This document shows positions 1 to 64,000 of a stretch of DNA of 64,000 bases, piece after piece. Made by a program: the position numbers and the translations under genes. Position 1 is the first letter of the stretch, and each line of letters begins with the position of its first letter. The stretch comes from an uncultured Rikenellaceae bacterium (GTDB taxonomy: Bacteria; Bacteroidota; Bacteroidia; Bacteroidales; VadinHA17): the NCBI GenBank assembly GCA_964429295.1, contig CAYSBL010000009.1, positions 1,448-65,447 on the forward strand, written 5' to 3'. The notes under the pieces are model-generated. The model worked only from the letters and a program-made list of their open reading frames with translations. It had not been told where the DNA came from and made no database searches.

Positions 1-289
1 CTGCCACAGGTGTAGATCCTGTTGTATCAACGGTAATACCGGCAATATTATCTGCTATTTCCTGAGGCAGTCCTTTAATAGCTTCCCTCACTGTATACTC
101 CATGCCTTCTATATAGTCGAGAGGGTGCTGGCGAAAGCGGTTGAGAGCGGGATCACAGTAAAATCCTTTTTTCCACCTTGGATATTCAAAGACCGAGGTC
201 CCTGCCGTCTCACCGGTTGCCGTATTTACAACCACAGCCCTGACGGAGTCTGTTCCGTAATCGAGGCCGATAACATATTTGTCTGTCAT
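1..289 (-). CDS. araB: L-ribulokinase, N-terminal part (runs off the left edge; absent from ORF track)
   Basis: Manual translation from ATG at 289: MTDKYVIGLDYGTDSVRAVVV...RFRQHPLDYIEG...ITVDTTGSTPVA. Has the FGGY kinase GxDxGT motif and the ribulokinase QHP and DTTGSTP motifs; directly downstream of araD. Confidence 0.93.
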   Translation of the reverse strand, partial: MTDKYVIGLDYGTDSVRAVVVNTATGETAGTSVFEYPRWKKGFYCDPALNRFRQHPLDYIEGMEYTVREAIKGLPQEIADNIAGITVDTTGSTPVA

Positions 290-308
290 GATATGATTTT
301 AATAAGCT

Positions 309-1001
309 TTACTTTTTCCCCTGCCCGTAATAGGCGTTCTTCCCGTGTTTTCTGAGGAAGTGCTTGTCGAGCAGGTACTTTTCTATGGATCTATTTCCGC
401 CCAGCAATACCGTATAAAGAGCCATCTTTGCAATTTCCTCCAGGGCAGCTGCATTGTAAACCGCCTCTGTGGCATCAAGTCCCCAGCAGAACGGTCCATG
501 ACCGTGAACCAGGACCGAAGGAACAAAAAGCGGATCAAGTTTCCCCAGTCTTTCCACTATGACCCTGCCCGTATTAAGTTCGTAATCATTTTTTACCTCA
601 TCGTCCCTGAGCCCGCGTGTACAAGGAACCTCTCCATAATAGTGATCGGCATGGGTGGTTCCAAGGGGAGGAATATCCCTGCCTGCCTGTGCCCAGGATG
701 TTGCATACGATGAATGAGTATGGACGACGCCTCCGATAGAAGGATATTCCCTATACAAATAAAGGTGTGTCGCGGCATCAGTGGAAGGATTGAAATCACC
801 TTCAACCTTTTTGCCATCAGGATCCAGTACCACCATATCAGCTGCCTTCAGCGAAGAATAGCTTACTCCCGAAGGTTTGATAACTATCAGCCCGCTTCCG
901 GGATCCCTGCCACTGGCATTGCCCCAGGTGTGGATCACCAGGCCATGTCGTACCAGATCCATATTGGCCTGGTAGACTTCTTTCTTCAGTATATCGAGCA
1001 T
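309..1001 (-). CDS. araD: L-ribulose-5-phosphate 4-epimerase
   Basis: [31 protein letters not shown] motifs of class II aldolase/AraD; ends [10 protein letters not shown]; ara operon context. Confidence 0.96.
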
Positions 1002-1045
1002 ATCCGGGTTATTTTATGACAAACATTTTTCCTGACTGAACTTAT

Positions 1046-1747
1046 TTAACTGACATCCAGACTGAAGTCAAAACCCTGAGTCACATAACTCTCATAACGT
1101 TCTCTCTGGAACCTGTAATAAAATGCTCCCTTTTTTGAAGTCTCCCTTTCCTTTTCGTCAAGTTTTTCAAGGATATCCATTGAAAGGATCTTTTTCCTGA
1201 AATTCCTTTTGTCGATATTCTTCTGGTATATCGCCTCATAAAGATCCTGAAGCTGAACCAGAGTGAACTTCTCGGGAAGCAATTCAAATCCGACAGGTTT
1301 GACCTTAATCTGGATCTGCAGTTCTTCAAGGGCTCTTGCCACCATTATTCCGTGATCGAAAATCAGATGTGGCAGCCTCTCCAGCGACTGCCAGTGAGCT
1401 CCGTTCACCTCGCTAAGCTCCCGGTCGATATCCGTTATCTTGATCAGGGCCCGGTAAGCTGTTGAAATAACTCTTGCACCCGGATCCCTCCCGATACCGC
1501 CATAGGTATACGACTGCTCAAGATATACATCCCTGAGGCCTGTCAGCTGGTAAAGAATACGGCTGGCTGCCTCATCGAGACTTTCTGACTCCTTCACAAA
1601 CCCGCCGGCAAGTGACCAAAAGCCCATGGCAGGTTCAAAACTCCTCTTTATCAGGAGCAGTTTGATCTCCTTATCTAGAATGTCGTAACCGAAAATAATG
1701 CAGTCAACCGCATTGAGATGCCTCCGGTATTCTGAATAAAGCTTCAT
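1046..1747 (-). CDS. araR: NrtR-family (Nudix + winged HTH) regulator, Bacteroides AraR type
   Basis: Degenerate Nudix box (LAGGFV...EAASRILYQLTG, lacks REUXEE), C-terminal wHTH (FTLVQLQDLYEAI...DKRNFRKK); embedded in the ara operon. Confidence 0.85.
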   Translation of the reverse strand: MKLYSEYRRHLNAVDCIIFGYDILDKEIKLLLIKRSFEPAMGFWSLAGGFVKESESLDEAASRILYQLTGLRDVYLEQSYTYGGIGRDPGARVISTAYRALIKITDIDRELSEVNGAHWQSLERLPHLIFDHGIMVARALEELQIQIKVKPVGFELLPEKFTLVQLQDLYEAIYQKNIDKRNFRKKILSMDILEKLDEKERETSKKGAFYYRFQRERYESYVTQGFDFSLDVS

Positions 1748-1794
1748 GCTCCCGATTCAGATTGAGGTACTTAATCCAAAATATCTGGCTCAGG

Positions 1795-3288
1795 TCAGAA
1801 GATACCGCCTGCAATGTGGTAATATACCTCATTCAGCCGGATCTCTTTCCTGAATTCAGCCAGATCACATTTTTCATCGATCAGCAGGAATTCAATTCCC
1901 ATCATTCCGGTCAGATCTTCAATATATTCGGCGTTTATTGCCGTGCTGAATCCCGTATGATGGGCGCCTCCGGCAATGATCCATGCACCTGCCCCGGTTT
2001 TCAGGTCGGGTTCCGGCTTCCAGAGTACGCTGGCAACAGGCAGGTTGGGCATATCGGGACAATCAACCACTTCAACCTTACTGACGATCATCCTGAATCT
2101 GTTTCCAAGATCGATAAGCGAAGCGCAGATGGCTTTACCAGTGGCAGACTTGAAAACAAGCCTTGCGGGATCGGCCTTACCTCCTATCGACAAAGGATGA
2201 ACCTCGAGATAAGGCTTATCGATAGCTATCGAAGGGCATACTTCGAGCATATGTGCTCCAAGGATCCTCATCCCGGCTGGATCAAGATGGTAAGTGTAAT
2301 CCTCCATGAAAGAGGTCCCTCCCGGTAATCCTGACGCCATAACTTTTATGGTCCTCACAAGGGCTGCAGTCTTCCAGTCGCCTTCAGCCCCGAAGCCGTA
2401 TCCTTTCTCCATAAGCCTCTGGACCGCCAGTCCGGGCAATTGCTTCAGCCCGTGAAGATCCTCAAAGGTGGTGGTGAATGCCTTGAATTTCCCGTCCTCA
2501 AGGAATTTTGACATCCCAGCCTCAATACGTGCGGCATCCCATAAAGTCTCCGATTCCTCAACTGCTTTTGTGACATGATAGGCGGCCTTGTATTCTTCGA
2601 TAAGTTCTCTCACGCGGCTTTCATCAACAGCATTGACGGCAGCGACCAGGTCGCCGATCCCGTAGCCATAAACCGAGTAGCCCATTTGTATCTGGGCGCT
2701 TACCTTGTTGCCTTCTGTAACTGCCACATCGCGCATATTATCGCCGAAACGCGCCACCTTCATATTCCTGGCATCATCAAAAGCAGCGGCAACCCTTGTC
2801 CAGACTGCTATCCGTTCAATAACTTCAGGATCCTCCCAGTGACCGACAACAACCTTCCGGTTAAGGCGCATCCTCGATCCTATGAACCCGAATTCCCTGT
2901 CTCCGTGAGCCGACTGGTTGAGATTCATGAAGTCCATGTCAATAGTATCCCAGGGGATGTCCCTGTTAAGCTGAGTGTGGAAATGAAGGAAGGGCTTGCT
3001 TAGCACCGAAAGTCCCCTTATCCACATTTTTGCAGGCGAAAAGGTATGCATCCATGTTATCAGCCCGATGCATCTGCTGTCGTGGCTGGCCTCGGAACAG
3101 AGCTCAAAAATGGATTCCGGGGTGGTAAGGACAGGCTTGAAAACTACCTTTACCGGAATGCCGGGCGAATTGTCGAGAGCCTCCGTAATTGCCCTTGAAT
3201 CAGCAGCTACCTGAAGCAGGGTATCAGGACCGTAAAGGTGCTGACTACCCGTTACGAACCAGATCTCTTTACTGTTAAAATCAAACAT
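1795..3288 (-). CDS. araA: L-arabinose isomerase
   Basis: [51 protein letters not shown] motifs. Confidence 0.97.
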
Positions 3289-3323
3289 AATATTTCAATT
3301 ATTCATTAATACCTGTCTCCGGT

Positions 3324-4976
3324 TTACCAGAAGTAAACATAGAATGCAATAATGACAACAATGATAAGTCCTGAGAAGAAAAGATCCCAGTTGTTGTAGC
3401 TGGCTTTTATCAAAGCTTTCTGCTCAGCGCTTGCCGACCCGATATAAAGCCCCTTGATAGCAGCGGGATCTGCCTTTGGAGTGAAGTAGCTTATTACCAG
3501 CATAAGAGCTATCACGAAGAAGAACAGTATAACTTCATAGTTGTAATTGTTCATTCCGATGAATATTGAGTAAAAAAGGCCGTCGCCCGACATTTCCTTG
3601 CCGAAGATATTGAATCCCAGCCTGGTCATGCCAAGCACAAACCCTATCAGAAGGCCCCAGAGACCGGCTTTGGGAGTTATCTTTTTCGACAGTATCCCTA
3701 AAAGGAACACAGCTGCAATTCCCGGAGCAAGCATCGACTGGACATCCTGGAGATAAGCATAAAGGAATTTTCCCAGTCCCTTCATCACCGGAATCCAGAG
3801 AACACCGAGAATGACAACCACCACAGTAGCAATACGGCCTACTCTCACCAGTTCCTTTTCAGTGGCCTGAGGCCTGAACTTCTCATAGAAGTCGACGGTG
3901 AAGAGCGTAGCCGAAGAATTGAACAAAGAAGCAAGTGAACTCATCAGAGCTGCCAGGATACCGCCCACAACCAGTCCCTTGAATCCAAGCGGAAGCAGTT
4001 CCTTGACCAGAACGGCAAAAGCCGAATCAGAATCGGGAAGAAGGATCATACCCTTGGCATTCAGTGCATAGGCAATCATTCCGGGGATAAGGAATATGAA
4101 GACCGGAAGGAGCTTGAATCCTGCTCCGAGGATGGCTCCCCTTCTTGAATGAGTCATATTGCGCCCCGAAAGAACTCTTTGAACAATGAACTGGTCGGTG
4201 CACCAGTACCAGAAACCGATAATGGCCGACCCAAGTATTACACCTGTCCAGGGGAAATCCTTGTCCTGCGCCGATCGCATCAGCTCGGTCATCGAATCTC
4301 CATAGTCATTTACCGGTACGGCCCGGCATATCTCCATTACTTCCGACCATCCGCCAACCTTAATGAGCCCGATTATAAGTATAACTATAGATCCCACCAG
4401 AAGTATCGGGGTCTGAAGTATCGACGTGGCAAGAACAGCCCTCATGCCTCCCAGGGTTGTATAGATCCCTGTCAGAACAACCAGTCCGATGGCGCTGATC
4501 CAGAAAAAATCGATACCGAACATCGACTCGATGCCGAACACCTGCTTGAAGACAATGCCGCCGGCATAAACCGTTACCGCCACCTTTGTAAATACGTAGC
4601 TCACAAGCGAAATGATGGAGAGAACACTTCTTGCGCCCTTGTTGTACCTTTTTTCAAGAAATTCGGGCATCGTAAAAACCCCGCTCCTTGCATAAAAGGG
4701 AACAAAAAACCACGCCAGGATAAGTATGATCCACCCGTGCATTTCCCAGTGAGCCATGGCCATCCCGCTGGAGGCACCGGCTCCCGCCAGACCTACAAGA
4801 TGTTCAGATCCGATGTTGGAGGCAAAAATGGATGACCCGATAGCCAGCCATGTGGCATCACGCCCGGCCAGAAAGTAATCGGTGGATGTTTCCGTTTTCT
4901 TCTTTGTCACCCAAACGATAATACCGATCAGGCCCAGGCAGAAAAGGCCAAGAACGATCCAGTCTAACATTCCCAT
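3324..4976 (-). CDS. Sodium:solute symporter (SGLT-like), probable arabinose permease
   Basis: FASNIGSEH, WYWCTDQFIVQR, AALMSSL SSS motifs; multi-TM; first gene of the ara operon. Confidence 0.9.
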   Translation of the reverse strand: MGMLDWIVLGLFCLGLIGIIVWVTKKKTETSTDYFLAGRDATWLAIGSSIFASNIGSEHLVGLAGAGASSGMAMAHWEMHGWIILILAWFFVPFYARSGVFTMPEFLEKRYNKGARSVLSIISLVSYVFTKVAVTVYAGGIVFKQVFGIESMFGIDFFWISAIGLVVLTGIYTTLGGMRAVLATSILQTPILLVGSIVILIIGLIKVGGWSEVMEICRAVPVNDYGDSMTELMRSAQDKDFPWTGVILGSAIIGFWYWCTDQFIVQRVLSGRNMTHSRRGAILGAGFKLLPVFIFLIPGMIAYALNAKGMILLPDSDSAFAVLVKELLPLGFKGLVVGGILAALMSSLASLFNSSATLFTVDFYEKFRPQATEKELVRVGRIATVVVVILGVLWIPVMKGLGKFLYAYLQDVQSMLAPGIAAVFLLGILSKKITPKAGLWGLLIGFVLGMTRLGFNIFGKEMSGDGLFYSIFIGMNNYNYEVILFFFVIALMLVISYFTPKADPAAIKGLYIGSASAEQKALIKASYNNWDLFFSGLIIVVIIAFYVYFW

Positions 4977-5058
4977 AACTAGAGTTTTAAGTGATTAATA
5001 TCAAGGTAATAAGAACTTCAAATGACCAGGTTAATGAAAAGAAATGATTGCTTCTCTT

Positions 5059-5066
5059 CAAATTTA
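5059..5066 (-). promoter_or_regulatory. Putative -7 promoter box of the ara operon
   Basis: TAAATTTG on the minus strand matches the Bacteroidota TAnnTTTG consensus, about 80 bp upstream of the permease start. Confidence 0.6.
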
Positions 5067-5081
5067 AATAAAAAAAATTAT

Positions 5082-5102
5082 TAAATGTACCTTTTACACT
5101 TA
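5082..5102. promoter_or_regulatory. Putative AraR operator
   Basis: 21-bp imperfect palindrome TAAATGTA-CCTTT-TACACTTA containing the GT-N7-AC core of NrtR-family sites; lies over the -33 region of the ara promoter. Confidence 0.7.
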
Positions 5103-5151
5103 AAAAAAATCCCCGAATTTACACTGATATTGAAACAATGGAAAGGACTGT

Positions 5152-5238
5152 GTTGCTGGTTGCTGGTTGCTGGTTTTACCGAATACCGAATACCGAATAC
5201 CGAATACTTGGTTGCTGGTTGCTGGTTACTGGTTACTG
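5152..5238. repeat. Composite heptamer tandem array (GTTGCTG)3-(TACCGAA)4-(GTTRCTG)4
   Basis: Read directly: units at 5152-5172, 5177-5204 and 5211-5238. Confidence 0.95.
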
Positions 5239-5257
5239 GCGGCACGTTTATTCCACC

Positions 5258-5295
5258 GTCATTGCGAGTCCCGCTTCGGCGGGACGAAGCAATCT
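5258..5295. repeat. REP-like palindromic element (GTCATTGCGAG...GAAGCAATCT type) with internal hairpin
   Basis: GTCCCGC-TTCG-GCGGGAC 7-bp stem with a cUUCGg loop, inside GTCATTGCGAG / GAAGCAATC flanks; just past the stop of the minus-strand acyltransferase. Confidence 0.7.
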
Positions 5296-5318
5296 TTTGC
5301 CCTTACCGCAATCACGCT

Positions 5319-6110
5319 TCACGCCTTCCACTCCCTGAGGGATTCCTCAATGAAGTCAATTATCTTCTGATTCTCTGCCTTTCCGGCCCCGCTGACAGGG
5401 AAGGACTCCCCGAATCTGAAGTGGATATGTTTGCTGCTGTCGAGGGGCCCCAGTTCCTTTATGATCTTTCCCTGTCCCCAGAAATCCGTTTTCAATGCAA
5501 CGGGCACAACATTCACTCCTGCTTTTTTCGCCAGTTTCACTCCTAGTGAATTGAATTCCTCAGGATTGAAAACGACGCTGCGTGTACTCTGAGGAAAGAT
5601 AATGACAGATATACCCCTTGAAAGAAGGTCAAGCCCTTTGGTCATCACTATCTCAAAATCCTTTCTCGGATCAGTCCTTCCGACCATGATCGGATCGCGC
5701 GACCGCATGACATGACCGAAGAGAGGATGCTTTACAAGGCTCTCCTTCACCACAAAGGTAACCTCGCGGTGCGGAGCAATTATCCCCGGAAGTATCATTG
5801 TCTCAAGGGTGCTCATATGATTTCCGATAAAAACAACGGGACCCGGATCGCGGCCGATATTATCCATCCCTGTTATCCGGAATACACCTCCTGCCTTCTC
5901 TATGAACCTGAAGATGTAAAATGATGAATCGGCCCACGCCTTTGTGTCATATACTCCCTTTATGGCCTGCTTCCTTGTCCGGAATACAATAACAGCATAT
6001 TTAAGCGTGAAATAAAGACGGTTGCAATGAATTATCCTGTCGACCAGAGTCTTTTTCCCCTTTTCCGGGGTGCTATATGAAGCTGAATCAAAATAACCGA
6101 ATTTCTTCAT
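5319..6110 (-). CDS. Lysophospholipid acyltransferase (PlsC-like)
   Basis: GNHMSTLE (HX4D/E) motif, FVVKESL, IIFPQSTR. Confidence 0.88.
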   Translation of the reverse strand: MKKFGYFDSASYSTPEKGKKTLVDRIIHCNRLYFTLKYAVIVFRTRKQAIKGVYDTKAWADSSFYIFRFIEKAGGVFRITGMDNIGRDPGPVVFIGNHMSTLETMILPGIIAPHREVTFVVKESLVKHPLFGHVMRSRDPIMVGRTDPRKDFEIVMTKGLDLLSRGISVIIFPQSTRSVVFNPEEFNSLGVKLAKKAGVNVVPVALKTDFWGQGKIIKELGPLDSSKHIHFRFGESFPVSGAGKAENQKIIDFIEESLREWKA

Positions 6111-6270
6111 CCCTGACTATTCCAATTTTCTCCGGGAAGGTTGAGGAAAGGAACCGTTTTTTCTATTACCGGATATTTCAGCACCTCTAAGCCGGAATTG
6201 TTCAATACAAATCTATAAAAAATAGTAAATTTAAGCGCCCGTCTGGGACCATACTTTCCATACCTGTTAA

Positions 6271-7758
6271 ATGAAACTGACGTTAATTGACGCTTTGATA
6301 TTTTTTTCCCTCGTGGCAGGGAACGTAATCTTTGGCGCTTCCTTTTTTTTCAGAAACAAGACATCCGACCAGTTTACCACCGGAGCGGGGAAAATACCCT
6401 CCTGGGCTGTGGGAATGTCAATTTTTGCAACCTTTGTAAGCAGCATCAGCTTTCTGGCCCTGCCCGGAAAGGCCTATTCATCAGACTGGAATGCATATGT
6501 GTTCAGTCTTACTATACCTTTTGCCGCCTATGCAGCCGTGAAATTCTTCGTACCACTATACAGAAGTGTCGGAAGCGTTTCCGCATACTATTACCTGGAA
6601 CTCCGCTACGGCGCGTGGGCAAGGGTTTACGCTTCGGCCTGCTACATACTGACCCAGCTGATGAGGACGGGAGCCATCCTTCTTCTGCTTGCACTGCCCG
6701 TCAATGCCCTGTTCGGCTGGGAGATCAAGAGCGTAATCATCATTACAGGAATAGCGGTCATCATCTACTCGATGCTTGGCGGGATCAAGGCAGTGATCTG
6801 GACCGACACCATCCAGGGAATTATTCTTATTCTCGGAGCTCTTGCATGCGCTCTGTTCCTTATTATCAAAATGCCGGGGGGAGCCGGCCGGCTTTTTGAG
6901 ATAGCTGCCGAACACCAAAAGTTCAGCCTGGGAAGCTTCGGATCAAGTCTAAGGGATTCAACATTCTGGGTTGTGCTTGTCTATGGACTTTTCATAAACC
7001 TTCAGAATTACGGCATCGACCAGAACTACATCCAGCGATATATGAGCGCCGGTTCAGTAAAGGAAGCCAGATCCTCAGCCCTTTTCGGATCGCTGCTGTA
7101 TATCCCCGTCTCACTTCTTTTTTTCTTTATCGGTACTGCACTTTTTTCCTACTATACCGCGCAACCCGGACTTCTGCCAGCAGAACTGAATGTTCCTGGG
7201 GCAGGTGACAAGGTATTTCCCCATTTTATTGTAGCAGGTCTTCCTCCCGGCCTTACCGGATTGCTGATAGCCGCGATCTTCTCAGCCGGAATGAGCACAG
7301 TATCTACAAGTCTCAACAGCACCGCCACAATTGTCCTCACCGATTACTACAGGAAGTATTTCAACAGGCAGGCGGGTGAAAAAGCTTCAATGAATGTTCT
7401 GAGAATTACATCCTTGGTTACCGGCCTGCTTGGCATTATTATAGCAGTCATTCTGATGGATGTCGAAAGCGTTCTGGATGCGTGGTGGGCACTTGCTTCT
7501 GTTTTCAGCGGAGGAATGCTGGGGCTCTTCCTACTGGGATTTATTGTAAAGAGGTCGGGGAAAACTGAAGCAATAACCGGAGTGATCCTTGGCGTGATCC
7601 TTATTATATGGATGAGCCTCTCCCCCTTAGTAAGAATTGAAGGTGAAATGCCATCATTCAGAAGTCCTTTCCATTCCAACCTTACTATTGTGTTCGGGAC
7701 CATGATGATCTTCCTTACCGGATTTTTGTTAACCAGCCTTACAAAAAAGAAAAAATGA
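6271..7758 (+). CDS. Sodium:solute symporter (SiaT/sugar-acid-like)
   Basis: SIFATFVSSISFLALPG, GGIKAVIWTD, DQNYIQRY, AGMSTVSTSLNS motifs; multi-TM. Confidence 0.9.
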   Translation: MKLTLIDALIFFSLVAGNVIFGASFFFRNKTSDQFTTGAGKIPSWAVGMSIFATFVSSISFLALPGKAYSSDWNAYVFSLTIPFAAYAAVKFFVPLYRSVGSVSAYYYLELRYGAWARVYASACYILTQLMRTGAILLLLALPVNALFGWEIKSVIIITGIAVIIYSMLGGIKAVIWTDTIQGIILILGALACALFLIIKMPGGAGRLFEIAAEHQKFSLGSFGSSLRDSTFWVVLVYGLFINLQNYGIDQNYIQRYMSAGSVKEARSSALFGSLLYIPVSLLFFFIGTALFSYYTAQPGLLPAELNVPGAGDKVFPHFIVAGLPPGLTGLLIAAIFSAGMSTVSTSLNSTATIVLTDYYRKYFNRQAGEKASMNVLRITSLVTGLLGIIIAVILMDVESVLDAWWALASVFSGGMLGLFLLGFIVKRSGKTEAITGVILGVILIIWMSLSPLVRIEGEMPSFRSPFHSNLTIVFGTMMIFLTGFLLTSLTKKKK

Positions 7759-8834
7759 AAAAAATAGCCATAATTGCCTGTTTATTAATTATCAGTAACA
7801 TTATTGCCGCTCAGGAAACATACAGCGGCAACCGTTGCATCATTCTGAGTGAATTCATATATCAGCCAGAGGAAGTTGAGTTCCCCGGCTGCCATGCCTC
7901 GACTATTGAAGAAATAAAGGGAGGCTTCATCGCAGCATGGTTTGGAGGAACCGATGAAGGAAATCCGGATGTGGGTATCTGGACCAGCAGATTCACGAAC
8001 GGGAAGTGGTCGAAACCGGAAGAGCCTGCCAACGGATTAAGGGAGGGTAAAAGGTACCCCTGCTGGAATCCGGTGTTGTTCAATTCAGGTGATGAGCTGC
8101 TTCTTTTTTTCAAGGTAGGACCAAGTCCGTCAGAATGGTGGGGCGAACTGATTGTATCTGATGATAATGGCATTTCATGGTCGGCGCCGAGGAAACTCCC
8201 TGACGGCATCCTGGGACCGGTAAAAAACAAGCCCGTACTTCTCGACAACGTTATCCTCCTTTGCCCCTCGAGCTCCGAACATGACGGATGGAGAGTCCAT
8301 ATGGAAATGACTTCGGATTTCGGGATGACATGGACAATGACCGGACCGCTTAATGACAAAACCATCTCTGCTATCCAGCCATCGGTGCTGCTTCACCCCG
8401 GCGGAAAACTTCAGATCGTTTGCCGCAGCAAACAATCCGCCATACTGTCATCATGGTCGGAGGATAAGGGCAGGACATGGAGCCGGCTAATCCCGCTCAG
8501 CCTTCCAAATCCAAACTCAGGGATAGATGCAGTGACATTACGCGACGGAAGGCACTTCATGGTTTACAACCACCTTAAATCAGGACGCCACATGCTCAAT
8601 GCAGCCATTTCAGACGATGGCATCAAGTGGAAACCTGCAGCCCTCCTCGAGAATGAACCGAAGGGAACCGAGTTCTCCTATCCGGCCGTGATTCAGTCCG
8701 GCGACGGAATGATCCATATCACATATACATGGAACAGAAAACTTATCAGGCATGTTGTTATTAACCCCGGACTGATTAAGGCAGGCGAATTTACAGACGA
8801 CGGGAACTGGCCGGATGTAAATGAAGTCCGGTGA
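7755..8834 (+). CDS. Secreted BNR/Asp-box beta-propeller (sialidase-like)
   Basis: Signal peptide; Asp-boxes SDDNGISW, TSDFGMTW, SEDKGRTW, SDDGIKW; SYP motif near the C-terminus; 4-bp overlap with the symporter. Confidence 0.8.
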   Translation: MKKIAIIACLLIISNIIAAQETYSGNRCIILSEFIYQPEEVEFPGCHASTIEEIKGGFIAAWFGGTDEGNPDVGIWTSRFTNGKWSKPEEPANGLREGKRYPCWNPVLFNSGDELLLFFKVGPSPSEWWGELIVSDDNGISWSAPRKLPDGILGPVKNKPVLLDNVILLCPSSSEHDGWRVHMEMTSDFGMTWTMTGPLNDKTISAIQPSVLLHPGGKLQIVCRSKQSAILSSWSEDKGRTWSRLIPLSLPNPNSGIDAVTLRDGRHFMVYNHLKSGRHMLNAAISDDGIKWKPAALLENEPKGTEFSYPAVIQSGDGMIHITYTWNRKLIRHVVINPGLIKAGEFTDDGNWPDVNEVR

Positions 8835-10091
8835 TCAGCTGCCCAGGGCCGGAAGGATGAGCAAAGCTGCCGACATGATGACCAGTATTCCAACGGCTCC
8901 CCATCCAATTACGTTCTGGAATTTTTTGTTAGTGTAATTACCCATGATCTTTTTATTGTTTATCAGCAGGATCATGCTTACAAGAACAACCGGAAGGAGG
9001 ATTCCGTTAAGTACCTGCGACCATATCGAAATGCCGATGAGAGGAGCATCCGGTATAAGTATTATTGCTGCAGAGATCACAAGGATCCCGGTATACAGAA
9101 TATAAAACTCCCTGGCCTCATCCAGCTTCTTGTCGATTCCCGCTTCAAATCCAAAGGCTTCACATACGTAGAAAGCTGTTGCCAGAGGAAGAATTGTGGC
9201 TGAAAAAACCGAGGCTACAAACAACCCGAAAGCAAACACATGCGAGGCCAGCCTGCCTGCCAGAGGCTCCAGGGAAAGGGCAGCATCCTTGGCTTCGGAT
9301 ATCACGATTCCGTTTGGGAAAAGCGTCGAACCGCACGCAACCATTATGAAAAAGGCAACCACAACAGTGATGATGCAGCCAACAATGATATCAACTACCG
9401 TGTATTTGTAATCGTTTATCTTGATCCCCTTCTCGATAACAGTCGCCTGCATGTAGAACTGCATCCAGGGTGCAATAGTTGTTCCTACAAGAGCAATGAT
9501 CATGGTAAGGCTTTGTGTATTGAGACTGATCCCGGGCCTTACCACGGCAGAGCCTATCTCTCCCCAGTCGGGTTTGGCCATCAGAGCCGATACCACATAG
9601 GTCAAAAGAGATGCGCTGAAGATCAAAAATATACGCTCGGCAATCTGATATGTGCCCTTTACCACCAATATCCATACAAGGACGGCTGCAACAGGAACTG
9701 AAATATACTTGCTGACGCCAAAGATCTCCATGCTTCCGGCCACACCGGCAAATTCGGTCGTAGTGTTGCCAATATTCGAAATCAGAAGTCCGATGAATAT
9801 GAAGAAAGTGACCTTCACCCCGGCATTTTCCCTTATCAGGTCAGACAAACCCTTACCTGTCACAATGCCCATTCTCGCATTCATCTCCTGTATTACAAGA
9901 AGCACAATCAGCGATGGGATGAGAGTCCATATCATCCCGTAGCCGTACATGGCTCCTGCAACGGAATAGGTTGTGATCCCGCCGGCATCATTGTCGACGC
10001 TGCCGGTTATTATCCCCGGACCCAACAATGCGAAAAAGATTGCCAGGTTCCTTATAAAACCGCTCTTTCCGAATTTTGTCCTCAGCATCAT
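8835..10091 (-). CDS. Nramp-family transporter, Mg2+-type (NRMT)
   Basis: TM1 motif DNDAGG instead of DPGN and TM6 GTTIAPW lacking the Nramp Met; adjacent to an MgtE-like module. Confidence 0.85.
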   Translation of the reverse strand: MMLRTKFGKSGFIRNLAIFFALLGPGIITGSVDNDAGGITTYSVAGAMYGYGMIWTLIPSLIVLLVIQEMNARMGIVTGKGLSDLIRENAGVKVTFFIFIGLLISNIGNTTTEFAGVAGSMEIFGVSKYISVPVAAVLVWILVVKGTYQIAERIFLIFSASLLTYVVSALMAKPDWGEIGSAVVRPGISLNTQSLTMIIALVGTTIAPWMQFYMQATVIEKGIKINDYKYTVVDIIVGCIITVVVAFFIMVACGSTLFPNGIVISEAKDAALSLEPLAGRLASHVFAFGLFVASVFSATILPLATAFYVCEAFGFEAGIDKKLDEAREFYILYTGILVISAAIILIPDAPLIGISIWSQVLNGILLPVVLVSMILLINNKKIMGNYTNKKFQNVIGWGAVGILVIMSAALLILPALGS

Positions 10092-10099
10092 TGGTACTC

Positions 10100-11374
10100 T
10101 TACCTCTTATATGTTCTTCTCTTGCTCATCAGATCTTCGATGACGTCATCCACAACCACCATCCCCTGCAGGAGGTTTTCACGATCGACAACAGGGACGG
10201 CCAGCAGATTGTATTTTGAAATGGTTTCGGCAATATCATCTATCCTCTGATCATCATAAAGGAAGACCGGCAGGGGTTTCATGACATTGCTCAGAACAGT
10301 TTCCGGTTCAGCAATAATGAGGTCGCTCAGGCTGAATGCCCCTACCAGCTTGTCATCCTCCTCCGTGACAAAAAGAGAATACAGTTCGGAAGGTTCGGGT
10401 TTTTTGCTCCTGAGTTCCCTGATAACCTCCTCCACCGTCAGCTCCGACCTGAATGACAGTACATCGGTGGTCATGAGCCCGCCGGCAAGGTTGTCGGGGT
10501 ATTCAAGGAGTTCCCTGACCTCCTGAGACAATTCACTGTCCATCTCCTTCAGAAGGAGTTCAGCCTTCTCATCCTCAATCTCATCCAGGATGTCGGCAGC
10601 CTCATCAGCAGGCATCTTTTCCAATACATCAGCAGCCTTGGTAACAGGAAGGCTTTCAATTATATGAACCTGCGTCTCAGTATCCATCTCCTCAAGGACA
10701 TCTGCAGCCTTTTCCTCATCGAGGGCAGAAAAAACCGAAGTACTCGATTTCCTGCCAAGATCCTCCAGTATATCGGCAAGGTCCGATGGATGAAGAGTGT
10801 GGAGTTTTGCGTAACTCTTTGAAAGCTTGATATTGAAATTGGAGAAGTCAATTGCCTGAACATCGTCCCAAAGGATGTATTTGGACGGGATCTTCATCCT
10901 TAAGAGGGAAAGAACTCTTTGCATCGGTATAAGTATCCCAATCCTGCGAAGCAATCCGGCAATACCTATATCAACCGCTACTGCAAAAGTTCCGGTTGGC
11001 AGGGTTGCCAGCCTCACGTCATTGACCCGGACCAGCTTCCTGCCGTTAAGGTCAACAATCTGCTTGTCCTGAATGTTTTCAACCAGAAGCAGGCCCTCCG
11101 AAACCTCGTCGCCGCTCAACTCAATGAGATCATAGCAAGTCACATTGATGTTCTCTCGTACCTTTACAACTCTGAAGGTCGTGAAGGAATACAACTTCGT
11201 CTCCTTTCCGATCTTCAGCTTGATTCCGGTTATCATCTGCTGGTGGGGATTATTCTGTCCCGAGGGAACAGCATTTACCATGAGATCCCTGATCACGCCG
11301 ATAACATCACCGTCGGCTCCGAAAACCTCCTTTCCGGTAATTCCGCTTAAATAAAAAGTTGTAAGTGATGTCAT
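10100..11374 (-). CDS. Soluble MgtE N-domain + CBS-pair protein with N-terminal PRC-barrel-like region; no TM domain
   Basis: LHPSDLADILEDL, acidic MgtE-N repeats, AGGLMTT and KYNLLAVPVVD CBS motifs. Start moved to ATG 11374, which sits 5 nt after GGAGG. Confidence 0.88.
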   Translation of the reverse strand: MTSLTTFYLSGITGKEVFGADGDVIGVIRDLMVNAVPSGQNNPHQQMITGIKLKIGKETKLYSFTTFRVVKVRENINVTCYDLIELSGDEVSEGLLLVENIQDKQIVDLNGRKLVRVNDVRLATLPTGTFAVAVDIGIAGLLRRIGILIPMQRVLSLLRMKIPSKYILWDDVQAIDFSNFNIKLSKSYAKLHTLHPSDLADILEDLGRKSSTSVFSALDEEKAADVLEEMDTETQVHIIESLPVTKAADVLEKMPADEAADILDEIEDEKAELLLKEMDSELSQEVRELLEYPDNLAGGLMTTDVLSFRSELTVEEVIRELRSKKPEPSELYSLFVTEEDDKLVGAFSLSDLIIAEPETVLSNVMKPLPVFLYDDQRIDDIAETISKYNLLAVPVVDRENLLQGMVVVDDVIEDLMSKRRTYKR

Positions 11375-11375
11375 A

Positions 11376-11413
11376 GTCACCTCCTTTCTTTTACTGATAC
11401 AGAAAGAGGTGAC
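11376..11413 (-). promoter_or_regulatory. Shine-Dalgarno-sequestering hairpin
   Basis: Minus strand GTCACCTCTTTCT-(11-nt loop)-AGAAAGGAGGTGAC pairs fully apart from one bulged G; covers the SD of the MgtE-N gene. Confidence 0.8.
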
Positions 11414-11434
11414 CAGCTGACTGGTCCGGCTCCT

Positions 11435-11479
11435 CTATATCAGAGAGTTAAATAATATACTCGCAGGGCCGTCGTCCAT
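11435..11479 (-). CDS. Putative 14-aa leader peptide MDDGPASILFNSLI
   Basis: ATG GAC GAC GGC CCT GCG AGT ATA TTA TTT AAC TCT CTG ATA TAG. The stop overlaps the AGAGG arm of an alternative hairpin. Not in the ORF track. Confidence 0.6.
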   Translation of the reverse strand: MDDGPASILFNSLI

Positions 11480-11603
11480 AAGGATATGAAAATTTGTTCG
11501 CGGCGTAAAAGTAAACTCCCGAAAAGGAAATTCCAAATAAAAACCTAAGAAAGTTGAACTGAATTGAAAGGGAAAACAGAGGAGTAAAATTTGGGAACCA
11601 GGA

Positions 11604-12089
11604 TCAACCTGCCTCAGCCATTCCCGTTTTCCTGAGCAGCAGGATTATCTTCAGCGCCTCATCGGCATGCTTCTGCACTCTTGTCTGAGAATTGAATATA
11701 TAAACAATCCTGCCCGATTTGTCAGTAACAAAGGTTACACGGCCGGGTATCAGCCCGAACATATTTGAAGGCACGCCAAACAGCTTTCTTACCACATCAC
11801 CTGTGTCGCTGAGCAAGGTGTAGTTCAACCTGTTCAGTTCTGCAAACTCCTTATGACTTTCGACCGATTGCCCGCTTATTCCGATAACCACGGCATCATT
11901 TTCATCGAAAACATCATTTATATCCCTGAAATAACAGGCTTCCCTTGTGCAGTAAAGACTTCCGTCCTGAGGATAAAAGAAAATGACCAGTTGTTTCTTC
12001 CCGATAACATCCTTTATTTTGAAAATTTTCCCATCCTGGTCAGGAAGGGAAAACTCAGGGATCATGTCTCCTACTTTCAGTGATTTCAT
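11604..12089 (-). CDS. bcp: Peroxiredoxin, BCP/PrxQ type
   Basis: LKVGDMIPEFSLPDQDG, FFYP..YCTREAC (CxxxxC), GRVTFV. Start moved to ATG 12089. Confidence 0.88.
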   Translation of the reverse strand: MKSLKVGDMIPEFSLPDQDGKIFKIKDVIGKKQLVIFFYPQDGSLYCTREACYFRDINDVFDENDAVVIGISGQSVESHKEFAELNRLNYTLLSDTGDVVRKLFGVPSNMFGLIPGRVTFVTDKSGRIVYIFNSQTRVQKHADEALKIILLLRKTGMAEAG

Positions 12090-12179
12090 ACTCCGGCAAT
12101 TTAGCAAAAAAATACATTTCCCAAAATTTCGGGCCGGCAGTTTCAACAGACACCATCCTTATGATTAAGTTCATGCAAT

Positions 12180-13742
12180 ATGGAAACAATAATTCATAAT
12201 TTTGAATCGCCGGAGAGGTACATAAAAAACAACAGGATGCAGGATCTTGAAAAGCACTTTGACCAGTTCAGAAAGGAAATTGTAGGCCTTGACGCTTATA
12301 TAGATACGCCTTACGGAAGAAAGAAACTGGTGTACGCCGACTGGATAGCAAGCGGCAGGCTTTACCGTTCCATAGAGAGAAGGTTAAGCGATGATATAGG
12401 TCAGATGGTGGGAAATACCCACTCCGAATCATCTGCGACCGGAAAAGCAATGACGGATGCCTATCACATGGCACAGAAGATAGTGAAACATCACGTCAAT
12501 GCCGACGAAAATGATATAATAATCTTCACCGGAACCGGAATGACATCGGCAATTGCAAAACTGCAGAGAATACTTGGACTGAAGGTGCCTGAACAAGCTA
12601 TCAACTATTGCGTTTTCACCCATGGAGAATACAGAAACTGCCGCGAGATACCCAATGAGAACCGTCCGGTGGTTTTCCTTACCCATGCCGAACATCACTC
12701 AAACCACACATCATGGTTTGAAACGCTTGCCGAAGTGGTAGTTCTCGAACCGGCTGACGGATTGAGAGTGGATCCCGGAACACTCCGGTCGAAAATACAG
12801 AGGTACAGGGACCGGCCCCTTCTCATAGGTTCATTCACTGCATGTTCCAATGTCACCGGGTATCAACCGCCGTACCATGAACTTGCAAGGATCATGCATG
12901 AGCACAACGGATACTGCTTTGTCGACTTCGCTGCCTCGGCTCCTTATGTTGATATAAACATGCATCCGTCTGACAGAATGGAGCAGCTCGACGGGATATT
13001 CTTCTCACCCCACAAATTTCTCGGTGGACCCGGAAGTGCAGGAGTGCTGGTGTTCAACAAACAGTTGTACAGAAATGAGACACCCGACACACCGGGAGGC
13101 GGAACAGTAAAATGGACCAACCGCTGGGGAGGGTATAGTTACATCAGCGACATTGAGGTCAAGGAAGACGGAGGAACACCCGGATTTCTGCAGGGCATAA
13201 AAGCTGCAATGGCTATCACCCTGAAGGAAAAGATGGATATCGGAAAGATAAGGGAAAGGGAGGAATATCTTGTAAGCCTTGCCTTCAGGAAACTTCAAAT
13301 GATCAAAGGTTTGCACATCCTGGCTGAGAATATTACAGACAGGCTGGGAGTATTTTCATTCTATTACGACAATGTCCATCACAACCTCGCAACAAAGCTG
13401 CTGAACGACAGGTTCGGCATACAAGTAAGGGGAGGTTGCTCCTGTGCAGGTACTTACGGCCATTTCCTGCTCAATGTCGATTTCCAGCTCTCAAGGGAGA
13501 TCACCGAGAGAATAGATGCTGGCGACCTGTCGATGAAACCAGGCTGGGTAAGGCTTTCACTTCATCCCACCATGACTGAAGCGGAACTCCGATACATCAT
13601 TGAGGCTATTGAACAGGTTGCTGAAAATGCCGGTGAATGGGCAAAGGATTACTGTTACAACAATCACACAAACGAATTTCACCATATAACGTACGAGGAT
13701 ACCAGCTTGGCAAATTCGATGAAGTGGTTTGAAATTGACTGA
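12180..13742 (+). CDS. PLP-dependent class V aminotransferase (cysteine desulfurase-like)
   Basis: YADWIASG, EHHSN, DFAASAPY, SPHKFLGG (PLP Lys), RGGCSCAG. The start could be 12237. Confidence 0.88.
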   Translation: METIIHNFESPERYIKNNRMQDLEKHFDQFRKEIVGLDAYIDTPYGRKKLVYADWIASGRLYRSIERRLSDDIGQMVGNTHSESSATGKAMTDAYHMAQKIVKHHVNADENDIIIFTGTGMTSAIAKLQRILGLKVPEQAINYCVFTHGEYRNCREIPNENRPVVFLTHAEHHSNHTSWFETLAEVVVLEPADGLRVDPGTLRSKIQRYRDRPLLIGSFTACSNVTGYQPPYHELARIMHEHNGYCFVDFAASAPYVDINMHPSDRMEQLDGIFFSPHKFLGGPGSAGVLVFNKQLYRNETPDTPGGGTVKWTNRWGGYSYISDIEVKEDGGTPGFLQGIKAAMAITLKEKMDIGKIREREEYLVSLAFRKLQMIKGLHILAENITDRLGVFSFYYDNVHHNLATKLLNDRFGIQVRGGCSCAGTYGHFLLNVDFQLSREITERIDAGDLSMKPGWVRLSLHPTMTEAELRYIIEAIEQVAENAGEWAKDYCYNNHTNEFHHITYEDTSLANSMKWFEID

Positions 13743-13829
13743 AAAGATGTTCCCTGCAAAAAGACTTGAATATTTTAAGACCGAAATGTAACTGCAGGTT
13801 TAAATTCACTATTTTTGTAATCCCGAATA

Positions 13830-13905
13830 CGGCCCGTAGCTCAGCTGGTAGAGCACGTGACTCTTAATCATGGGGTCGAGAGTTCGAGCCTCTCCGGGCC
13901 GACCA
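13830..13905 (+). tRNA. tRNA-Lys: tRNA-Lys (anticodon CTT), CCA encoded
   Basis: Full cloverleaf: acceptor CGGCCCG/CGGGCCG, D-arm GCTC/GAGC, anticodon loop CT-CTT-AA, T-arm GAGAG-TTCGAGC-CTCTC, A73, CCA. A TATTTTTG -7 box lies at 13810-13817. Confidence 0.97.
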
Positions 13906-13906
13906 G

Positions 13907-13946
13907 AAAAGCAGGCAATAGTATGATAAAAACTGCCTGCTTTTTT
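13907..13946 (+). terminator. Intrinsic terminator after tRNA-Lys
   Basis: AAAAGCAGGCA-N16-TGCCTGCTTTTTT. Confidence 0.8.
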
Positions 13947-14037
13947 AGCGGCAGATTATCCCATTTTATAAAGAACCAGATTTCAAAATAAATAACTTTA
14001 CCTGTGTTTCAGCCTGACAGGAGAGTCAGCAATCCGG

Positions 14038-14622
14038 ATGAACCAGATAAAACTTGCAGATATAACAGCCATAGTACTTGCCGGGGGAAAGAGCACCCGC
14101 ATGGGAGGATCTGACAAAAGCATGCTTCCGGTAAAAGGACTGCCCATGATACAGCATATCATAAGTCAGCTCATGGACCAGTTCAGGGAAATAATAATAA
14201 GCGGCGACCCGGAGAAATATGGCAAGCTTGGGCACAGAGTGATTCCGGACGAGATTAAAGGCAAGGGTCCTCTCATGGGAGTATATACATGTCTGGCAGC
14301 CTCGTCAACAGAACTGAATTTCGTGACCGCATGCGACATACCTGATATCAGTACGGAATTCATTCAAAATATGCTGTGGCAATCGGACGGATTTGACATA
14401 GTAATGCCTGTAAACAAGAATAATTATTATGAACCCCTTCATGCTGTTTACCGGAAAACGGTTCTGCCGTCAGCAGCGAAGCTCCTCGAGGAAGGGAAAC
14501 TGAAGCTGTCGGACCTTTCAAGTCTTGTCAGGACAAGGTTTGTCAGAATGGAAAGCTCCGTAAATTTTCCCAACCTCAATTACATGGAAGATTACGAAGA
14601 ATACAAAGGAAGAAAATCCTGA
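14038..14622 (+). CDS. mobA: Molybdenum cofactor guanylyltransferase
   Basis: IVLAGGKSTRMGGSDK, GPLMGV, ACDIP, EPLHAVY, NLN motifs. Confidence 0.85.
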   Translation: MNQIKLADITAIVLAGGKSTRMGGSDKSMLPVKGLPMIQHIISQLMDQFREIIISGDPEKYGKLGHRVIPDEIKGKGPLMGVYTCLAASSTELNFVTACDIPDISTEFIQNMLWQSDGFDIVMPVNKNNYYEPLHAVYRKTVLPSAAKLLEEGKLKLSDLSSLVRTRFVRMESSVNFPNLNYMEDYEEYKGRKS

Positions 14623-14812
14623 TAAAGAGCAGGTGCGGTATTGCTTCCTGAAAAATCAATCCAGGTTCATCTATATAATATTATAGGTACAGATCATGGC
14701 AGCGGTGATGAAACTTTGATAATGATTTCAGGCATCTGCCCCATCTGCCGGTTGAGAATTATTCTCTTTTACTATTATCTTGTTTCTGCTTTTAATTTGT
14801 TTATACATTTTA

Positions 14813-14844
14813 TTTGTTTTTACGAATTATTATCTTTAAATTTG
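14813..14844 (+). promoter_or_regulatory. Consensus Bacteroidota sigma-A promoter upstream of the Fur/PerR gene
   Basis: TTTG (14813-14816), 20-nt spacer, TAAATTTG (14837-14844). Confidence 0.7.
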
Positions 14845-14937
14845 TTCCCGCTTTTAAAAGTCAGGATCTTCAACATTTATTTAAGCAGAAACCATTCTGA
14901 AAAAAGACAAACCCTTTCACTCTAAAGCTACTTTATA

Positions 14938-15399
14938 ATGCCAGACAGAGCGATCATTAAAATCCTCACCGACAACAAGCTTAAAGTCACTCCCCAGAGA
15001 ACTGCCGTGCTCGAGGTGATCTGTAACCTGAACAACCACCCTTCCGCCGATAATATAATCGACTACCTGAGACTGAATTTCCCCCATATCCCCCTGAGCA
15101 CCGTCTATAAAATCCTTGACGTATTCGTGGAGAAAGGGATCGTTTCAAAAGTCAAAACTGATAATGATGTTATGCGTTATGACTTCGTCAGTGAGAAACA
15201 CCATCACCTGTATTGCGCCGAATCTGATCGTATCGAGGATTATTTCGACGAAAAACTTGATAAAATCATCGGGGATTACCTCCTGAAAAATCCGATCCCT
15301 GACTTCAGGATTAAGGATATAAGACTTCAGATTGTGGGAAACTTCACAAACAAGCCTGCAGAGTATTCAGTTTCAAATAAACTTTACTCTGTTGACTGA
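14938..15399 (+). CDS. Fur-family regulator, probably PerR-like
   Basis: LKVTPQR, HPSAD, STVYKIL, HHHLYC; directly upstream of a peroxiredoxin. Confidence 0.85.
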   Translation: MPDRAIIKILTDNKLKVTPQRTAVLEVICNLNNHPSADNIIDYLRLNFPHIPLSTVYKILDVFVEKGIVSKVKTDNDVMRYDFVSEKHHHLYCAESDRIEDYFDEKLDKIIGDYLLKNPIPDFRIKDIRLQIVGNFTNKPAEYSVSNKLYSVD

Positions 15400-15515
15400 T
15401 AATCCAAAAATGTGTTGTAAATTATATGGCGTTTTCTGGCGTATATCCCTGATCCTGAATATGACTCCTGAAAATTTAATTAAATCACTTTATTATTAAT
15501 ATAACAAAAATCATT

Positions 15516-16223
15516 ATGGAAGAAAACAAAACTAACGCAATGCCGAGAATCGGCGACAAGGCTCCGGAATTCAAAGCTGTTACCACCCAGGGCGAAATCA
15601 ACTTCCCTTCAGATTACAAGGGCAGCTGGGTCATCCTGTTCAGCCATCCGGCTGACTTCACTCCTGTCTGCACCTCGGAATTCATGACTTTTGCAAGCAT
15701 GGAAAAACAGTTCAACCAGGCAAACTGCAAACTCGTCGGTCTTTCCGTCGACGGTCTCTACAGCCATATCGCATGGCTTCGCACCATCAAGGAGAAAATT
15801 GAGTACAAGGGCATGAAGAACGTGGAGGTGAACTTCCCGCTTATCGAGGACATCACCATGGAGGTTGCCAACAAATACGGCATGCTTCAGCCGGGCGAAA
15901 GCTCAACAAAGGCTGTAAGGGCTGTGTTCTTTATCGATCCCAAGGGTATCATCCGTACCATTGTTTATTATCCTCTAAGCCTTGGCCGTAACTTTGACGA
16001 ACTTTACAGGGTTGTCATCGGACTGCAGACTGCTGATGAATTCTCGGTTGCACTTCCGGCTGACTGGCGCCCGGGCGACGATGTTATAGTTCCAACTGCC
16101 GGTTCATGCGGCGTTGCAAAACAGCGTATGGAGAGCAAGGATGAAATGACTTGCTACGACTGGTTCTTCTGTACTAAAAAACTCGATAAGGAGAAAGTTC
16201 TGAAGGCAGTCCTTAAAAAGTAG
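15516..16223 (+). CDS. Peroxiredoxin, Prx6 class with C-terminal cysteines
   Basis: SHPADFTPVCTSEF, GRNFDE, PADW, C-terminal CYDWFFC. Confidence 0.92.
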   Translation: MEENKTNAMPRIGDKAPEFKAVTTQGEINFPSDYKGSWVILFSHPADFTPVCTSEFMTFASMEKQFNQANCKLVGLSVDGLYSHIAWLRTIKEKIEYKGMKNVEVNFPLIEDITMEVANKYGMLQPGESSTKAVRAVFFIDPKGIIRTIVYYPLSLGRNFDELYRVVIGLQTADEFSVALPADWRPGDDVIVPTAGSCGVAKQRMESKDEMTCYDWFFCTKKLDKEKVLKAVLKK

Positions 16224-16251
16224 CAGAACAAAATTGAAACTGAACTGTTAA

Positions 16252-16346
16252 ACTCTGTGATCCTCCGTATTCCATTCATTTTTTTGAGTGATGCCCGAAA
16301 TTTAGGTATCCGGTTGAATTATGAAGCAAATACGGAGGCACAGGGT
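16252..16346 (+). repeat. Long-range inverted repeat between Prx6 and OsmC genes (possible terminator or processing stem)
   Basis: ACTCTGTG-AT-CCTCCGTATT (16252-16271) pairs with AATACGGAGG-CACAGGGT (16329-16346); a T-run follows. Confidence 0.55.
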
Positions 16347-16376
16347 ATTTTTTATTCGTTCTAACCAATTTAAAAA

Positions 16377-16766
16377 ATGATTGAAATTACTTTTGACGGC
16401 GGTAAAGTCGTTACGGCCCACTCTGGCAGCCATCTTATAAAAACCGATCAGCCTCTTGACAACGGCGGGGGAAATACCGCACCTGCACCTTTTGACCTGT
16501 ATCTGGCTTCCATCGGCACCTGCGCGGGAATTTATGTCAAATCATTCTGCGACAACAGACAAATTCCGGCAGAAAATATAAGGATCATTCAGACAACTGA
16601 ATTCAGCCAGGAAACACGCCTGCCTGTGTCAATAAAGCTCAACATCAAGCTGCCGCCTGATTTTCCTGAAAAATACAGGGAATCCCTTATAAACGTTGCA
16701 AACCTCTGCCTGGTGAAGAAATCAATAGCCAGTCCGCCGGAATTTCTTGTAACCGCTTCGTATTAA
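16377..16766 (+). CDS. OsmC/Ohr-family protein
   Basis: TDQP..NGG, APAPFDLYLASIGTCAG, C-terminal CLVKK. Confidence 0.88.
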   Translation: MIEITFDGGKVVTAHSGSHLIKTDQPLDNGGGNTAPAPFDLYLASIGTCAGIYVKSFCDNRQIPAENIRIIQTTEFSQETRLPVSIKLNIKLPPDFPEKYRESLINVANLCLVKKSIASPPEFLVTASY

Positions 16767-16800
16767 AAAAACTGGCCGGGCATCAACCCGGCCACTTTCT
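16765..16800. terminator. Bidirectional terminator between convergent osmC-like gene and xylA
   Basis: TGGCCGGG-CATCAA-CCCGGCCA with an A-run before and a T-rich run after. Confidence 0.75.
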
Positions 16801-16840
16801 TTACTTACAATCAGATACCCGAACAGTTGCAAATGCAATA

Positions 16841-18166
16841 CTATTCGATATACATGTTCAGCAACTGCTCGAGAAGTTCCTGTTTGCCGCTTCTTACTTC
16901 GGGTTCACCTGATTTCAGCGCAAGGTTTCTAAGGTCCTCCAGGCTGAGCTTACCCTTTTCAAAATCGTTGCCTTTACCCTTATCGAACGACTGGTACCTC
17001 AGCTTCCTCATCTTAAGGTAATCACTCTCCTTAAGAATCCTGTCAGCTGCAATAAGCGCCCTTGCAAAGGTATCCATACCGCTGATATGTGCAACGAACA
17101 GATCCTCGAGGTCGGTTGAATTCCTTCTGATGTGGGCATCGAAATTAATACCTCCGGTACTGAACCCTCCTGCCTGCAGTATAACGAGCATGGCCTCGGT
17201 TATCTCATATACATTGGTAGGGAATTCATCAGTATCCCATCCGTTCTGGTAATCGCCCTTATTGGCATCAATGCTTCCAAGCAGACCGTCGCATGCTGCA
17301 ACCTGAAGATCATGTGCAAAGGTGTGGCCTGCAAGAGTTGCGTGGTTGACTTCAACATTGAGCTTGAAATCCTTGTCGAGACCATAGTTCTTAAGGAAGC
17401 CTATAACCGTAGCAGCATCATAATCATATTGGTGCTTAGTGGGTTCCATCGGCTTTGGCTCAATCAGGAATGTTCCTTTGAAACCTTTCTTCCTTCCATA
17501 ATCACGCGCAGCCGACAGCATCATTGCCATATGGTCGAGTTCTCTCTTCATGTCGGTGTTATGAAGACTCATGTATCCTTCCCTTCCTCCCCAGAAGACA
17601 TAGTTTTCTCCTCCCAGTGCTATTGTGGCATCAATCGCATTCTTCAGCTGAACAGCTGCATTGGTCACGACTGCAAAATCGGGATTGGTGGCGGCTCCGT
17701 TCATATACCTCGGATTTCCAAACAGGTTTGCAGTTCCCCAAAGCAGCTTAACCCCGGTTTGTTCCTGCAGCTTCTTCATTACCGGGACAAACTTTTCAAG
17801 CCGTTTTTCAATATCAAAAACAGATCCGTCGTTCCCCACAACATCAACATCGTGGAAACAATAAAAAGGAGCGCCTATCTTGGTGATGAATTCGAATGCT
17901 GCATCAAGCCTGTTGCTGATCTTATCATCAAGCTTCATTTTACCCCACGGGAAAAAATGCGTCTCACTGCCAAACTGATCGGTACCGTCACCACAGAAAG
18001 AATGCCAGTAGGCAATGGCAAACCGCAGATGATCCTTCATAGTTTTTCCCGAAACAACCTGCTCGGGATTATACCATCTGAAAGCAAGCGGATTCTTCGA
18101 TTTCCTGCCTTCATACTCGATCTTCCCGATACCGGGATAGAACTCTTTTCTGCCTTTGTAAATCAT
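16841..18166 (-). CDS. xylA: Xylose isomerase (class II)
   Basis: [63 protein letters not shown]. Confidence 0.97.
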
Positions 18167-18256
18167 ATCAGTAATTTTTGTTAATGTATTTCCTGGGCTG
18201 TTTACTACAAATTAAGTTATTAAAGTGCAAACTTTTAGACTAAAATTCAAATAATT

Positions 18257-19735
18257 TTAAACACTTTTTAGAATTTCCCTCCATTTACCATAGGCATTCC
18301 TGTAGGAATCTGTTCTCGATATATCGGGTTCGGTGATTCCCACAGGCTTCAGACCGGCAAATGCTTCACCGGCAGATTTGTAAAATCCGCATCCGATACC
18401 AGCTCCCCTTGCAGCGCCTATCGATCCATCTGTATTATAAAGGTTAATAACTGCTCCGGTTATGCACGAAAGAGCTTCCCTGAAAACCTGACTTAGAAAC
18501 ATATTCGCCCTGCCTGCCCTGATATGGCTTGCGTCAATTCCTGTCTCCTGCATTATGTCGAGGCCATACCTGAATGAAAAGGCTATGCCCTCCTGAGCAG
18601 CCCTGAACAGATGACCGCTCGAATGCCTGTTAAAATTCAGTCCCGAGATCCGGCATTCAACATCCCTGTTCCCGAGCATCCTTTCGGCTCCGTTGCCGAA
18701 AGGAAGAACCGAAAGGCCGTCGGAACCCGGACCAACTTCCGAAGCGAGCACGTTCATTCCGTCATAATCAAGATTGCTTCCGGTATTCCTTTTTAACCAT
18801 GAATTCAGTATCCCTGTGCCGTTTATGCAGAGAAGGACTCCCAGCCTGGGATTTTCAGCTGTGTGATTCACGTGAAGAAAGGTATTTACCCTGGAAAGAG
18901 GATCAAACCTGGTTATCTCAGTCACCCCGTAAATAACTCCTGAGGTGCCTGCAGTTGCAGCAACTTCCCCCGGCTGCAGGACATTTAGCGAAAGTGCATT
19001 GTTTGGCTGGTCGCCTGCACGGTATGAAACAGGAATCCCGGGCGGCAGGCCGAGTTCAGCTGCAGCACTTTCCAAAAGTCTGCCCTGAACTGAGAAGGAT
19101 TCCTTCTGATCGGGTATAATGTCACGGCTGAATCCGAAAAACTCCATCAGCTCCCGGGATAGTTCTCCCCTGATAAAATCCCAGAATATTCCCTCCGACA
19201 ATCCGGTATGGGAGGTCACCATCTCCCCTGTCATCCTCATTGCAATATAATCGCCCGGAAGCATTATCTTGTATATCCTTTCAAACAGATCAGGTTCATT
19301 CTCCTTAACCCATGCGAGCTTGGATGCTGTAAAGTTACCCGGGGAATTCAGCAGATGCGAAAGGCAAAAATCGCTTCCCAGCTTTTCAAAGGCATCCTGT
19401 CCGTACCTGACAGCCCGGCTGTCGCACCAGATTATTGAAGGCCGGAGCGGCTTCATGTCTTTTCCCACTGCAACCAGTCCATGCATCTGATAGGAAATCC
19501 CGACAGCGCCTATACCGGACTTTCTGCTGCCGAGCTGGTTGTTGCAGTCATGAATCGCCGACCGCAGATTCAGCCACCAATCCTCCGGCTCCTGCTCAGC
19601 CCAACCAGGCTCGATTGCAATGATCTTCATTTCCTCCCCGGGATAAAAGGCCGATGCAAGACATTCACCCGATTCACCATCCATTACGGAAGCTTTGACC
19701 GATGAGCTTCCCAGATCTATTCCCAATAAAAGCAT
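18257..19735 (-). CDS. xylB: Xylulokinase (FGGY family)
   Basis: LGIDLGSSSVKAS, ISYQMHGLV, IIWCDSR, AGDQPNN, GTSGV; upstream of xylA. A TACATTTG -7 box lies at 19765-19772 (minus). Confidence 0.92.
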   Translation of the reverse strand: MLLLGIDLGSSSVKASVMDGESGECLASAFYPGEEMKIIAIEPGWAEQEPEDWWLNLRSAIHDCNNQLGSRKSGIGAVGISYQMHGLVAVGKDMKPLRPSIIWCDSRAVRYGQDAFEKLGSDFCLSHLLNSPGNFTASKLAWVKENEPDLFERIYKIMLPGDYIAMRMTGEMVTSHTGLSEGIFWDFIRGELSRELMEFFGFSRDIIPDQKESFSVQGRLLESAAAELGLPPGIPVSYRAGDQPNNALSLNVLQPGEVAATAGTSGVIYGVTEITRFDPLSRVNTFLHVNHTAENPRLGVLLCINGTGILNSWLKRNTGSNLDYDGMNVLASEVGPGSDGLSVLPFGNGAERMLGNRDVECRISGLNFNRHSSGHLFRAAQEGIAFSFRYGLDIMQETGIDASHIRAGRANMFLSQVFREALSCITGAVINLYNTDGSIGAARGAGIGCGFYKSAGEAFAGLKPVGITEPDISRTDSYRNAYGKWREILKSV

Positions 19736-19836
19736 GTCGTTTCCTCTTTTTTTATGAATTTCAGCAAATGTAATAATTCACCCGAAAGCAGCGGAAAGAG
19801 AATCAGTAATATTACCGGCTGGCCGGGACTACTTTT

Positions 19837-20883
19837 TCATTTCTTACCTGTTCCATGCCGCTTCTTTCTCAAAGTCGATTCCCTTATAATCAGTTCATGT
19901 TTAACTATAATGGTGCTCAGGCTTGAGGCACCCTTGTTATGCAGGATGTTGATAAGCGAATTTGCCGCCAGACGTCCTATTTCACTTGCAGGATAATCAA
20001 CTGTTGTCAGACATGGCTTTATCACCCTGCTGACAGGTTCATTGTTAAAGCCTGCCACTGCAATGTCTTCGGGGATCCTCATTCCTGATTTCTGAAGTTC
20101 GCATATAGCCGCAACCGCAGACGTATCATTGGCGGTGAATATCCCGTCGGGAGGGTCTTTCATCCTCATAACAGCCCGTGCCGCCTCTATCCCTGCCTGG
20201 CTTCCAAGCTCGCTGACCATCAGCAGTTCATCGTCGAAAGGGATCCCGTTGTCGGCCAGGGCCTGCCGGTATCCCTCAAACCTTCCTGAATATACATTGC
20301 GCAGGAGATTCCCGCTCAGATGAAGTATACGTCTGCATCCCTGACTGATAAGATGGGATGTGACTTCATATCCGGCCCTGAAGTTGTCAATCACTATGCC
20401 CATGCATCCCGGACAATTCGATACGCGGTCGAAGAATACAACCGGTATGTTCTTCCTCAGGATCTGATTGAAGTGGTCAATATTCTCGGTGTCGTAGGCC
20501 AGGGAAACAAGCAGTCCGTCAACCCTGCTGTGAAAAAGTGTAGAAACGCAACCTGTCTCTTTCTTTCCGGATTCCTGCGACTGACTGATGATCAGCCCAT
20601 ATCCCTGCTGATTTGTTATTTCTTCCATACCCGCTATCACAGTAGCCATGAAATAACTGTTAAGCTTGGGAACCACCACCCCGATCGTTTCGGTACTCCT
20701 TTTCCTCAGACTGCTTGCAAACTTATTCTGCTGGTAGCCCATCTCCCTTGCCATTGCCTTTATTCTCTTCCTGGTATCGGCATGGATGTGCGGATGATCC
20801 TTTAATCCTCTGCTGACCGTCGAAGGAGATATGTTCAGTGCTTTTGCCACATCGTAAATAGTGACATCACGGGTGGTTTTCAT
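19837..20883 (-). CDS. LacI-family transcriptional regulator
   Basis: VTIYDVAKALNISPSTVSRGL HTH, hinge FASSLR, PVVFFDR, DIAVAGFNN, LTTVDYP. Start moved to ATG 20883; own TAAATTTG -7 box at 20902-20909 (minus). Confidence 0.95.
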   Translation of the reverse strand: MKTTRDVTIYDVAKALNISPSTVSRGLKDHPHIHADTRKRIKAMAREMGYQQNKFASSLRKRSTETIGVVVPKLNSYFMATVIAGMEEITNQQGYGLIISQSQESGKKETGCVSTLFHSRVDGLLVSLAYDTENIDHFNQILRKNIPVVFFDRVSNCPGCMGIVIDNFRAGYEVTSHLISQGCRRILHLSGNLLRNVYSGRFEGYRQALADNGIPFDDELLMVSELGSQAGIEAARAVMRMKDPPDGIFTANDTSAVAAICELQKSGMRIPEDIAVAGFNNEPVSRVIKPCLTTVDYPASEIGRLAANSLINILHNKGASSLSTIIVKHELIIRESTLRKKRHGTGKK

Positions 20884-20950
20884 TGTAGGAATTTGAATAA
20901 ACAAATTTAATATAAAATGACAGACAGTGAAAATATTTATAAAAAAACCC

Positions 20951-20989
20951 GCAATCGGTTGCATATTCTATAAAACATTTTTAATTTCG
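20951..20989 (+). promoter_or_regulatory. LacI operator copy 1 overlapping the promoter of the first DUF6807 gene
   Basis: GCAATCGGTTGC (20951-20962, reverse complement of GCAACCGATTGC); its TTG lies 20 nt upstream of TAATTTCG (20982-20989). Confidence 0.8.
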
Positions 20990-21038
20990 GAAGCCGGAAT
21001 GCCTGACCAACCGTAATTCTTTAATACCAGAACCGACC

Positions 21039-22310
21039 ATGAATGCTGTTATCACCAACTTCAGTAAAGCAAAATCAGCTGTCGCAGCTTTGCTTCTCCT
21101 GACCGGGACATTCTGCCACGCACAGAAGATTGCATCACTCGAAGTAAATCTGAACAAGCCTGCTTCGGGCCTGAAGATCCCCGTAAGCATCAACCTTGAT
21201 GAGATCACTTATCTTTCTGATACGCTGCTTGCACTGTACGAGACCAGCGACGGAAGAACGGAACCTGTTCCTTTTCAGATAGAACCGGGCAATCCGAGAA
21301 AAATGACATGGCTTGTCGTTTCCGGAAAAGAGGAGAATGAAAAGCACACCTATGCGCTGGAAAGCCAAAAGTCCATATTCCCGTTTACGGTGAATGCAAA
21401 GTTAAAGGATGGGACCCTGCTGATCCATTCGGGAGAAAAAAACCTGCTCCAGTATTTCTTCAAAACTGTCTATCCTCCTGCCGGAGTTGATACTGCCTAC
21501 AGAAGAAGCGGATTCATCCATCCGCTTTGGTCTCCCCATGGCCAGGAACTTACCCGTATCCAGCCTCCTGATCATTTTCATCATTATGGTATCTGGAATC
21601 CATGGACCATGGTGGAATTTGAAGGCGACACCCTCGATTTCTGGAATATAAACTCAAAACAGGCGACGGTGCGCTTCGCTAACTTCGTATCGGTGACGGG
21701 AGGACCCGTTTTCTCCGAGTTCGGAGCTCTCCATGAGCATGTCGTACTGAAAAAGACCGGGATAGACAAGGTGGCAATGAATGAGCTTCAGTGTGTAAGG
21801 GTATATGAACCCGACAAAAACAACGACTGCTTCATTGTTGATTTCAATATTAATATGAACTGCGCCGGTGAAAGCCCATTCAGGATCCTTGAATACCGTT
21901 ATGCCGGACTCGGATGGAGAACAACGCAGAAATGGGACAAAATGAACAGCATGGTTCTTACATCTGAAGGAAATGACAGAAAAAGCGCTGACGGCAGCAA
22001 AGCCAGGTGGTGCATCGTTCAGGGCGAGATTGACGACGACTACGCCGGTGTCGTGATGATGTCGTTCCCTACAAACTACAACCATCCCGAACCTCTGAGA
22101 ATATGGCCTGAGAACCAGTATAACCGGGGCGACATGTTTGCAAACTTCTGCCCTACAAAGGACATGGACTGGGATCTGATCCCGGGTAAAAACTACAACC
22201 TCAGGTACAGGTTTCTGGTTTTCAATGGCCGCTTCGATAAAGAAAAGGCAGAAAGTGCATGGAACTACTTCGCCAATCCGCCCGAAGTTACTGTCCGTAA
22301 GCTAAAGTAA
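21039..22310 (+). CDS. Secreted DUF6807 (PF14100, formerly mislabelled PmoA) protein with N-terminal extension
   Basis: Signal peptide; RSGFIHPLWSP..PDHFHHYGIW, YAGLGWR, HPEPLRIW motifs typical of this family (from memory, not a search). Confidence 0.75.
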   Translation: MNAVITNFSKAKSAVAALLLLTGTFCHAQKIASLEVNLNKPASGLKIPVSINLDEITYLSDTLLALYETSDGRTEPVPFQIEPGNPRKMTWLVVSGKEENEKHTYALESQKSIFPFTVNAKLKDGTLLIHSGEKNLLQYFFKTVYPPAGVDTAYRRSGFIHPLWSPHGQELTRIQPPDHFHHYGIWNPWTMVEFEGDTLDFWNINSKQATVRFANFVSVTGGPVFSEFGALHEHVVLKKTGIDKVAMNELQCVRVYEPDKNNDCFIVDFNINMNCAGESPFRILEYRYAGLGWRTTQKWDKMNSMVLTSEGNDRKSADGSKARWCIVQGEIDDDYAGVVMMSFPTNYNHPEPLRIWPENQYNRGDMFANFCPTKDMDWDLIPGKNYNLRYRFLVFNGRFDKEKAESAWNYFANPPEVTVRKLK

Positions 22311-22362
22311 GCAGTTGATTTGGTTTTTAAATAAATAAAGACTGCTTCCTTGAAAATCACTC

Positions 22363-22400
22363 GCAACCGATTGCACATTGAAAATGTTTTCATAAATTTG
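22363..22400 (+). promoter_or_regulatory. LacI operator copy 2 overlapping the susC promoter
   Basis: GCAACCGATTGC (22363-22374); its TTG lies 19 nt upstream of TAAATTTG (22393-22400). Confidence 0.85.
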
Positions 22401-22553
22401 GTATCAGCTAACCTGATTAATCTGATCATAAATTCAATTTATCAACCCTTTAATTCAATTTTATGAAACCCGCATGATAAAATAACAAACTGGAATGCAG
22501 TTATTTGAATCATGCAGGTTCCATGTGACCTTTAAAACCAAAACTATTTACAC

Positions 22554-25500
22554 ATGAAAAAACTTCTGCTGCTGATTTTGCTTGCCGGATTCACCATGAA
22601 TCTGGCGGCACAAAAAGTTGTTACCGGCAAGGTGACGGATGAAGAACAAAATCCTCTCGCCGGGGTCTCTGTGCAGGTTAAGGGAACTACCATCGGTACT
22701 CTGACAGATGCCGAAGGTAATTTCCGCCTTCAGATTCCCGTCGATGTAAGGATACTCTCCTTCTCGTTCATCGGGATGAAACCCCAGGAAATCGAGATAG
22801 GCACACAAACCAGTTTTAGTATTGTAATGCAGGTCGATGTCGGGATGCTTGAGGAAGTTATTGTTATCGGTTATGGTACCATAAAGAAAAAAGACCTGAC
22901 AGGCGCTGTCTCCAGGATTGATGCCAATGAACTGGCGACTGAAGCCACCTCAAATGTCACAACCATGCTCAGGGGAGCAATTCCAGGACTGGCTGTGAAC
23001 CTCAGCACGAGCGCCAAAGGCCTTAGCAGTTCAAGCGACATGCTTATCAGGGGAGAAACTTCACTCAGGGCCAGCGACTCAGATCAGGCAAATGCAAATG
23101 CCCCGCTGGTTGTGGTCGACGGAATGATCTACTACGGCGACCTGGCCGATATCAACCCGGTCGACATTGAAACCTTCGACATACTGAAGGATGCATCCTC
23201 GGCAGCAATCTACGGAGCCAGGGCAACCAACGGCGTTATCCTCATCACCACAAAAAGAGGACTGAAGGGTAAACCCGTTATCAACATCAGCACCAGCACA
23301 GGGATGGCATTCATTTCCCATGCTCATTACGAAATGATGAACGGCGATCAGCACATTGCCAGAAGGATTGCAGGTTTCGAGCAGAATGAACGCCGGCAGA
23401 TTACAATCGGTCAGGGCTATTACAACAGCTATGAAAACCTGCCATCCGGCGTGACTCTCGAACAGTGGAAAGCCTATGACGGATCAACCGCTGCAACCGA
23501 CCTCGATGAAGTGTGGCTTTCAAGGATCGGCTTTGCTCCTATAGAAATTAACAACTACAAGGCAGGCAGACTTACCGATTTCAAGCAATACACATGGCAG
23601 AACGGCCTTACCCAGGACTACAACCTGAGCCTTTCAGGAAGTTCCGACGCTGTGTCCTATTACTGGTCACTCGGCTACACCGACAATGAAGGAATAAGGT
23701 ACAATGAGGAATTCAGCACAATTCGTTCAAGGATCAATCTAGATGCCGACGTCACCAACTTCCTTAAGGTTGGCCTGAATGCCCAGATGGCCTTCCGCGA
23801 CGAAAGTCCCATCTCTCCCGGAACCAGTCTCTTCAATACTCCATATTCCTCAATGTTCCAGGAAGATGGTGTAACACTGGAACTTACCCCCTCCGGCTAT
23901 ATCAACGCTCCCAACTTCTGGCTTGAAATGAGGTTCCGCGACCGCTACCGGAAATACAACACACTGAACAGCAAAATATTCGCAACCATTACCCTGCCTC
24001 TTGGCTTCTCCTTCACCTCCGAATTCATACCCAGGTTCAACTGGAACCGCGATTACAACAGCTACTCTTCAGGCCACTTTGAGTGGGCATTGCAGGGCGG
24101 AAGAGCCTCGAGGGCAAATACCACAGTCTTCGAATGGCAGATCAACAACATGCTGAAATGGAACAAAACTATCGGAGATCATGCCTTCGATGCAACCTTC
24201 GTTCAGAACGCCGAGAAATATAATTACTGGTATGAATACATGGAAAGGCAGAACTTCCAGCCTTCCGACGTGCTGGGCTACCACAGGATGCAGGCTGCAA
24301 CAGAGGACGTTTCCCTTACCAGCAACGATGAAACCAGTACGGGCGATGCTCTCCTGGCACGATTGAATTACACATTCAAATCGAGGTATAATCTTACTGG
24401 ATCATTCCGCCGCGATGGCTATTCAGCCTTCGGACAGGCTAACCCAAGGGCCAATTTCTGGTCGGTGGCAGGAGGCTGGACAATCAGCGAGGAAGAATTC
24501 TTCAATATCGACTGGATCGACCAGCTTAAACTGAGATTGTCGTACGGCGTCAACGGAAACCGCGGTGTCGGAATCTATGATGCCCTCTCCAACCTTAACT
24601 CCGGCAAGTTCCTGCTGATTGAAGGCGGAGTTGAACAATACGTTTCACAGCTTTATACCAGCCGTATGGCAAATGCCAACCTGAAATGGGAACGCACATC
24701 AGCCTATAACGGAGGACTCGACTTTGCAGTGCTGAAAGGAAGACTCAGAGGTACTCTGGAGGCTTACTTCTCGATCACCGAAGACCTCATAATCCCGCGC
24801 CAGCTTCCCAATGTAACAGGTTATGCAAGCGTTTTCTCAAACCTGGGCCAGGTCAACAACAAGGGATTTGAATTTACCCTGAATTCAGTGAATATCTCAA
24901 CTCCTGATTTCACCTGGACTTCAGACTTCTCTGTATCACACAACAGCAATAAGATCGTTCATCTGTTCGGGGATTATGTGACAGACGAAGTAACGGGAGA
25001 ACAGAAGGAGGTTGACGATATCACCAATGAATGGTTCATTGGCCATGCAATTGATGAAGTGTGGGATTACAAAAGCCTTGGAATATGGCAGGTATCTGAA
25101 ACTGCGGAAGCCACCGCTTATTCCCGCTCACCCGGTGACTACAAGCTTCTCGATTTCAACGAAGACGGATACTACACCAATGACGACAAACAGTTCCTTG
25201 GCTTCAGAAGGCCTAGAGTAAGACTAAGCCTCAGGAATGACGTGCAGTACAAGAACTGGGAGTTATCGCTTAAAATGTACTCATATCTCGGGCATTTGAA
25301 AGCAGACAACTTCCTGAGAAACAATGAAGCATTCTACGACAGGGGAACCTATTACGATGTTCCATACTGGTCTGCCGATAATCCGGGCAACAAATGGGCA
25401 AGGGTAGAAAGCTACGAGACCAACTTCAATGTATGGGAGAAAAACTCATTCATAAGGCTCGATAATGTGTCGCTTTCATACAATATCCCCAGCAGGGTGC

Positions 25501-25646
25501 TGTCGAAGATTAAAGTAGTAAACTGCAGATTATCCCTGGTTGCCGACAACCCGCTTGTTTATGCTCCCTACTGGTCATGGATGGATCCGGAAAATGATTC
25601 CTATACACCTTCCTATATTTCATTCAAAGTAAACATCACCCTTTAA
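22554..25646 (+). CDS. susC: SusC/RagA TonB-dependent receptor
   Basis: Signal peptide, carboxypeptidase-regulatory-like N-domain, VIGYGT..KKDLTGAV, PLVVVDG, DIETFDILKDASSAAIYGARATNGVILITTK, LKWE. Confidence 0.97.
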   Translation: MKKLLLLILLAGFTMNLAAQKVVTGKVTDEEQNPLAGVSVQVKGTTIGTLTDAEGNFRLQIPVDVRILSFSFIGMKPQEIEIGTQTSFSIVMQVDVGMLEEVIVIGYGTIKKKDLTGAVSRIDANELATEATSNVTTMLRGAIPGLAVNLSTSAKGLSSSSDMLIRGETSLRASDSDQANANAPLVVVDGMIYYGDLADINPVDIETFDILKDASSAAIYGARATNGVILITTKRGLKGKPVINISTSTGMAFISHAHYEMMNGDQHIARRIAGFEQNERRQITIGQGYYNSYENLPSGVTLEQWKAYDGSTAATDLDEVWLSRIGFAPIEINNYKAGRLTDFKQYTWQNGLTQDYNLSLSGSSDAVSYYWSLGYTDNEGIRYNEEFSTIRSRINLDADVTNFLKVGLNAQMAFRDESPISPGTSLFNTPYSSMFQEDGVTLELTPSGYINAPNFWLEMRFRDRYRKYNTLNSKIFATITLPLGFSFTSEFIPRFNWNRDYNSYSSGHFEWALQGGRASRANTTVFEWQINNMLKWNKTIGDHAFDATFVQNAEKYNYWYEYMERQNFQPSDVLGYHRMQAATEDVSLTSNDETSTGDALLARLNYTFKSRYNLTGSFRRDGYSAFGQANPRANFWSVAGGWTISEEEFFNIDWIDQLKLRLSYGVNGNRGVGIYDALSNLNSGKFLLIEGGVEQYVSQLYTSRMANANLKWERTSAYNGGLDFAVLKGRLRGTLEAYFSITEDLIIPRQLPNVTGYASVFSNLGQVNNKGFEFTLNSVNISTPDFTWTSDFSVSHNSNKIVHLFGDYVTDEVTGEQKEVDDITNEWFIGHAIDEVWDYKSLGIWQVSETAEATAYSRSPGDYKLLDFNEDGYYTNDDKQFLGFRRPRVRLSLRNDVQYKNWELSLKMYSYLGHLKADNFLRNNEAFYDRGTYYDVPYWSADNPGNKWARVESYETNFNVWEKNSFIRLDNVSLSYNIPSRVLSKIKVVNCRLSLVADNPLVYAPYWSWMDPENDSYTPSYISFKVNITL

Positions 25647-25657
25647 AATTACCGGAC

Positions 25658-27535
25658 ATGAAAAAGATATTTTTAACGATAGTATTCCTGACAACTCTGG
25701 TTTTTATAGGTCCGAGGTGTTCCGAAGATTTTCTCAAACCTGAACCTTTATCATTCTATGCCCCTGAAAACACTTTTGTTAATGCCGCCGGATTCAATGC
25801 TGCGCTTATTGCATGCCTGCGAAATGCAAGGCATGAAATGTACGGAGATACTCCTCCCTTTATTTCAGAGGGTATCTTTTCAGACATAGCGGTGGAGGGC
25901 ACTACTGATAAAACCGGGATCCATATGGATATGCCGGCTGTAATACTGCCTGATGCAAACTTCAACTACGGCGACGTGACAAAGCTGGGCAACTACTGGA
26001 CCGAAGCCTACAACAGGATCAAGTATGCAAATGTGGTAATTTCAAGGATCGACAATGCAGAATGGAAAAGCGATGCCGAACGAAACAATATACTTGGCAA
26101 AGCTTACTTTCACAGGGCGAATGTCTATTACAGGCTTGTCCATCAGTTCGGCGATGTGCCTCTTATTCTTGAAGAGATAACCCAGCCAAGGCTGGATTTC
26201 TATTCCTGCACAAGGGAAAGTATACTCCAGAAATGCAAAAAGGACCTCGACTTTGCAGCCCAGTGGGTTGATGCCGATGCTCCCATCGGAGACATAAACA
26301 AGGCAGCCGTCAACCATCTTCTTACCAAGGTCAACATGTCGCTGCTGGAATTCGATGATGCCATAGCCTCCGCAAGCGCAGTCATAAATGACGGGATACA
26401 CGCCCTGATGACCACACGCTTCGGCTCGTACAAGAATGATCCGGCACACGACATTATCTGGGACCTTCACCAGGAGGAGAACAAGGCTCTCGCCGAAAAC
26501 ACTGAAACGATATGGCTGTTTGTATGCAGTGAGACAATGACTGAAGACGGTGCAAGCGAGAAACTCAGAATAATGCGACAGGCGGTTCCGTACTGGGGCG
26601 GCGCAGGAAAAGTAAAAACTCCTACAGGCCAGACGGGAACAACCGACCAGCCGGGAGGAGCTCTGGTGGGCGGATTTCCTGTTGAAATAAACCAGGTCGG
26701 TATGTATGGCAGAGGCATCGGACGTCTTCGCCCCAGCCCGTGGTACCAGCATGGCCTGTGGGATGATCCAAACGACATGCGTCATAAATATCCCAACTGG
26801 ATGAGGATGGAAGACCTGGTTTACAATGTCCCCGGACTGAAGGCAAACGGCGACCCGTACTACAACCAGCATCTGCAACTTTTCGATGCGGGAGGAGGAA
26901 TCCTGTGCACCGATACCATAAGATCATGGTTCGACTGGCCACATTATAAACTGTATGTAATCGACCCGACCGACAACACACCCGACGGTGGCTATGGCGA
27001 CTGGTACGAAATGCGGCTTGCAGAAACATACCTCCTGAGAGCCGAAGCCTATTTCTGGAACGATCAGCCTGATCAGGCGGCAGCCGATCTTAACGCAGTC
27101 AGGACACGTGCCGGATGTGCCCCCTATACAACCGACCAGATAAATATCGGTACCATCCTGGATGAAAGGGCCAGGGAACTGTATTACGAGGAGAAACGGA
27201 AAACAGAACTGACTCGTATTGCCTACATACTTGCAAAAACAGGAAAACCCTGTTATAACGGGAAAACATACAGTATGGGAAATTTCGGGACAGATAATTT
27301 CTGGTATGACAGGGTCATCGAAAAGAACGTCTTCTACAGGGATAATGTAAAGGCTCCGTTCTATAATTACCGGATAGCCCCGTATATTGTCCTTTGGCCC
27401 GTTCTCTCATCCGCAATAAATGCAAACAGCCTCGGACATATTAACCAGAATTTCGGATATCCGGGATATGAATCAAATGTTACTCCCTGGAAATGGGTCG
27501 ATGGAGAAGGCGAAGGATCTGTTGTTGAACAATGA
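25658..27535 (+). CDS. susD: SusD/RagB surface lipoprotein
   Basis: Cys after the signal peptide (RCSEDFL), FHRANVYYRLVHQFGDVPL, RLAETYLLRAEA, NAVRTRAG, ILDERARELYYE; follows susC. Confidence 0.96.
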   Translation: MKKIFLTIVFLTTLVFIGPRCSEDFLKPEPLSFYAPENTFVNAAGFNAALIACLRNARHEMYGDTPPFISEGIFSDIAVEGTTDKTGIHMDMPAVILPDANFNYGDVTKLGNYWTEAYNRIKYANVVISRIDNAEWKSDAERNNILGKAYFHRANVYYRLVHQFGDVPLILEEITQPRLDFYSCTRESILQKCKKDLDFAAQWVDADAPIGDINKAAVNHLLTKVNMSLLEFDDAIASASAVINDGIHALMTTRFGSYKNDPAHDIIWDLHQEENKALAENTETIWLFVCSETMTEDGASEKLRIMRQAVPYWGGAGKVKTPTGQTGTTDQPGGALVGGFPVEINQVGMYGRGIGRLRPSPWYQHGLWDDPNDMRHKYPNWMRMEDLVYNVPGLKANGDPYYNQHLQLFDAGGGILCTDTIRSWFDWPHYKLYVIDPTDNTPDGGYGDWYEMRLAETYLLRAEAYFWNDQPDQAAADLNAVRTRAGCAPYTTDQINIGTILDERARELYYEEKRKTELTRIAYILAKTGKPCYNGKTYSMGNFGTDNFWYDRVIEKNVFYRDNVKAPFYNYRIAPYIVLWPVLSSAINANSLGHINQNFGYPGYESNVTPWKWVDGEGEGSVVEQ

Positions 27536-27648
27536 ACTTAAAATGATTTAAGAAACAACTGTTTCCTTTAATCAATATTGATCCTAATATTTATCTTTAT
27601 GATTCAGAACAACTGTGTTTCTTAAAACCTCAAAATGATTATGGTCAT

Positions 27649-27681
27649 CCCCCCGGATGGAATGTCAGATCCACCGGGGGG
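27649..27681 (+). other. GC-rich stem-loop after susD (mRNA stabilising or attenuating)
   Basis: CCCCCCGG-A-TGGA-(8 nt)-TCCA-CCGGGGGG with no U-tract. Confidence 0.65.
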
Positions 27682-27720
27682 CAATACCAGTTGACAGACA
27701 AAAACCAAAAAAGGAAATAA

Positions 27721-29094
27721 ATGAAAAGACGAATTTTCATCTCCAGGACTGCTCAGGCTGCAGCAGGATCGCTGATTCTGCCGACTATAGTTCCCTCTTC
27801 GGTTATAGGCAGGAATCCCCCAAGCGAAAAGATCAACATAGGATGGATAGGCTGCGGGAGGCAGGGAAGAGGCGATATCATGGGTACTATGAGATTCGAC
27901 ACTGCTATGGTGGTAGCCGCTGCCGATGTAGATTCTAAAAGGGTGGCCCTTGGCAAGCAGATGGTAGAAGGCTTCTATTCAAAGAAGACAGGAAACAGCA
28001 ATTATGTCAATGTAAAAACATACGGCGACTACAAGGAACTGCTGCTCGACAAATCGATAGATGCGGTAGTGATTACCACACCCGACCACTGGCACTCACA
28101 GCCCGCCATCGAAGCTGCACTTGCCGGCAAGGATATCTATCTTGAAAAACCTACTTCGCTTACCATTACCGAAGGAAGGCTTCTGAGCGATGTGGTTAAG
28201 AAAACAAAGGTCATCCTGCAGGTTGGAACCCAGCAGCGCTCAAGTCCTCAGTGGAGGATCGCCGCCGAACTGGTCAGGAACGGAAGAATAGGCAAGCTTC
28301 ATACTGTCAAAATTGGTCTGCCCGGGGACCCGGCCGGACCGGAGGCCCCTGAAATGCCGGTTCCGCCTAACCTCAATTACGACATGTGGCTGGGATCAAC
28401 ACCCGAAGTCTATTACACCGAAATCCGCGTCCATCCTCAGAAGGATTTCGATCGCCCGGGCTGGCTGAGATGTGAGCAATTTGGCGCCGGCATGATCACA
28501 GGCTGGGGACAGCATCACTTCGACTCGGCTGCCTGGGGCATGGATACAGAACTCACCGGACCGGTATCGATCGAGGCAGTGGCTCAATTTCCCAAAGCCG
28601 GACTGTGGGATGTTCACGGCGATTTTATGTCAATAGCAGAATACGCCAACGGGGTGACACAGCTTACAAGCGGAAGTTATCCCAACGGAGTAAGATATGA
28701 AGGAACAGAGGGATGGATCTTTGTAACACGAGGTAACTACAGGGCTACCGACAGTGATCCGATAGTCCAGGCTCAAAACACCAAAGCACTCGATGCCAGC
28801 GATCCAAAGATCCTTACTTCAGTGATCGGACCCAACGAGATCCACCTCTATGAAAGCAGTGACCAGGCAGGCAACTGGCTCGACTGTATTAAATCGAGAA
28901 AGGAACCCATCTCACCGGTTGAAATCGGCCACAGGGCCTGCACGGTATGTCTTGTCACCCATATAGCAATGAAACTGGGAAGAAGACTGAAATGGAATCC
29001 TGAAACTGAAAAGTTTGTGGGCGACGATGAGGCCAACAGCATGCTTTCAAGGCCACAGAGAGCCCCCTACGGCACAAATTACATCAAATTGTAG
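27721..29094 (+). CDS. Tat-exported Gfo/Idh/MocA oxidoreductase
   Basis: KRRIF twin-arginine signal, IGCGRQG Rossmann motif, TPDHWH, YLEKP, QVGTQQRS. Confidence 0.92.
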   Translation: MKRRIFISRTAQAAAGSLILPTIVPSSVIGRNPPSEKINIGWIGCGRQGRGDIMGTMRFDTAMVVAAADVDSKRVALGKQMVEGFYSKKTGNSNYVNVKTYGDYKELLLDKSIDAVVITTPDHWHSQPAIEAALAGKDIYLEKPTSLTITEGRLLSDVVKKTKVILQVGTQQRSSPQWRIAAELVRNGRIGKLHTVKIGLPGDPAGPEAPEMPVPPNLNYDMWLGSTPEVYYTEIRVHPQKDFDRPGWLRCEQFGAGMITGWGQHHFDSAAWGMDTELTGPVSIEAVAQFPKAGLWDVHGDFMSIAEYANGVTQLTSGSYPNGVRYEGTEGWIFVTRGNYRATDSDPIVQAQNTKALDASDPKILTSVIGPNEIHLYESSDQAGNWLDCIKSRKEPISPVEIGHRACTVCLVTHIAMKLGRRLKWNPETEKFVGDDEANSMLSRPQRAPYGTNYIKL

Positions 29095-29209
29095 GTTTTA
29101 ATTTAAGGGACCCGCATGCACCTCAAGACTCATTTTTGAATGGGATTGTATTGTGCATGCGGGTTTTCTTTCCTGACAGATCAAGAAACAGTTCAACAAA
29201 CACAAAGTA

Positions 29210-30118
29210 ATGAAAAGACTTATAAGCGGCACCCTCGCAATCCTGGCGGGAAGCTTTTTAATCATGCCTGTATCCGCCGCCAGACTCACAGCAGAGAAAA
29301 CAGGTTCCAAAATCAATGTGAGCATCGACGGAAAATTCTTCACCAGCTACATCTTCACGGAAGATGAGAAATACCCCTTCTTCTATCCGGTCAACGGACC
29401 GGTCACCGGAGGCTCGGTAACATCCATGAGAAATGCAGTTTACCCCCACCATACATCCCTTTTCTTCGGATGCGACATGGTTAACGGGGGAAATTACTGG
29501 CAGGAAGGACTTGACCGGGGCAGAATAATCTCGGTGAATGCCCGGATTGAAAAAGAAGGAGGCGATACTGTTGTTATAACAGACGAATGCATATGGAGCC
29601 GCCCGGGTGCAGTCTCGCCCATGAAGGACACACGCAGGTACATAATAACCGCACCATCGGCAGACAAAATTGTCATTGACGTCGAGATCACCATGATGAC
29701 ACTGATGGATGTCCGCATCAGGAAAACAAACCACTCACTTTTCAGCGCCAGGCTGGCAGCCGACATCTCGGTTACCAACGGAGGCACCATGATAAACGCC
29801 GAGGGGGCAAGCAGCGAAAAGGATACTTTCGGAAAGAGATCCCCCTGGATCGACTTCAGCGGCTCAAGAGGAAATACAATTGAAGGTCTTGCCATTATGC
29901 AGCATCCTTCAAATCCCTGGTACCCGGCCCCCTGGTTCACACGCGATTACGGATTCATCTCCCCCACACCGATGTACTGGCCTGAAAATGGTGAAGAGAC
30001 TTTTATTAAGGACGGAACCAGACTGGTTCTTAAGTACAGGGTTATTGTCCATTCAGGCGACCATAAACAGGCTGATATAGCCGGCGAGTTCAAAAAATAC
30101 ATTTCCGGTACGTTATAA
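29210..30118 (+). CDS. Secreted DUF6807 protein (second paralog)
   Basis: Signal peptide; KYPFFYPV, YPHHTSLFFG, HPSNPWYPAPWFTRDYG. Confidence 0.75.
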   Translation: MKRLISGTLAILAGSFLIMPVSAARLTAEKTGSKINVSIDGKFFTSYIFTEDEKYPFFYPVNGPVTGGSVTSMRNAVYPHHTSLFFGCDMVNGGNYWQEGLDRGRIISVNARIEKEGGDTVVITDECIWSRPGAVSPMKDTRRYIITAPSADKIVIDVEITMMTLMDVRIRKTNHSLFSARLAADISVTNGGTMINAEGASSEKDTFGKRSPWIDFSGSRGNTIEGLAIMQHPSNPWYPAPWFTRDYGFISPTPMYWPENGEETFIKDGTRLVLKYRVIVHSGDHKQADIAGEFKKYISGTL

Positions 30119-30148
30119 CATTGTTATAACATCTTCAGAGGAAGGATT

Positions 30149-30197
30149 TGAGGCGTGAGGCGTGAGGTGTGAGGCGTGAGGCATGAGGCGTGAGGCG
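30149..30197. repeat. Heptamer tandem array (TGAGGCG)x7 with two variant units
   Basis: Read directly; lies between convergent operons. Confidence 0.95.
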
Positions 30198-30206
30198 TTG
30201 ACCTGA

Positions 30207-30893
30207 CTAATGGGTTTTTCTATAAAGGCAGTCTGTCCTGTGGCATGAAATGCAAGGAAAAGGATCAAAGCTTACATTCCTTCCAATACCTATCATCCCG
30301 CTTACCGATTTTTCAGGACGCATTAAAGCCGAGTCATTAAGGCTTATCCCGCAGTTATTATCGGGCATCAGCCTGAACAGGGCATGCTGATCAGAAACAT
30401 CCCACCCGCAATATCCTGGACTGTAGCGGTTTGTAACCTTGTTGCCGGATTCCCCGGCAGCTTTGCTTACTTCCTGCAGGAGCAGGCCGGATGCTCTTTC
30501 CGCAATCTCACTTCCGATAATATCGTAGATGTAAGAAGCAAGCGGATCGCCGTCCTCCATCGACTTCCCCGCGAGTTTTTCAGTACCGGGACCTGCAGTG
30601 CAAAGGAAAATGGCGATGGATTCTGCCAGGCTGAGCTGTTTGAAAACAATGTCTTTAAGATTGAATACAACATCGCTCAATGTGACTGTTTTTTCTTCAT
30701 CATTCCATTCCCCGACGGGAAAGACCCTATACTCAGCTTTTACAGTGCATACCCGGGAAGCATTATTCAGCAGTTCCGTTATCAATCCTGAAAATTCATG
30801 ATGAGGATAACCGTCCCTCTCCGCCAGAACCCGGCCGATGCGGTTCTCATCGACCCCAAGATCCGAAAAATCATATTCCAGAGAAGTAATCAT
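30207..30893 (-). CDS. Stand-alone MetH reactivation-domain-like protein
   Basis: FLCTAG, RYSPGYCGW, M.PEKSVSGMIG and C-terminal CxxCxxxxCxYR; ATGA overlap with the upstream gene. Confidence 0.8.
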   Translation of the reverse strand: MITSLEYDFSDLGVDENRIGRVLAERDGYPHHEFSGLITELLNNASRVCTVKAEYRVFPVGEWNDEEKTVTLSDVVFNLKDIVFKQLSLAESIAIFLCTAGPGTEKLAGKSMEDGDPLASYIYDIIGSEIAERASGLLLQEVSKAAGESGNKVTNRYSPGYCGWDVSDQHALFRLMPDNNCGISLNDSALMRPEKSVSGMIGIGRNVSFDPFPCISCHRTDCLYRKTH

Positions 30894-32332
30894 GACTGAT
30901 CAAGTCCCGCTTCACGTACAATCCGTCCCACTACTTCTTCCCATCCGAGCGACATCAGGTGTACGCCGTTGATCCCCTTTTTTTGTTTCAGCGATGCGAT
31001 AAGTTCGAGAGCTATTGCAATTCCTTCCTCACTGGCGCCGTCGCCCGCCTTCTCCATTCTCCTGAGTATCCTGTCAGGCAGATATACTCCGGGAACCTTT
31101 TCATGCAGATAAAGAGCAGCCTTATAACTTTTAAGCGGAACCAGTCCGGCCAGGATGCTTACCTTGCCGAGCACATTCCTCCTGTCGAGCTGCTCCAGCC
31201 AGGGATCGAGCTTTTCCGGTTCGAAAATTATGTTGGTCTGGAAAAACTGTGCTCCCGCGTTTATTTTTTTCTGATCCCTTATTGCCTGGAGTTCAGGATC
31301 GAGTGCGCAAGGAGTGGTGGCAGCTCCAAGAAAGTACTTCGGAGGATGTTTCATCTTTCTCCCGTCGAGGTAGATTCCCTCGTCCCTCATTTTCCTGAGT
31401 ATCCAGAGCATCTGGACCGAATCGAGGTCATATATGTTCATATTACTGGCAGGGGGTGGTCCGACAACCGGACTGTCGCCGGTGACACAAAGAATGTTCC
31501 TGATCCCGAACTGACCCGCAGCTATGGCATCTCCCTGCAATGAGATGCGTGTTGCATCGCGGGCTGCAATCTGAAAGACCGGCTCTGCATTCATATCAGC
31601 GGCAACCTTGCAGCAGGCGAGTGCCGACATCTTCGGAATGGCCGACGAAGCATCCGTGAAATTTATGGCGTTAACATAGGGTCTGACAAGGTCAATGTCA
31701 TTCTTTAGTTTCCCGGAATCCGAACTAAGCGGCGGTGTGACTTCAGTGGCAACCACGAAACGGCCTTCCCTCAGAGATCTCTCGAGCTCCGACGCAGGCT
31801 CAGTATAGGCCGGAGGATGGTAATCTGAATCGCCGTTCCACCATGCAGGCTGCCTGACTGTCATGAATACCGAGTCCCATACCTGTTTTTTAGCTTCCCT
31901 GTCGTGCGAAAACAAAGATCTGAAAAATCTTCCGGGTCCCACTATTCCTATCTGTCTGCCTACATCCGCCCATGTTTCGGTACCGGCCCTGTTCCAGTCG
32001 AGCGGAGGAAGAACCTCGAGGAGTGTCTCCTGGCGCTTGATCTTCCTTGCCCGGTTATAGATGGCATGCCACACGCATCTTCGTGTCGGATCGACATAAC
32101 AGCGGCCTTCGGGAGTAACTCCGCCGCAGGGCCCGTTCCTGAGCCCTTTCGGACACTCCATACAACAGATAAAGGCTGTTTCCTGCAGAAGGCAGTTGCC
32201 GCACATCCTGCATCCCCAAATCGGACCTTTTACAATTATCTCTATATACTCACGGAACCGTTTCCCTAAAGACTCCCTTTTGAACGGATAAAAACGGGGT
32301 TGCCAACGGCGGGCAGGCTTGATACCAGACAT
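30890..32332 (-). CDS. metF: MetV-MetF fusion methylenetetrahydrofolate reductase
   Basis: Cys-rich N-domain CRMCGNC..CPKGLRNGPCGG..CYVDPTRRCVW (MetV/MTHFR_C type), followed by a MetF barrel (TEVTPP, NFTD, NILCVTGD, AGAQFFQT). Confidence 0.88.
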   Translation of the reverse strand: MSGIKPARRWQPRFYPFKRESLGKRFREYIEIIVKGPIWGCRMCGNCLLQETAFICCMECPKGLRNGPCGGVTPEGRCYVDPTRRCVWHAIYNRARKIKRQETLLEVLPPLDWNRAGTETWADVGRQIGIVGPGRFFRSLFSHDREAKKQVWDSVFMTVRQPAWWNGDSDYHPPAYTEPASELERSLREGRFVVATEVTPPLSSDSGKLKNDIDLVRPYVNAINFTDASSAIPKMSALACCKVAADMNAEPVFQIAARDATRISLQGDAIAAGQFGIRNILCVTGDSPVVGPPPASNMNIYDLDSVQMLWILRKMRDEGIYLDGRKMKHPPKYFLGAATTPCALDPELQAIRDQKKINAGAQFFQTNIIFEPEKLDPWLEQLDRRNVLGKVSILAGLVPLKSYKAALYLHEKVPGVYLPDRILRRMEKAGDGASEEGIAIALELIASLKQKKGINGVHLMSLGWEEVVGRIVREAGLDQS

Positions 32333-32364
32333 ATCCAGAGGTATTAATTCTTAAGGGAAGGTAC

Positions 32365-33207
32365 TCAGGAATTGCGGCTTTGATAATATTCCACAAACCT
32401 TATTGCAAAGTCGTCCCTCCCCAGAACAAGATCGGCAGCCCGGGCAGCAGCAGTTATTTTTTCAGGATTTGCTATCGGGCATGTAACTCCGCAATAAACG
32501 GCAAGAGTCAGGAAAGCCGTGTTGAGCGACTCCCTGTCGGGCAGACCGAATGATATGTTACTGGCCCCCATGGTTATATTCTGACCAAGCTTCCGGTTAA
32601 CCAGCCTGATAGTTTCCAGCGTCACCAGGCAGGCCCGGGGATCGGCGCTGACTGCCATGGCCAGAGGATCGGCAATGACATCTTCAGCCTTCATTCCCGC
32701 TGAAACAGCCCTTTCAATTATCCTTTCAATTATTGCCACACGCTTTTCGGGATCATTGGTGATACCGTCATCATCCATGCATAATCCTATAATGGCCGCT
32801 CCGTATTCGCTTGCAAAAGGGATCAGGGCCTTAAGGGATTCTTCCTTCCCGTTAACCGAATTGATAAGGCATCTCCCGGCGGAAACCTTAAGTGCAGCTT
32901 CAATGGCTGAAGGATTGGGAGAATCGAGACACAGCGGGATATCAAAGTTATCCTGGATAGCCGACACAACTTCCGGAAGAAGCTTCACATCATCAACACC
33001 CGGATAACCCACATTTACGTCGAGAACATCGGCACCTGCATTTATCTGGCTGGCCGCCAGTTCAAGAACATAGGAAAAATCTCCCTCCTGAAGCGATGAA
33101 ACCAGTTTCTTACGGCGGGTCGGGTTTATCGATTCGCCAATAATAACAACAGGACCACCGGTTTCAATGACAACCTCCCTGGTCCTGCCTGATAGTAATG
33201 TCTTCAT
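32365..33207 (-). CDS. Pterin-binding methyltetrahydrofolate:corrinoid methyltransferase (AcsE / MetH pterin module)
   Basis: IIGESINPT, QINAGADVLDVNVG, LCLDS, LINSVNG, GASNISFGLP motifs. Confidence 0.9.
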   Translation of the reverse strand: MKTLLSGRTREVVIETGGPVVIIGESINPTRRKKLVSSLQEGDFSYVLELAASQINAGADVLDVNVGYPGVDDVKLLPEVVSAIQDNFDIPLCLDSPNPSAIEAALKVSAGRCLINSVNGKEESLKALIPFASEYGAAIIGLCMDDDGITNDPEKRVAIIERIIERAVSAGMKAEDVIADPLAMAVSADPRACLVTLETIRLVNRKLGQNITMGASNISFGLPDRESLNTAFLTLAVYCGVTCPIANPEKITAAARAADLVLGRDDFAIRFVEYYQSRNS

Positions 33208-33209
33208 GA

Positions 33210-33878
33210 TTAAACTGCAAACTGTTTCAGATAATTAACTGCACCCTGGGGATCGGGTGAATAGAAATCGGCTCCTATCTTTTCGCAATATTCCATCGTA
33301 ACCGGAGCTCCGCCGACAAGGATCCTGACCGCGGGATGCTTCTCCTTCAGAACTGCAACGGTTTTCTTCATATTTTCCATAGTGGTGGTGAGAAGAGCGG
33401 ACAGACCTACAAAAGCGCCCGGATTGTTCTCAATAGCTTTCAGAAATTTATCGGTGCTCACATCAACACCCAGGTCGATGATCTCCCATCCGCCTCCTTC
33501 TATCATCATCGAGACCAGGTTCTTCCCTATGTCGTGAAGGTCACCCGCTACGGTGCCAATGATAAATTTTCCCTTTCGCTTTGTCTCGCCCGACTGAAAG
33601 AACGGCTTCAGATGCTTCATCGAGCTGTTCATGGCCTTGGCTGCCATCAGCATCTGGGGAACATATATCTCCTTCCTGCTGAACCTCTCACCAACAACTG
33701 CCATCGCCGGGATCAGGGCTTCGTCGAGAATCCTGGCCGGACCAAGCCCATTGTCGATAGCCTGCCTGGTTAGCTCATCCGCTCCATCACTCCCCCTCAT
33801 GTCGGGCGGGTAAGGTGAAGCCTTGTCTGTTTTGCCTGACTCAACACATCGTGCGATCCGGGCCAGTATATCTTCCAT
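33210..33878 (-). CDS. Corrinoid (B12-binding) methyl-carrier protein
   Basis: Cap domain (LIPAMAVVGERF..YVPQMLMAAKAM), DLHDIGKN (DxHxxG), LSALLTTTM, VGGAPV. Confidence 0.94.
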   Translation of the reverse strand: MEDILARIARCVESGKTDKASPYPPDMRGSDGADELTRQAIDNGLGPARILDEALIPAMAVVGERFSRKEIYVPQMLMAAKAMNSSMKHLKPFFQSGETKRKGKFIIGTVAGDLHDIGKNLVSMMIEGGGWEIIDLGVDVSTDKFLKAIENNPGAFVGLSALLTTTMENMKKTVAVLKEKHPAVRILVGGAPVTMEYCEKIGADFYSPDPQGAVNYLKQFAV

Positions 33879-33946
33879 AAAACTACAGATTGATGAAGTT
33901 ACCTGTTATAACCTTTAAGCTTTTTACTGCACGAAAATAATAAATT

Positions 33947-33985
33947 CAAAAGTAATTAATATAATTTGTTTATGCAACCGATTGC
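33947..33985 (-). promoter_or_regulatory. LacI operator copy 3 overlapping the promoter of the corrinoid operon
   Basis: GCAACCGATTGC (33974-33985). On the minus strand its TTG (33977-33975) lies 20 nt upstream of a perfect TACTTTTG -7 box (33954-33947). Confidence 0.85.
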
Positions 33986-34040
33986 AGAAATGTTTTTATT
34001 AAAGATTTTAACGCTGCCGATCTGTCTCCTTACTATAACA

Positions 34041-34117
34041 CCCCCTTTCCCGTTTCCCCCAGGGGGGAAAGGCTTTGCCTGCTCCTTCCCCCCTGGGGGA
34101 AGGTCAGGGAAGGGGGT
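34041..34117. repeat. GC-rich REP-like double-hairpin element, copy 1
   Basis: CCCCCTTTCCCGTTTCCCCCAGGGGGGAAA ... CCTTCCCCCCTGGGGGAAGGTCAGGGAAGGGGG; related to 41859-41992. Confidence 0.8.
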
Positions 34118-34225
34118 AAAGCACACAACCGGGGAAAGGAATAAAACAGGTTTGAATTGAATTCAGAATGTAATACAAGTGACGCCTTAAAAATTATTAT
34201 CTTGCCCTCATATATAACCAAAGAT

Positions 34226-35749
34226 ATGAAAACAATCTCCTTCATTCTCTGTATGCTCCTTTCAGGGGTCATATCCTCCCAGGCTCAATCCACCGGAATC
34301 TTTGAGCGCAGCGCCGACATTGGCAACCCTGCAATCAAAGGTTCAGCCGTTTATAATACTTCTGACCAGTCATATTCCCTGAAGGGATCAGGTTACAACA
34401 TCTGGTTTGAAAGAGATGAATTCAGGTATGTATTCAATCAGATCGAAGGTGACTTCATTCTCACTGCAAGTTTCCGTTTCGAGGGCGACGGGACCGATCC
34501 GCACAGGAAAACGGGATGGATGATCAGGGCTTCGGAAGATGAGAGCTCTCCTCATATTTCAGCCGTGCTGCATGGCGATGGTCTGACAGTCATGCAATGG
34601 CGCGATTTTACAGGCGGTGAAATGAAGGACCCGGATGATGAACTGTTTGCAAAGGGCTCCGGGTACGAGATAATCCAGCTTGAACGTGCAGGTGAAGTTT
34701 TTTTCATGAGAGCAGCCGTTCCCGGAAAGCCCTTCGAGGAGATCGGCTCATACCAGATGGCAAACATGCCCGACAGGGTGCTTGCAGGATTGTTCATATG
34801 TTCGCATAATCCCGAAGTGACTGAACAGTCGACGGTATGGAATGTAAGGATTGACAAACCCGTGAGGGACAATTACAACGCTGCAATGGACGGAGTGGTC
34901 GGATGCCGCCTGGAAACAATGAACGTACTCGACGGAAAAAGAATGGTCATCTGGGAAAAACAGGGACGCTTCGAAGCTCCCAACTGGATGCCCGACGGAA
35001 AACAATTGCTTTTTAACATGGATGGACTTTTATACAGGATCCCGGTCACCGGAGGTCAGATAAGCCAGCTGAACACCGGTACCGTAACAAGAAACAATAA
35101 TGATCATGGAATATCTTTCAATGGGAAACTTCTTGCAATAAGCAGTTCAAAGGATGATGCGGCAGGAAGGGGTTCTGCCGTATACGTGGTAAAGCTGAAG
35201 GGCGGAGAACCAAAGCTTGTCACACCCGAGACGCCATCCTACTGGCACGGATGGCATCCAAACAACAAAGAGGTGATCTATGTTGCACAGCGCGGCGGAA
35301 AAAGAGTCTACAACATCTACAGGAATTCAATAAAGGGAGGAAAGGAGGTGGCCCTCACCGATATTCCGGAAGGGGAACATGTTGACGGGTGCGAATATTC
35401 ACCCGATGGAAACTACATCTACTATAACGGCAGTCATTCGGGAAACATGCAGTTATGGAGAATGAAATCCGACGGGACCGGCAGGGAACAGCTTACCTTC
35501 GACGATTGTAAAAACTGGTTTCCTCATATCTCTCCCGACGGGAAATGGATAGCATATATTGCATTCCCTCCCGAAATCGAGAAGAACAGCCACCCCTCCT
35601 ACAAAAGAGTTACACTCCGGCTGATGCCTGCCGCCGGTGGGGAGCCAAGAGTTATAGCCTATCTTTACGGCGGTCAGGGAACCATTAATGTTCCTTCCTG
35701 GTCGCCTGACAGCAAGCAGATTGCATTCGTGAGCAACTCGGGTTTGTAA
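34226..35749 (+). CDS. Secreted TolB-like PD40 beta-propeller protein with N-terminal beta-sandwich
   Basis: Signal peptide from ATG 34226; EAPNWMPDG, DHGISFNG, CEYSPDG, FPHISPDG, PSWSPDS repeats. Confidence 0.8.
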   Translation: MKTISFILCMLLSGVISSQAQSTGIFERSADIGNPAIKGSAVYNTSDQSYSLKGSGYNIWFERDEFRYVFNQIEGDFILTASFRFEGDGTDPHRKTGWMIRASEDESSPHISAVLHGDGLTVMQWRDFTGGEMKDPDDELFAKGSGYEIIQLERAGEVFFMRAAVPGKPFEEIGSYQMANMPDRVLAGLFICSHNPEVTEQSTVWNVRIDKPVRDNYNAAMDGVVGCRLETMNVLDGKRMVIWEKQGRFEAPNWMPDGKQLLFNMDGLLYRIPVTGGQISQLNTGTVTRNNNDHGISFNGKLLAISSSKDDAAGRGSAVYVVKLKGGEPKLVTPETPSYWHGWHPNNKEVIYVAQRGGKRVYNIYRNSIKGGKEVALTDIPEGEHVDGCEYSPDGNYIYYNGSHSGNMQLWRMKSDGTGREQLTFDDCKNWFPHISPDGKWIAYIAFPPEIEKNSHPSYKRVTLRLMPAAGGEPRVIAYLYGGQGTINVPSWSPDSKQIAFVSNSGL

Positions 35750-35834
35750 AATATGAATCTTTAAATTATAATCAATTTATTCATCATATTCAATTTTAAC
35801 TTACTTTAAGCCCTGCGAATTTTATGCTCCCCGG

Positions 35835-36554
35835 ATGAGATCTGGCATTAATACCTTTCTTTCCTTCCCGGTATTTGCGATACTTTACTGCTACACGGCA
35901 GTCGGCGTTGTACTGGTCTTTATTCTGACACTGTTCAGGGCAAAGAGAGCAGTTCAGGTTCTCACTATGATCTGGGCAAAATCGGTATTTGCTGTCATGG
36001 GGAAGAAAATGACAATTAGGGGGAAGGAAAACATCGATAAAAGCAAAAGGTACATTCTTGTAGCCAACCACGCAAGCCTTTTTGACATTGTCGCCATCAC
36101 GTCTTTTTACCCGCAGGTGGCCTGGTTCGGCCATGAACGCTTGCTCAAAGTTCCTGTTTTCGGAAGTTTCCTGAAACTGACTGGTTATATCCCCTTCAGG
36201 GAACCTACGGTAAGCAACACCAGGCATATGCTTGAATTGCTTATTGATAAATCGACTCATCAGTCGGTTGCCCTGTTCCCCGAAGGAACCCGCACCCTCG
36301 ACGGAAAGATTAATCCCTTCTTCAGGGGATTCATCTATCTTATGAGGACAGGAAACACCGATATACTGCCAATAACCCTGAACGGATTCTATGAGTTGAA
36401 GCCGAAGAACAGGTTCTGCATTGATTTCGGATCAAAACTGGAGGTTATCATCCATAAGCCCGTTCCGGGAAAGGAACTTAAAGATAAGGACGACACCGAA
36501 ATAATATCGAAGATCAAGGGAATTATCGAATCGGCATATAACGGGAACCATTAA
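35835..36554 (+). CDS. Lysophospholipid acyltransferase (PlsC-like), second paralog
   Basis: VANHASLFD (HX4D), FPEGTRT. Confidence 0.9.
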   Translation: MRSGINTFLSFPVFAILYCYTAVGVVLVFILTLFRAKRAVQVLTMIWAKSVFAVMGKKMTIRGKENIDKSKRYILVANHASLFDIVAITSFYPQVAWFGHERLLKVPVFGSFLKLTGYIPFREPTVSNTRHMLELLIDKSTHQSVALFPEGTRTLDGKINPFFRGFIYLMRTGNTDILPITLNGFYELKPKNRFCIDFGSKLEVIIHKPVPGKELKDKDDTEIISKIKGIIESAYNGNH

Positions 36555-36573
36555 AATCACTTAAACTAACCGT

Positions 36574-37512
36574 ATGGAATCACAAAAAAAGGACAAGTGG
36601 ATTTTCATAGTAAATCCCATATCCGGGAACGGTTTCGGAAAGACAATGATTTCCGTGATAAGTGAGAAGACCGGCAAATACGGGATTGACGGGGAAATAG
36701 TACAGACTGAAAGAAGCGGTCATGCAGCTGAACTATCCCGTCAGTACCTTGATATGGGATACAGGTTCATTGTTGGTGTCGGGGGAGACGGAACTGCAAA
36801 TGAAGTGGCGAGATCCCTTATTAACAGAAAAGATGTTGTTTTCGGGGTGATCCCTGCCGGAACAGGCAACGACTTCGTACAGATCACCGGATTTCATGAC
36901 CGGATGACCGATAGCGACTGGGAGGTGTTTTTCAGGAAGCAAGTAATCGCCATGGATGCGGGTTCAGTCAACGGAATGATATTCATAAATGGCATGGGAT
37001 TGGGATTTGACGCCCAGGTGGCTGCAGAAAACTATACTGAACCCGGAGTGGTGAAAAAGGGAGGTAAACATAAGTACCTGTGGCACATTATAAAAACCAT
37101 ACTGTTTTTCAGGGAAAAAAGGATGGCTGTGACCTACGGAGGAAGCAGAACAGAAACTGACTGTTTTATAAATACCGTCTCGATCGGACGGCGCTTCGCC
37201 GGAGGATTCCTTCTTACACCGGGAGCTATAGCCAATGACGGCCTTCTCGACGTCTGTTCGATAAAAAGGCTTAACCTGATACAGAGACTCAGGCTGTTCA
37301 TGAAGGTCCCGAAAGGTGACCATATAAAAGACAAAAAAGTGTTCTACTATCAGACCGACGGCCTTAAAATAGAATTCCCCGAAAAGGTCCCGTTCCACGT
37401 TGACGGTGAACTGAATTTTTCCGACCGCTTCGATGTCAGAGTTATGCCGGAGGCACTGAATATCATTTATAATCCTGATGGGAACCACTTCTTCGGAAAA
37501 AAGCAGGCCTGA
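36574..37512 (+). CDS. Diacylglycerol/lipid kinase family protein (YegS/DagK-like)
   Basis: NPISG, GGDGT, IPAGTGNDF, NDGLLD, HVDGE. Confidence 0.92.
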   Translation: MESQKKDKWIFIVNPISGNGFGKTMISVISEKTGKYGIDGEIVQTERSGHAAELSRQYLDMGYRFIVGVGGDGTANEVARSLINRKDVVFGVIPAGTGNDFVQITGFHDRMTDSDWEVFFRKQVIAMDAGSVNGMIFINGMGLGFDAQVAAENYTEPGVVKKGGKHKYLWHIIKTILFFREKRMAVTYGGSRTETDCFINTVSIGRRFAGGFLLTPGAIANDGLLDVCSIKRLNLIQRLRLFMKVPKGDHIKDKKVFYYQTDGLKIEFPEKVPFHVDGELNFSDRFDVRVMPEALNIIYNPDGNHFFGKKQA

Positions 37513-38188
37513 ACAAGGGCAGATTGCATTCTTCGATCTCGACCGCACCATAACCGGGGCTGTAAGCGGACGTCTTATCGTCACGGGAGCATACAGGAAA
37601 GGGCTGATCAAGAATTCGGGAATACTTAAGGCTCTCTGGCTTTCATCAGCCTACAAGCTTAACCTGAGAGATCCCGTGAACATCATGAATGATATGATAA
37701 AGTGGGTGAAAGGGATTAAACTTTCCGCCTTTGAAGATCTGTGCTCAGGTGTTGCCGCTGAAAATCTGTTTCCCTCGGTTTTCAGGGAAGCTTCTGCCGA
37801 AATTGAATTACACAGGCGAAATAATGTTCCGACGGTTTTGCTGTCATCAACCGTCTGCCAGATTTGCAGCAGAGTTGCTGAGCATCTTGCAATGGATGAT
37901 TTCATATGCTCACAGCTTGAAGCTTCTGACGGACTTCTGACCGGATTTCCTCTCGGCGCCCTGTGCTACGGTGAAGAAAAAGGCAGCCGGCTGGCAGGTT
38001 ATTGCCAAAGAAACAATATCGATCCTTCAGGCTCCTGGTATTACGGTGATTCAATCTCGGACCTGCCTGCCCTTCTGCTTGTCGGTAATCCTGTATGCGT
38101 CAATCCCGACAGGAAGCTGGAAAAGGAAGCTCTTTCCCGGAACTGGAAAATATGCCGCTGGCAGGAATCAGTCAGCTTTCAAGTATAA
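37478..38188 (+). CDS. HAD-IB family hydrolase
   Basis: FFDLDRT, LLSST, YYGDSISD, VNPD motifs. Confidence 0.88.
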   Translation: MGTTSSEKSRPEQGQIAFFDLDRTITGAVSGRLIVTGAYRKGLIKNSGILKALWLSSAYKLNLRDPVNIMNDMIKWVKGIKLSAFEDLCSGVAAENLFPSVFREASAEIELHRRNNVPTVLLSSTVCQICSRVAEHLAMDDFICSQLEASDGLLTGFPLGALCYGEEKGSRLAGYCQRNNIDPSGSWYYGDSISDLPALLLVGNPVCVNPDRKLEKEALSRNWKICRWQESVSFQV

Positions 38189-39068
38189 GCTTCAGTCTGT
38201 TGCACAGGTCAATGAGCCCCTCGGGTGTATTTCCTCCTCCCATTTCAATGGTCAGCCAGCCTTTGTAGCCGGTTTCATCAATGGCTTTCATAACCTCCGC
38301 CCAGTTCACATCCCCTTCACGCAGCTTAACATTGAACCCTGCCGACCTGCCCTTTTCATCGGCGATCTTGCGGCTGTACTCCTTTATATGGATCTTCGCT
38401 ATTCTTTTCCCGAGAATTCTTATCCACTGCTCAGGCCAGCCATAAGCCAGAATATTGCCGCAATCAAAATAGGCTCCGACGTATTCACTCTGAAACTGAT
38501 CGACATAACGGACCATTTCAAGAGGGCTCAGCAGGAAGCTGTTCCAGACATTCTCGATGGCTATTTTAACCTTCAGTTTTTCCGCCAGAGGAACAACCTT
38601 CCTTATCTCAACCACTGAACGGTCCCAGCACTCATCATACCTGACGCTGTCAGTCACCCGGCCGGGAACCAGAAGCACGGTATCAGCCCCATACTCAGCA
38701 GCATCTTCGAGAGCTACCTTCATAGCCGCAACACCCTGCTCCCTGACTTCAGGGTCGGGGCTCGACATCAGGTATTTCCAGTGTTGAGAGTTGCACACAC
38801 TTGGGACTGTAAGCCCTGTCGTGGCTGCAGCCTGCCTTACTTCCGTCCTGTCGAGATGGCTGTCCACCTCAACTCCATCAAATCCAGCCTGTTTTGCTGC
38901 TTCGAACTTCTCCATTATGCTGCTGCCCACTCTGATTCCTCCCCACATCATTCCTTTCTTCAGTATCCTTACCGGAGGACTTCCAAACATGCCGGAACCG
39001 GGTAACGGCACTGCTGATACAAATACAGCAGAAACGGCAGCGGTCTTTGTGAATTGCCTTCTGTTCAT
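38172..39068 (-). CDS. Tat-exported xylose-isomerase-like TIM-barrel (sugar phosphate isomerase/epimerase family)
   Basis: NRRQF twin-arginine signal from ATG 39068; IENVWN, YFDCGN, IHIKE, TIE metal motifs. Confidence 0.88.
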   Translation of the reverse strand: MNRRQFTKTAAVSAVFVSAVPLPGSGMFGSPPVRILKKGMMWGGIRVGSSIMEKFEAAKQAGFDGVEVDSHLDRTEVRQAAATTGLTVPSVCNSQHWKYLMSSPDPEVREQGVAAMKVALEDAAEYGADTVLLVPGRVTDSVRYDECWDRSVVEIRKVVPLAEKLKVKIAIENVWNSFLLSPLEMVRYVDQFQSEYVGAYFDCGNILAYGWPEQWIRILGKRIAKIHIKEYSRKIADEKGRSAGFNVKLREGDVNWAEVMKAIDETGYKGWLTIEMGGGNTPEGLIDLCNRLKLILES

Positions 39069-39112
39069 AATTGCGGTTTTTGTCGTAATAGCTTTACATT
39101 TACTTGATTCCA

Positions 39113-40489
39113 TCAGCCAAGGTTGGGAGCAACGCCTATGACCGGAGGCACTTCCGGGATGTCAGGCACCGGACCGAATTCAAACACCTTTGGCCCGAGC
39201 GACAGATCGGAGTTCATCAGCTCGTCCCAGGAAACATCTTTGCCGGTGTAAGCCGAGATCCTCCCCATAATGGTAATGAGTGTAGAATTCACCTGGGCTT
39301 CTCCGTCGTTGACCGTATTTCCGGTCCTTATGCCGGTAACAAGATTTATATGCTCCTGAACATAGGGATCCGTCACTTTCCAGATCTCATCAGTGGAACC
39401 TTCCTCGGGATGAGGATATTTCCAGATCTCCTCTCCCTTCAGATTATATATCATACCCTTAGCGTTGGCAAATCCCTCAGTTCCCACAATAAATTGCTCG
39501 GTCAGGTTGCTGCATCCAGTTATCTGACGGGCAGCACAATGGGTATGCATCCCGGTATCATAGATGTACTCGACGCTGAAGAAATCGTACTGGTCGCCTG
39601 TCACTCTCCTCTGACGGCCTCCCCATCCCATCGCTTTAACAGGATTTTTGCCTATATACCAGTTCATTACATCGATCTCGTGAATGAACTGTTCGACAAT
39701 ATGGTCGCCTGAAAGCCAGCAGAAATTTGCCCAGTTGCGGAGCATGTATTCCATGTCGGTCCATCCCGGCTGACGCTGAACCACCCACAGACCGCCTCCG
39801 TTACGGGTAATATGTGCGCTTACTATCTCCCCTATTGCTCCGTTTGCGACCCTGCGCCAGGTCTCTACAAAATCCTTCTGAACACGACGGATAGTACCGC
39901 TAACCATGCAAAGTCCCTTTTCCCGGGCTCTCTTCACCGAGATCAATACCTTACGTGCTCCCACGGGATCGACAGCCACCGGTTTCTCCATGAAAATATG
40001 CTTGCCCGCTTCAACTGCTGCCTCAATATGGTATGGCCTGAACGCGGGAGGAGTGCACAGCAGTACCAGATCAACTCCCGAATCGATAACTTTCTGATAA
40101 GCGTCGAACCCAATAAAACAGTTCTCATCAGGGACTTCAACGGCATGCTTCGACTTCCTGAGCTGCTCCCTGCACTGATCAAGCTTGTCCTGAAAGACAT
40201 CGCCAAGTGCTGTTATCTGAAGGTTGGGCCCTGCATCAAGGAAGTTCACTGCTGCCCCGGTGCCCCTTCCACCGCATCCGATAAGGCCAGCCCTTATGGG
40301 CTTGCCATCTGGTGCCTGGGTCAGAAATGGAGGCAGCTCAATCTCTTTCTTTTTTGCCTTTCCGGAGCAGGATGAAACCAGTCCGGCCGTACCTATTGCT
40401 CCGAGTGTTGCCATCGAGGTAAGAGAGATAAAACTCCTGCGGTCAATACCCTCCCTGTTTGCGTCTTTTGGATTTTTTTCTTTTTCCAT
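39113..40489 (-). CDS. Tat-exported Gfo/Idh/MocA oxidoreductase
   Basis: DRRSF signal, IGCGGRG, CTPPAFRPYH, FMEKP, EQFIHEID. Confidence 0.92.
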   Translation of the reverse strand: MEKEKNPKDANREGIDRRSFISLTSMATLGAIGTAGLVSSCSGKAKKKEIELPPFLTQAPDGKPIRAGLIGCGGRGTGAAVNFLDAGPNLQITALGDVFQDKLDQCREQLRKSKHAVEVPDENCFIGFDAYQKVIDSGVDLVLLCTPPAFRPYHIEAAVEAGKHIFMEKPVAVDPVGARKVLISVKRAREKGLCMVSGTIRRVQKDFVETWRRVANGAIGEIVSAHITRNGGGLWVVQRQPGWTDMEYMLRNWANFCWLSGDHIVEQFIHEIDVMNWYIGKNPVKAMGWGGRQRRVTGDQYDFFSVEYIYDTGMHTHCAARQITGCSNLTEQFIVGTEGFANAKGMIYNLKGEEIWKYPHPEEGSTDEIWKVTDPYVQEHINLVTGIRTGNTVNDGEAQVNSTLITIMGRISAYTGKDVSWDELMNSDLSLGPKVFEFGPVPDIPEVPPVIGVAPNLG

Positions 40490-40516
40490 AGGTCCTTATG
40501 TATTAGCTATTACGTT

Positions 40517-41704
40517 TTAATAAACTTCCAGCTCTCTCCATCCCGGCACGGAGGGGAAGCTTGCATGCGGCTCTGACTGATACCAGTAGCATACCGAGGC
40601 TATATCCGATTTCTGGGCAAGGTACCTGCCTCCCTGCCTCCATCCCAGATCCTGAATGGTAATCCTGAGATCCTTCTCAAACCTCACAGGATCCATTATA
40701 TGCCAGCGATACATCCCGAATCTCTGCATAACATTGTAATGCCCGTCTCCCCTTATAACCTGATGCAGGCCCGAATACGGCGTACAGAATTCAGTGTAAT
40801 TAACCTCCTCAACTCCATAGGGATTCTTTTTCCGCGTATCGAAGTCGTACGAGCCGCATATATAATCCTCGGTGCCGGTACCGCAGATGGTGGGATATTT
40901 TGTATCCCCGTCGATGAAAAACTTGATCTCTCCCTCACCCCACCAGCCGTTGTTGAATACTCCCCATGCAAGGTAAACACCAACATAGTGACCTTTCCCC
41001 TTTATCCCGTCAACTATGGTATAATCGGAGGTAACATTCGGATTAAGCCTCCTGTACTGGGCATGAAAGTAAGCGGCATCATCGGGAACATCAGTCAGTG
41101 TATAGTCGATCTGGTAATAGAGCGTCATAACGTCAGCATCTCCCACATTCTCCATGGTTATCCTGCAGTGCTTCCTGAAGGGCATCACCCAGTAGCAGTT
41201 AAAGGCGCTCCCCGGATTAACACAAACAGCTGATGAGACAAGGGGAGCATACTGTCCCCAGCCCATGCCGAAAAAGTCGCCGACGGGACATTCAACAGAG
41301 GGTTCCTTCTCATTGTCCCAGTATATCCTCAGTATTGAATAACGCCATTTGCCGGCCGGAGTCATCCATATATGCTGGATTGCTCCCGGGCCGTCAACAT
41401 CGGCCAGCGTAAAGGTTTCACCCGGCTGTATCCGGATATAGGGATTTACTTTCCAACCCTGACCCAGATCACGGGCAGCATTATAGGCATTTGCCACATT
41501 AGGCTTGTCCTTGTCGGAGGGTGAGGCCATCCCTCCCCTGCCCTTTTCTCCGGCAAAATTCTCCGGGCTTATGGAACGGGTCTTTGCATCGGATAACCTG
41601 TACAGGTTACCCATGTTCATGTCGAGTCCGTTAAATCCCTTCTGGGACAGAGCCGGAAATGAAAACACGGAAAAGACCAGTGTAATAAAAAATAATTTTC
41701 TCAT
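40517..41704 (-). CDS. DUF2961 / GH172 glycosidase
   Basis: RSISPENFAGEKG, GPGAIQHIWMT, PVGDFFG, WWGEGEIKFFIDGD, GTGTEDY, YRWHIMDP; signal peptide from ATG 41704. Confidence 0.9.
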   Translation of the reverse strand: MRKLFFITLVFSVFSFPALSQKGFNGLDMNMGNLYRLSDAKTRSISPENFAGEKGRGGMASPSDKDKPNVANAYNAARDLGQGWKVNPYIRIQPGETFTLADVDGPGAIQHIWMTPAGKWRYSILRIYWDNEKEPSVECPVGDFFGMGWGQYAPLVSSAVCVNPGSAFNCYWVMPFRKHCRITMENVGDADVMTLYYQIDYTLTDVPDDAAYFHAQYRRLNPNVTSDYTIVDGIKGKGHYVGVYLAWGVFNNGWWGEGEIKFFIDGDTKYPTICGTGTEDYICGSYDFDTRKKNPYGVEEVNYTEFCTPYSGLHQVIRGDGHYNVMQRFGMYRWHIMDPVRFEKDLRITIQDLGWRQGGRYLAQKSDIASVCYWYQSEPHASFPSVPGWRELEVY

Positions 41705-41858
41705 GGAAACAGGCTTAGTTTGTGATTGAGTAATATTCAAGCAGGCCATTCAATGATGCTTTGCTTAAAATTAATTAATTATAATCATTTAAGGGGAAAA
41801 AATTCGCGATATATTTAAATCTTTATGCCGGGCAGGGTTACATTTATGCTTGAAAAGA

Positions 41859-41992
41859 CCCCCTTTCCCGTTTCCCTGCCTGCGCTGCCGCTTCGGCAGA
41901 CAGGCCCCAGGGGGGAAATGCTTTTCGCGCTTTCACCCCGGGGAGCAAACGCATGTTGCCCCTTCCCCCCGGGGGGAAGGTTGGGAAGGGGG
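41859..41992. repeat. GC-rich REP-like element, copy 2, with a nested 30-bp palindrome
   Basis: Same ends as 34041-34117, with CCTGCCTGCGCTGCCGCTTCGGCAGACAGG inserted at 41875-41904. Confidence 0.8.
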
Positions 41993-42030
41993 TTTATTAA
42001 TGAATAATATACCGATGGCCGTTTCTTTTT

Positions 42031-43653
42031 ATGAACAAAAAATCATATTTCATGAATTTCTCATTTAAAGTACCACATAACCTCGTAATAGTCTTCAGTA
42101 TCATTATATGTGCAGCAATCCTTACCTGGGTGATTCCCGGCGGTAAGTACGACCGGGAGACCATCGGGGTAAACGGTGTTGAACGAAGCGTTATCGTCAA
42201 CGGTTCATTTCACTACGTTGAGAGCCAACCTCAGACCTGGCAGGTATTCTCTGCATTCTATAAGGGCTTTATAAACATGTCGCATATTATCGTCTTCATC
42301 CTGATGGTAGGCGGGGCGTTCTGGATAATGAACGACACCAAAGCGATCGATGTTGGTATCTTCTCATTTCTGGGATTCACGAAGAGAATGGAAAGATTCA
42401 GGCCGGTGAGACTGCTTGGGGTTAATAATATTATTATAACCTCTATAATGATACTTTTCAGTCTGTTCGGGGCTTTATTCGGTATGTCTGAAGAGACCAT
42501 AGCCTTTTCAGTGATATTCGTACCTCTCGCAATATCAATGGGATATGATTCGCTGGTCGGCATTGCTCTGTGCTACTTCGCTGCCCATATAGGGTTTGCG
42601 GGGGCCATATTGAACCCGTTCACCGTGGGAATTGCACAGGGACTTGCGAGTGTGCCGCTTTTTACGGGAATAGAATACAGGACGCTATGCTGGGTGATTA
42701 TAACTGCTGCAGGAATACTTTTCGTACTTTGGTATGCTTCGCGCATACATCTTAATCCCAGGAAAAGCATTATGTACGAGGCTGATGAATACTGGAGACA
42801 GAAAAGCAGTTCCGGGACGGGGGAAATATCTTACCATACTCCTCCGGCTGCATGGTTTACAGCTCTTGCCACAGGCATAGTACTGATTGTTTTTGCTGTT
42901 TATTATCCGGTCACCCGGCTTGAAATGGGATTAATGAAACTAACTGCTCCGTTATTGCCAGTTATGGCTGGTTTGTTTTTTATTTTCAGCTATCTGACTC
43001 TCAGAAAGTCGATCCATTTCTTTGTACTTAACGTACTGGCATTCACAATGATTTTCCTGGTTATAGGAGTTCTCGGATATGAATGGTACATAATGGAAAT
43101 AGCGGCATTGTTCCTCGGGATGGGTCTGGTAACCGGGTTCGCCGCCGGAAGAAAACCCGGCGATGTGGCCAGGTTGTTTGTGGAGGGAGTCAGGGACATT
43201 GTATCGGCATCCCTGGTTGTCGGATTTGCAGGTGGGATAATTGCGGTTCTTACCGACGGCCAGATAATTGACACTGTTCTCTATTCAATGTCGGGGGCGC
43301 TTGAAGGAACAGGCAAAATGCCGGCTCTCGGAATGATGTATTTCTTCCAGAGTGCCCTGAACCTGATAATAACTTCAGGTTCGGCCAAAGCTGCACTTAC
43401 TATTCCCATCATGGCTGAATTCAGCGATCTGGTCGGTCTTACCCGTCAGGCAACCATAATGGCATTCCAGTTCGGGGCAGGTTTCACTGATATGATTGCC
43501 CCGACATCGGGAGTTCTTATGGGAGTGCTGGGAATGGCGAGAATCCCTTACGCCAGATGGCTGAAATGGGTTACGCCGATCCTGCTGATACTGGTGGTAC
43601 TGGGGCTTCTGCTTCTTATACCGACAGTAACCATGAAACTGAGCGGATTTTAA
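42031..43653 (+). CDS. YfcC / C4-dicarboxylate anaerobic carrier family transporter
   Basis: AILTWVIPGGKY, FGMSEETIAF, NPFTVGIAQ, SGSAKAALTIPIM, AFQFGAG, PTSGVLMG. Confidence 0.88.
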   Translation: MNKKSYFMNFSFKVPHNLVIVFSIIICAAILTWVIPGGKYDRETIGVNGVERSVIVNGSFHYVESQPQTWQVFSAFYKGFINMSHIIVFILMVGGAFWIMNDTKAIDVGIFSFLGFTKRMERFRPVRLLGVNNIIITSIMILFSLFGALFGMSEETIAFSVIFVPLAISMGYDSLVGIALCYFAAHIGFAGAILNPFTVGIAQGLASVPLFTGIEYRTLCWVIITAAGILFVLWYASRIHLNPRKSIMYEADEYWRQKSSSGTGEISYHTPPAAWFTALATGIVLIVFAVYYPVTRLEMGLMKLTAPLLPVMAGLFFIFSYLTLRKSIHFFVLNVLAFTMIFLVIGVLGYEWYIMEIAALFLGMGLVTGFAAGRKPGDVARLFVEGVRDIVSASLVVGFAGGIIAVLTDGQIIDTVLYSMSGALEGTGKMPALGMMYFFQSALNLIITSGSAKAALTIPIMAEFSDLVGLTRQATIMAFQFGAGFTDMIAPTSGVLMGVLGMARIPYARWLKWVTPILLILVVLGLLLLIPTVTMKLSGF

Positions 43654-44126
43654 AAAATATACCTGATCGACAATGCTCCGCCGTCACCCCAGAAACCGCT
43701 GTAACCGGTAAGATTGAAGGCAGGCTTCCAGTCGAGACCAATGTTTATCGGAACATCCTCGAAATTGTATTCAATACCAAGGATACCGTCGATGCCGATA
43801 ATCGTGTAATTTGTTCCGGGGTCTCCCCATCTGTCTACTGTGTTGTCGCCATTCCAGAAACCAATGTGGGCGCCGCCGCCATAATACCAGTTGAGTCTTG
43901 AAACGTCGAAGGCATTATCATGAACTTCATAAAGGCCGGTCACCTCAAATCCCCTCCACCTTGTAGAGAGAATTCCCTCAAAAGCCGACCGCTGACTTAC
44001 AAAATGCTTTATGGTAAGACCATTTGAGAATCCAAGCCTAAGTCCCACTCCGGTATTGTAATCCTGGGCTTCAGCAAAAGCAGAAAGGAATATGACAAGG
44101 GCAAATGCGAGAATGATCTTTTTCAT
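43650..44126 (-). CDS. Small outer-membrane beta-barrel-like protein
   Basis: Signal peptide, alternating amphipathic strands, C-terminal RYIF; TAAATTTG -7 box at 44157-44164 (minus). Confidence 0.75.
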   Translation of the reverse strand: MKKIILAFALVIFLSAFAEAQDYNTGVGLRLGFSNGLTIKHFVSQRSAFEGILSTRWRGFEVTGLYEVHDNAFDVSRLNWYYGGGAHIGFWNGDNTVDRWGDPGTNYTIIGIDGILGIEYNFEDVPINIGLDWKPAFNLTGYSGFWGDGGALSIRYIF

Positions 44127-44181
44127 GGCGCTTATTTTAGTGTTTTATTAACATCACAAATTTAACAAAAACATCAGGAAT

Positions 44182-44216
44182 AAAAAAAAGGGAAGGATTT
44201 ACCCCGGATCCTCCCC
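44182..44216 (-). terminator. Intrinsic terminator downstream of the 44-aa small ORF
   Basis: Minus strand GGGGAGGAT-(9 nt)-ATCCTTCCC followed by T8. Confidence 0.8.
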
Positions 44217-44282
44217 TTCAAAAGCCCCGGATTATTCATCCGGGAAAGAATGATTAACAAACCAAACAAACTTAGACCAAAG

Positions 44283-44417
44283 CTAACTTAAGAAAAACAC
44301 GTATTTATAGTCAAAACCATTTTCACGAAGCCACCACCGAAGAGCTTTAGCTATTTTCCTCCTTCTGAGCATTACCGTCCCAAGTTCCTGTGATGATATC
44401 CTGTAGAAAGTTTTCAT
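44283..44417 (-). CDS. Unannotated 44-aa basic small protein
   Basis: MKTFYRISSQELGTVMLRRRKIAKALRWWLRENGFDYKYVFFLS; A-rich initiation region, promoter-like ATTG-N20-TATTTTTA at 44491-44460, downstream terminator. Confidence 0.7.
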   Translation of the reverse strand: MKTFYRISSQELGTVMLRRRKIAKALRWWLRENGFDYKYVFFLS

Positions 44418-44856
44418 GACAATACTATTTATATTTTATTTATTGAAATTCCTTTGATGTAAAAATACAACCACAAATAATGTTTGTCAATACGCTAATG
44501 CCCAATTAGTGAGGTTTCCCGTCTAATGTCAGACAACCTTTATCTCCCGGAAACCTAAGCCTGACAACTGCTTTTCACCTCTCATAAATGAAAATCACCG
44601 GTTCGTCAAATCGGTTGTGGAATTTACGAAGGAACCCGGCTGAATGGCAATTTACGGCTTCTCTCTCATGACAAACCCCTGATTGTCACGATAGTAGCCT
44701 TCGCCGGGAGGAAAAAGAAGACATATCCCAGCTTTTGACCAATGGTTAAAATGGAATGATGTAAATTTGACCTTTTTGATGATTCGGGGACAAATCAAAA
44801 GGTTTTTTCTCCTTAATCAGTATCTTTCGACTCCGGAAACTTAGCTAAATTTAATT

Positions 44857-45777
44857 ATGCCACTCAATATTTCCGATAATCTGCCGGCAGTCAGGATCCT
44901 CGAAAACGAGAATATTTTCGTAATGAAGGAGACCAGAGCTGTTCATCAGGACATAAGGCCGCTGAGGATACTTATTTTCAACCTTATGCCTGTGAAGATC
45001 ACTACCGAAACCCAGATCCTGAGACTTCTTTCCAACACTCCCCTGCAGGTTGAGATTACGCTGATCTACTCCAGCATGCACCTTTCAAAGAATACTCCCA
45101 GGGAACATCTTGATGCATTCTACAAGACTTTCGACGACATTGCCCATCATAAGTTTGACGGGCTGATAATCACGGGCGCTCCGATTGAACATCTTGAATT
45201 CGAAGAAGTTGATTACTGGCAGGAGATGGTGAGGATAATGAACTGGGCCGATCAGCACATTACTTCCACCCTGTTCATCTGCTGGGCATCACAGGCCGGT
45301 CTATACCATCATTACGGGATTCCGAAATACATGATGACTGAAAAGAAATTTGGCGTATTCAGCCACAGAATCTACAACAGGAAACATGTTCTTACAAGGG
45401 GATTCGATGATGAATTCCTGGCACCTCACTCCAGATATACCGAAGTCAGGAAAGAAGATATTGAAAAAGTAAGCGGCCTGGAAATTCTTGCCGATTCCGG
45501 TGAAGCCGGCATTTACCTTGTAGCATCACGCGACCTTAAACGGATATTTGTGACAGGGCACTCAGAATATGATCCCCTTACCCTCAAGTCTGAATATGAG
45601 AGGGATATAGCAAAAGGAATCGATATTAAAGTGCCAAGGAACTACTTCCTCAATGATGATCCTCAACGTGAACCAATTGTGAAATGGAGAAGCCATGCCA
45701 GCCTTCTTTTCTCAAACTGGCTTAACTATTGCGTTTACCAGGAAACTCCGTTTGTCCTTGAAAACGGGAATCATTAG
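44857..45777 (+). CDS. metA: MetA-family homoserine O-acyltransferase, predicted acetyl-CoA-specific
   Basis: [39 protein letters not shown] has Glu at the specificity position (Gly in succinyl-type enzymes). Confidence 0.93.
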
Positions 45778-45824
45778 GATCCTTTCCGATGTGAGATCAA
45801 AGGGCTTTGCCGATTACCAGGCAA

Positions 45825-46931
45825 TCAGTTATCAAAATTAATATTGCGATAATAGGACAGCTCATTGGCCATCTTCCTGAACGCCTTTCTGTTCTGCTTG
45901 TCATCCCTGTAACCGCTGATCCGGCTCAGACCAAAATAGGCATAGGATGATGCATCATGCCCGTAATACCCGAATGATGAAAGCTCGCTTATGCCTTTAT
46001 TATAATACTTTTCGGCCTTTTCATGGTTACGGTATTTCTTCTCCTGGATTATCCCGTTGAAAATGGACATCTGCGCCATGAAATATCGGTTACCGCTGGT
46101 GTCTTCCACTGATTTCATGAGATCCTCGGCTTCATCATATTTCCCGAGCAGAAGCAGGTTCTTTATATATCCTGCAGTGTAGGGAAGATTGGCAGGATGT
46201 ATCTCATAAAGCCCTTTCGTATAGGGCAGTGCCCGCTGATAATTATTCTCAAAGTTCATGAAGATATACGAGAGGAATGAATAAGCCTCTGCCCTCAGCA
46301 TAATTGAATTCAATGCGGCATTCTGCATCTCGGATATCCCTTTAACCTTGTCTCCCCTGGGAAAAAGGAAGGCAAGCACCTTGTATATGGGATGGGCTTC
46401 AGGGTAAGCTTCCCGGTAATAATTGTAAAGACCTGTGAAAAAATTGAAATCAGGGTAAACAGTAGTATAATTAAAAGATTCCCTGATATATCTGTACGTG
46501 TCTATTACCATTGGATTGATCTTCGACTGCAGGTTGTTGTCGGCATAATACATGAGAAGCATTCCCCTTGCGCCGAGATTTGCCAGAAGATATTCAGCAT
46601 AATTATCAATATCCTGTTCTTCCTCGGATAGACGGATGCATGCAGTCATGCTTTTTTCATAAGCGTCAGACAACTTGTTCCCCGGAGTAAGGGGATGATT
46701 TGACCAGTATGTCAGCATTCCGCTGTAAAGGTGAATCACCGGATGACCGGGGTAAGCCCGGGATAGTTTTTGTCCGGCCACAGTGGCTTCCCGGAACCTG
46801 AATCCATAAATATCATCAACACCCTTCTTCAAAAGGTTGATTGCAGCCGTGTCACTGAGTATCTGACCATTGAGCTCAGGAACTGCTGTTAAAAATAGCA
46901 AAAACAGATATTTCCTTATAATTTGAAACAT
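45825..46931 (-). CDS. Secreted helical-repeat (TPR-like) hypothetical protein
   Basis: Signal peptide; A/L/Y-rich helical periodicity; no catalytic motif recognised. Confidence 0.65.
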   Translation of the reverse strand: MFQIIRKYLFLLFLTAVPELNGQILSDTAAINLLKKGVDDIYGFRFREATVAGQKLSRAYPGHPVIHLYSGMLTYWSNHPLTPGNKLSDAYEKSMTACIRLSEEEQDIDNYAEYLLANLGARGMLLMYYADNNLQSKINPMVIDTYRYIRESFNYTTVYPDFNFFTGLYNYYREAYPEAHPIYKVLAFLFPRGDKVKGISEMQNAALNSIMLRAEAYSFLSYIFMNFENNYQRALPYTKGLYEIHPANLPYTAGYIKNLLLLGKYDEAEDLMKSVEDTSGNRYFMAQMSIFNGIIQEKKYRNHEKAEKYYNKGISELSSFGYYGHDASSYAYFGLSRISGYRDDKQNRKAFRKMANELSYYRNINFDN

Positions 46932-47168
46932 GACTGGGATATATCAAATTTCCTTCCAAATTACAATTTTTCCCGGCAAGCCGGACCTTCCCGGATAAAA
47001 CAAAATCGAAACCCTGACATAATATACTGAATCAGTGAACACAAGATGTCTTCTGAAAGTAAATAAATGTTAAACATCCATTATTTCTGAACATATCTTT
47101 CTACATGTTGTTTGAACAATTACAAGCATAGGTGCAATTGACTGCTAACGCTCAAATACCTTTCAAAA

Positions 47169-47915
47169 ATGTTCTCTTTCAGAAATATTTTCAATCCGCA
47201 AAGGTTTGCAATCCTTCCCGGGAGAAGAACAGAGAACAGGAATTTCCGGATTCCCCTGATCGGAGAAAAAGCACCTTCATTCACCTGTGAGTCCACTGCG
47301 GGAGAATTTAACTTTCCCTATGATTTTGGCACTTGCTGGAAGATCCTGCTCAGTCATCCCCTCGATTTCACCCCGGTCTGTTCGACGGAACTTATTGAAC
47401 TTGCCGTTCTCCAGGAGGAATTTGACAAAATCGGGGCAACACTTTGTGCCGTGTCGACCGATCCCCTTGAGATTCACAAACAATGGAAGGCCGCTCTTGA
47501 AAACATTGAGTACAAAAATTATTCACAGACCAGGATCAACTTCCCCATAATTGATGATACGGGTCTGACGATCGCAAAGCTTTACGGCATGATACATCGC
47601 GAGTCGGACAACAACAGGGATGTCAGGGGTGTTTTTATCATTGATCCGGATAACGTAATAAGGGCTGAATTCTTTTATCCACAGGAAGTGGGCAGAAACA
47701 TGGACGAACTGCTGAGGACTGTAATAGCCCTTCAGACCGCGGATGATCATAAGGTGCTGACACCTGCAAACTGGAGAACCGGAAATGATGTTCTAGTCCC
47801 ATTCCCTGTTAAAGCTCCCATGTCCCATGCAAATACAGAATCATCAGAATACTATCAGCTGTCGTGGTTCATGATCTTCAAAAGGGGTATCAGCGGATCT
47901 GTTAAGAAACAATAA
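47169..47915 (+). CDS. Peroxiredoxin, Prx6 class, 1-Cys type
   Basis: SHPLDFTPVCSTEL, GRNMDE, TPANW; lacks the C-terminal CxDWxxC. Confidence 0.88.
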   Translation: MFSFRNIFNPQRFAILPGRRTENRNFRIPLIGEKAPSFTCESTAGEFNFPYDFGTCWKILLSHPLDFTPVCSTELIELAVLQEEFDKIGATLCAVSTDPLEIHKQWKAALENIEYKNYSQTRINFPIIDDTGLTIAKLYGMIHRESDNNRDVRGVFIIDPDNVIRAEFFYPQEVGRNMDELLRTVIALQTADDHKVLTPANWRTGNDVLVPFPVKAPMSHANTESSEYYQLSWFMIFKRGISGSVKKQ

Positions 47916-48085
47916 GTCGCCATTCCGGATCAAGTTGGCTAAAACCTTTCATTTTATTCATATCTTCAACTTATGAATTCAGATCTTTTTCAGTTGCCTG
48001 CTGATCAGAATTCCTGCTTAATGCTTGAAGCCAGCCAGGCAAAGGCCTGACATGAAAATTAAACTGTAATATACCTGAGAGTACA

Positions 48086-49756
48086 ATGCAAAAAACACTG
48101 ATAACGATTGTCCTGGTTATGCTGACCGGAATAGCACCATGGCAGTCCGGATATGCACAAAATGCCCGGGCCGGTAACGAAATCCGCCCAAGAATTGTGA
48201 ACATCATCAACTTCATACGACTCCTGGAACCCAGGGATGCCAAAATTACCGAAGATGTTTTATATCAGACAGTAGTCAAACAGATTGAACTGATGAAGGA
48301 GTACAATCTCGGAGGCACCTTCCTGCTGCAGTACGACGCGTTGATTGACACACGATATCAAAAGCTGCTTAAAAGCCTGCCTTCAGGATCGTTTGAGATT
48401 GGTGCCTGGTGGGAGATCCCCCAGCCAATGGCGGAAAAAGCCGGATTGATATGGAGGGGACGCTATCCCTGGGACTGGCATGCAAACATTGGATTCACGA
48501 CAGGATATACCCCTGAAGAACGTGAAAAGCTGGCCGATGTGTACATGAGCGATTTTAAATCAATATTCGGCTATTATCCGAAGTCGGTGGCTTCATGGTT
48601 CATTGATGCCCATTCCCTGGACTACCTGTACCGGAAATATAATATTATAGCTTCTGCAAATTGCAAGGACCAGTATGGAACCGACGGCTACACTCTCTGG
48701 GGCGGTTACTGGAATCAGGCTTACTACCCGAGCAAACTCAACTCCTACATGCCTGCCCAGAATGCCGGAAACCAGATCCCTGTTCCAATCTTCAGGATGC
48801 TGGGAAGCGATCCTGTCCGCCAGTACGACAGCGGTCTGGGCAGCAACGGACAGGGAGTTATAACACTGGAACCGGTATACAAACATGGCGGAGGCGACTC
48901 CGGCTGGGTGAACTGGTATTTCAGTGAATTTGTAGCCGGAGAGTGCATGGAATTTGCCTATACCCAGGCCGGACAGGAGAATTCCTTTACATGGGACGCA
49001 ATGAGAAAAGGACTGGAACTGCAAATCCCGCTGATTGCCAGCCTCAGGGATCAGGACCTTATCCGGGTTGAAACACTTGGCGAATCAGGAAAATGGTTCA
49101 GAGAAAATTACAAAGTAACCCCTGCCACATCGGTCACTATCAATAATGATCTTCCCCCCGGCAAACTGAAAACCGTGTGGTTCAACAGCAGGTATTACCG
49201 GGCTAATATTATCTGGGAAGACAATACGCTGAGAATTAGGGATATCCATATTTTTAACGAGATGATCCCTTCAATCTATGAGAAGGAACCGACTACCTCT
49301 AACGAATGCAAATTCTTCACCTTGCCATTCGTCGACGGCTTTCTGTGGAGCGACAATCAGCATCTTGCGGGATTGAGACTTAAAGTCACAGCCGGAAATA
49401 AAGAAATCCCGATTATTGGAGGTGACCCGGAAATCACAAGTCCCCGTAAAGGAATCCTGCAAATAAAATGGCCTCTGAAATCTAACGGGGGAACATTCAT
49501 CGTAAACATGAATGAATGCGAAATTAAAATGGCCCTGAAAAGCGATAAGACAGAAGACTGGTTCCTGGAACTGTCAAAAGCTGATAATAAGAAGCTGCCT
49601 TTTACAAGTATCAGCAGGAGGAATATTGACTGCAGTTTCGAAGGATTTGAATATTCGGTAAAGGCTTCAAAAGGAGCTTTTGAATCTTCGGATAAAGAGA
49701 CCGGCTTCAGAATCCGCCCGCAAACCAACAGGATTGTAATCAAACTGGCTCAGTAA
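48086..49756 (+). CDS. Secreted hypothetical protein, possible carbohydrate-active enzyme
   Basis: Signal peptide; aromatic- and acid-rich segments (WRGRYPWDWH, TDGYTLWGGYW, QENSFTW); CAZyme neighbourhood. Confidence 0.7.
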   Translation: MQKTLITIVLVMLTGIAPWQSGYAQNARAGNEIRPRIVNIINFIRLLEPRDAKITEDVLYQTVVKQIELMKEYNLGGTFLLQYDALIDTRYQKLLKSLPSGSFEIGAWWEIPQPMAEKAGLIWRGRYPWDWHANIGFTTGYTPEEREKLADVYMSDFKSIFGYYPKSVASWFIDAHSLDYLYRKYNIIASANCKDQYGTDGYTLWGGYWNQAYYPSKLNSYMPAQNAGNQIPVPIFRMLGSDPVRQYDSGLGSNGQGVITLEPVYKHGGGDSGWVNWYFSEFVAGECMEFAYTQAGQENSFTWDAMRKGLELQIPLIASLRDQDLIRVETLGESGKWFRENYKVTPATSVTINNDLPPGKLKTVWFNSRYYRANIIWEDNTLRIRDIHIFNEMIPSIYEKEPTTSNECKFFTLPFVDGFLWSDNQHLAGLRLKVTAGNKEIPIIGGDPEITSPRKGILQIKWPLKSNGGTFIVNMNECEIKMALKSDKTEDWFLELSKADNKKLPFTSISRRNIDCSFEGFEYSVKASKGAFESSDKETGFRIRPQTNRIVIKLAQ

Positions 49757-49764
49757 GCGGGAAA

Positions 49765-52700
49765 TTATTTCAGTGTTACATCGAGATAAACCGAATAACG
49801 CCCGTAGGTTTCATAGAAGGGTTTGAATACAACACCATCAATAGTAAATTCCAGTTTCTCCGGATCGCCTGCAATTGACCGTCCTATGTCTTCTGCGTTT
49901 AAGGTTACCTTACGCCATTCCGTTCGCGGCTCTGCCTCCTGGGCTGCAAGCAGTACCGGCCCGTAAAACAGGCTGGCTATATTCTGTTGATCCATAACCG
50001 GCTCGAGGTAGAAACTGAACGGCATCCTCAACTCAACCTTATCCCCGTTTTTCCATTTGCGGCTTAAAGTAAGATAGCTTCCGGGCATAGCATTGATCTT
50101 CTGTTCCTTGCCGTTTATCGTCACAAAAAAGCCTTTGGTCGCCCAACGAGGCACGCGTACATTAAGATCAAACTTTCCCCTGCCGTTAATGGTCAGCAGG
50201 GTCCGGTCCTCTTCTGGATATGCTGTTGTTTGCGATACAGTAAGGTTCCTTTCTGCCCATTTCAGCGTCGAAGGAACATAAAGGTTCACATACAATGCAT
50301 GGTTGTCGGCGCTTCTGAAATATATTGAATTCTGAAGTTTAGTACTGCTCTCCAAAGCTGTACCGTTACAGCAGCTGAAACCATTCATTTCGGCGTTGCC
50401 GAACTGCTTTACCGAACCTGGCCGCAGTGGTACGTGATAGGTATTTGCAGGAGTATGCTCGGCAACAGAAGCAAGAATGTGATTGTACAGTCCGCGTTCA
50501 TAATAATCCATGTATTCTGCTTTCTGATTGAAGAGAAACAGGTTACCTGTCAGTTTGAGCATATTATAGGTGGCACAGGTTTCATTCTGGCCTCCGGCAG
50601 CGAAACCGTTTTCATAAAGTGTTGCCGGTTGTGCCGTGAAGCATTCTGCATTATTCGGGTTGCGCGCTCCTGCAACACCGCCTATGCTGTACATGTAATC
50701 ATTTGTGACCATATCCCAGAAGTTATCAGCAATATGAAAGTATTGCGGAGCGTCCGAGTCACGATACAGCTCAAGCGCCCCGATGATCTGAGGTATGTGC
50801 TGGTTGGCATGCAAGCCCCGAAGCATATCCACATTTCCGGCCAGCCCGTGTGAATGATCAGCATCACCGTAAAATAGCCTTATGTTATCAAAAAGTTTTG
50901 CAGCTTCCAGGTATCTTGCTTCGCCGGTGATGCGGTACAGTCGCGCCATTGCTTCATTCATGCCTCCGAACTCTCCTGCTATGTATCTGTTCCACATGCT
51001 TATAAGTGTTTCACGCGGAACCCGGCTAAGCCGGGCATGAACCCAGTCGCCCATACCTTTCACGATCTCAAGTGCTTTTTCATTTCCGCTGATTTCATAT
51101 ACATCCATCAGCCCGGCCAGGATCTTGTGAAGGGTATAGTATGGCGCCCAGATCTGGGCAGCAGATCCGCCGTATGTTGCGCCCTTTTCCAGCATGATGA
51201 ACTGATCGGGCGGATAGGCGCTTATAAACCCTTTACCCCAGTTCCAGTAATCATTTCGTATACCTTCCACGCTCAGGTCTGAATTAAAATCCGGTTTGCC
51301 CGGGCCAGCCGGCACGGCAAGCGGATCTGATACGTGTTCTCCTCCGGGAGTTAAGGGCTGCCCTGACAATCGTGACAATTCATACAGTGTATTCACCATA
51401 TAATCCATCTTTTGTGCAAAATTATCCCTTAGCGACTGATCATAACCTGTGCCGGCATAGGCCTGGGCTATTGCGCTGAGATAATGACCTGTGGCATGGC
51501 CGCGCAGTTTGGTCTGCTGACTGTCCCATCCGCCAAGCGGCTTTGCTCCCTCAGGCTGTTTCTGTCCAAAGGCATTGCGAAACATGTAAAGGAAATTGTC
51601 TGGATTCGCAGCAGCAAGTCCATTAATAAACTTATCGCGGTTCTCTATGAATTTCGTACTATGATCATGAATATCCAAGTCCAGGGTGACCTGATCAAGA
51701 TCAAAAATTTCCAGGGTGCGGGCCGGGGCAGCAGGTTCTGCCGCTGCTTTGACAGTGACAACCGCTTTTGGCTGCAGGCCAGTTCCGGCAACCCTTCCAG
51801 TCACTTCATAATTGCCGGGAGCAAGAACCTGGCTGTTATCCTCAGGTGCCGGCCAGAGAACCCTGACCTCCGGGCCTTCGAATTTACTGCCGTAAACACC
51901 TTTCACGAAGCGTGGCAGCCTTGGAAGGTTCCCCGCTGTGGTCTCCACCCGGATATCCGGAACGTCTGTCAGGTATTCATTATACAATTGTGGTGTCGCT
52001 TCCGGAAATTCCGGAAGATTCCTTTCCGCTTCACCTCTTCTCCTCGTGGAATTATCTTCTTTTCTCAGGGCACTGTAGTAGATCCTTGCAATCTGCCTTT
52101 CGCTCAATGGGATCCTGTAAATACGGAAATCATAAAGTTTCGCATTAAGGAAGGTACTTCCGGTACCCAGTGTTTTTCCTATATAAAGTATATTGTTGCT
52201 TTCTGAATTATTATCGAACAGTTGTTCCAGTTCCACAGCCACATTTTCCGCTTTGCCGGCAGGAACACCATTAACGAATGTGGTCAGGGTTAAGGACGGA
52301 ACATCAACAACTACGGCAATATGGTTCCATTTATTGACTGCAACTGCCGGTGAAGCTGCAAAATAATTGCCAGATTCAGTCAAGATCTGAGCCAGGAAAC
52401 CTTCCTTTTCACCGGCTCCGGCCGGGGCAGCGAAGAGATGTGATCTGCCGGTCTTCCCAAAATCAAAAAATACCTGTCCGCTCTTTGATGAACGAAGGAA
52501 GATCCACCCTGTAATACTTATCGATTCTTCTCCTTTAACCGCTTCTCCGGGGATTGATATAAATGCCTCGCTGTCGCCGGTCAGGGAAAGAACATTGCCA
52601 AAAAGACTGTCATTCACAAACCTGTAGTCAGTGCCATTGATGATGCCATGGAGGTTGTTACGCGACCAGTCCCTTACATCCCCTTTGAACTGATAGCGGG

Positions 52701-52818
52701 CAATTAAACCTGTTTCCCCGATTCCATCGAGGATCTGGTCTCCAGTCTGGGCAAATCCCGGAGTCGGGTTCATAAAACAGAAACAAATTATTACAGGGAA
52801 CAGCTTTTTAATACTCAT
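49765..52818 (-). CDS. GH146/GH127 beta-L-arabinofuranosidase-like enzyme with N-terminal LamG and Ig-like domains
   Basis: GHATGHYLSA, PYYTLHK, EFGGMNE, HANQHIP, ETCATYNMLK, CCNGT; LamG signature LYDFRIYRIPLS. Confidence 0.88.
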   Translation of the reverse strand: MSIKKLFPVIICFCFMNPTPGFAQTGDQILDGIGETGLIARYQFKGDVRDWSRNNLHGIINGTDYRFVNDSLFGNVLSLTGDSEAFISIPGEAVKGEESISITGWIFLRSSKSGQVFFDFGKTGRSHLFAAPAGAGEKEGFLAQILTESGNYFAASPAVAVNKWNHIAVVVDVPSLTLTTFVNGVPAGKAENVAVELEQLFDNNSESNNILYIGKTLGTGSTFLNAKLYDFRIYRIPLSERQIARIYYSALRKEDNSTRRRGEAERNLPEFPEATPQLYNEYLTDVPDIRVETTAGNLPRLPRFVKGVYGSKFEGPEVRVLWPAPEDNSQVLAPGNYEVTGRVAGTGLQPKAVVTVKAAAEPAAPARTLEIFDLDQVTLDLDIHDHSTKFIENRDKFINGLAAANPDNFLYMFRNAFGQKQPEGAKPLGGWDSQQTKLRGHATGHYLSAIAQAYAGTGYDQSLRDNFAQKMDYMVNTLYELSRLSGQPLTPGGEHVSDPLAVPAGPGKPDFNSDLSVEGIRNDYWNWGKGFISAYPPDQFIMLEKGATYGGSAAQIWAPYYTLHKILAGLMDVYEISGNEKALEIVKGMGDWVHARLSRVPRETLISMWNRYIAGEFGGMNEAMARLYRITGEARYLEAAKLFDNIRLFYGDADHSHGLAGNVDMLRGLHANQHIPQIIGALELYRDSDAPQYFHIADNFWDMVTNDYMYSIGGVAGARNPNNAECFTAQPATLYENGFAAGGQNETCATYNMLKLTGNLFLFNQKAEYMDYYERGLYNHILASVAEHTPANTYHVPLRPGSVKQFGNAEMNGFSCCNGTALESSTKLQNSIYFRSADNHALYVNLYVPSTLKWAERNLTVSQTTAYPEEDRTLLTINGRGKFDLNVRVPRWATKGFFVTINGKEQKINAMPGSYLTLSRKWKNGDKVELRMPFSFYLEPVMDQQNIASLFYGPVLLAAQEAEPRTEWRKVTLNAEDIGRSIAGDPEKLEFTIDGVVFKPFYETYGRYSVYLDVTLK

Positions 52819-52912
52819 AATAATAACATTTTGTAATATTTAAAACCGGTACGGCATCAATATTCAATGCAATACCATTGGATTTAGGATTGATAAAACA
52901 GAGCGGGGTCAA

Positions 52913-53371
52913 TTAATCCATGATTTTTCCAGCCGCTTCCTCCGTCCATTCCGACAAGGATGAAATATTTCCGGGACTCAGCCTGGCGTCCCTGTGCATC
53001 AGCAGATAAGATTTCAGCGGCATTTTACCTGACTCCACTTCATCCTTAATACCCTGGAGCAATCCGACTTTTTCACGCTGGCTGTAGGTTTCCCATTCTG
53101 AAAAGTTCAGATGAGCCTTCCCTTCAGCTATATGATTTGACAGTAACCAGGATGAGGGCGCAATCTTTGCATACCATGGAAACTGAATCTGGTTTGAATG
53201 GCAGTCAAAACAGGATTTTTTCAGCTGGTCCAGTACAGGTTCCGCTATCAAGCCGCTTTGTGTGATACTTTGTTCATCCTCCGGTTCATTCTCAGGTAAT
53301 CCGGATGGAATGAATTGTATGACAATGAACAGCATTATCAATACCAGCAGGAAAATTCTTAATTTCTTCAT
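52913..53371 (-). CDS. Heme-binding c-type cytochrome-like protein (Haem_bd)
   Basis: N-terminal TM or signal; SCFDCHS, PWYAKIAP, LNFSEW, MPLKSY. Confidence 0.85.
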   Translation of the reverse strand: MKKLRIFLLVLIMLFIVIQFIPSGLPENEPEDEQSITQSGLIAEPVLDQLKKSCFDCHSNQIQFPWYAKIAPSSWLLSNHIAEGKAHLNFSEWETYSQREKVGLLQGIKDEVESGKMPLKSYLLMHRDARLSPGNISSLSEWTEEAAGKIMD

Positions 53372-53398
53372 CGGGATAATTTAATGATGTGCAGGACT

Positions 53399-53785
53399 TT
53401 ACTTCAGAAGGCTGTCAGCCCTGGATACCGCCCATGACTGCAGGAGCCTGCTTTCCTCAGGAAGCATTTTCAGTTCAGGATACCTTTTTACAGCACTAGC
53501 CGGGGGCATCTCATTTTTCCGAAGGACCTTGACAATATCATCAAGTGCAGCAACAAGCTTGTTTTTTGGCAAATTGGGTAAACTGTCCCATAACAGTGCA
53601 AATTTTGCACTTCTTGAATCTCCTGCAGCACTATGACAGCCGTAACATTTGCTATCTATTACCTTCTTTACATCGGCAGTATAGATCGATCCGCCTTTCT
53701 GCGGACTTTTACCGATATATGAACTCTGAAACAGCAAAATGGATCCAATTATCAATGCAGTTGTAATGGCGGCTGAAGTTTTCAT
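53399..53785 (-). CDS. Small secreted c-type cytochrome-like protein
   Basis: Signal peptide; CYGCH heme motif; distal MPP. Confidence 0.75.
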   Translation of the reverse strand: MKTSAAITTALIIGSILLFQSSYIGKSPQKGGSIYTADVKKVIDSKCYGCHSAAGDSRSAKFALLWDSLPNLPKNKLVAALDDIVKVLRKNEMPPASAVKRYPELKMLPEESRLLQSWAVSRADSLLK

Positions 53786-54057
53786 GATTTAAGGTATTTA
53801 CCCAAAGGTAATTGAATTTTTAATATTAAAACTTAAAGTGCCCTGAAACTGGAAGGCTATCGGGTCAGGAAGGAGGTGATGAATAAATGGCATAATACCA
53901 TTACACCATACTTTGACGGCACCCAGGCAGGCTCCAACCTGTTTCATTTCCCTGAAATCTTTAATATGTAAATGCAGGAATATTTATGCATAACAGGACA
54001 AAGTAAAATATATTTATCATATATTTAAAGATCAAATTATTAAGACCACATCCAACC

Positions 54058-55431
54058 ATGAAGAAAACTAGAAGAGATTTTATTAAATCAGCAGGTGCAT
54101 TTACCGCAGGTGCATTTTTTATTCCCAACCTTATAAGTTCTTCGCCCGCAAACAAGCTGAATATTGCTGTTATCGGCGTTGGCGGACAAGGAGCCGCAAA
54201 CTGGGGCAGGGTTATTAATCAGAAAGATCCGCTCTGGAATGAAAACATCGTGGCATTGTGCGATGTTGACGACAACAGGGCTGCTTCCGGCTATAAAGCA
54301 ATGCCAGATGCCAGGCGCTTCAAGGATTTCAGGATAATGCTCGACCAGATGCAAAGGGAAATTGATGCCGTGATGGTCTGCACTCCCGACCACACCCATT
54401 TCCCGGCTGCAATGGCTGCGATGGAGCTTGGCAAACATGTCATTGTCGAAAAACCGCTTGCACACAACGTCTGGCAACTAAGGACACTGCAGAAAGCAGC
54501 CAGATACTACAAAGTAGTTTCCCAGCTGGCTAACCAGGGACATGCCACAAATGGCATTCGCCAGGTGAAAGAATGGTATGATGCAGGATTACTGGGAAAT
54601 GTTACTGAGGTAATAGCCTGGTTTGACGGTCCTACCTTTGGGAAAAACCTGTATTTCGACAAGCCCGAAAGCTTTCCGCCTGCAGGACAACCTGTTCCTG
54701 AATACCTCGACTGGGATCTGTGGCTGGGACCGGCAGCATTCAGGCCGTACAACGCTATCTATGCCCCAAAGACATGGCGAGGCTGGTTCGATTTCGGTAA
54801 TGGCGAAATGGGAGACTGGTGCTGCCATACCCTCGATGCTCCGTACTGGTCGCTCGATCTGGGAATGCCTTCTGTGGCAGAAACCGAGTTCAAATCGCCG
54901 GTTCCCGACAATGGATTTGTCTCAGACAAAGCCATTATACGCTGGGATTTCCCGGCACGCGGAAACAAAGTCCCTGTTACCATGCGCTGGTACGAAGGAG
55001 GATTGAAACCCGATAACCGTCCGGAATGGAACCTTGACAAACTGCCTGGAAGCGGCATGATCATGGTTGGCGACAAACAGTGCCTTATGACAGGCGGTCG
55101 TCCGAATAATCCCAAAATATTGGTGCCTGACAAAGACTGGGCAGAATATCAGAAAAGCCTGCCGGTTCAAACCATCCCGAGAACATTCGAGGAAAACCCG
55201 CAGCGCGAATGGGTTGATGCCATCAAGAATAATAAACTGCCGGGTTCGAATTTCGATTATTCTGCAGGAATGGTGGAGATGGCTCTCATAGGAGTCCTGG
55301 CACAAAGATTCGATACCCGCATTGAATACGATGCGGCAAATATGAAAGTCAGGAATCATCCGGAGCTGGATGCCTATATCAGGGAACCTGCCCGAAAGGG
55401 ATGGGAATACGGGGAAAACCTGTGGAAATGA
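54058..55431 (+). CDS. Tat-exported Gfo/Idh/MocA oxidoreductase
   Basis: TRRDF signal, IGVGGQG, TPDHTH, VEKPLAH, GDWCCH. Confidence 0.92.
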   Translation: MKKTRRDFIKSAGAFTAGAFFIPNLISSSPANKLNIAVIGVGGQGAANWGRVINQKDPLWNENIVALCDVDDNRAASGYKAMPDARRFKDFRIMLDQMQREIDAVMVCTPDHTHFPAAMAAMELGKHVIVEKPLAHNVWQLRTLQKAARYYKVVSQLANQGHATNGIRQVKEWYDAGLLGNVTEVIAWFDGPTFGKNLYFDKPESFPPAGQPVPEYLDWDLWLGPAAFRPYNAIYAPKTWRGWFDFGNGEMGDWCCHTLDAPYWSLDLGMPSVAETEFKSPVPDNGFVSDKAIIRWDFPARGNKVPVTMRWYEGGLKPDNRPEWNLDKLPGSGMIMVGDKQCLMTGGRPNNPKILVPDKDWAEYQKSLPVQTIPRTFEENPQREWVDAIKNNKLPGSNFDYSAGMVEMALIGVLAQRFDTRIEYDAANMKVRNHPELDAYIREPARKGWEYGENLWK

Positions 55432-55664
55432 AAATTTTTCAGGTTGCTATTCTCCCGGTGCATTGAAGAGGTCTGACCGGCAATCCTTGAGCCAGACGCC
55501 TTTCAGACTCCCAATCCTGCATTTCCTTTTCAGTTCCGTCATCAGGATGCCGGGCGACTGAAACAGGGTTTGCTGACAGGTGAAGAAGTGTCATTAAACA
55601 GTTCTTTTCATCACTCTTAAGGTTTTTATAAAATTCCTAAATTTGGTATAAAACCTGTGTCAGC

Positions 55665-58253
55665 ATGAAAAGAAGATCGTTCATCGGGAATGTCGGCGGT
55701 GTTGCCGGCGCAATATCAGTTTCGCCCAGTCTCATAAAGAATCTGAGACTTTTTAACCACCGGCAGGATGGCATTCAGCTGCCTGTTAATTCATGGCCTG
55801 TTCTGAAAAGATACGACAGGGATCATATACACCGTATTGCTCTTCCGATAGGAGGCATCGGAACAGGTACAGTATCACTCGGAGGAAGAGGGAACCTGCA
55901 GGACTGGGAGATAATGAACCGGCCTGCAAAAGGTTATAACCCGGGATCAGGAAGAAATAACTCTCCATTTTTTGTTCTGTACACAGAATCTGCCGGAAAA
56001 AAGGACTTAAGGCTTCTGGAGGGGCCGCTGCCATTTTATCAGTATGAGGGACCGTCAGGTGCCATTTCAACAAACCATGGCCTTCCAAGATTTGAAGAGG
56101 TTTCCTTTGATGCCGCCTATCCCTTTGGCCAGGTCTCACTTCAGACTCCAAAGGTGCCCCTGAAGGTTAAGATAAAAGGATTCAATCCGCTTATACCCTG
56201 CGATATTGAAAACAGCAGTATTCCGCTGGCGGTCGTTGATTTCGAACTGACCAACGATTCTCTTAAGGAGGTATCATTCACTATATGCGGCACAATGCAA
56301 AACTTTATTGGCGAAGATGGTTCTGGCGGAAAGGCTGTTGCCAATAAAAACCGGTTTATTGAGGAAAACAATATAAGTGGAATATATTTTACATCGGAAG
56401 GGGTTGATAAACTATCGGAACAATGGGGAGAGATGGCACTTGCATGCATTTCACCAGGGGAATTGTCCTACAGGACTGCCTGGTTGCCTGAGAGATGGGG
56501 CACTTCAATCCTCGATTTCTGGGACGATCTCTCTGATGACGGGATGCTTGACAACAGGACCGATCAGATATCGGCAAAACCCATGGCCTCGCTGGCCCTC
56601 AGCAACAAACTCTTACCCGGGGAAACTAAATCTGTCAGGTTCCTGCTCACCTGGTACTTTCCCAACAGGAAGGCATGGTCGGAAGAGGTACTCAGGAACC
56701 ATTACACAACTGTTTACACCGGAGCCTGGGACGTCATCGCCAAAACTGTCGGAGTTTTGGCAGAGCTTGAGAAAAGAACCATTGAGTTCGTTGAATCATT
56801 CTGTTCCTCTGATCTGCCGGAAGTTGTAAAGGAGGCCGCACTCTTTAACCTTAGCACCTTAAGGAGCCAGACCTGCTTCAGGCTCAGTGACGGAAACTTT
56901 TATGCATGGGAAGGATGCAACGACAGGAGCGGCTGCTGTTTCGGATCATGCACCCACGTATGGAACTATGAAACAGCCACTGCATTTCTTTTCGGTGATC
57001 TTGCTCTCAGAATGCGAAGGCTGGAATTCGGACCGGCAACAACTCCCGGGGGAATCATGAGTTTCCGGATCCAGCTTCCCCTTGAAAGGATCTCCTCTTT
57101 CTCAAAAGTAGCTGCCGATGGCCAGATGGGATGCATTGTCAAACTTTACAGGGAGTGGCAGTTGTCGGGAGATGATGAATTCCTCAAAGAGCTCTATCCA
57201 AAGGCAAAGAGCGCACTGAGCTATGCCTGGATAGAGGGTGGCTGGGACGGCGATCAGGACGGGGTTATGGAAGGCGTCCAGCATAATACCATGGATGTGG
57301 AATACTATGGCCCTAATCCCCAGATGACGGTCTGGTACCTTGCTGCCCTTAAAGCGATGGAGAAGATGGCCGATTATACAAAGGACGCGGAAATGGCGGT
57401 CAAATGCAGGAAACTCTTTGCAAACGGCAGCAAATGGATCGACGAGAACCTGTTCAACGGAGAGTACTATATACACAGGATTATTATTCCCAATAAGGAT
57501 AAGATCCCAGGGGAACAGCTTGTTGGAATGGGCTCAACTGACTATGGAAATCCCGATTACCAGCTTGGAGAAGGCTGCCTTGTCGACCAGCTGGTTGGCC
57601 AGTATCTGGCGCATGTCTGCAACCTTGGTTATCTTGTAAATAAGGAAAACGTCGCAAAAACCCTTAAGAGCATAATGAAGTATAACTACAAGAGCGACCT
57701 TTCCGACCACTTTAACTGCTTCAGGAGTTATGCTCTTGGCAACGAAGCAGCATTGCTGATGGCATCTTACCCCGGATCCCGCCCTGTAAATCCTTTTCCT
57801 TACTTTACCGAGGTGATGACAGGATTTGAATACACAGCTGCAATAGGTATGCTGTATGAGGATCTGACAGATGACGGACTTAAATGCATTTCCAATATAA
57901 GAGACCGTTATGACGGCAGGAAGAGAAGCCCTTTCAATGAAGCCGAATGCGGACATCATTATGGCCGTGCCATGGCCAGCTGGTCTGCAGTGCTTGCGCT
58001 CAGCGGTTTCAACTACTCAGGAGTAACAAAGGAGCTCCGGTTTGCAAACCGCGAAGGGAAGTTTTTCTGGTCGAACGGTTTTTCGTACGGAACTGCCGGA
58101 ATATCAAAAGGTCAGAAAGGGATGACGGTCGTTCTGAATGTCCTTAACGGTTCCATTGAGTTGAACAAAGTAACAATCACGGGTGCCGGATCTGAAACTT
58201 TCAGGAAGCCAATCCGGATAGGCACAGGAGAGAGCCATACTATTTACTGCTGA
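55665..58253 (+). CDS. GH116 (GBA2-like) beta-glycosidase, Tat signal
   Basis: KRRSF signal; PIGGIGTG, YPFG, AWEGC..GSCTHVWNY, ADGQMG, HNTMDVE, EAECGHHYGRAM; TAAATTTG -7 box at 55638-55645. Confidence 0.88.
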   Translation: MKRRSFIGNVGGVAGAISVSPSLIKNLRLFNHRQDGIQLPVNSWPVLKRYDRDHIHRIALPIGGIGTGTVSLGGRGNLQDWEIMNRPAKGYNPGSGRNNSPFFVLYTESAGKKDLRLLEGPLPFYQYEGPSGAISTNHGLPRFEEVSFDAAYPFGQVSLQTPKVPLKVKIKGFNPLIPCDIENSSIPLAVVDFELTNDSLKEVSFTICGTMQNFIGEDGSGGKAVANKNRFIEENNISGIYFTSEGVDKLSEQWGEMALACISPGELSYRTAWLPERWGTSILDFWDDLSDDGMLDNRTDQISAKPMASLALSNKLLPGETKSVRFLLTWYFPNRKAWSEEVLRNHYTTVYTGAWDVIAKTVGVLAELEKRTIEFVESFCSSDLPEVVKEAALFNLSTLRSQTCFRLSDGNFYAWEGCNDRSGCCFGSCTHVWNYETATAFLFGDLALRMRRLEFGPATTPGGIMSFRIQLPLERISSFSKVAADGQMGCIVKLYREWQLSGDDEFLKELYPKAKSALSYAWIEGGWDGDQDGVMEGVQHNTMDVEYYGPNPQMTVWYLAALKAMEKMADYTKDAEMAVKCRKLFANGSKWIDENLFNGEYYIHRIIIPNKDKIPGEQLVGMGSTDYGNPDYQLGEGCLVDQLVGQYLAHVCNLGYLVNKENVAKTLKSIMKYNYKSDLSDHFNCFRSYALGNEAALLMASYPGSRPVNPFPYFTEVMTGFEYTAAIGMLYEDLTDDGLKCISNIRDRYDGRKRSPFNEAECGHHYGRAMASWSAVLALSGFNYSGVTKELRFANREGKFFWSNGFSYGTAGISKGQKGMTVVLNVLNGSIELNKVTITGAGSETFRKPIRIGTGESHTIYC

Positions 58254-58313
58254 AGGTGCCGGCATATTTCGCAGGATCCTCCTTCGTTCAGAACGAACCG
58301 GTTGTTAATAATC

Positions 58314-59060
58314 CTAAGGTTCATAGATCATTTTCCGGGACATGCCACCATCAATGGTCAGGTTGGTTCCGTTTAAGAATTCGTTCCCCGGTGACGTCAG
58401 ATAAAGGCAGGCTCTGGCAATATCCTCAGGTTTACCAACCCGTCCGGAAAAGTGCTGCTTATGATCCTGATCACGCAGACTGCCATAATTCCCTGTTTCA
58501 ATCCAGCCGGGACTGATGCAGTTCACTCTTATTTTATCACTGGCAAAGGATGCAGCAAGAGCATGGGTCAGAGCAACGATACCACCTTTTGATGCAGCAT
58601 AAGCTTCGGAGCCTGGTTCAGACATGAAGGCTCTTGTAGATGCAATGTTCACAATGGAACCCCCGCCGTGTTCCTTCATTATCCTGGCGGCTTCCCTTGA
58701 ACATAGAAAAACACCCCTGAGATTTGTGTTTATTACGGTGTCCCACTCCTCAACAGGCAGATCATAAGGCGAAACCCATTTTGAGATCCCCGCATTGTTT
58801 ATCAAAATATCAATGGTGCCATACAACCTTACTGTTTCCCCGACCATTTTTATGATGTCACCAGGATCGGAAATATCAGTCTTTACAAATGTTGCCATGC
58901 CGCCGGCAGACTTTATCATTTCATCAGCATCATTCCCGGCTTCAGTGTCCTTTTCAGCCAGAATAACCCTGGCACCCGCTGAAGCATAAGTCAGGGCAAT
59001 ACTATGACCGATACCTCTCCCTGAACCGGTAACGATTACTACTTTATCCGTAAAGCTCAT
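58314..59060 (-). CDS. Short-chain dehydrogenase/reductase
   Basis: TGSGRGIG, NNAG, YAASK (YxxxK), SPGWI. Confidence 0.93.
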   Translation of the reverse strand: MSFTDKVVIVTGSGRGIGHSIALTYASAGARVILAEKDTEAGNDADEMIKSAGGMATFVKTDISDPGDIIKMVGETVRLYGTIDILINNAGISKWVSPYDLPVEEWDTVINTNLRGVFLCSREAARIMKEHGGGSIVNIASTRAFMSEPGSEAYAASKGGIVALTHALAASFASDKIRVNCISPGWIETGNYGSLRDQDHKQHFSGRVGKPEDIARACLYLTSPGNEFLNGTNLTIDGGMSRKMIYEP

Positions 59061-59143
59061 AATTCAAATCCGATTGATGAAAGTTTTTTCTTTTTATTCT
59101 CGTCCTGTATCCTGACTGTTTTGGGCGGAGCAGACAGAGCACA

Positions 59144-60151
59144 TCACATAGGGTGATACTGACCGCCTACTACCAGTTTATCACCCGAATCATCAACTTC
59201 AAAAAGATGCGGAATCCTTACAGTGCGTCCGTTTACGCTTTTATGACTATGGACCGACATAAGCAGCTTCCCCTCAAACGTCCGGAATAACATGCCATGA
59301 CCGAAGTTCGGCGGAGTGACCGGTTCCGCTTCCTGCACCCAGGGTCCGTCAAGGGTGCCGCTTTCCGAGTAAGCCACCCCCTGAACATAATCACTGAAAA
59401 CCCAGCTTGTCCATATCATTCCCAACCTGCCTGTCTGAGTCTTGAAGAGATAGGGGCCGTCGGTCACCTTGTTGGGAATAATACGGCCGTATTGGTCTTT
59501 CTCCTTGCTCCACGGCGAATCATAAGCAAAAAATAATATTTTCCGTTCCCCGGTCGTGCCGCTCAAATCAGGTTTTAACTCGATTTTTTCCATTGTGCCA
59601 TTCCAGTTTTGAAGCCATTCGTGGCAGTAAATCATATATGGTTTTCCATCTGTATCCACCCAGAATGTTCCGTCAAGTGTTGGCTTCTGAGGAGGAAGAT
59701 ACACCGAATCCTGCATAGGAACATACGGGCCTTCCGGATGATGGCTCACCAGCACATGGCTCGAACGCCGGTTTATTACATTACCCTTTACCGTCTCTAT
59801 TATCTTATTACGGTTGGTGAATGTGGCAAAATAATAGTATTTGCCTTTGTACTGATGCAATTCAGCAGCCCAGATCATGGGTTGCGGACCCATCCACGAT
59901 TCAGGATCAGTCTGCGTTACAACGTATGGCCCGGTCCATCTGCTGAGGTCTTTGCTTTTCCATAGCAACCCGCCCGTTCCTGTCATATAATAGGTAGCTG
60001 TGCCTTTGTCAGCCAGGATGCAGGGATCGCTCAGGCGGATTGAGTCCAGAGGAATATTTTCCCTTATTTGAGGCTTCCGTCCCTGGGCAAAGATCGATGC
60101 AAAGCCCAGAACCATCAAAAGAGCAGTCAGAATCCTTCTCATAGTGATCAT
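59144..60151 (-). CDS. GH43 family glycoside hydrolase
   Basis: Signal peptide; SDP, WAAE, LDGTF, YCHEW, TDGP five-bladed propeller motifs. Subfamily not assigned. Confidence 0.88.
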   Translation of the reverse strand: MITMRRILTALLMVLGFASIFAQGRKPQIRENIPLDSIRLSDPCILADKGTATYYMTGTGGLLWKSKDLSRWTGPYVVTQTDPESWMGPQPMIWAAELHQYKGKYYYFATFTNRNKIIETVKGNVINRRSSHVLVSHHPEGPYVPMQDSVYLPPQKPTLDGTFWVDTDGKPYMIYCHEWLQNWNGTMEKIELKPDLSGTTGERKILFFAYDSPWSKEKDQYGRIIPNKVTDGPYLFKTQTGRLGMIWTSWVFSDYVQGVAYSESGTLDGPWVQEAEPVTPPNFGHGMLFRTFEGKLLMSVHSHKSVNGRTVRIPHLFEVDDSGDKLVVGGQYHPM

Positions 60152-60216
60152 AATTTTGAGTTCATGTATTTTTCAACAGTATCCAGCCTGTTGTGAAGTG
60201 ATTAAGGCAGAACAAA

Positions 60217-62619
60217 CTATTCAATTTTCATTTCTATTGAGGTTATAAGCGGTGATGAAAGTTTCAGCGAAACCGGATTCTCCGCAGCATCTTTTTTTAC
60301 AAAAATCAATAATCTGCCATTGATGCAGCGTTGCCTGTTATCCTGATAGTTATCTGCTGCATTGGGTGAAGCATTTTCCATTCCAAGCAGAGTCCCTCCT
60401 GATACTTCACAGGTGATTTCATTGTCAGCCAGAATTGAATGGTTGCCGTTTGCATCAATAATATTCACCCTGACCTGTCTCATAAGCTCATTATCTTTTG
60501 ATTCAAGAACTTCAGCTTCAATTTTTGCAGGCATCGTATTGGTTGCAATTTTGTATGTTGCTGCCTCTTTCCCGTTATTGAATGCCACCACTTTGAGTTC
60601 GCCGGGTTCATAGTTGACGATCCATGCTATTATTCCTGTTTCACGATCATATGGTTTGCGTTCACCGACTGTTTTCCCGTTAAGCTGCAATTCTGCCTCG
60701 CTGCAATTCGTGTAACAAACTACCTGGACTTTTGTATCCTTATCGTAATTCCAGACCGGCGGTGCATCTGACGATAATCTGGTTCCCATCCGGCCACCTC
60801 TTTCTACCAGTCTGTATGTTCCAATATAAGCCATCGGCTCGTTACTCCACAACGATTTGCGGAAATAGCCCCTTGGCTTGATATTACCGGCCAGGTCCAG
60901 CAAACCTGCAGTAGAACCACGAGCCGGCCATGCACCTGATTCACCCAGATAATCAATTCCTGTCCAGAGGAATTGTCCAAAAATAAACTCCTTGTCTTTT
61001 ACTGCATACCACGCCGGCAAGTCATGTCTGTTCTCACTTCCGTAAAGGATCCTTTCCGGGTACAGCTTATGGTCGCTGTCATATTTGTTTTCGGTGTAAT
61101 TATAGCCGACGAGGTCAAGCACAAACGGATAATCGGTATAGTTTGACATCACTGCACCGGCCAGGGCTGCTGTGACAGGCCTGGAATTGTCGGCTTCCTT
61201 TACAACTGCCACAAGTTCCCTTGCAATCTGACCAAGGGTCTCCGCTCTCGGATGATCCTCCAGAAATGCCCTTACAGACTGCTGGCTGATACCCTCATCG
61301 GCCAGTACGGGATGTGTATAGGGATCGTTAGGATAATCCACTTCATTGCCAATACTCCACATGATAACTGATGGATGTTTCCGGTGCTGAAGGATCTGAT
61401 CCCTTATATCACGCGCACTCCATTCCCTGAAATACTGCGAAGTCCCCTGATGGCCCGGAGTACCTCTGTTCCAGCCTGTGATCCACTTGTTCTTCGGATA
61501 TTCCCATTCATCGAATGCTTCATCCATTACCACAAACCCAAGCTCATCGCATAATTCGTACAAGTGGGGAGCCTGAGGATTATGGCTTGTCCGGATAGCA
61601 TTAACCCCGAGACTTTTCAAAGTTTCAAGCCGTGTCCTCCATACCGGTTTGGTAACTGCGGCACCAAGTACACCTGCATCATGATGAATGCAAACACCTT
61701 TTAATTTGGTGTTCACTCCGTTGAGATAAAAACCTTTGTCCGGATCGAATTCAATTTTACGCAAGCCTGCTTTGCAACTGCTTTCGTCAATAAGTCTGGT
61801 TCCACTATATACAGAAGTTTTCAGCGTATACAAATAAGGCGAATCGATGCTCCACAAAGCCGGAGATCTGAGCTTCATGATCTGGCTGAATCCTGTAAGA
61901 CTTTTGGCAGCAGCCGTCCCGCTTTTTGAGGCGGATGCAACTTTGCGGCCTTCAGCATCGAATAATTCATGAACTACCTTTACCTGTGAAGATTCAATGG
62001 TGTTTTTTATTGTTGTGTTTACTGTGATTTCTGCAGTGTTGTTTTCAATTTCTGCCTGGTAAGCCACGCCCCAAAGATCTATATGAACAGGGTTGGCATA
62101 TACAAGGTATACATCCCTGTAGATTCCTGATCCCGTGTACCAGCGCGAATCTGCATCGTTGCTATGGTCCACTCTAACGGCAACTGAGTTCTTCTCTCCC
62201 CATTTTATGTATGGAGTCAGGTCGTACATGAATGATATATATCCATTTGGCCTTTTCCCAACCCATTTCCCGTTTATAAATACTTCACTGTTATTATAAA
62301 CCCCTTCAAAGAAGATGTAAACCTTGTTCCCTTTCTCAGTGGCAGGAACAACAATTTCTTTCCTGTACCAGGCAATGCCTCCCGGAAGGTAGCCGGTGCA
62401 GCTTGCCAGTTCAGGACTTGCGTTTTGCTCTACAGTCCAGTCGTGAGGAAGATCAACAACAGCCCATTTGCTGCAATCCATATTTTCAATTCCCCCGTAT
62501 TGAATGTCTCCCAAATTGAAAAACCAGTCATCGTTTAGCTTTTCCCTGCGGCCAAAATCCTGTGCGTTTAAAATTGTTCCGGCTGCGATGAGCAGCAATA
62601 AGAAAGGTAACCTGTTCAT
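60217..62619 (-). CDS. GH2 family glycoside hydrolase
   Basis: FEGVYN..VFING, SRWYTGSGIYRDV, LKGVCIHHD, RTSHNP, WSIGNEV; start moved to ATG 62619. Confidence 0.92.
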   Translation of the reverse strand: MNRLPFLLLLIAAGTILNAQDFGRREKLNDDWFFNLGDIQYGGIENMDCSKWAVVDLPHDWTVEQNASPELASCTGYLPGGIAWYRKEIVVPATEKGNKVYIFFEGVYNNSEVFINGKWVGKRPNGYISFMYDLTPYIKWGEKNSVAVRVDHSNDADSRWYTGSGIYRDVYLVYANPVHIDLWGVAYQAEIENNTAEITVNTTIKNTIESSQVKVVHELFDAEGRKVASASKSGTAAAKSLTGFSQIMKLRSPALWSIDSPYLYTLKTSVYSGTRLIDESSCKAGLRKIEFDPDKGFYLNGVNTKLKGVCIHHDAGVLGAAVTKPVWRTRLETLKSLGVNAIRTSHNPQAPHLYELCDELGFVVMDEAFDEWEYPKNKWITGWNRGTPGHQGTSQYFREWSARDIRDQILQHRKHPSVIMWSIGNEVDYPNDPYTHPVLADEGISQQSVRAFLEDHPRAETLGQIARELVAVVKEADNSRPVTAALAGAVMSNYTDYPFVLDLVGYNYTENKYDSDHKLYPERILYGSENRHDLPAWYAVKDKEFIFGQFLWTGIDYLGESGAWPARGSTAGLLDLAGNIKPRGYFRKSLWSNEPMAYIGTYRLVERGGRMGTRLSSDAPPVWNYDKDTKVQVVCYTNCSEAELQLNGKTVGERKPYDRETGIIAWIVNYEPGELKVVAFNNGKEAATYKIATNTMPAKIEAEVLESKDNELMRQVRVNIIDANGNHSILADNEITCEVSGGTLLGMENASPNAADNYQDNRQRCINGRLLIFVKKDAAENPVSLKLSSPLITSIEMKIE

Positions 62620-62890
62620 AGCTATTTTGTTAGTAATTAATTGACTCATAAAGATAATAAGAAAAACCTCTTGAAATGGCCTTCACTGGAGTATTGGCTA
62701 AAAGATTCGATGCATGCGAAGCAACTTTGAATCCCAGGAAGGTGAAAGCCGGCATTTGGCCTTTGTAATACGGAGGATGATGTGAGGAAAAAGTACCAAT
62801 GCGATTATGTACTGATTCCAGCTGTATCTAAAATACCTCGTTCAATTAAAATTGTATCTTGGTCAATAAATTAACTTTTCTGTTTCTATC

Positions 62891-64000
62891 ATGAATTGTA
62901 ACGTTAATGATATAGATTTTTATAAATCTTCCTTTCTGGCTATATTCTTTGTTCTATTATCTGGCTGTTCACCGTCTCCGAGGCTTACCGGATACGTTAA
63001 TCCGTTTCTCGGAACTGCCACACTGTGGGACAGTACGGATCTCGGATACAAACCCACTCATCGTGCATGGGGAGCGGAAGTTTTCCCGGGCGCATCGCTG
63101 CCCAATGCAATGGTACAGGTAACTCCCGTGACCCTGTTTGGCAGCGGATCCGGCTATCAGTACGAAGACACTACTATCTATGCCTTCTTTCATACCAGCA
63201 TGGGGCACTGGAATCTGGGACACGTTCCCATATTGCCCTTTACCGGCGAAATATCAGCTGATAATTACCAATCGGGCTTCAGCCATGAAAACGAATCGGC
63301 AAAGCCCGGTTATTATCAGGTTTACCTTGAGCGTTACGGCATCAATGCCGAAATGACATCCAGTCTTCGTTGTGCATATCATAAATTTACATACCGCAAG
63401 GGAGATGACAAAAAACTGCTGCTCAACCTGTCGCGGACGAATAGCCGGCGACCAGGAGGGCACTGGGACTTCAGGCAGGAAGGCAAGAATACATTTTCCG
63501 GCTCTCAGGGAAACAACGAACCAATTTACTTTTACGCGGTGGCAAACCACAATATTATAAATGTCGATTCGGTTCGGGATAACCGGGAAAGAATCACCAT
63601 CGTCAATTTTGATGACAGTAAAGGAGCGTTGGAGCTGAAAATTGGCTTTTCATTTGTAGGTGTGGAAAAAGCCAGGCTTAATCTGGAAGCTGAAATAATG
63701 AACCTTACTTTCGCACAGGTGCTTAAAGAAGCCGATCAGACATGGGAAACTCTGCTGTCGAAAATACTCGTAACCGGAGGAACTGAAAAACAAAGAAGAA
63801 CATTCTACTCGTGCCTGTACCGCTCGGTTCTGTGGCCCGCGCTCCGCAGCGACACAGACGGAGAGTTTACTGATCAAGGTCGTAATGTGGTCAGAAAGGG
63901 TTTTCATTATTACACCAATCCTGCATTGTGGGACGATTACAGAAACAAGCTGATACTATTGGGAATGTTGTCTCCCGATTTAACCAATGATATTATCAGC
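62891..64000 (+). CDS. GH92 alpha-mannosidase-like lipoprotein, N-terminal part (runs off the right edge; absent from ORF track)
   Basis: Manual translation is open for 370 codons: LSGC lipobox, YVNPFLGT, FPGASLPNAMVQVTP, GYQYED, ESAKPGYYQV, FYSCLYRS, LWDDYR. Confidence 0.9.
   Translation, partial: MNCNVNDIDFYKSSFLAIFFVLLSGCSPSPRLTGYVNPFLGTATLWDSTDLGYKPTHRAWGAEVFPGASLPNAMVQVTPVTLFGSGSGYQYEDTTIYAFFHTSMGHWNLGHVPILPFTGEISADNYQSGFSHENESAKPGYYQVYLERYGINAEMTSSLRCAYHKFTYRKGDDKKLLLNLSRTNSRRPGGHWDFRQEGKNTFSGSQGNNEPIYFYAVANHNIINVDSVRDNRERITIVNFDDSKGALELKIGFSFVGVEKARLNLEAEIMNLTFAQVLKEADQTWETLLSKILVTGGTEKQRRTFYSCLYRSVLWPALRSDTDGEFTDQGRNVVRKGFHYYTNPALWDDYRNKLILLGMLSPDLTNDIIS

Follow-up and report, generated by a model that had tools for sequence, protein, structure and literature searches.

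A four-gene corrinoid methyl-transfer cassette associated with xylan-utilisation loci of Bacteroidales may carry xylan-derived methyl groups

Introduction

Bacterial O-demethylases, such as those of Desulfitobacterium hafniense DCB-2, Acetobacterium and Moorella (Mtv), consist of a methyltransferase (MT1), a separate B12 carrier protein (CP), a pterin-binding methyltransferase (MT2) and an activating enzyme, and we take the URO-D/MtaA-like methyltransferases to be the MT1 family of these systems. The modules of methionine synthase (MetH) can also occur as separate proteins, T. maritima MetH and TM0269 being one such split case. A three-part split MetH is established in Phaeobacter inhibens (PMC5764234). 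The MtgB/MtgC/MtgD system of the aerobic alphaproteobacterium Ruegeria pomeroyi, whose methyl donor is glycine betaine acting through an MttB-family MT1, has as its core a carrier standing alone plus a folate methyltransferase working in both directions, and this core can either connect with a catabolic MT1 or serve methionine synthesis (PMC12478193). Acetobacterium woodii metVF is described as joining a Cys-rich MetV-like domain with a MetF domain (PMC10472528). Finally, marine Bacteroidota encode in their porphyran loci a cytochrome P450 that demethylates 6-O-methyl-D-galactose (PMC6292453, PMC10033563); this demethylating function accompanies the polysaccharide-utilisation genes because sugars bearing methyl ethers are otherwise barred from catabolism. 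Here we describe a cassette that resembles each of these systems in part, found in a 64-kb window (the whole stretch of DNA analysed) from an anaerobic Bacteroidales genome.

Results

The cassette spans positions 30207-33878 and comprises four ORFs, all on the minus strand:

33210..33878, minus strand: CP, corrinoid (B12) carrier, 222 aa (PF02607 + PF02310, Pfam)
32365..33207, minus strand: MT2, methyl-THF:corrinoid methyltransferase, pterin-binding TIM barrel, 280 aa (PF00809; NF005719)
30890..32332, minus strand: MetVF, fused MetV-like Fe-S domain and MTHFR, 480 aa (PF12225 + PF02219)
30207..30893, minus strand: ACT, stand-alone short MetH-type (SAM-binding) reactivation domain, 228 aa (PF02965)

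Read directly from the sequence, CP and MT2 are separated by 2 bp (TAA-tc-ATG) and MT2 and MetVF by 32 bp, while MetVF and ACT share an ATGA overlap. These junctions, together with the ORF calls and Pfam/NCBIfam matches, bear out the four-gene operon proposed in an earlier note on this DNA. The same note had the window lacking both a homocysteine-binding module and an MT1, and this also held: a Pfam scan of essentially all window ORFs of at least 94 aa recovered neither a homocysteine-binding module nor a recognisable MT1, and six-frame HMM searches of the window gave no match to URO-D or PF02574.

CP combines a cap (B12-binding_2) with a Rossmann B12-binding domain, the DxHxxG motif being visible in the alignment, and is 72-94% identical among the related loci that have it. 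In PDB sequence searches its closest entries were 1Y80 from Moorella (163 bits), 7XCN and the D. hafniense O-demethylase CP 4JGI (PMC3727330), with MetH (1BMT) ranking below all three. MT2 scores 263.7 bits on NF005719 (methyl-THF:corrinoid/FeS-protein methyltransferase), passing the NCBIfam cutoff of 259, and is closest to the D. hafniense O-demethylase MT2 (4O0Q, 138 bits), MeTr (2E7F) and T. maritima MetH (1Q7M) ranking lower. Both proteins score marginally better against O-demethylase/acetogen proteins than against MetH. MetVF is one polypeptide with DUF5981/PF12225 (MetV-like) at aa 40-114 and MTHFR/PF02219 at aa 183-476; eight Cys between positions 41 and 86 are invariant in 12 homologues, and the fusion is present in all 120 of its 120 best homologues. 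It differs from the acetogen MetVF in being fused into a single chain and in having no Rnf/Hdr partners or other Wood-Ljungdahl genes nearby.

ACT gives a partial Met_synt_B12 match in Pfam, and its sole PDB sequence match is TM0269 (1J6R), which is also the best fold match of its AlphaFold model (pLDDT 87; TM 0.72/0.82). In a fold search of this model against the PDB all 19 of 19 significant matches were MetH activation (reactivation) domains, so that the predicted fold is of the MetH reactivation type. Across 32 homologues R156-x-S-P-G-Y161, C162, C181, C214, C217 and C222 are invariant, and the C-terminus carries a conserved CxxCxxxxC. We therefore rejected ACT as an equivalent of the acetogen O-demethylase activator, which is described as ATP-dependent (PMC6739815); ACT is instead a SAM-binding protein of the MetH/TM0269 type. 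The idea that the cassette corresponds equally to MetH modules or to the parts of an acetogen O-demethylase accordingly breaks down at the fourth gene. The methionine-synthase type of ACT counts against a catabolic reading.

The surroundings of the cassette contain the following features:

16841..18166, minus strand: xylA, xylose isomerase (NF003998, 679 bits against a cutoff of 459)
18257..19735, minus strand: xylB-like FGGY kinase (best match TIGR01312 XylB, below cutoff, 290 vs 380)
19837..20883, minus strand: LacI-family repressor (PF00356 + Peripla_BP_1/3; probable start 20883, ORF reaching 20964)
20950..20963: operator O2, in the divergent LacI/long-DUF6807 promoter region
21039..22310, plus strand: DUF6807 protein, long form, signal peptide (PF14100), operator upstream
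22362..22375: operator O3, 178 nt upstream of SusC
22554..27535, plus strand: SusC (22554-25646) and SusD (25658-27535), outer-membrane pair (Pfam)
27721..29094, plus strand: GFO/IDH/MocA oxidoreductase, periplasmic, with twin-arginine signal (Pfam; N-terminus MKRRIFISRTAQAAAG)
29210..30118, plus strand: DUF6807 protein, short form, signal peptide (PF14100), convergent with ACT
33947..33954, minus strand: candidate Bacteroidetes -7 promoter box TACTTTTG (consensus TAnnTTTG), 18 nt downstream of O1
33973..33986: operator O1 (TGCAATCGGTTGCA), 94 nt upstream of the CP start
34226..35749, plus strand: secreted TolB-like beta-propeller protein (PD40; Pfam/NCBIfam), divergent from CP
44857..45777: metA (HTS), 10,979 bp from the CP start

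The NCBIfam matches of the LacI protein are RbsR/GntR/CcpA-like models, every one below its cutoff. The GFO/IDH/MocA protein is distantly like glycoside 3-dehydrogenase, its best match (NF058561, BT_2158 family) being far below cutoff, and the signal peptide of the PD40 protein follows Met-24 of the ORF. Since these two and both DUF6807 proteins carry export signals, they cannot serve the cytoplasmic carrier. Among 72 xylan-type sources the PD40 gene adjoins the cassette in 46 and the short DUF6807 gene in 35.

The window holds exactly three copies of the LacI-type operator TGCAAYCGRTTGCA, one each upstream of the corrinoid operon, the LacI gene and SusC. The 12-mer GCAATCGGTTGC likewise occurs exactly three times in the 64 kb, always in a promoter region (CP; LacI/DUF6807; SusC), a count reached in 0 of 100 shuffles. 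The helix-turn-helix of LacI starts about 33 residues inside the ORF and the in-frame ATG at 20883 yields a normal N-terminus (MKTTRDVTIYDVAK...), which places O2 67 nt upstream of the start. The same operator lies within 300 nt upstream of CP (at 47-128 nt) in 26 of 62 related xylan-type Bacteroidales loci, as against none of 4 non-xylan loci; it is absent in the other 36. Across 87 sources, 59 of 62 operator matches with at most one mismatch were intergenic, preceding CP, LacI, SusC, DUF6807, GH115 or GH10, and a site equivalent to O3 is found upstream of SusC in L007, L011, L013, L016, L025, L029, L037, L038 and L056. Judging by this conserved shared operator, the cassette appears to be under the same sugar-type repressor as the xylan/xylose-utilisation locus. 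Searches for a SAM or cobalamin riboswitch found none, a permissive threshold included.

The 80 genome loci all belong to a single order, and their MetVF proteins share 63-88% identity with that of the window. Elsewhere the cassette lies inside xylan loci (SusC-SusD-GH10-cassette, with GH115, GH67, GH3 or CE15 nearby): the order is SusC>SusD>GH10>CP... in L029 and L032 and SusC>SusD>CP...GH3>CE15 in L056, and in L083 GH3/GH10/MFS_2 are inserted between MT2 and MetVF. In 12 loci xylB is the next gene after ACT, in the same orientation and 9-240 nt away, and ACT>xylB>xylA is found with gaps down to 9-15 nt (L043, L061). A xylan or xylose gene is present within 10 kb of the cassette in 54 of the 72 sources, and GH115, GH67 or CE15 in 11. 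Housekeeping genes (acyltransferase, DAG kinase, HAD) are syntenic with the cassette too, which means that relatedness by itself accounts for some of the conservation around it. An MT1 of any known family was absent from the window and from every xylan-type locus, and no homocysteine-binding module was linked to the cassette in the 72 sources.

Closely related paralogous cassettes have, by their gene content, a complete demethylase layout, carrying the URO-D/MtaA-like methyltransferases that recall O-demethylases. That of L071 reads URO-D> AraC< CP MT2 MetVF ACT URO-D> Fhs>, the URO-D protein after ACT being MtaA-like (4AY7, E 1.4e-18), and that of L084 is accompanied by two URO-D genes, an MFS sugar transporter and glycoside hydrolases. 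In each of two MAGs, whose bins are possibly chimeric, a xylan-type cassette occurs together with a cassette of the other kind (fen_982, L060 + L071; Co_metawrap_2229, L076 + L031), and the xylan-type copy is thus not their only MT2-MetVF. The division into xylan-type and other cassettes is shallow and based on an unbootstrapped NJ tree: MetVF is 69% identical across the two groups, compared with 71% among the xylan-type members.

Discussion

The reading that we favour, and hold about evenly likely to be right, is that the cassette belongs to the xylan regulon and carries xylan-derived methyl groups from the corrinoid to CH3-THF and on to CH2-THF. An MT1 encoded outside the locus would load the methyl of a xylan-derived methyl ether onto Co(I) CP, the donor most likely being 4-O-methyl-D-glucuronate freed by GH67/GH115, or alternatively ferulate or lignin-derived methoxy-aromatics freed along with xylan. 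The pterin-binding MT2 would then hand the methyl from CP to tetrahydrofolate, and the fused MetV-MetF would oxidise CH3-THF to CH2-THF, thereby feeding the C1 pool; in the paralogous cassettes formate-THF ligase would take the path on to formate, with a gain of ATP. ACT, with its SAM-binding domain and conserved Cys cluster, would rescue oxidised Co(II) CP by reductive methylation, taking the place of the ATP-dependent activator of acetogen O-demethylases. The sugar-type regulation and catabolic direction advanced in the earlier note are now much better supported, by the LacI operator common with the SusC/D locus, the embedding among xylan and xylose genes, and the paralogues with URO-D and Fhs; since the MT1 is missing, however, catabolism is a function that we infer. 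A literature search found no earlier case of a corrinoid system demethylating an aliphatic methyl ether of a sugar. The separate B12 carrier and pterin-binding MT2 are shared with the O-demethylases, from which the locus differs in having no MT1, in the fused MetVF inside the operon, in its non-acetogenic Bacteroidales host, in its sugar repressor and SusC/D setting, and in a presumed substrate that is polysaccharide-derived.

Although unlikely, a dual use deserves consideration, in which CP, a bidirectional MT2, ACT and MetVF would work in catabolic demethylation as well as in methionine synthesis, the methyl passing to THF or, via a stand-alone homocysteine (Hcy) methyltransferase, directly to homocysteine. 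The MtgC/MtgD core of Ruegeria is a precedent (PMC12478193), although its operon has neither MetVF nor a MetH-type ACT. A stand-alone homocysteine gene acting with these proteins was what the earlier note would have counted against catabolism, and such genes (~294 aa) are indeed widespread in related Bacteroidales. A separate conserved Bacteroidales module contains one, URO-D< Hcy-MT> CP'> ACT'>; it has no pterin-binding gene of its own and in L086 (Lentimicrobiaceae) adjoins an MT2>MetVF> pair; that arrangement, and the MT2-MetVF pairs without CP or ACT in L057 and L059, indicate that these proteins probably serve methionine synthesis in some genomes. However, the module brings its own CP' and ACT', also in L086, so window-type CP and ACT are not needed. 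CP' of the module is only 61-63% identical to window CP (57-68% for CP versus CP' overall, possibly enough for cross-talk), whereas the carriers of this module (module B) share 75-80% identity among themselves. Moreover, a search for genomes holding both the module and a xylan-type cassette led only to L086 and established no such co-occurrence, a second MT2-MetVF pair exists in at least two MAGs, and an essential biosynthetic step would be oddly placed under xylan-dependent repression.

It is quite unlikely that the cassette is a purely anabolic split methionine synthase plus MTHFR, in which MetVF would make CH3-THF, MT2 load CP and ACT reactivate it, with the homocysteine subunit elsewhere and the xylan neighbourhood mere inherited synteny. 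As in the split forms of T. maritima and Phaeobacter, the pterin-binding, cap plus B12 and reactivation modules (three of the four of MetH) are separate proteins, here beside the enzyme making their substrate, and ACT has the TM0269 fold and RxxxGY motif; yet the homocysteine-binding module is linked neither in the window nor in the 72 sources, comes with CP' and ACT' where it does occur, and CP and MT2 match proteins other than MetH slightly better. The metA gene, which the earlier note rightly placed about 11 kb away, lies 6-11 kb from the cassette in the window and close relatives, but no Met, SAM or B12 riboswitch was found, and a conserved LacI operator is instead common to the cassette, SusC and GH genes. 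Unrelated housekeeping genes are likewise syntenic, whereas the cassette has entered xylan loci by independent moves and its paralogues carry URO-D and Fhs.

We regard it as improbable that there is no functional xylan link, the operator matches and neighbourhood being by-products of a compact clade-specific gene order and the cassette serving another corrinoid reaction. Its confinement to one order, the similarity of MetVF and the want of an operator upstream of CP in over half of the loci would fit, but the operator's recurrence at a set distance before CP in 26 loci, the shuffling result and the repeated independent insertions of xylan genes beside or within the cassette argue against it. 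Least credible is a reductive C1 sink in pentose fermentation (CH2-THF to CH3-THF to CP to a non-homocysteine acceptor, away from folate): acetogen MetVF-type reductases are described as reversible (PMC10472528, PMC10284823) and the cassette is probably co-transcribed with xylB-xylA in some loci, but the acceptor enzyme is absent, with no ACS/CODH or thiol methyltransferase in any locus, and the presence of Fhs beside the paralogues is at least equally consistent with an oxidative, ATP-yielding direction.

Returning to the catabolic reading, the cassette would, like the porphyran P450, be a dedicated demethylation function encoded with a polysaccharide-utilisation locus, although the two are not homologous and the P450 needs O2 and yields formaldehyde. 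Our findings suggest an oxygen-free handling of plant-xylan methyl groups in these Bacteroidales; if this is true, the window cassette would, unlike the porphyran enzyme, work independently of O2 and conserve the methyl group as CH3-THF.

Gene content of the corrinoid cassette

The four minus-strand genes at 30207-33878, with the 2-bp, 32-bp and ATGA junctions reported in the earlier note, were recovered by ORF calling and by reading of the sequence itself, and Pfam and NCBIfam searches upheld their assignment as a corrinoid (B12) carrier (CP), a pterin-binding methyl-THF:corrinoid methyltransferase (MT2), a MetV-MetF protein (MetVF) and a reactivation-like protein (ACT):

33878-33210, minus strand: CP, 222 aa; Pfam B12-binding_2 (PF02607) and B12-binding (PF02310)
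33207-32365, minus strand: MT2, 280 aa; Pfam Pterin_bind (PF00809), E 7.7e-28
32332-30890, minus strand: MetVF, 480 aa; MetV-like DUF5981 (PF12225) and MTHFR (PF02219) in one polypeptide
30893-30207, minus strand: ACT, 228 aa; partial Met_synt_B12 (PF02965) match

In gene order the junctions are TAA-tc-ATG (the 2-bp gap), the 32-bp gap and the ATGA overlap; metA, which the same note placed about 11 kb off, lies at a measured distance of 10,979 bp. CP contains a DxHxxG motif, seen as GDLHDIG in its alignment to 1Y80 and conserved in 70 sequences. MT2 scores above the curated NCBIfam cutoff of a methyl-THF:corrinoid/Fe-S-protein methyltransferase model (263.7 versus 259 bits), and its TIGR02082 match spans MetH positions 337-592. 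The MetV part of MetVF has 8 invariant Cys residues, and residues 1-182 roughly match a MetV subunit in length; homologues of the protein number in the thousands, and the same fusion occurs in 120 of 120 among the matches listed. Protein lengths and Pfam coverage leave nothing unexplained in the four proteins, which rules out an extra hidden domain.

The earlier note had held that the cassette could correspond equally to MetH modules or to the parts of an acetogen O-demethylase, a statement that fails for the fourth gene, ACT being specifically MetH-type in both fold and motif. Modelled with AlphaFold from 32 homologues, ACT gave a confident structure (pLDDT 87, pTM 0.85), and all 19 significant PDB fold matches of this model were MetH reactivation domains, the best being the stand-alone TM0269 of T. 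maritima (1J6R; TM 0.72/0.82 for the model). The R-x-S-P-G-Y motif (RxxxGY) is invariant. The activator of the acetogen O-demethylase is described in one account as ATP-dependent (PMC6739815). We also observed invariant or near-invariant Cys at ACT residues 98, 162, 181, 214, 217 and 222, including a C-terminal CxxCxxxxC in a region of low model confidence. It is speculation that the invariant set (C162, C181, C214, C217 and C222) forms a metal or Fe-S site, possibly for electron input.

Like bacterial O-demethylases, the cassette has a separate CP and MT2 and would work like one, and the MT2 and CP of the D. hafniense O-demethylase are the closest structures to its own; in contrast to these MT1-CP-MT2-AE systems, its locus has neither MT1 (the substrate-specific methyltransferase that loads methyl onto CP) nor an ATP-dependent activator. 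With MetH it has in common the pterin-binding, cap plus B12 and reactivation modules, including the reactivation fold, but it lacks the homocysteine (Hcy) module, both in the window and in the xylan-type loci (related cassettes in xylan/xylose settings), as well as any detectable MetH-type control. Both modules of a MetVF-type MTHFR are present, fused instead of forming two subunits.

A putative LacI regulon in a xylan/xylose locus

From ACT towards lower coordinates lie a short DUF6807 gene (signal peptide; convergent with ACT), a GFO/IDH/MocA oxidoreductase gene (twin-arginine signal), SusD and SusC, and beyond SusC a long DUF6807 gene (signal peptide), a LacI-family repressor with HTH and sugar-binding domains (Pfam), a xylB-like kinase and a xylose isomerase (679 bits; cutoff 459). 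Divergent from CP is the gene for a secreted TolB-like propeller (PD40). The Sus pair has an operator in common with the cassette:

22554-27535: SusC/SusD pair (Pfam)

That operator is a 14-bp palindrome, TGCAAYCGRTTGCA, found at three promoter regions in the window and recurring across related loci. The LacI-type palindrome TGCAATCGGTTGCA lies 94 nt upstream of the CP start, a second copy is upstream of the probable LacI start and common to the divergent DUF6807 gene, and the third is 178 nt upstream of SusC. The 12-nt core has exactly three copies in the window, a number reached in 0 of 100 shuffles. Between the CP operator and CP, 18 nt past the operator, is a candidate Bacteroidetes -7 box, TACTTTTG; a sigma-70 promoter and terminator scan was uninformative for this Bacteroidetes genome. 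Riboswitch control was rejected: at gathering thresholds Rfam gave only a tRNA across the 64 kb and no SAM or cobalamin riboswitch, and at a permissive threshold the stretch 33700-34300 yielded nothing beyond hairpin families matching a GC-rich palindrome by chance. A LacI repressor together with palindromic putative operators in the target promoters is what defines a LacI regulon, here predicted from sequence. The host is a member of the Bacteroidota, and with a SusC/SusD pair that shares its operator the cassette is a predicted accessory part of a polysaccharide-utilisation locus.

Several other features of the region deserve mention. The GC-rich nested palindrome has a similar counterpart (34040-34117 and ~41905-41978; arms TTCCCCCAGGGGGGAA / TTCCCCCCTGGGGGAA in the CP/PD40 intergenic copy), the second lying between GH172 (DUF2961) and DcuC-like transporter genes; both resemble REP- or MITE-type repeats. 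Exported GFO/IDH/MocA proteins are paired with DUF6807 or with a xylose-isomerase-like TIM-barrel and GH172 at 27721-30118, 21039-22310 and 38172-41749, and such pairings are kept beside the cassette in relatives. They are reminiscent of oxidative glycoside cleavage by the BT_2158 family pathway, but every score is far below its cutoff. DUF6807 itself is largely uncharacterised; the literature searched refers to it once, in passing. The region also encodes three proteins of the peroxiredoxin family, one Fur-family regulator and one OsmC-like protein (11604-12146, 15516-16223, 47169-47915, 14938-15399 and 16377-16766); many relatives keep Prx, ferritin, Fur and OsmC genes in synteny downstream of xylA. 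A 556-aa ORF at 48086-49756 has no Pfam match and no conserved counterpart beside the cassettes of the other loci. An arabinose-utilisation cluster (1-4976, minus strand) comprises a class II aldolase-family gene (possibly araD), an NrtR/AraR-like NUDIX regulator, araA and a sodium:solute symporter, and with GH127, GH43, GH2, GH116 and GH92 elsewhere in the window marks a plant-glycan-rich region.

Conservation of the xylan setting in relatives

Scanning one genome per species yielded 80 related loci, nearly all belonging to uncultured Bacteroidales from fen, sediment, soil and digester sources. Their ORFs were called and clustered and key families confirmed with Pfam/NCBIfam; independent gene calls with precomputed Pfam agree. 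The order CP>MT2>MetVF>ACT (arrowheads give direction) is nearly universal; the flanking genes vary, but along a consistent line. In 12 loci xylB-xylA directly follow ACT on the same strand, with gaps down to 9-15 nt, and in many others a GFO/DUF6807 block, SusC/D and LacI lie between, as in the window. GH10, GH115, GH67, GH3 and CE15 genes are all found adjacent to cassettes: a GH10 xylanase immediately precedes CP in L029, L032 and L035 (after SusC-SusD in the first two), L056 reads SusC>SusD>CP...ACT>GH3>CE15 (glucuronyl esterase), and in L083 a GH3-GH10-MFS_2 block sits between MT2 and MetVF. Adjoining LacI are GH115 and GH67 alpha-glucuronidases, an SDR and an enolase-superfamily dehydratase, possibly a mannonate dehydratase. 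Many of the 72 xylan-type sources are truncated; 54 have a xylan/xylose gene within 10 kb, and 11 have GH115, GH67 or CE15. Part of the synteny is phylogenetic only (acyltransferase, DAG kinase and HAD genes).

The operator is conserved as well. Matches with at most one mismatch were intergenic in 59 of 62 cases, upstream of CP, LacI, SusC, DUF6807, GH115 or GH10. Among 62 xylan-type loci, 26 had the operator no more than 300 nt from the start of CP, versus 0 of 4 other loci. Where SusC-SusD precede CP (L029 and L056) the operator is upstream of SusC, and operator-free loci have another conserved promoter-like block in common. Heparinase II/III-like (PF07940) genes, a uronate-directed lyase fold, lie directly downstream of ACT in two relatives (L052:8430-10328 and L065:4014-6098), beside a cassette suspected of handling 4-O-methyl-glucuronate.

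End modules and activator

Pfam detected no PF02574 homocysteine-binding Zn module in essentially every ORF of the 64-kb window, and six-frame phmmer with a Bacteroidales Hcy methyltransferase gave matches only in four other loci (L086-L089), with none in the window or any xylan-type locus. MT1 families, including URO-D/MtaA-like proteins, were likewise absent from the window and all xylan-type loci by Pfam and six-frame HMM searches, so that both approaches bear out the earlier claim that neither end module is present in the window. No RACo/RamA-type ATP-dependent activator domain was found in the window ORFs scanned by Pfam. Neighbouring genes were rejected as a hidden MT1 because their products are exported (the PD40 propeller and the two DUF6807 proteins by Sec signals, GFO by a twin-arginine signal). 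Singleton cassette neighbours elsewhere were also rejected as methyltransferases (transposase, AAA ATPase, heparinase II/III-like, MFS_2, GH95, TauE and others).

Paralogous cassettes and a homocysteine module

Nine loci separate from the xylan-type group in a MetVF neighbour-joining tree without bootstrap, the split being shallow (69% identity between groups versus 71% inside the xylan-type group). One xylan-type and one other copy occur together in each of two MAGs (fen_982 and Co_metawrap_2229). Several of the nine encode the parts that are missing here. Three CP-MT2-MetVF(-ACT) paralogues lie under an AraC-type regulator:

L071:5805-15000
L084:1939-16197
L081:6828-13000

These come with MtaA-like URO-D, Fhs (formate-THF ligase), an MFS sugar transporter and GH20/GH123/GH28/GH172. 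L071 reads URO-D> AraC< CP MT2 MetVF ACT URO-D> Fhs>, the URO-D after ACT resembling the methylcobalamin:CoM methyltransferase MtaA (4AY7, E 1.4e-18), and in L084 two URO-D genes, an MFS sugar transporter, GH20, GH28 and GH172 surround AraC< CP MT2 MetVF. The same cassette type therefore occurs with a canonical MT1-family enzyme and Fhs in a sugar context, and the AraC-type loci are candidates for complete methyl-sugar demethylation and oxidation loci.

A second arrangement, the conserved Bacteroidales unit URO-D< Hcy-MT> CP'> ACT'> (module B), was found near an MT2>MetVF> pair in L086 (Lentimicrobiaceae), where the stand-alone homocysteine S-methyltransferase scores 236 bits to PF02574. The layout is repeated in three further examples, without a pterin-binding gene:

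L086:1918-5579
L087:6802-10338
L088:6643-10465
L089:1381-5055

The module encodes an Hcy methyltransferase of ~294 aa, a type abundant as stand-alone proteins in Bacteroidales, a 224-aa CP' and a MetH-type ACT'; its URO-D has a weak likeness to true uroporphyrinogen decarboxylases and none to MtaA. CP' and the window CP are paralogous lineages, because they are 61-63% identical whereas module-B carriers are 75-80% identical among themselves. Module B appears to be a multi-part methionine synthase with its own carrier, reactivase and URO-D, which matters wherever methionine auxotrophy is predicted from genome content.

Proposed function and alternatives

The xylans of hardwoods and grasses contain 4-O-methyl-glucuronic acid, and methoxylated ferulate is found on arabinoxylans. 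The cassette is a predicted member of a LacI-controlled glucuronoxylan/xylose regulon, the rest of which covers uptake, side-chain removal, xylose catabolism and probably glucuronate catabolism, and the methyl ether of 4-O-methyl-glucuronate is the sole part of the polymer lacking an assigned enzyme in it. On chemical reasoning, this ether would block a later aldolase step of uronate catabolism.

We rate a xylan-linked catabolic role for the cassette at about even chances. A postulated MT1 encoded elsewhere would methylate CP to CH3-Co(III)-CP, MT2 would move the methyl to CH3-THF, MetVF would convert this to CH2-THF, and ACT would return CP to Co(I) by SAM-dependent reductive methylation. This is the most economical mechanism; a dedicated, reversible MetVF would let the methyl be oxidised, beyond use in methionine alone, and the Fhs of the paralogues is consistent with an ATP-yielding oxidation to formate. 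Against such a role stand the missing MT1 and the lack of a precedent, in the literature searched, for corrinoid demethylation of an aliphatic ether. Ferulate and lignin fragments freed with xylan are alternative donors, their aryl methyl ethers being chemically easier. That the 4-O-methyl group (or another carbohydrate methyl ether) is itself transferred to folate in a cobalamin-dependent manner, by an MT1 whose family would be new or so far unrecognised, with a MetH-type, possibly metal-cluster SAM-dependent reactivase, is a tentative proposal that we regard as doubtful.

Among the alternatives, a dual-use core like MtgC/MtgD of Ruegeria (PMC12478193) is unlikely overall. MT2-MetVF pairs without CP or ACT nevertheless exist in two loci (L057 and L059), and the L086 arrangement, with an Hcy module near MT2-MetVF, suggests that in some genomes this pair feeds the homocysteine module, which makes dual use a rival to be taken seriously. 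A purely anabolic split MetH (PMC5764234) is improbable, with no Hcy module linked in the window or the xylan-type loci, no SAM or cobalamin riboswitch detected and a LacI-type operator instead. The remaining readings together are about as improbable.

The nearest functional analogue of the xylan-linked cassette is the P450 demethylation of 6-O-methyl-galactose in marine Bacteroidota, which is O2-dependent (PMC6292453, PMC10033563), and this O2-requiring type was the only polysaccharide-locus sugar demethylation found in the literature searched (PMC6292453). In the same literature we found no account of how strict anaerobes handle xylan methyl groups, no paper linking corrinoid methyltransferases with xylan loci or 4-O-methyl-glucuronate, and nothing that describes a corrinoid/folate cassette within a xylan locus. 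If true, the 4-O-methyl proposal would be the first case of an aliphatic sugar ether demethylated through a corrinoid, and an O2-free counterpart of the P450 sugar demethylases. A B12- and folate-dependent cassette serving xylan loci would place a MetH-type reactivation domain at work outside methionine synthase. Anaerobic Bacteroidales of fens, sediments and digesters would then unblock methylated uronic acids and capture the methyl as C1 units with no release of methanol, tying plant-polymer degradation to cobamide demand.
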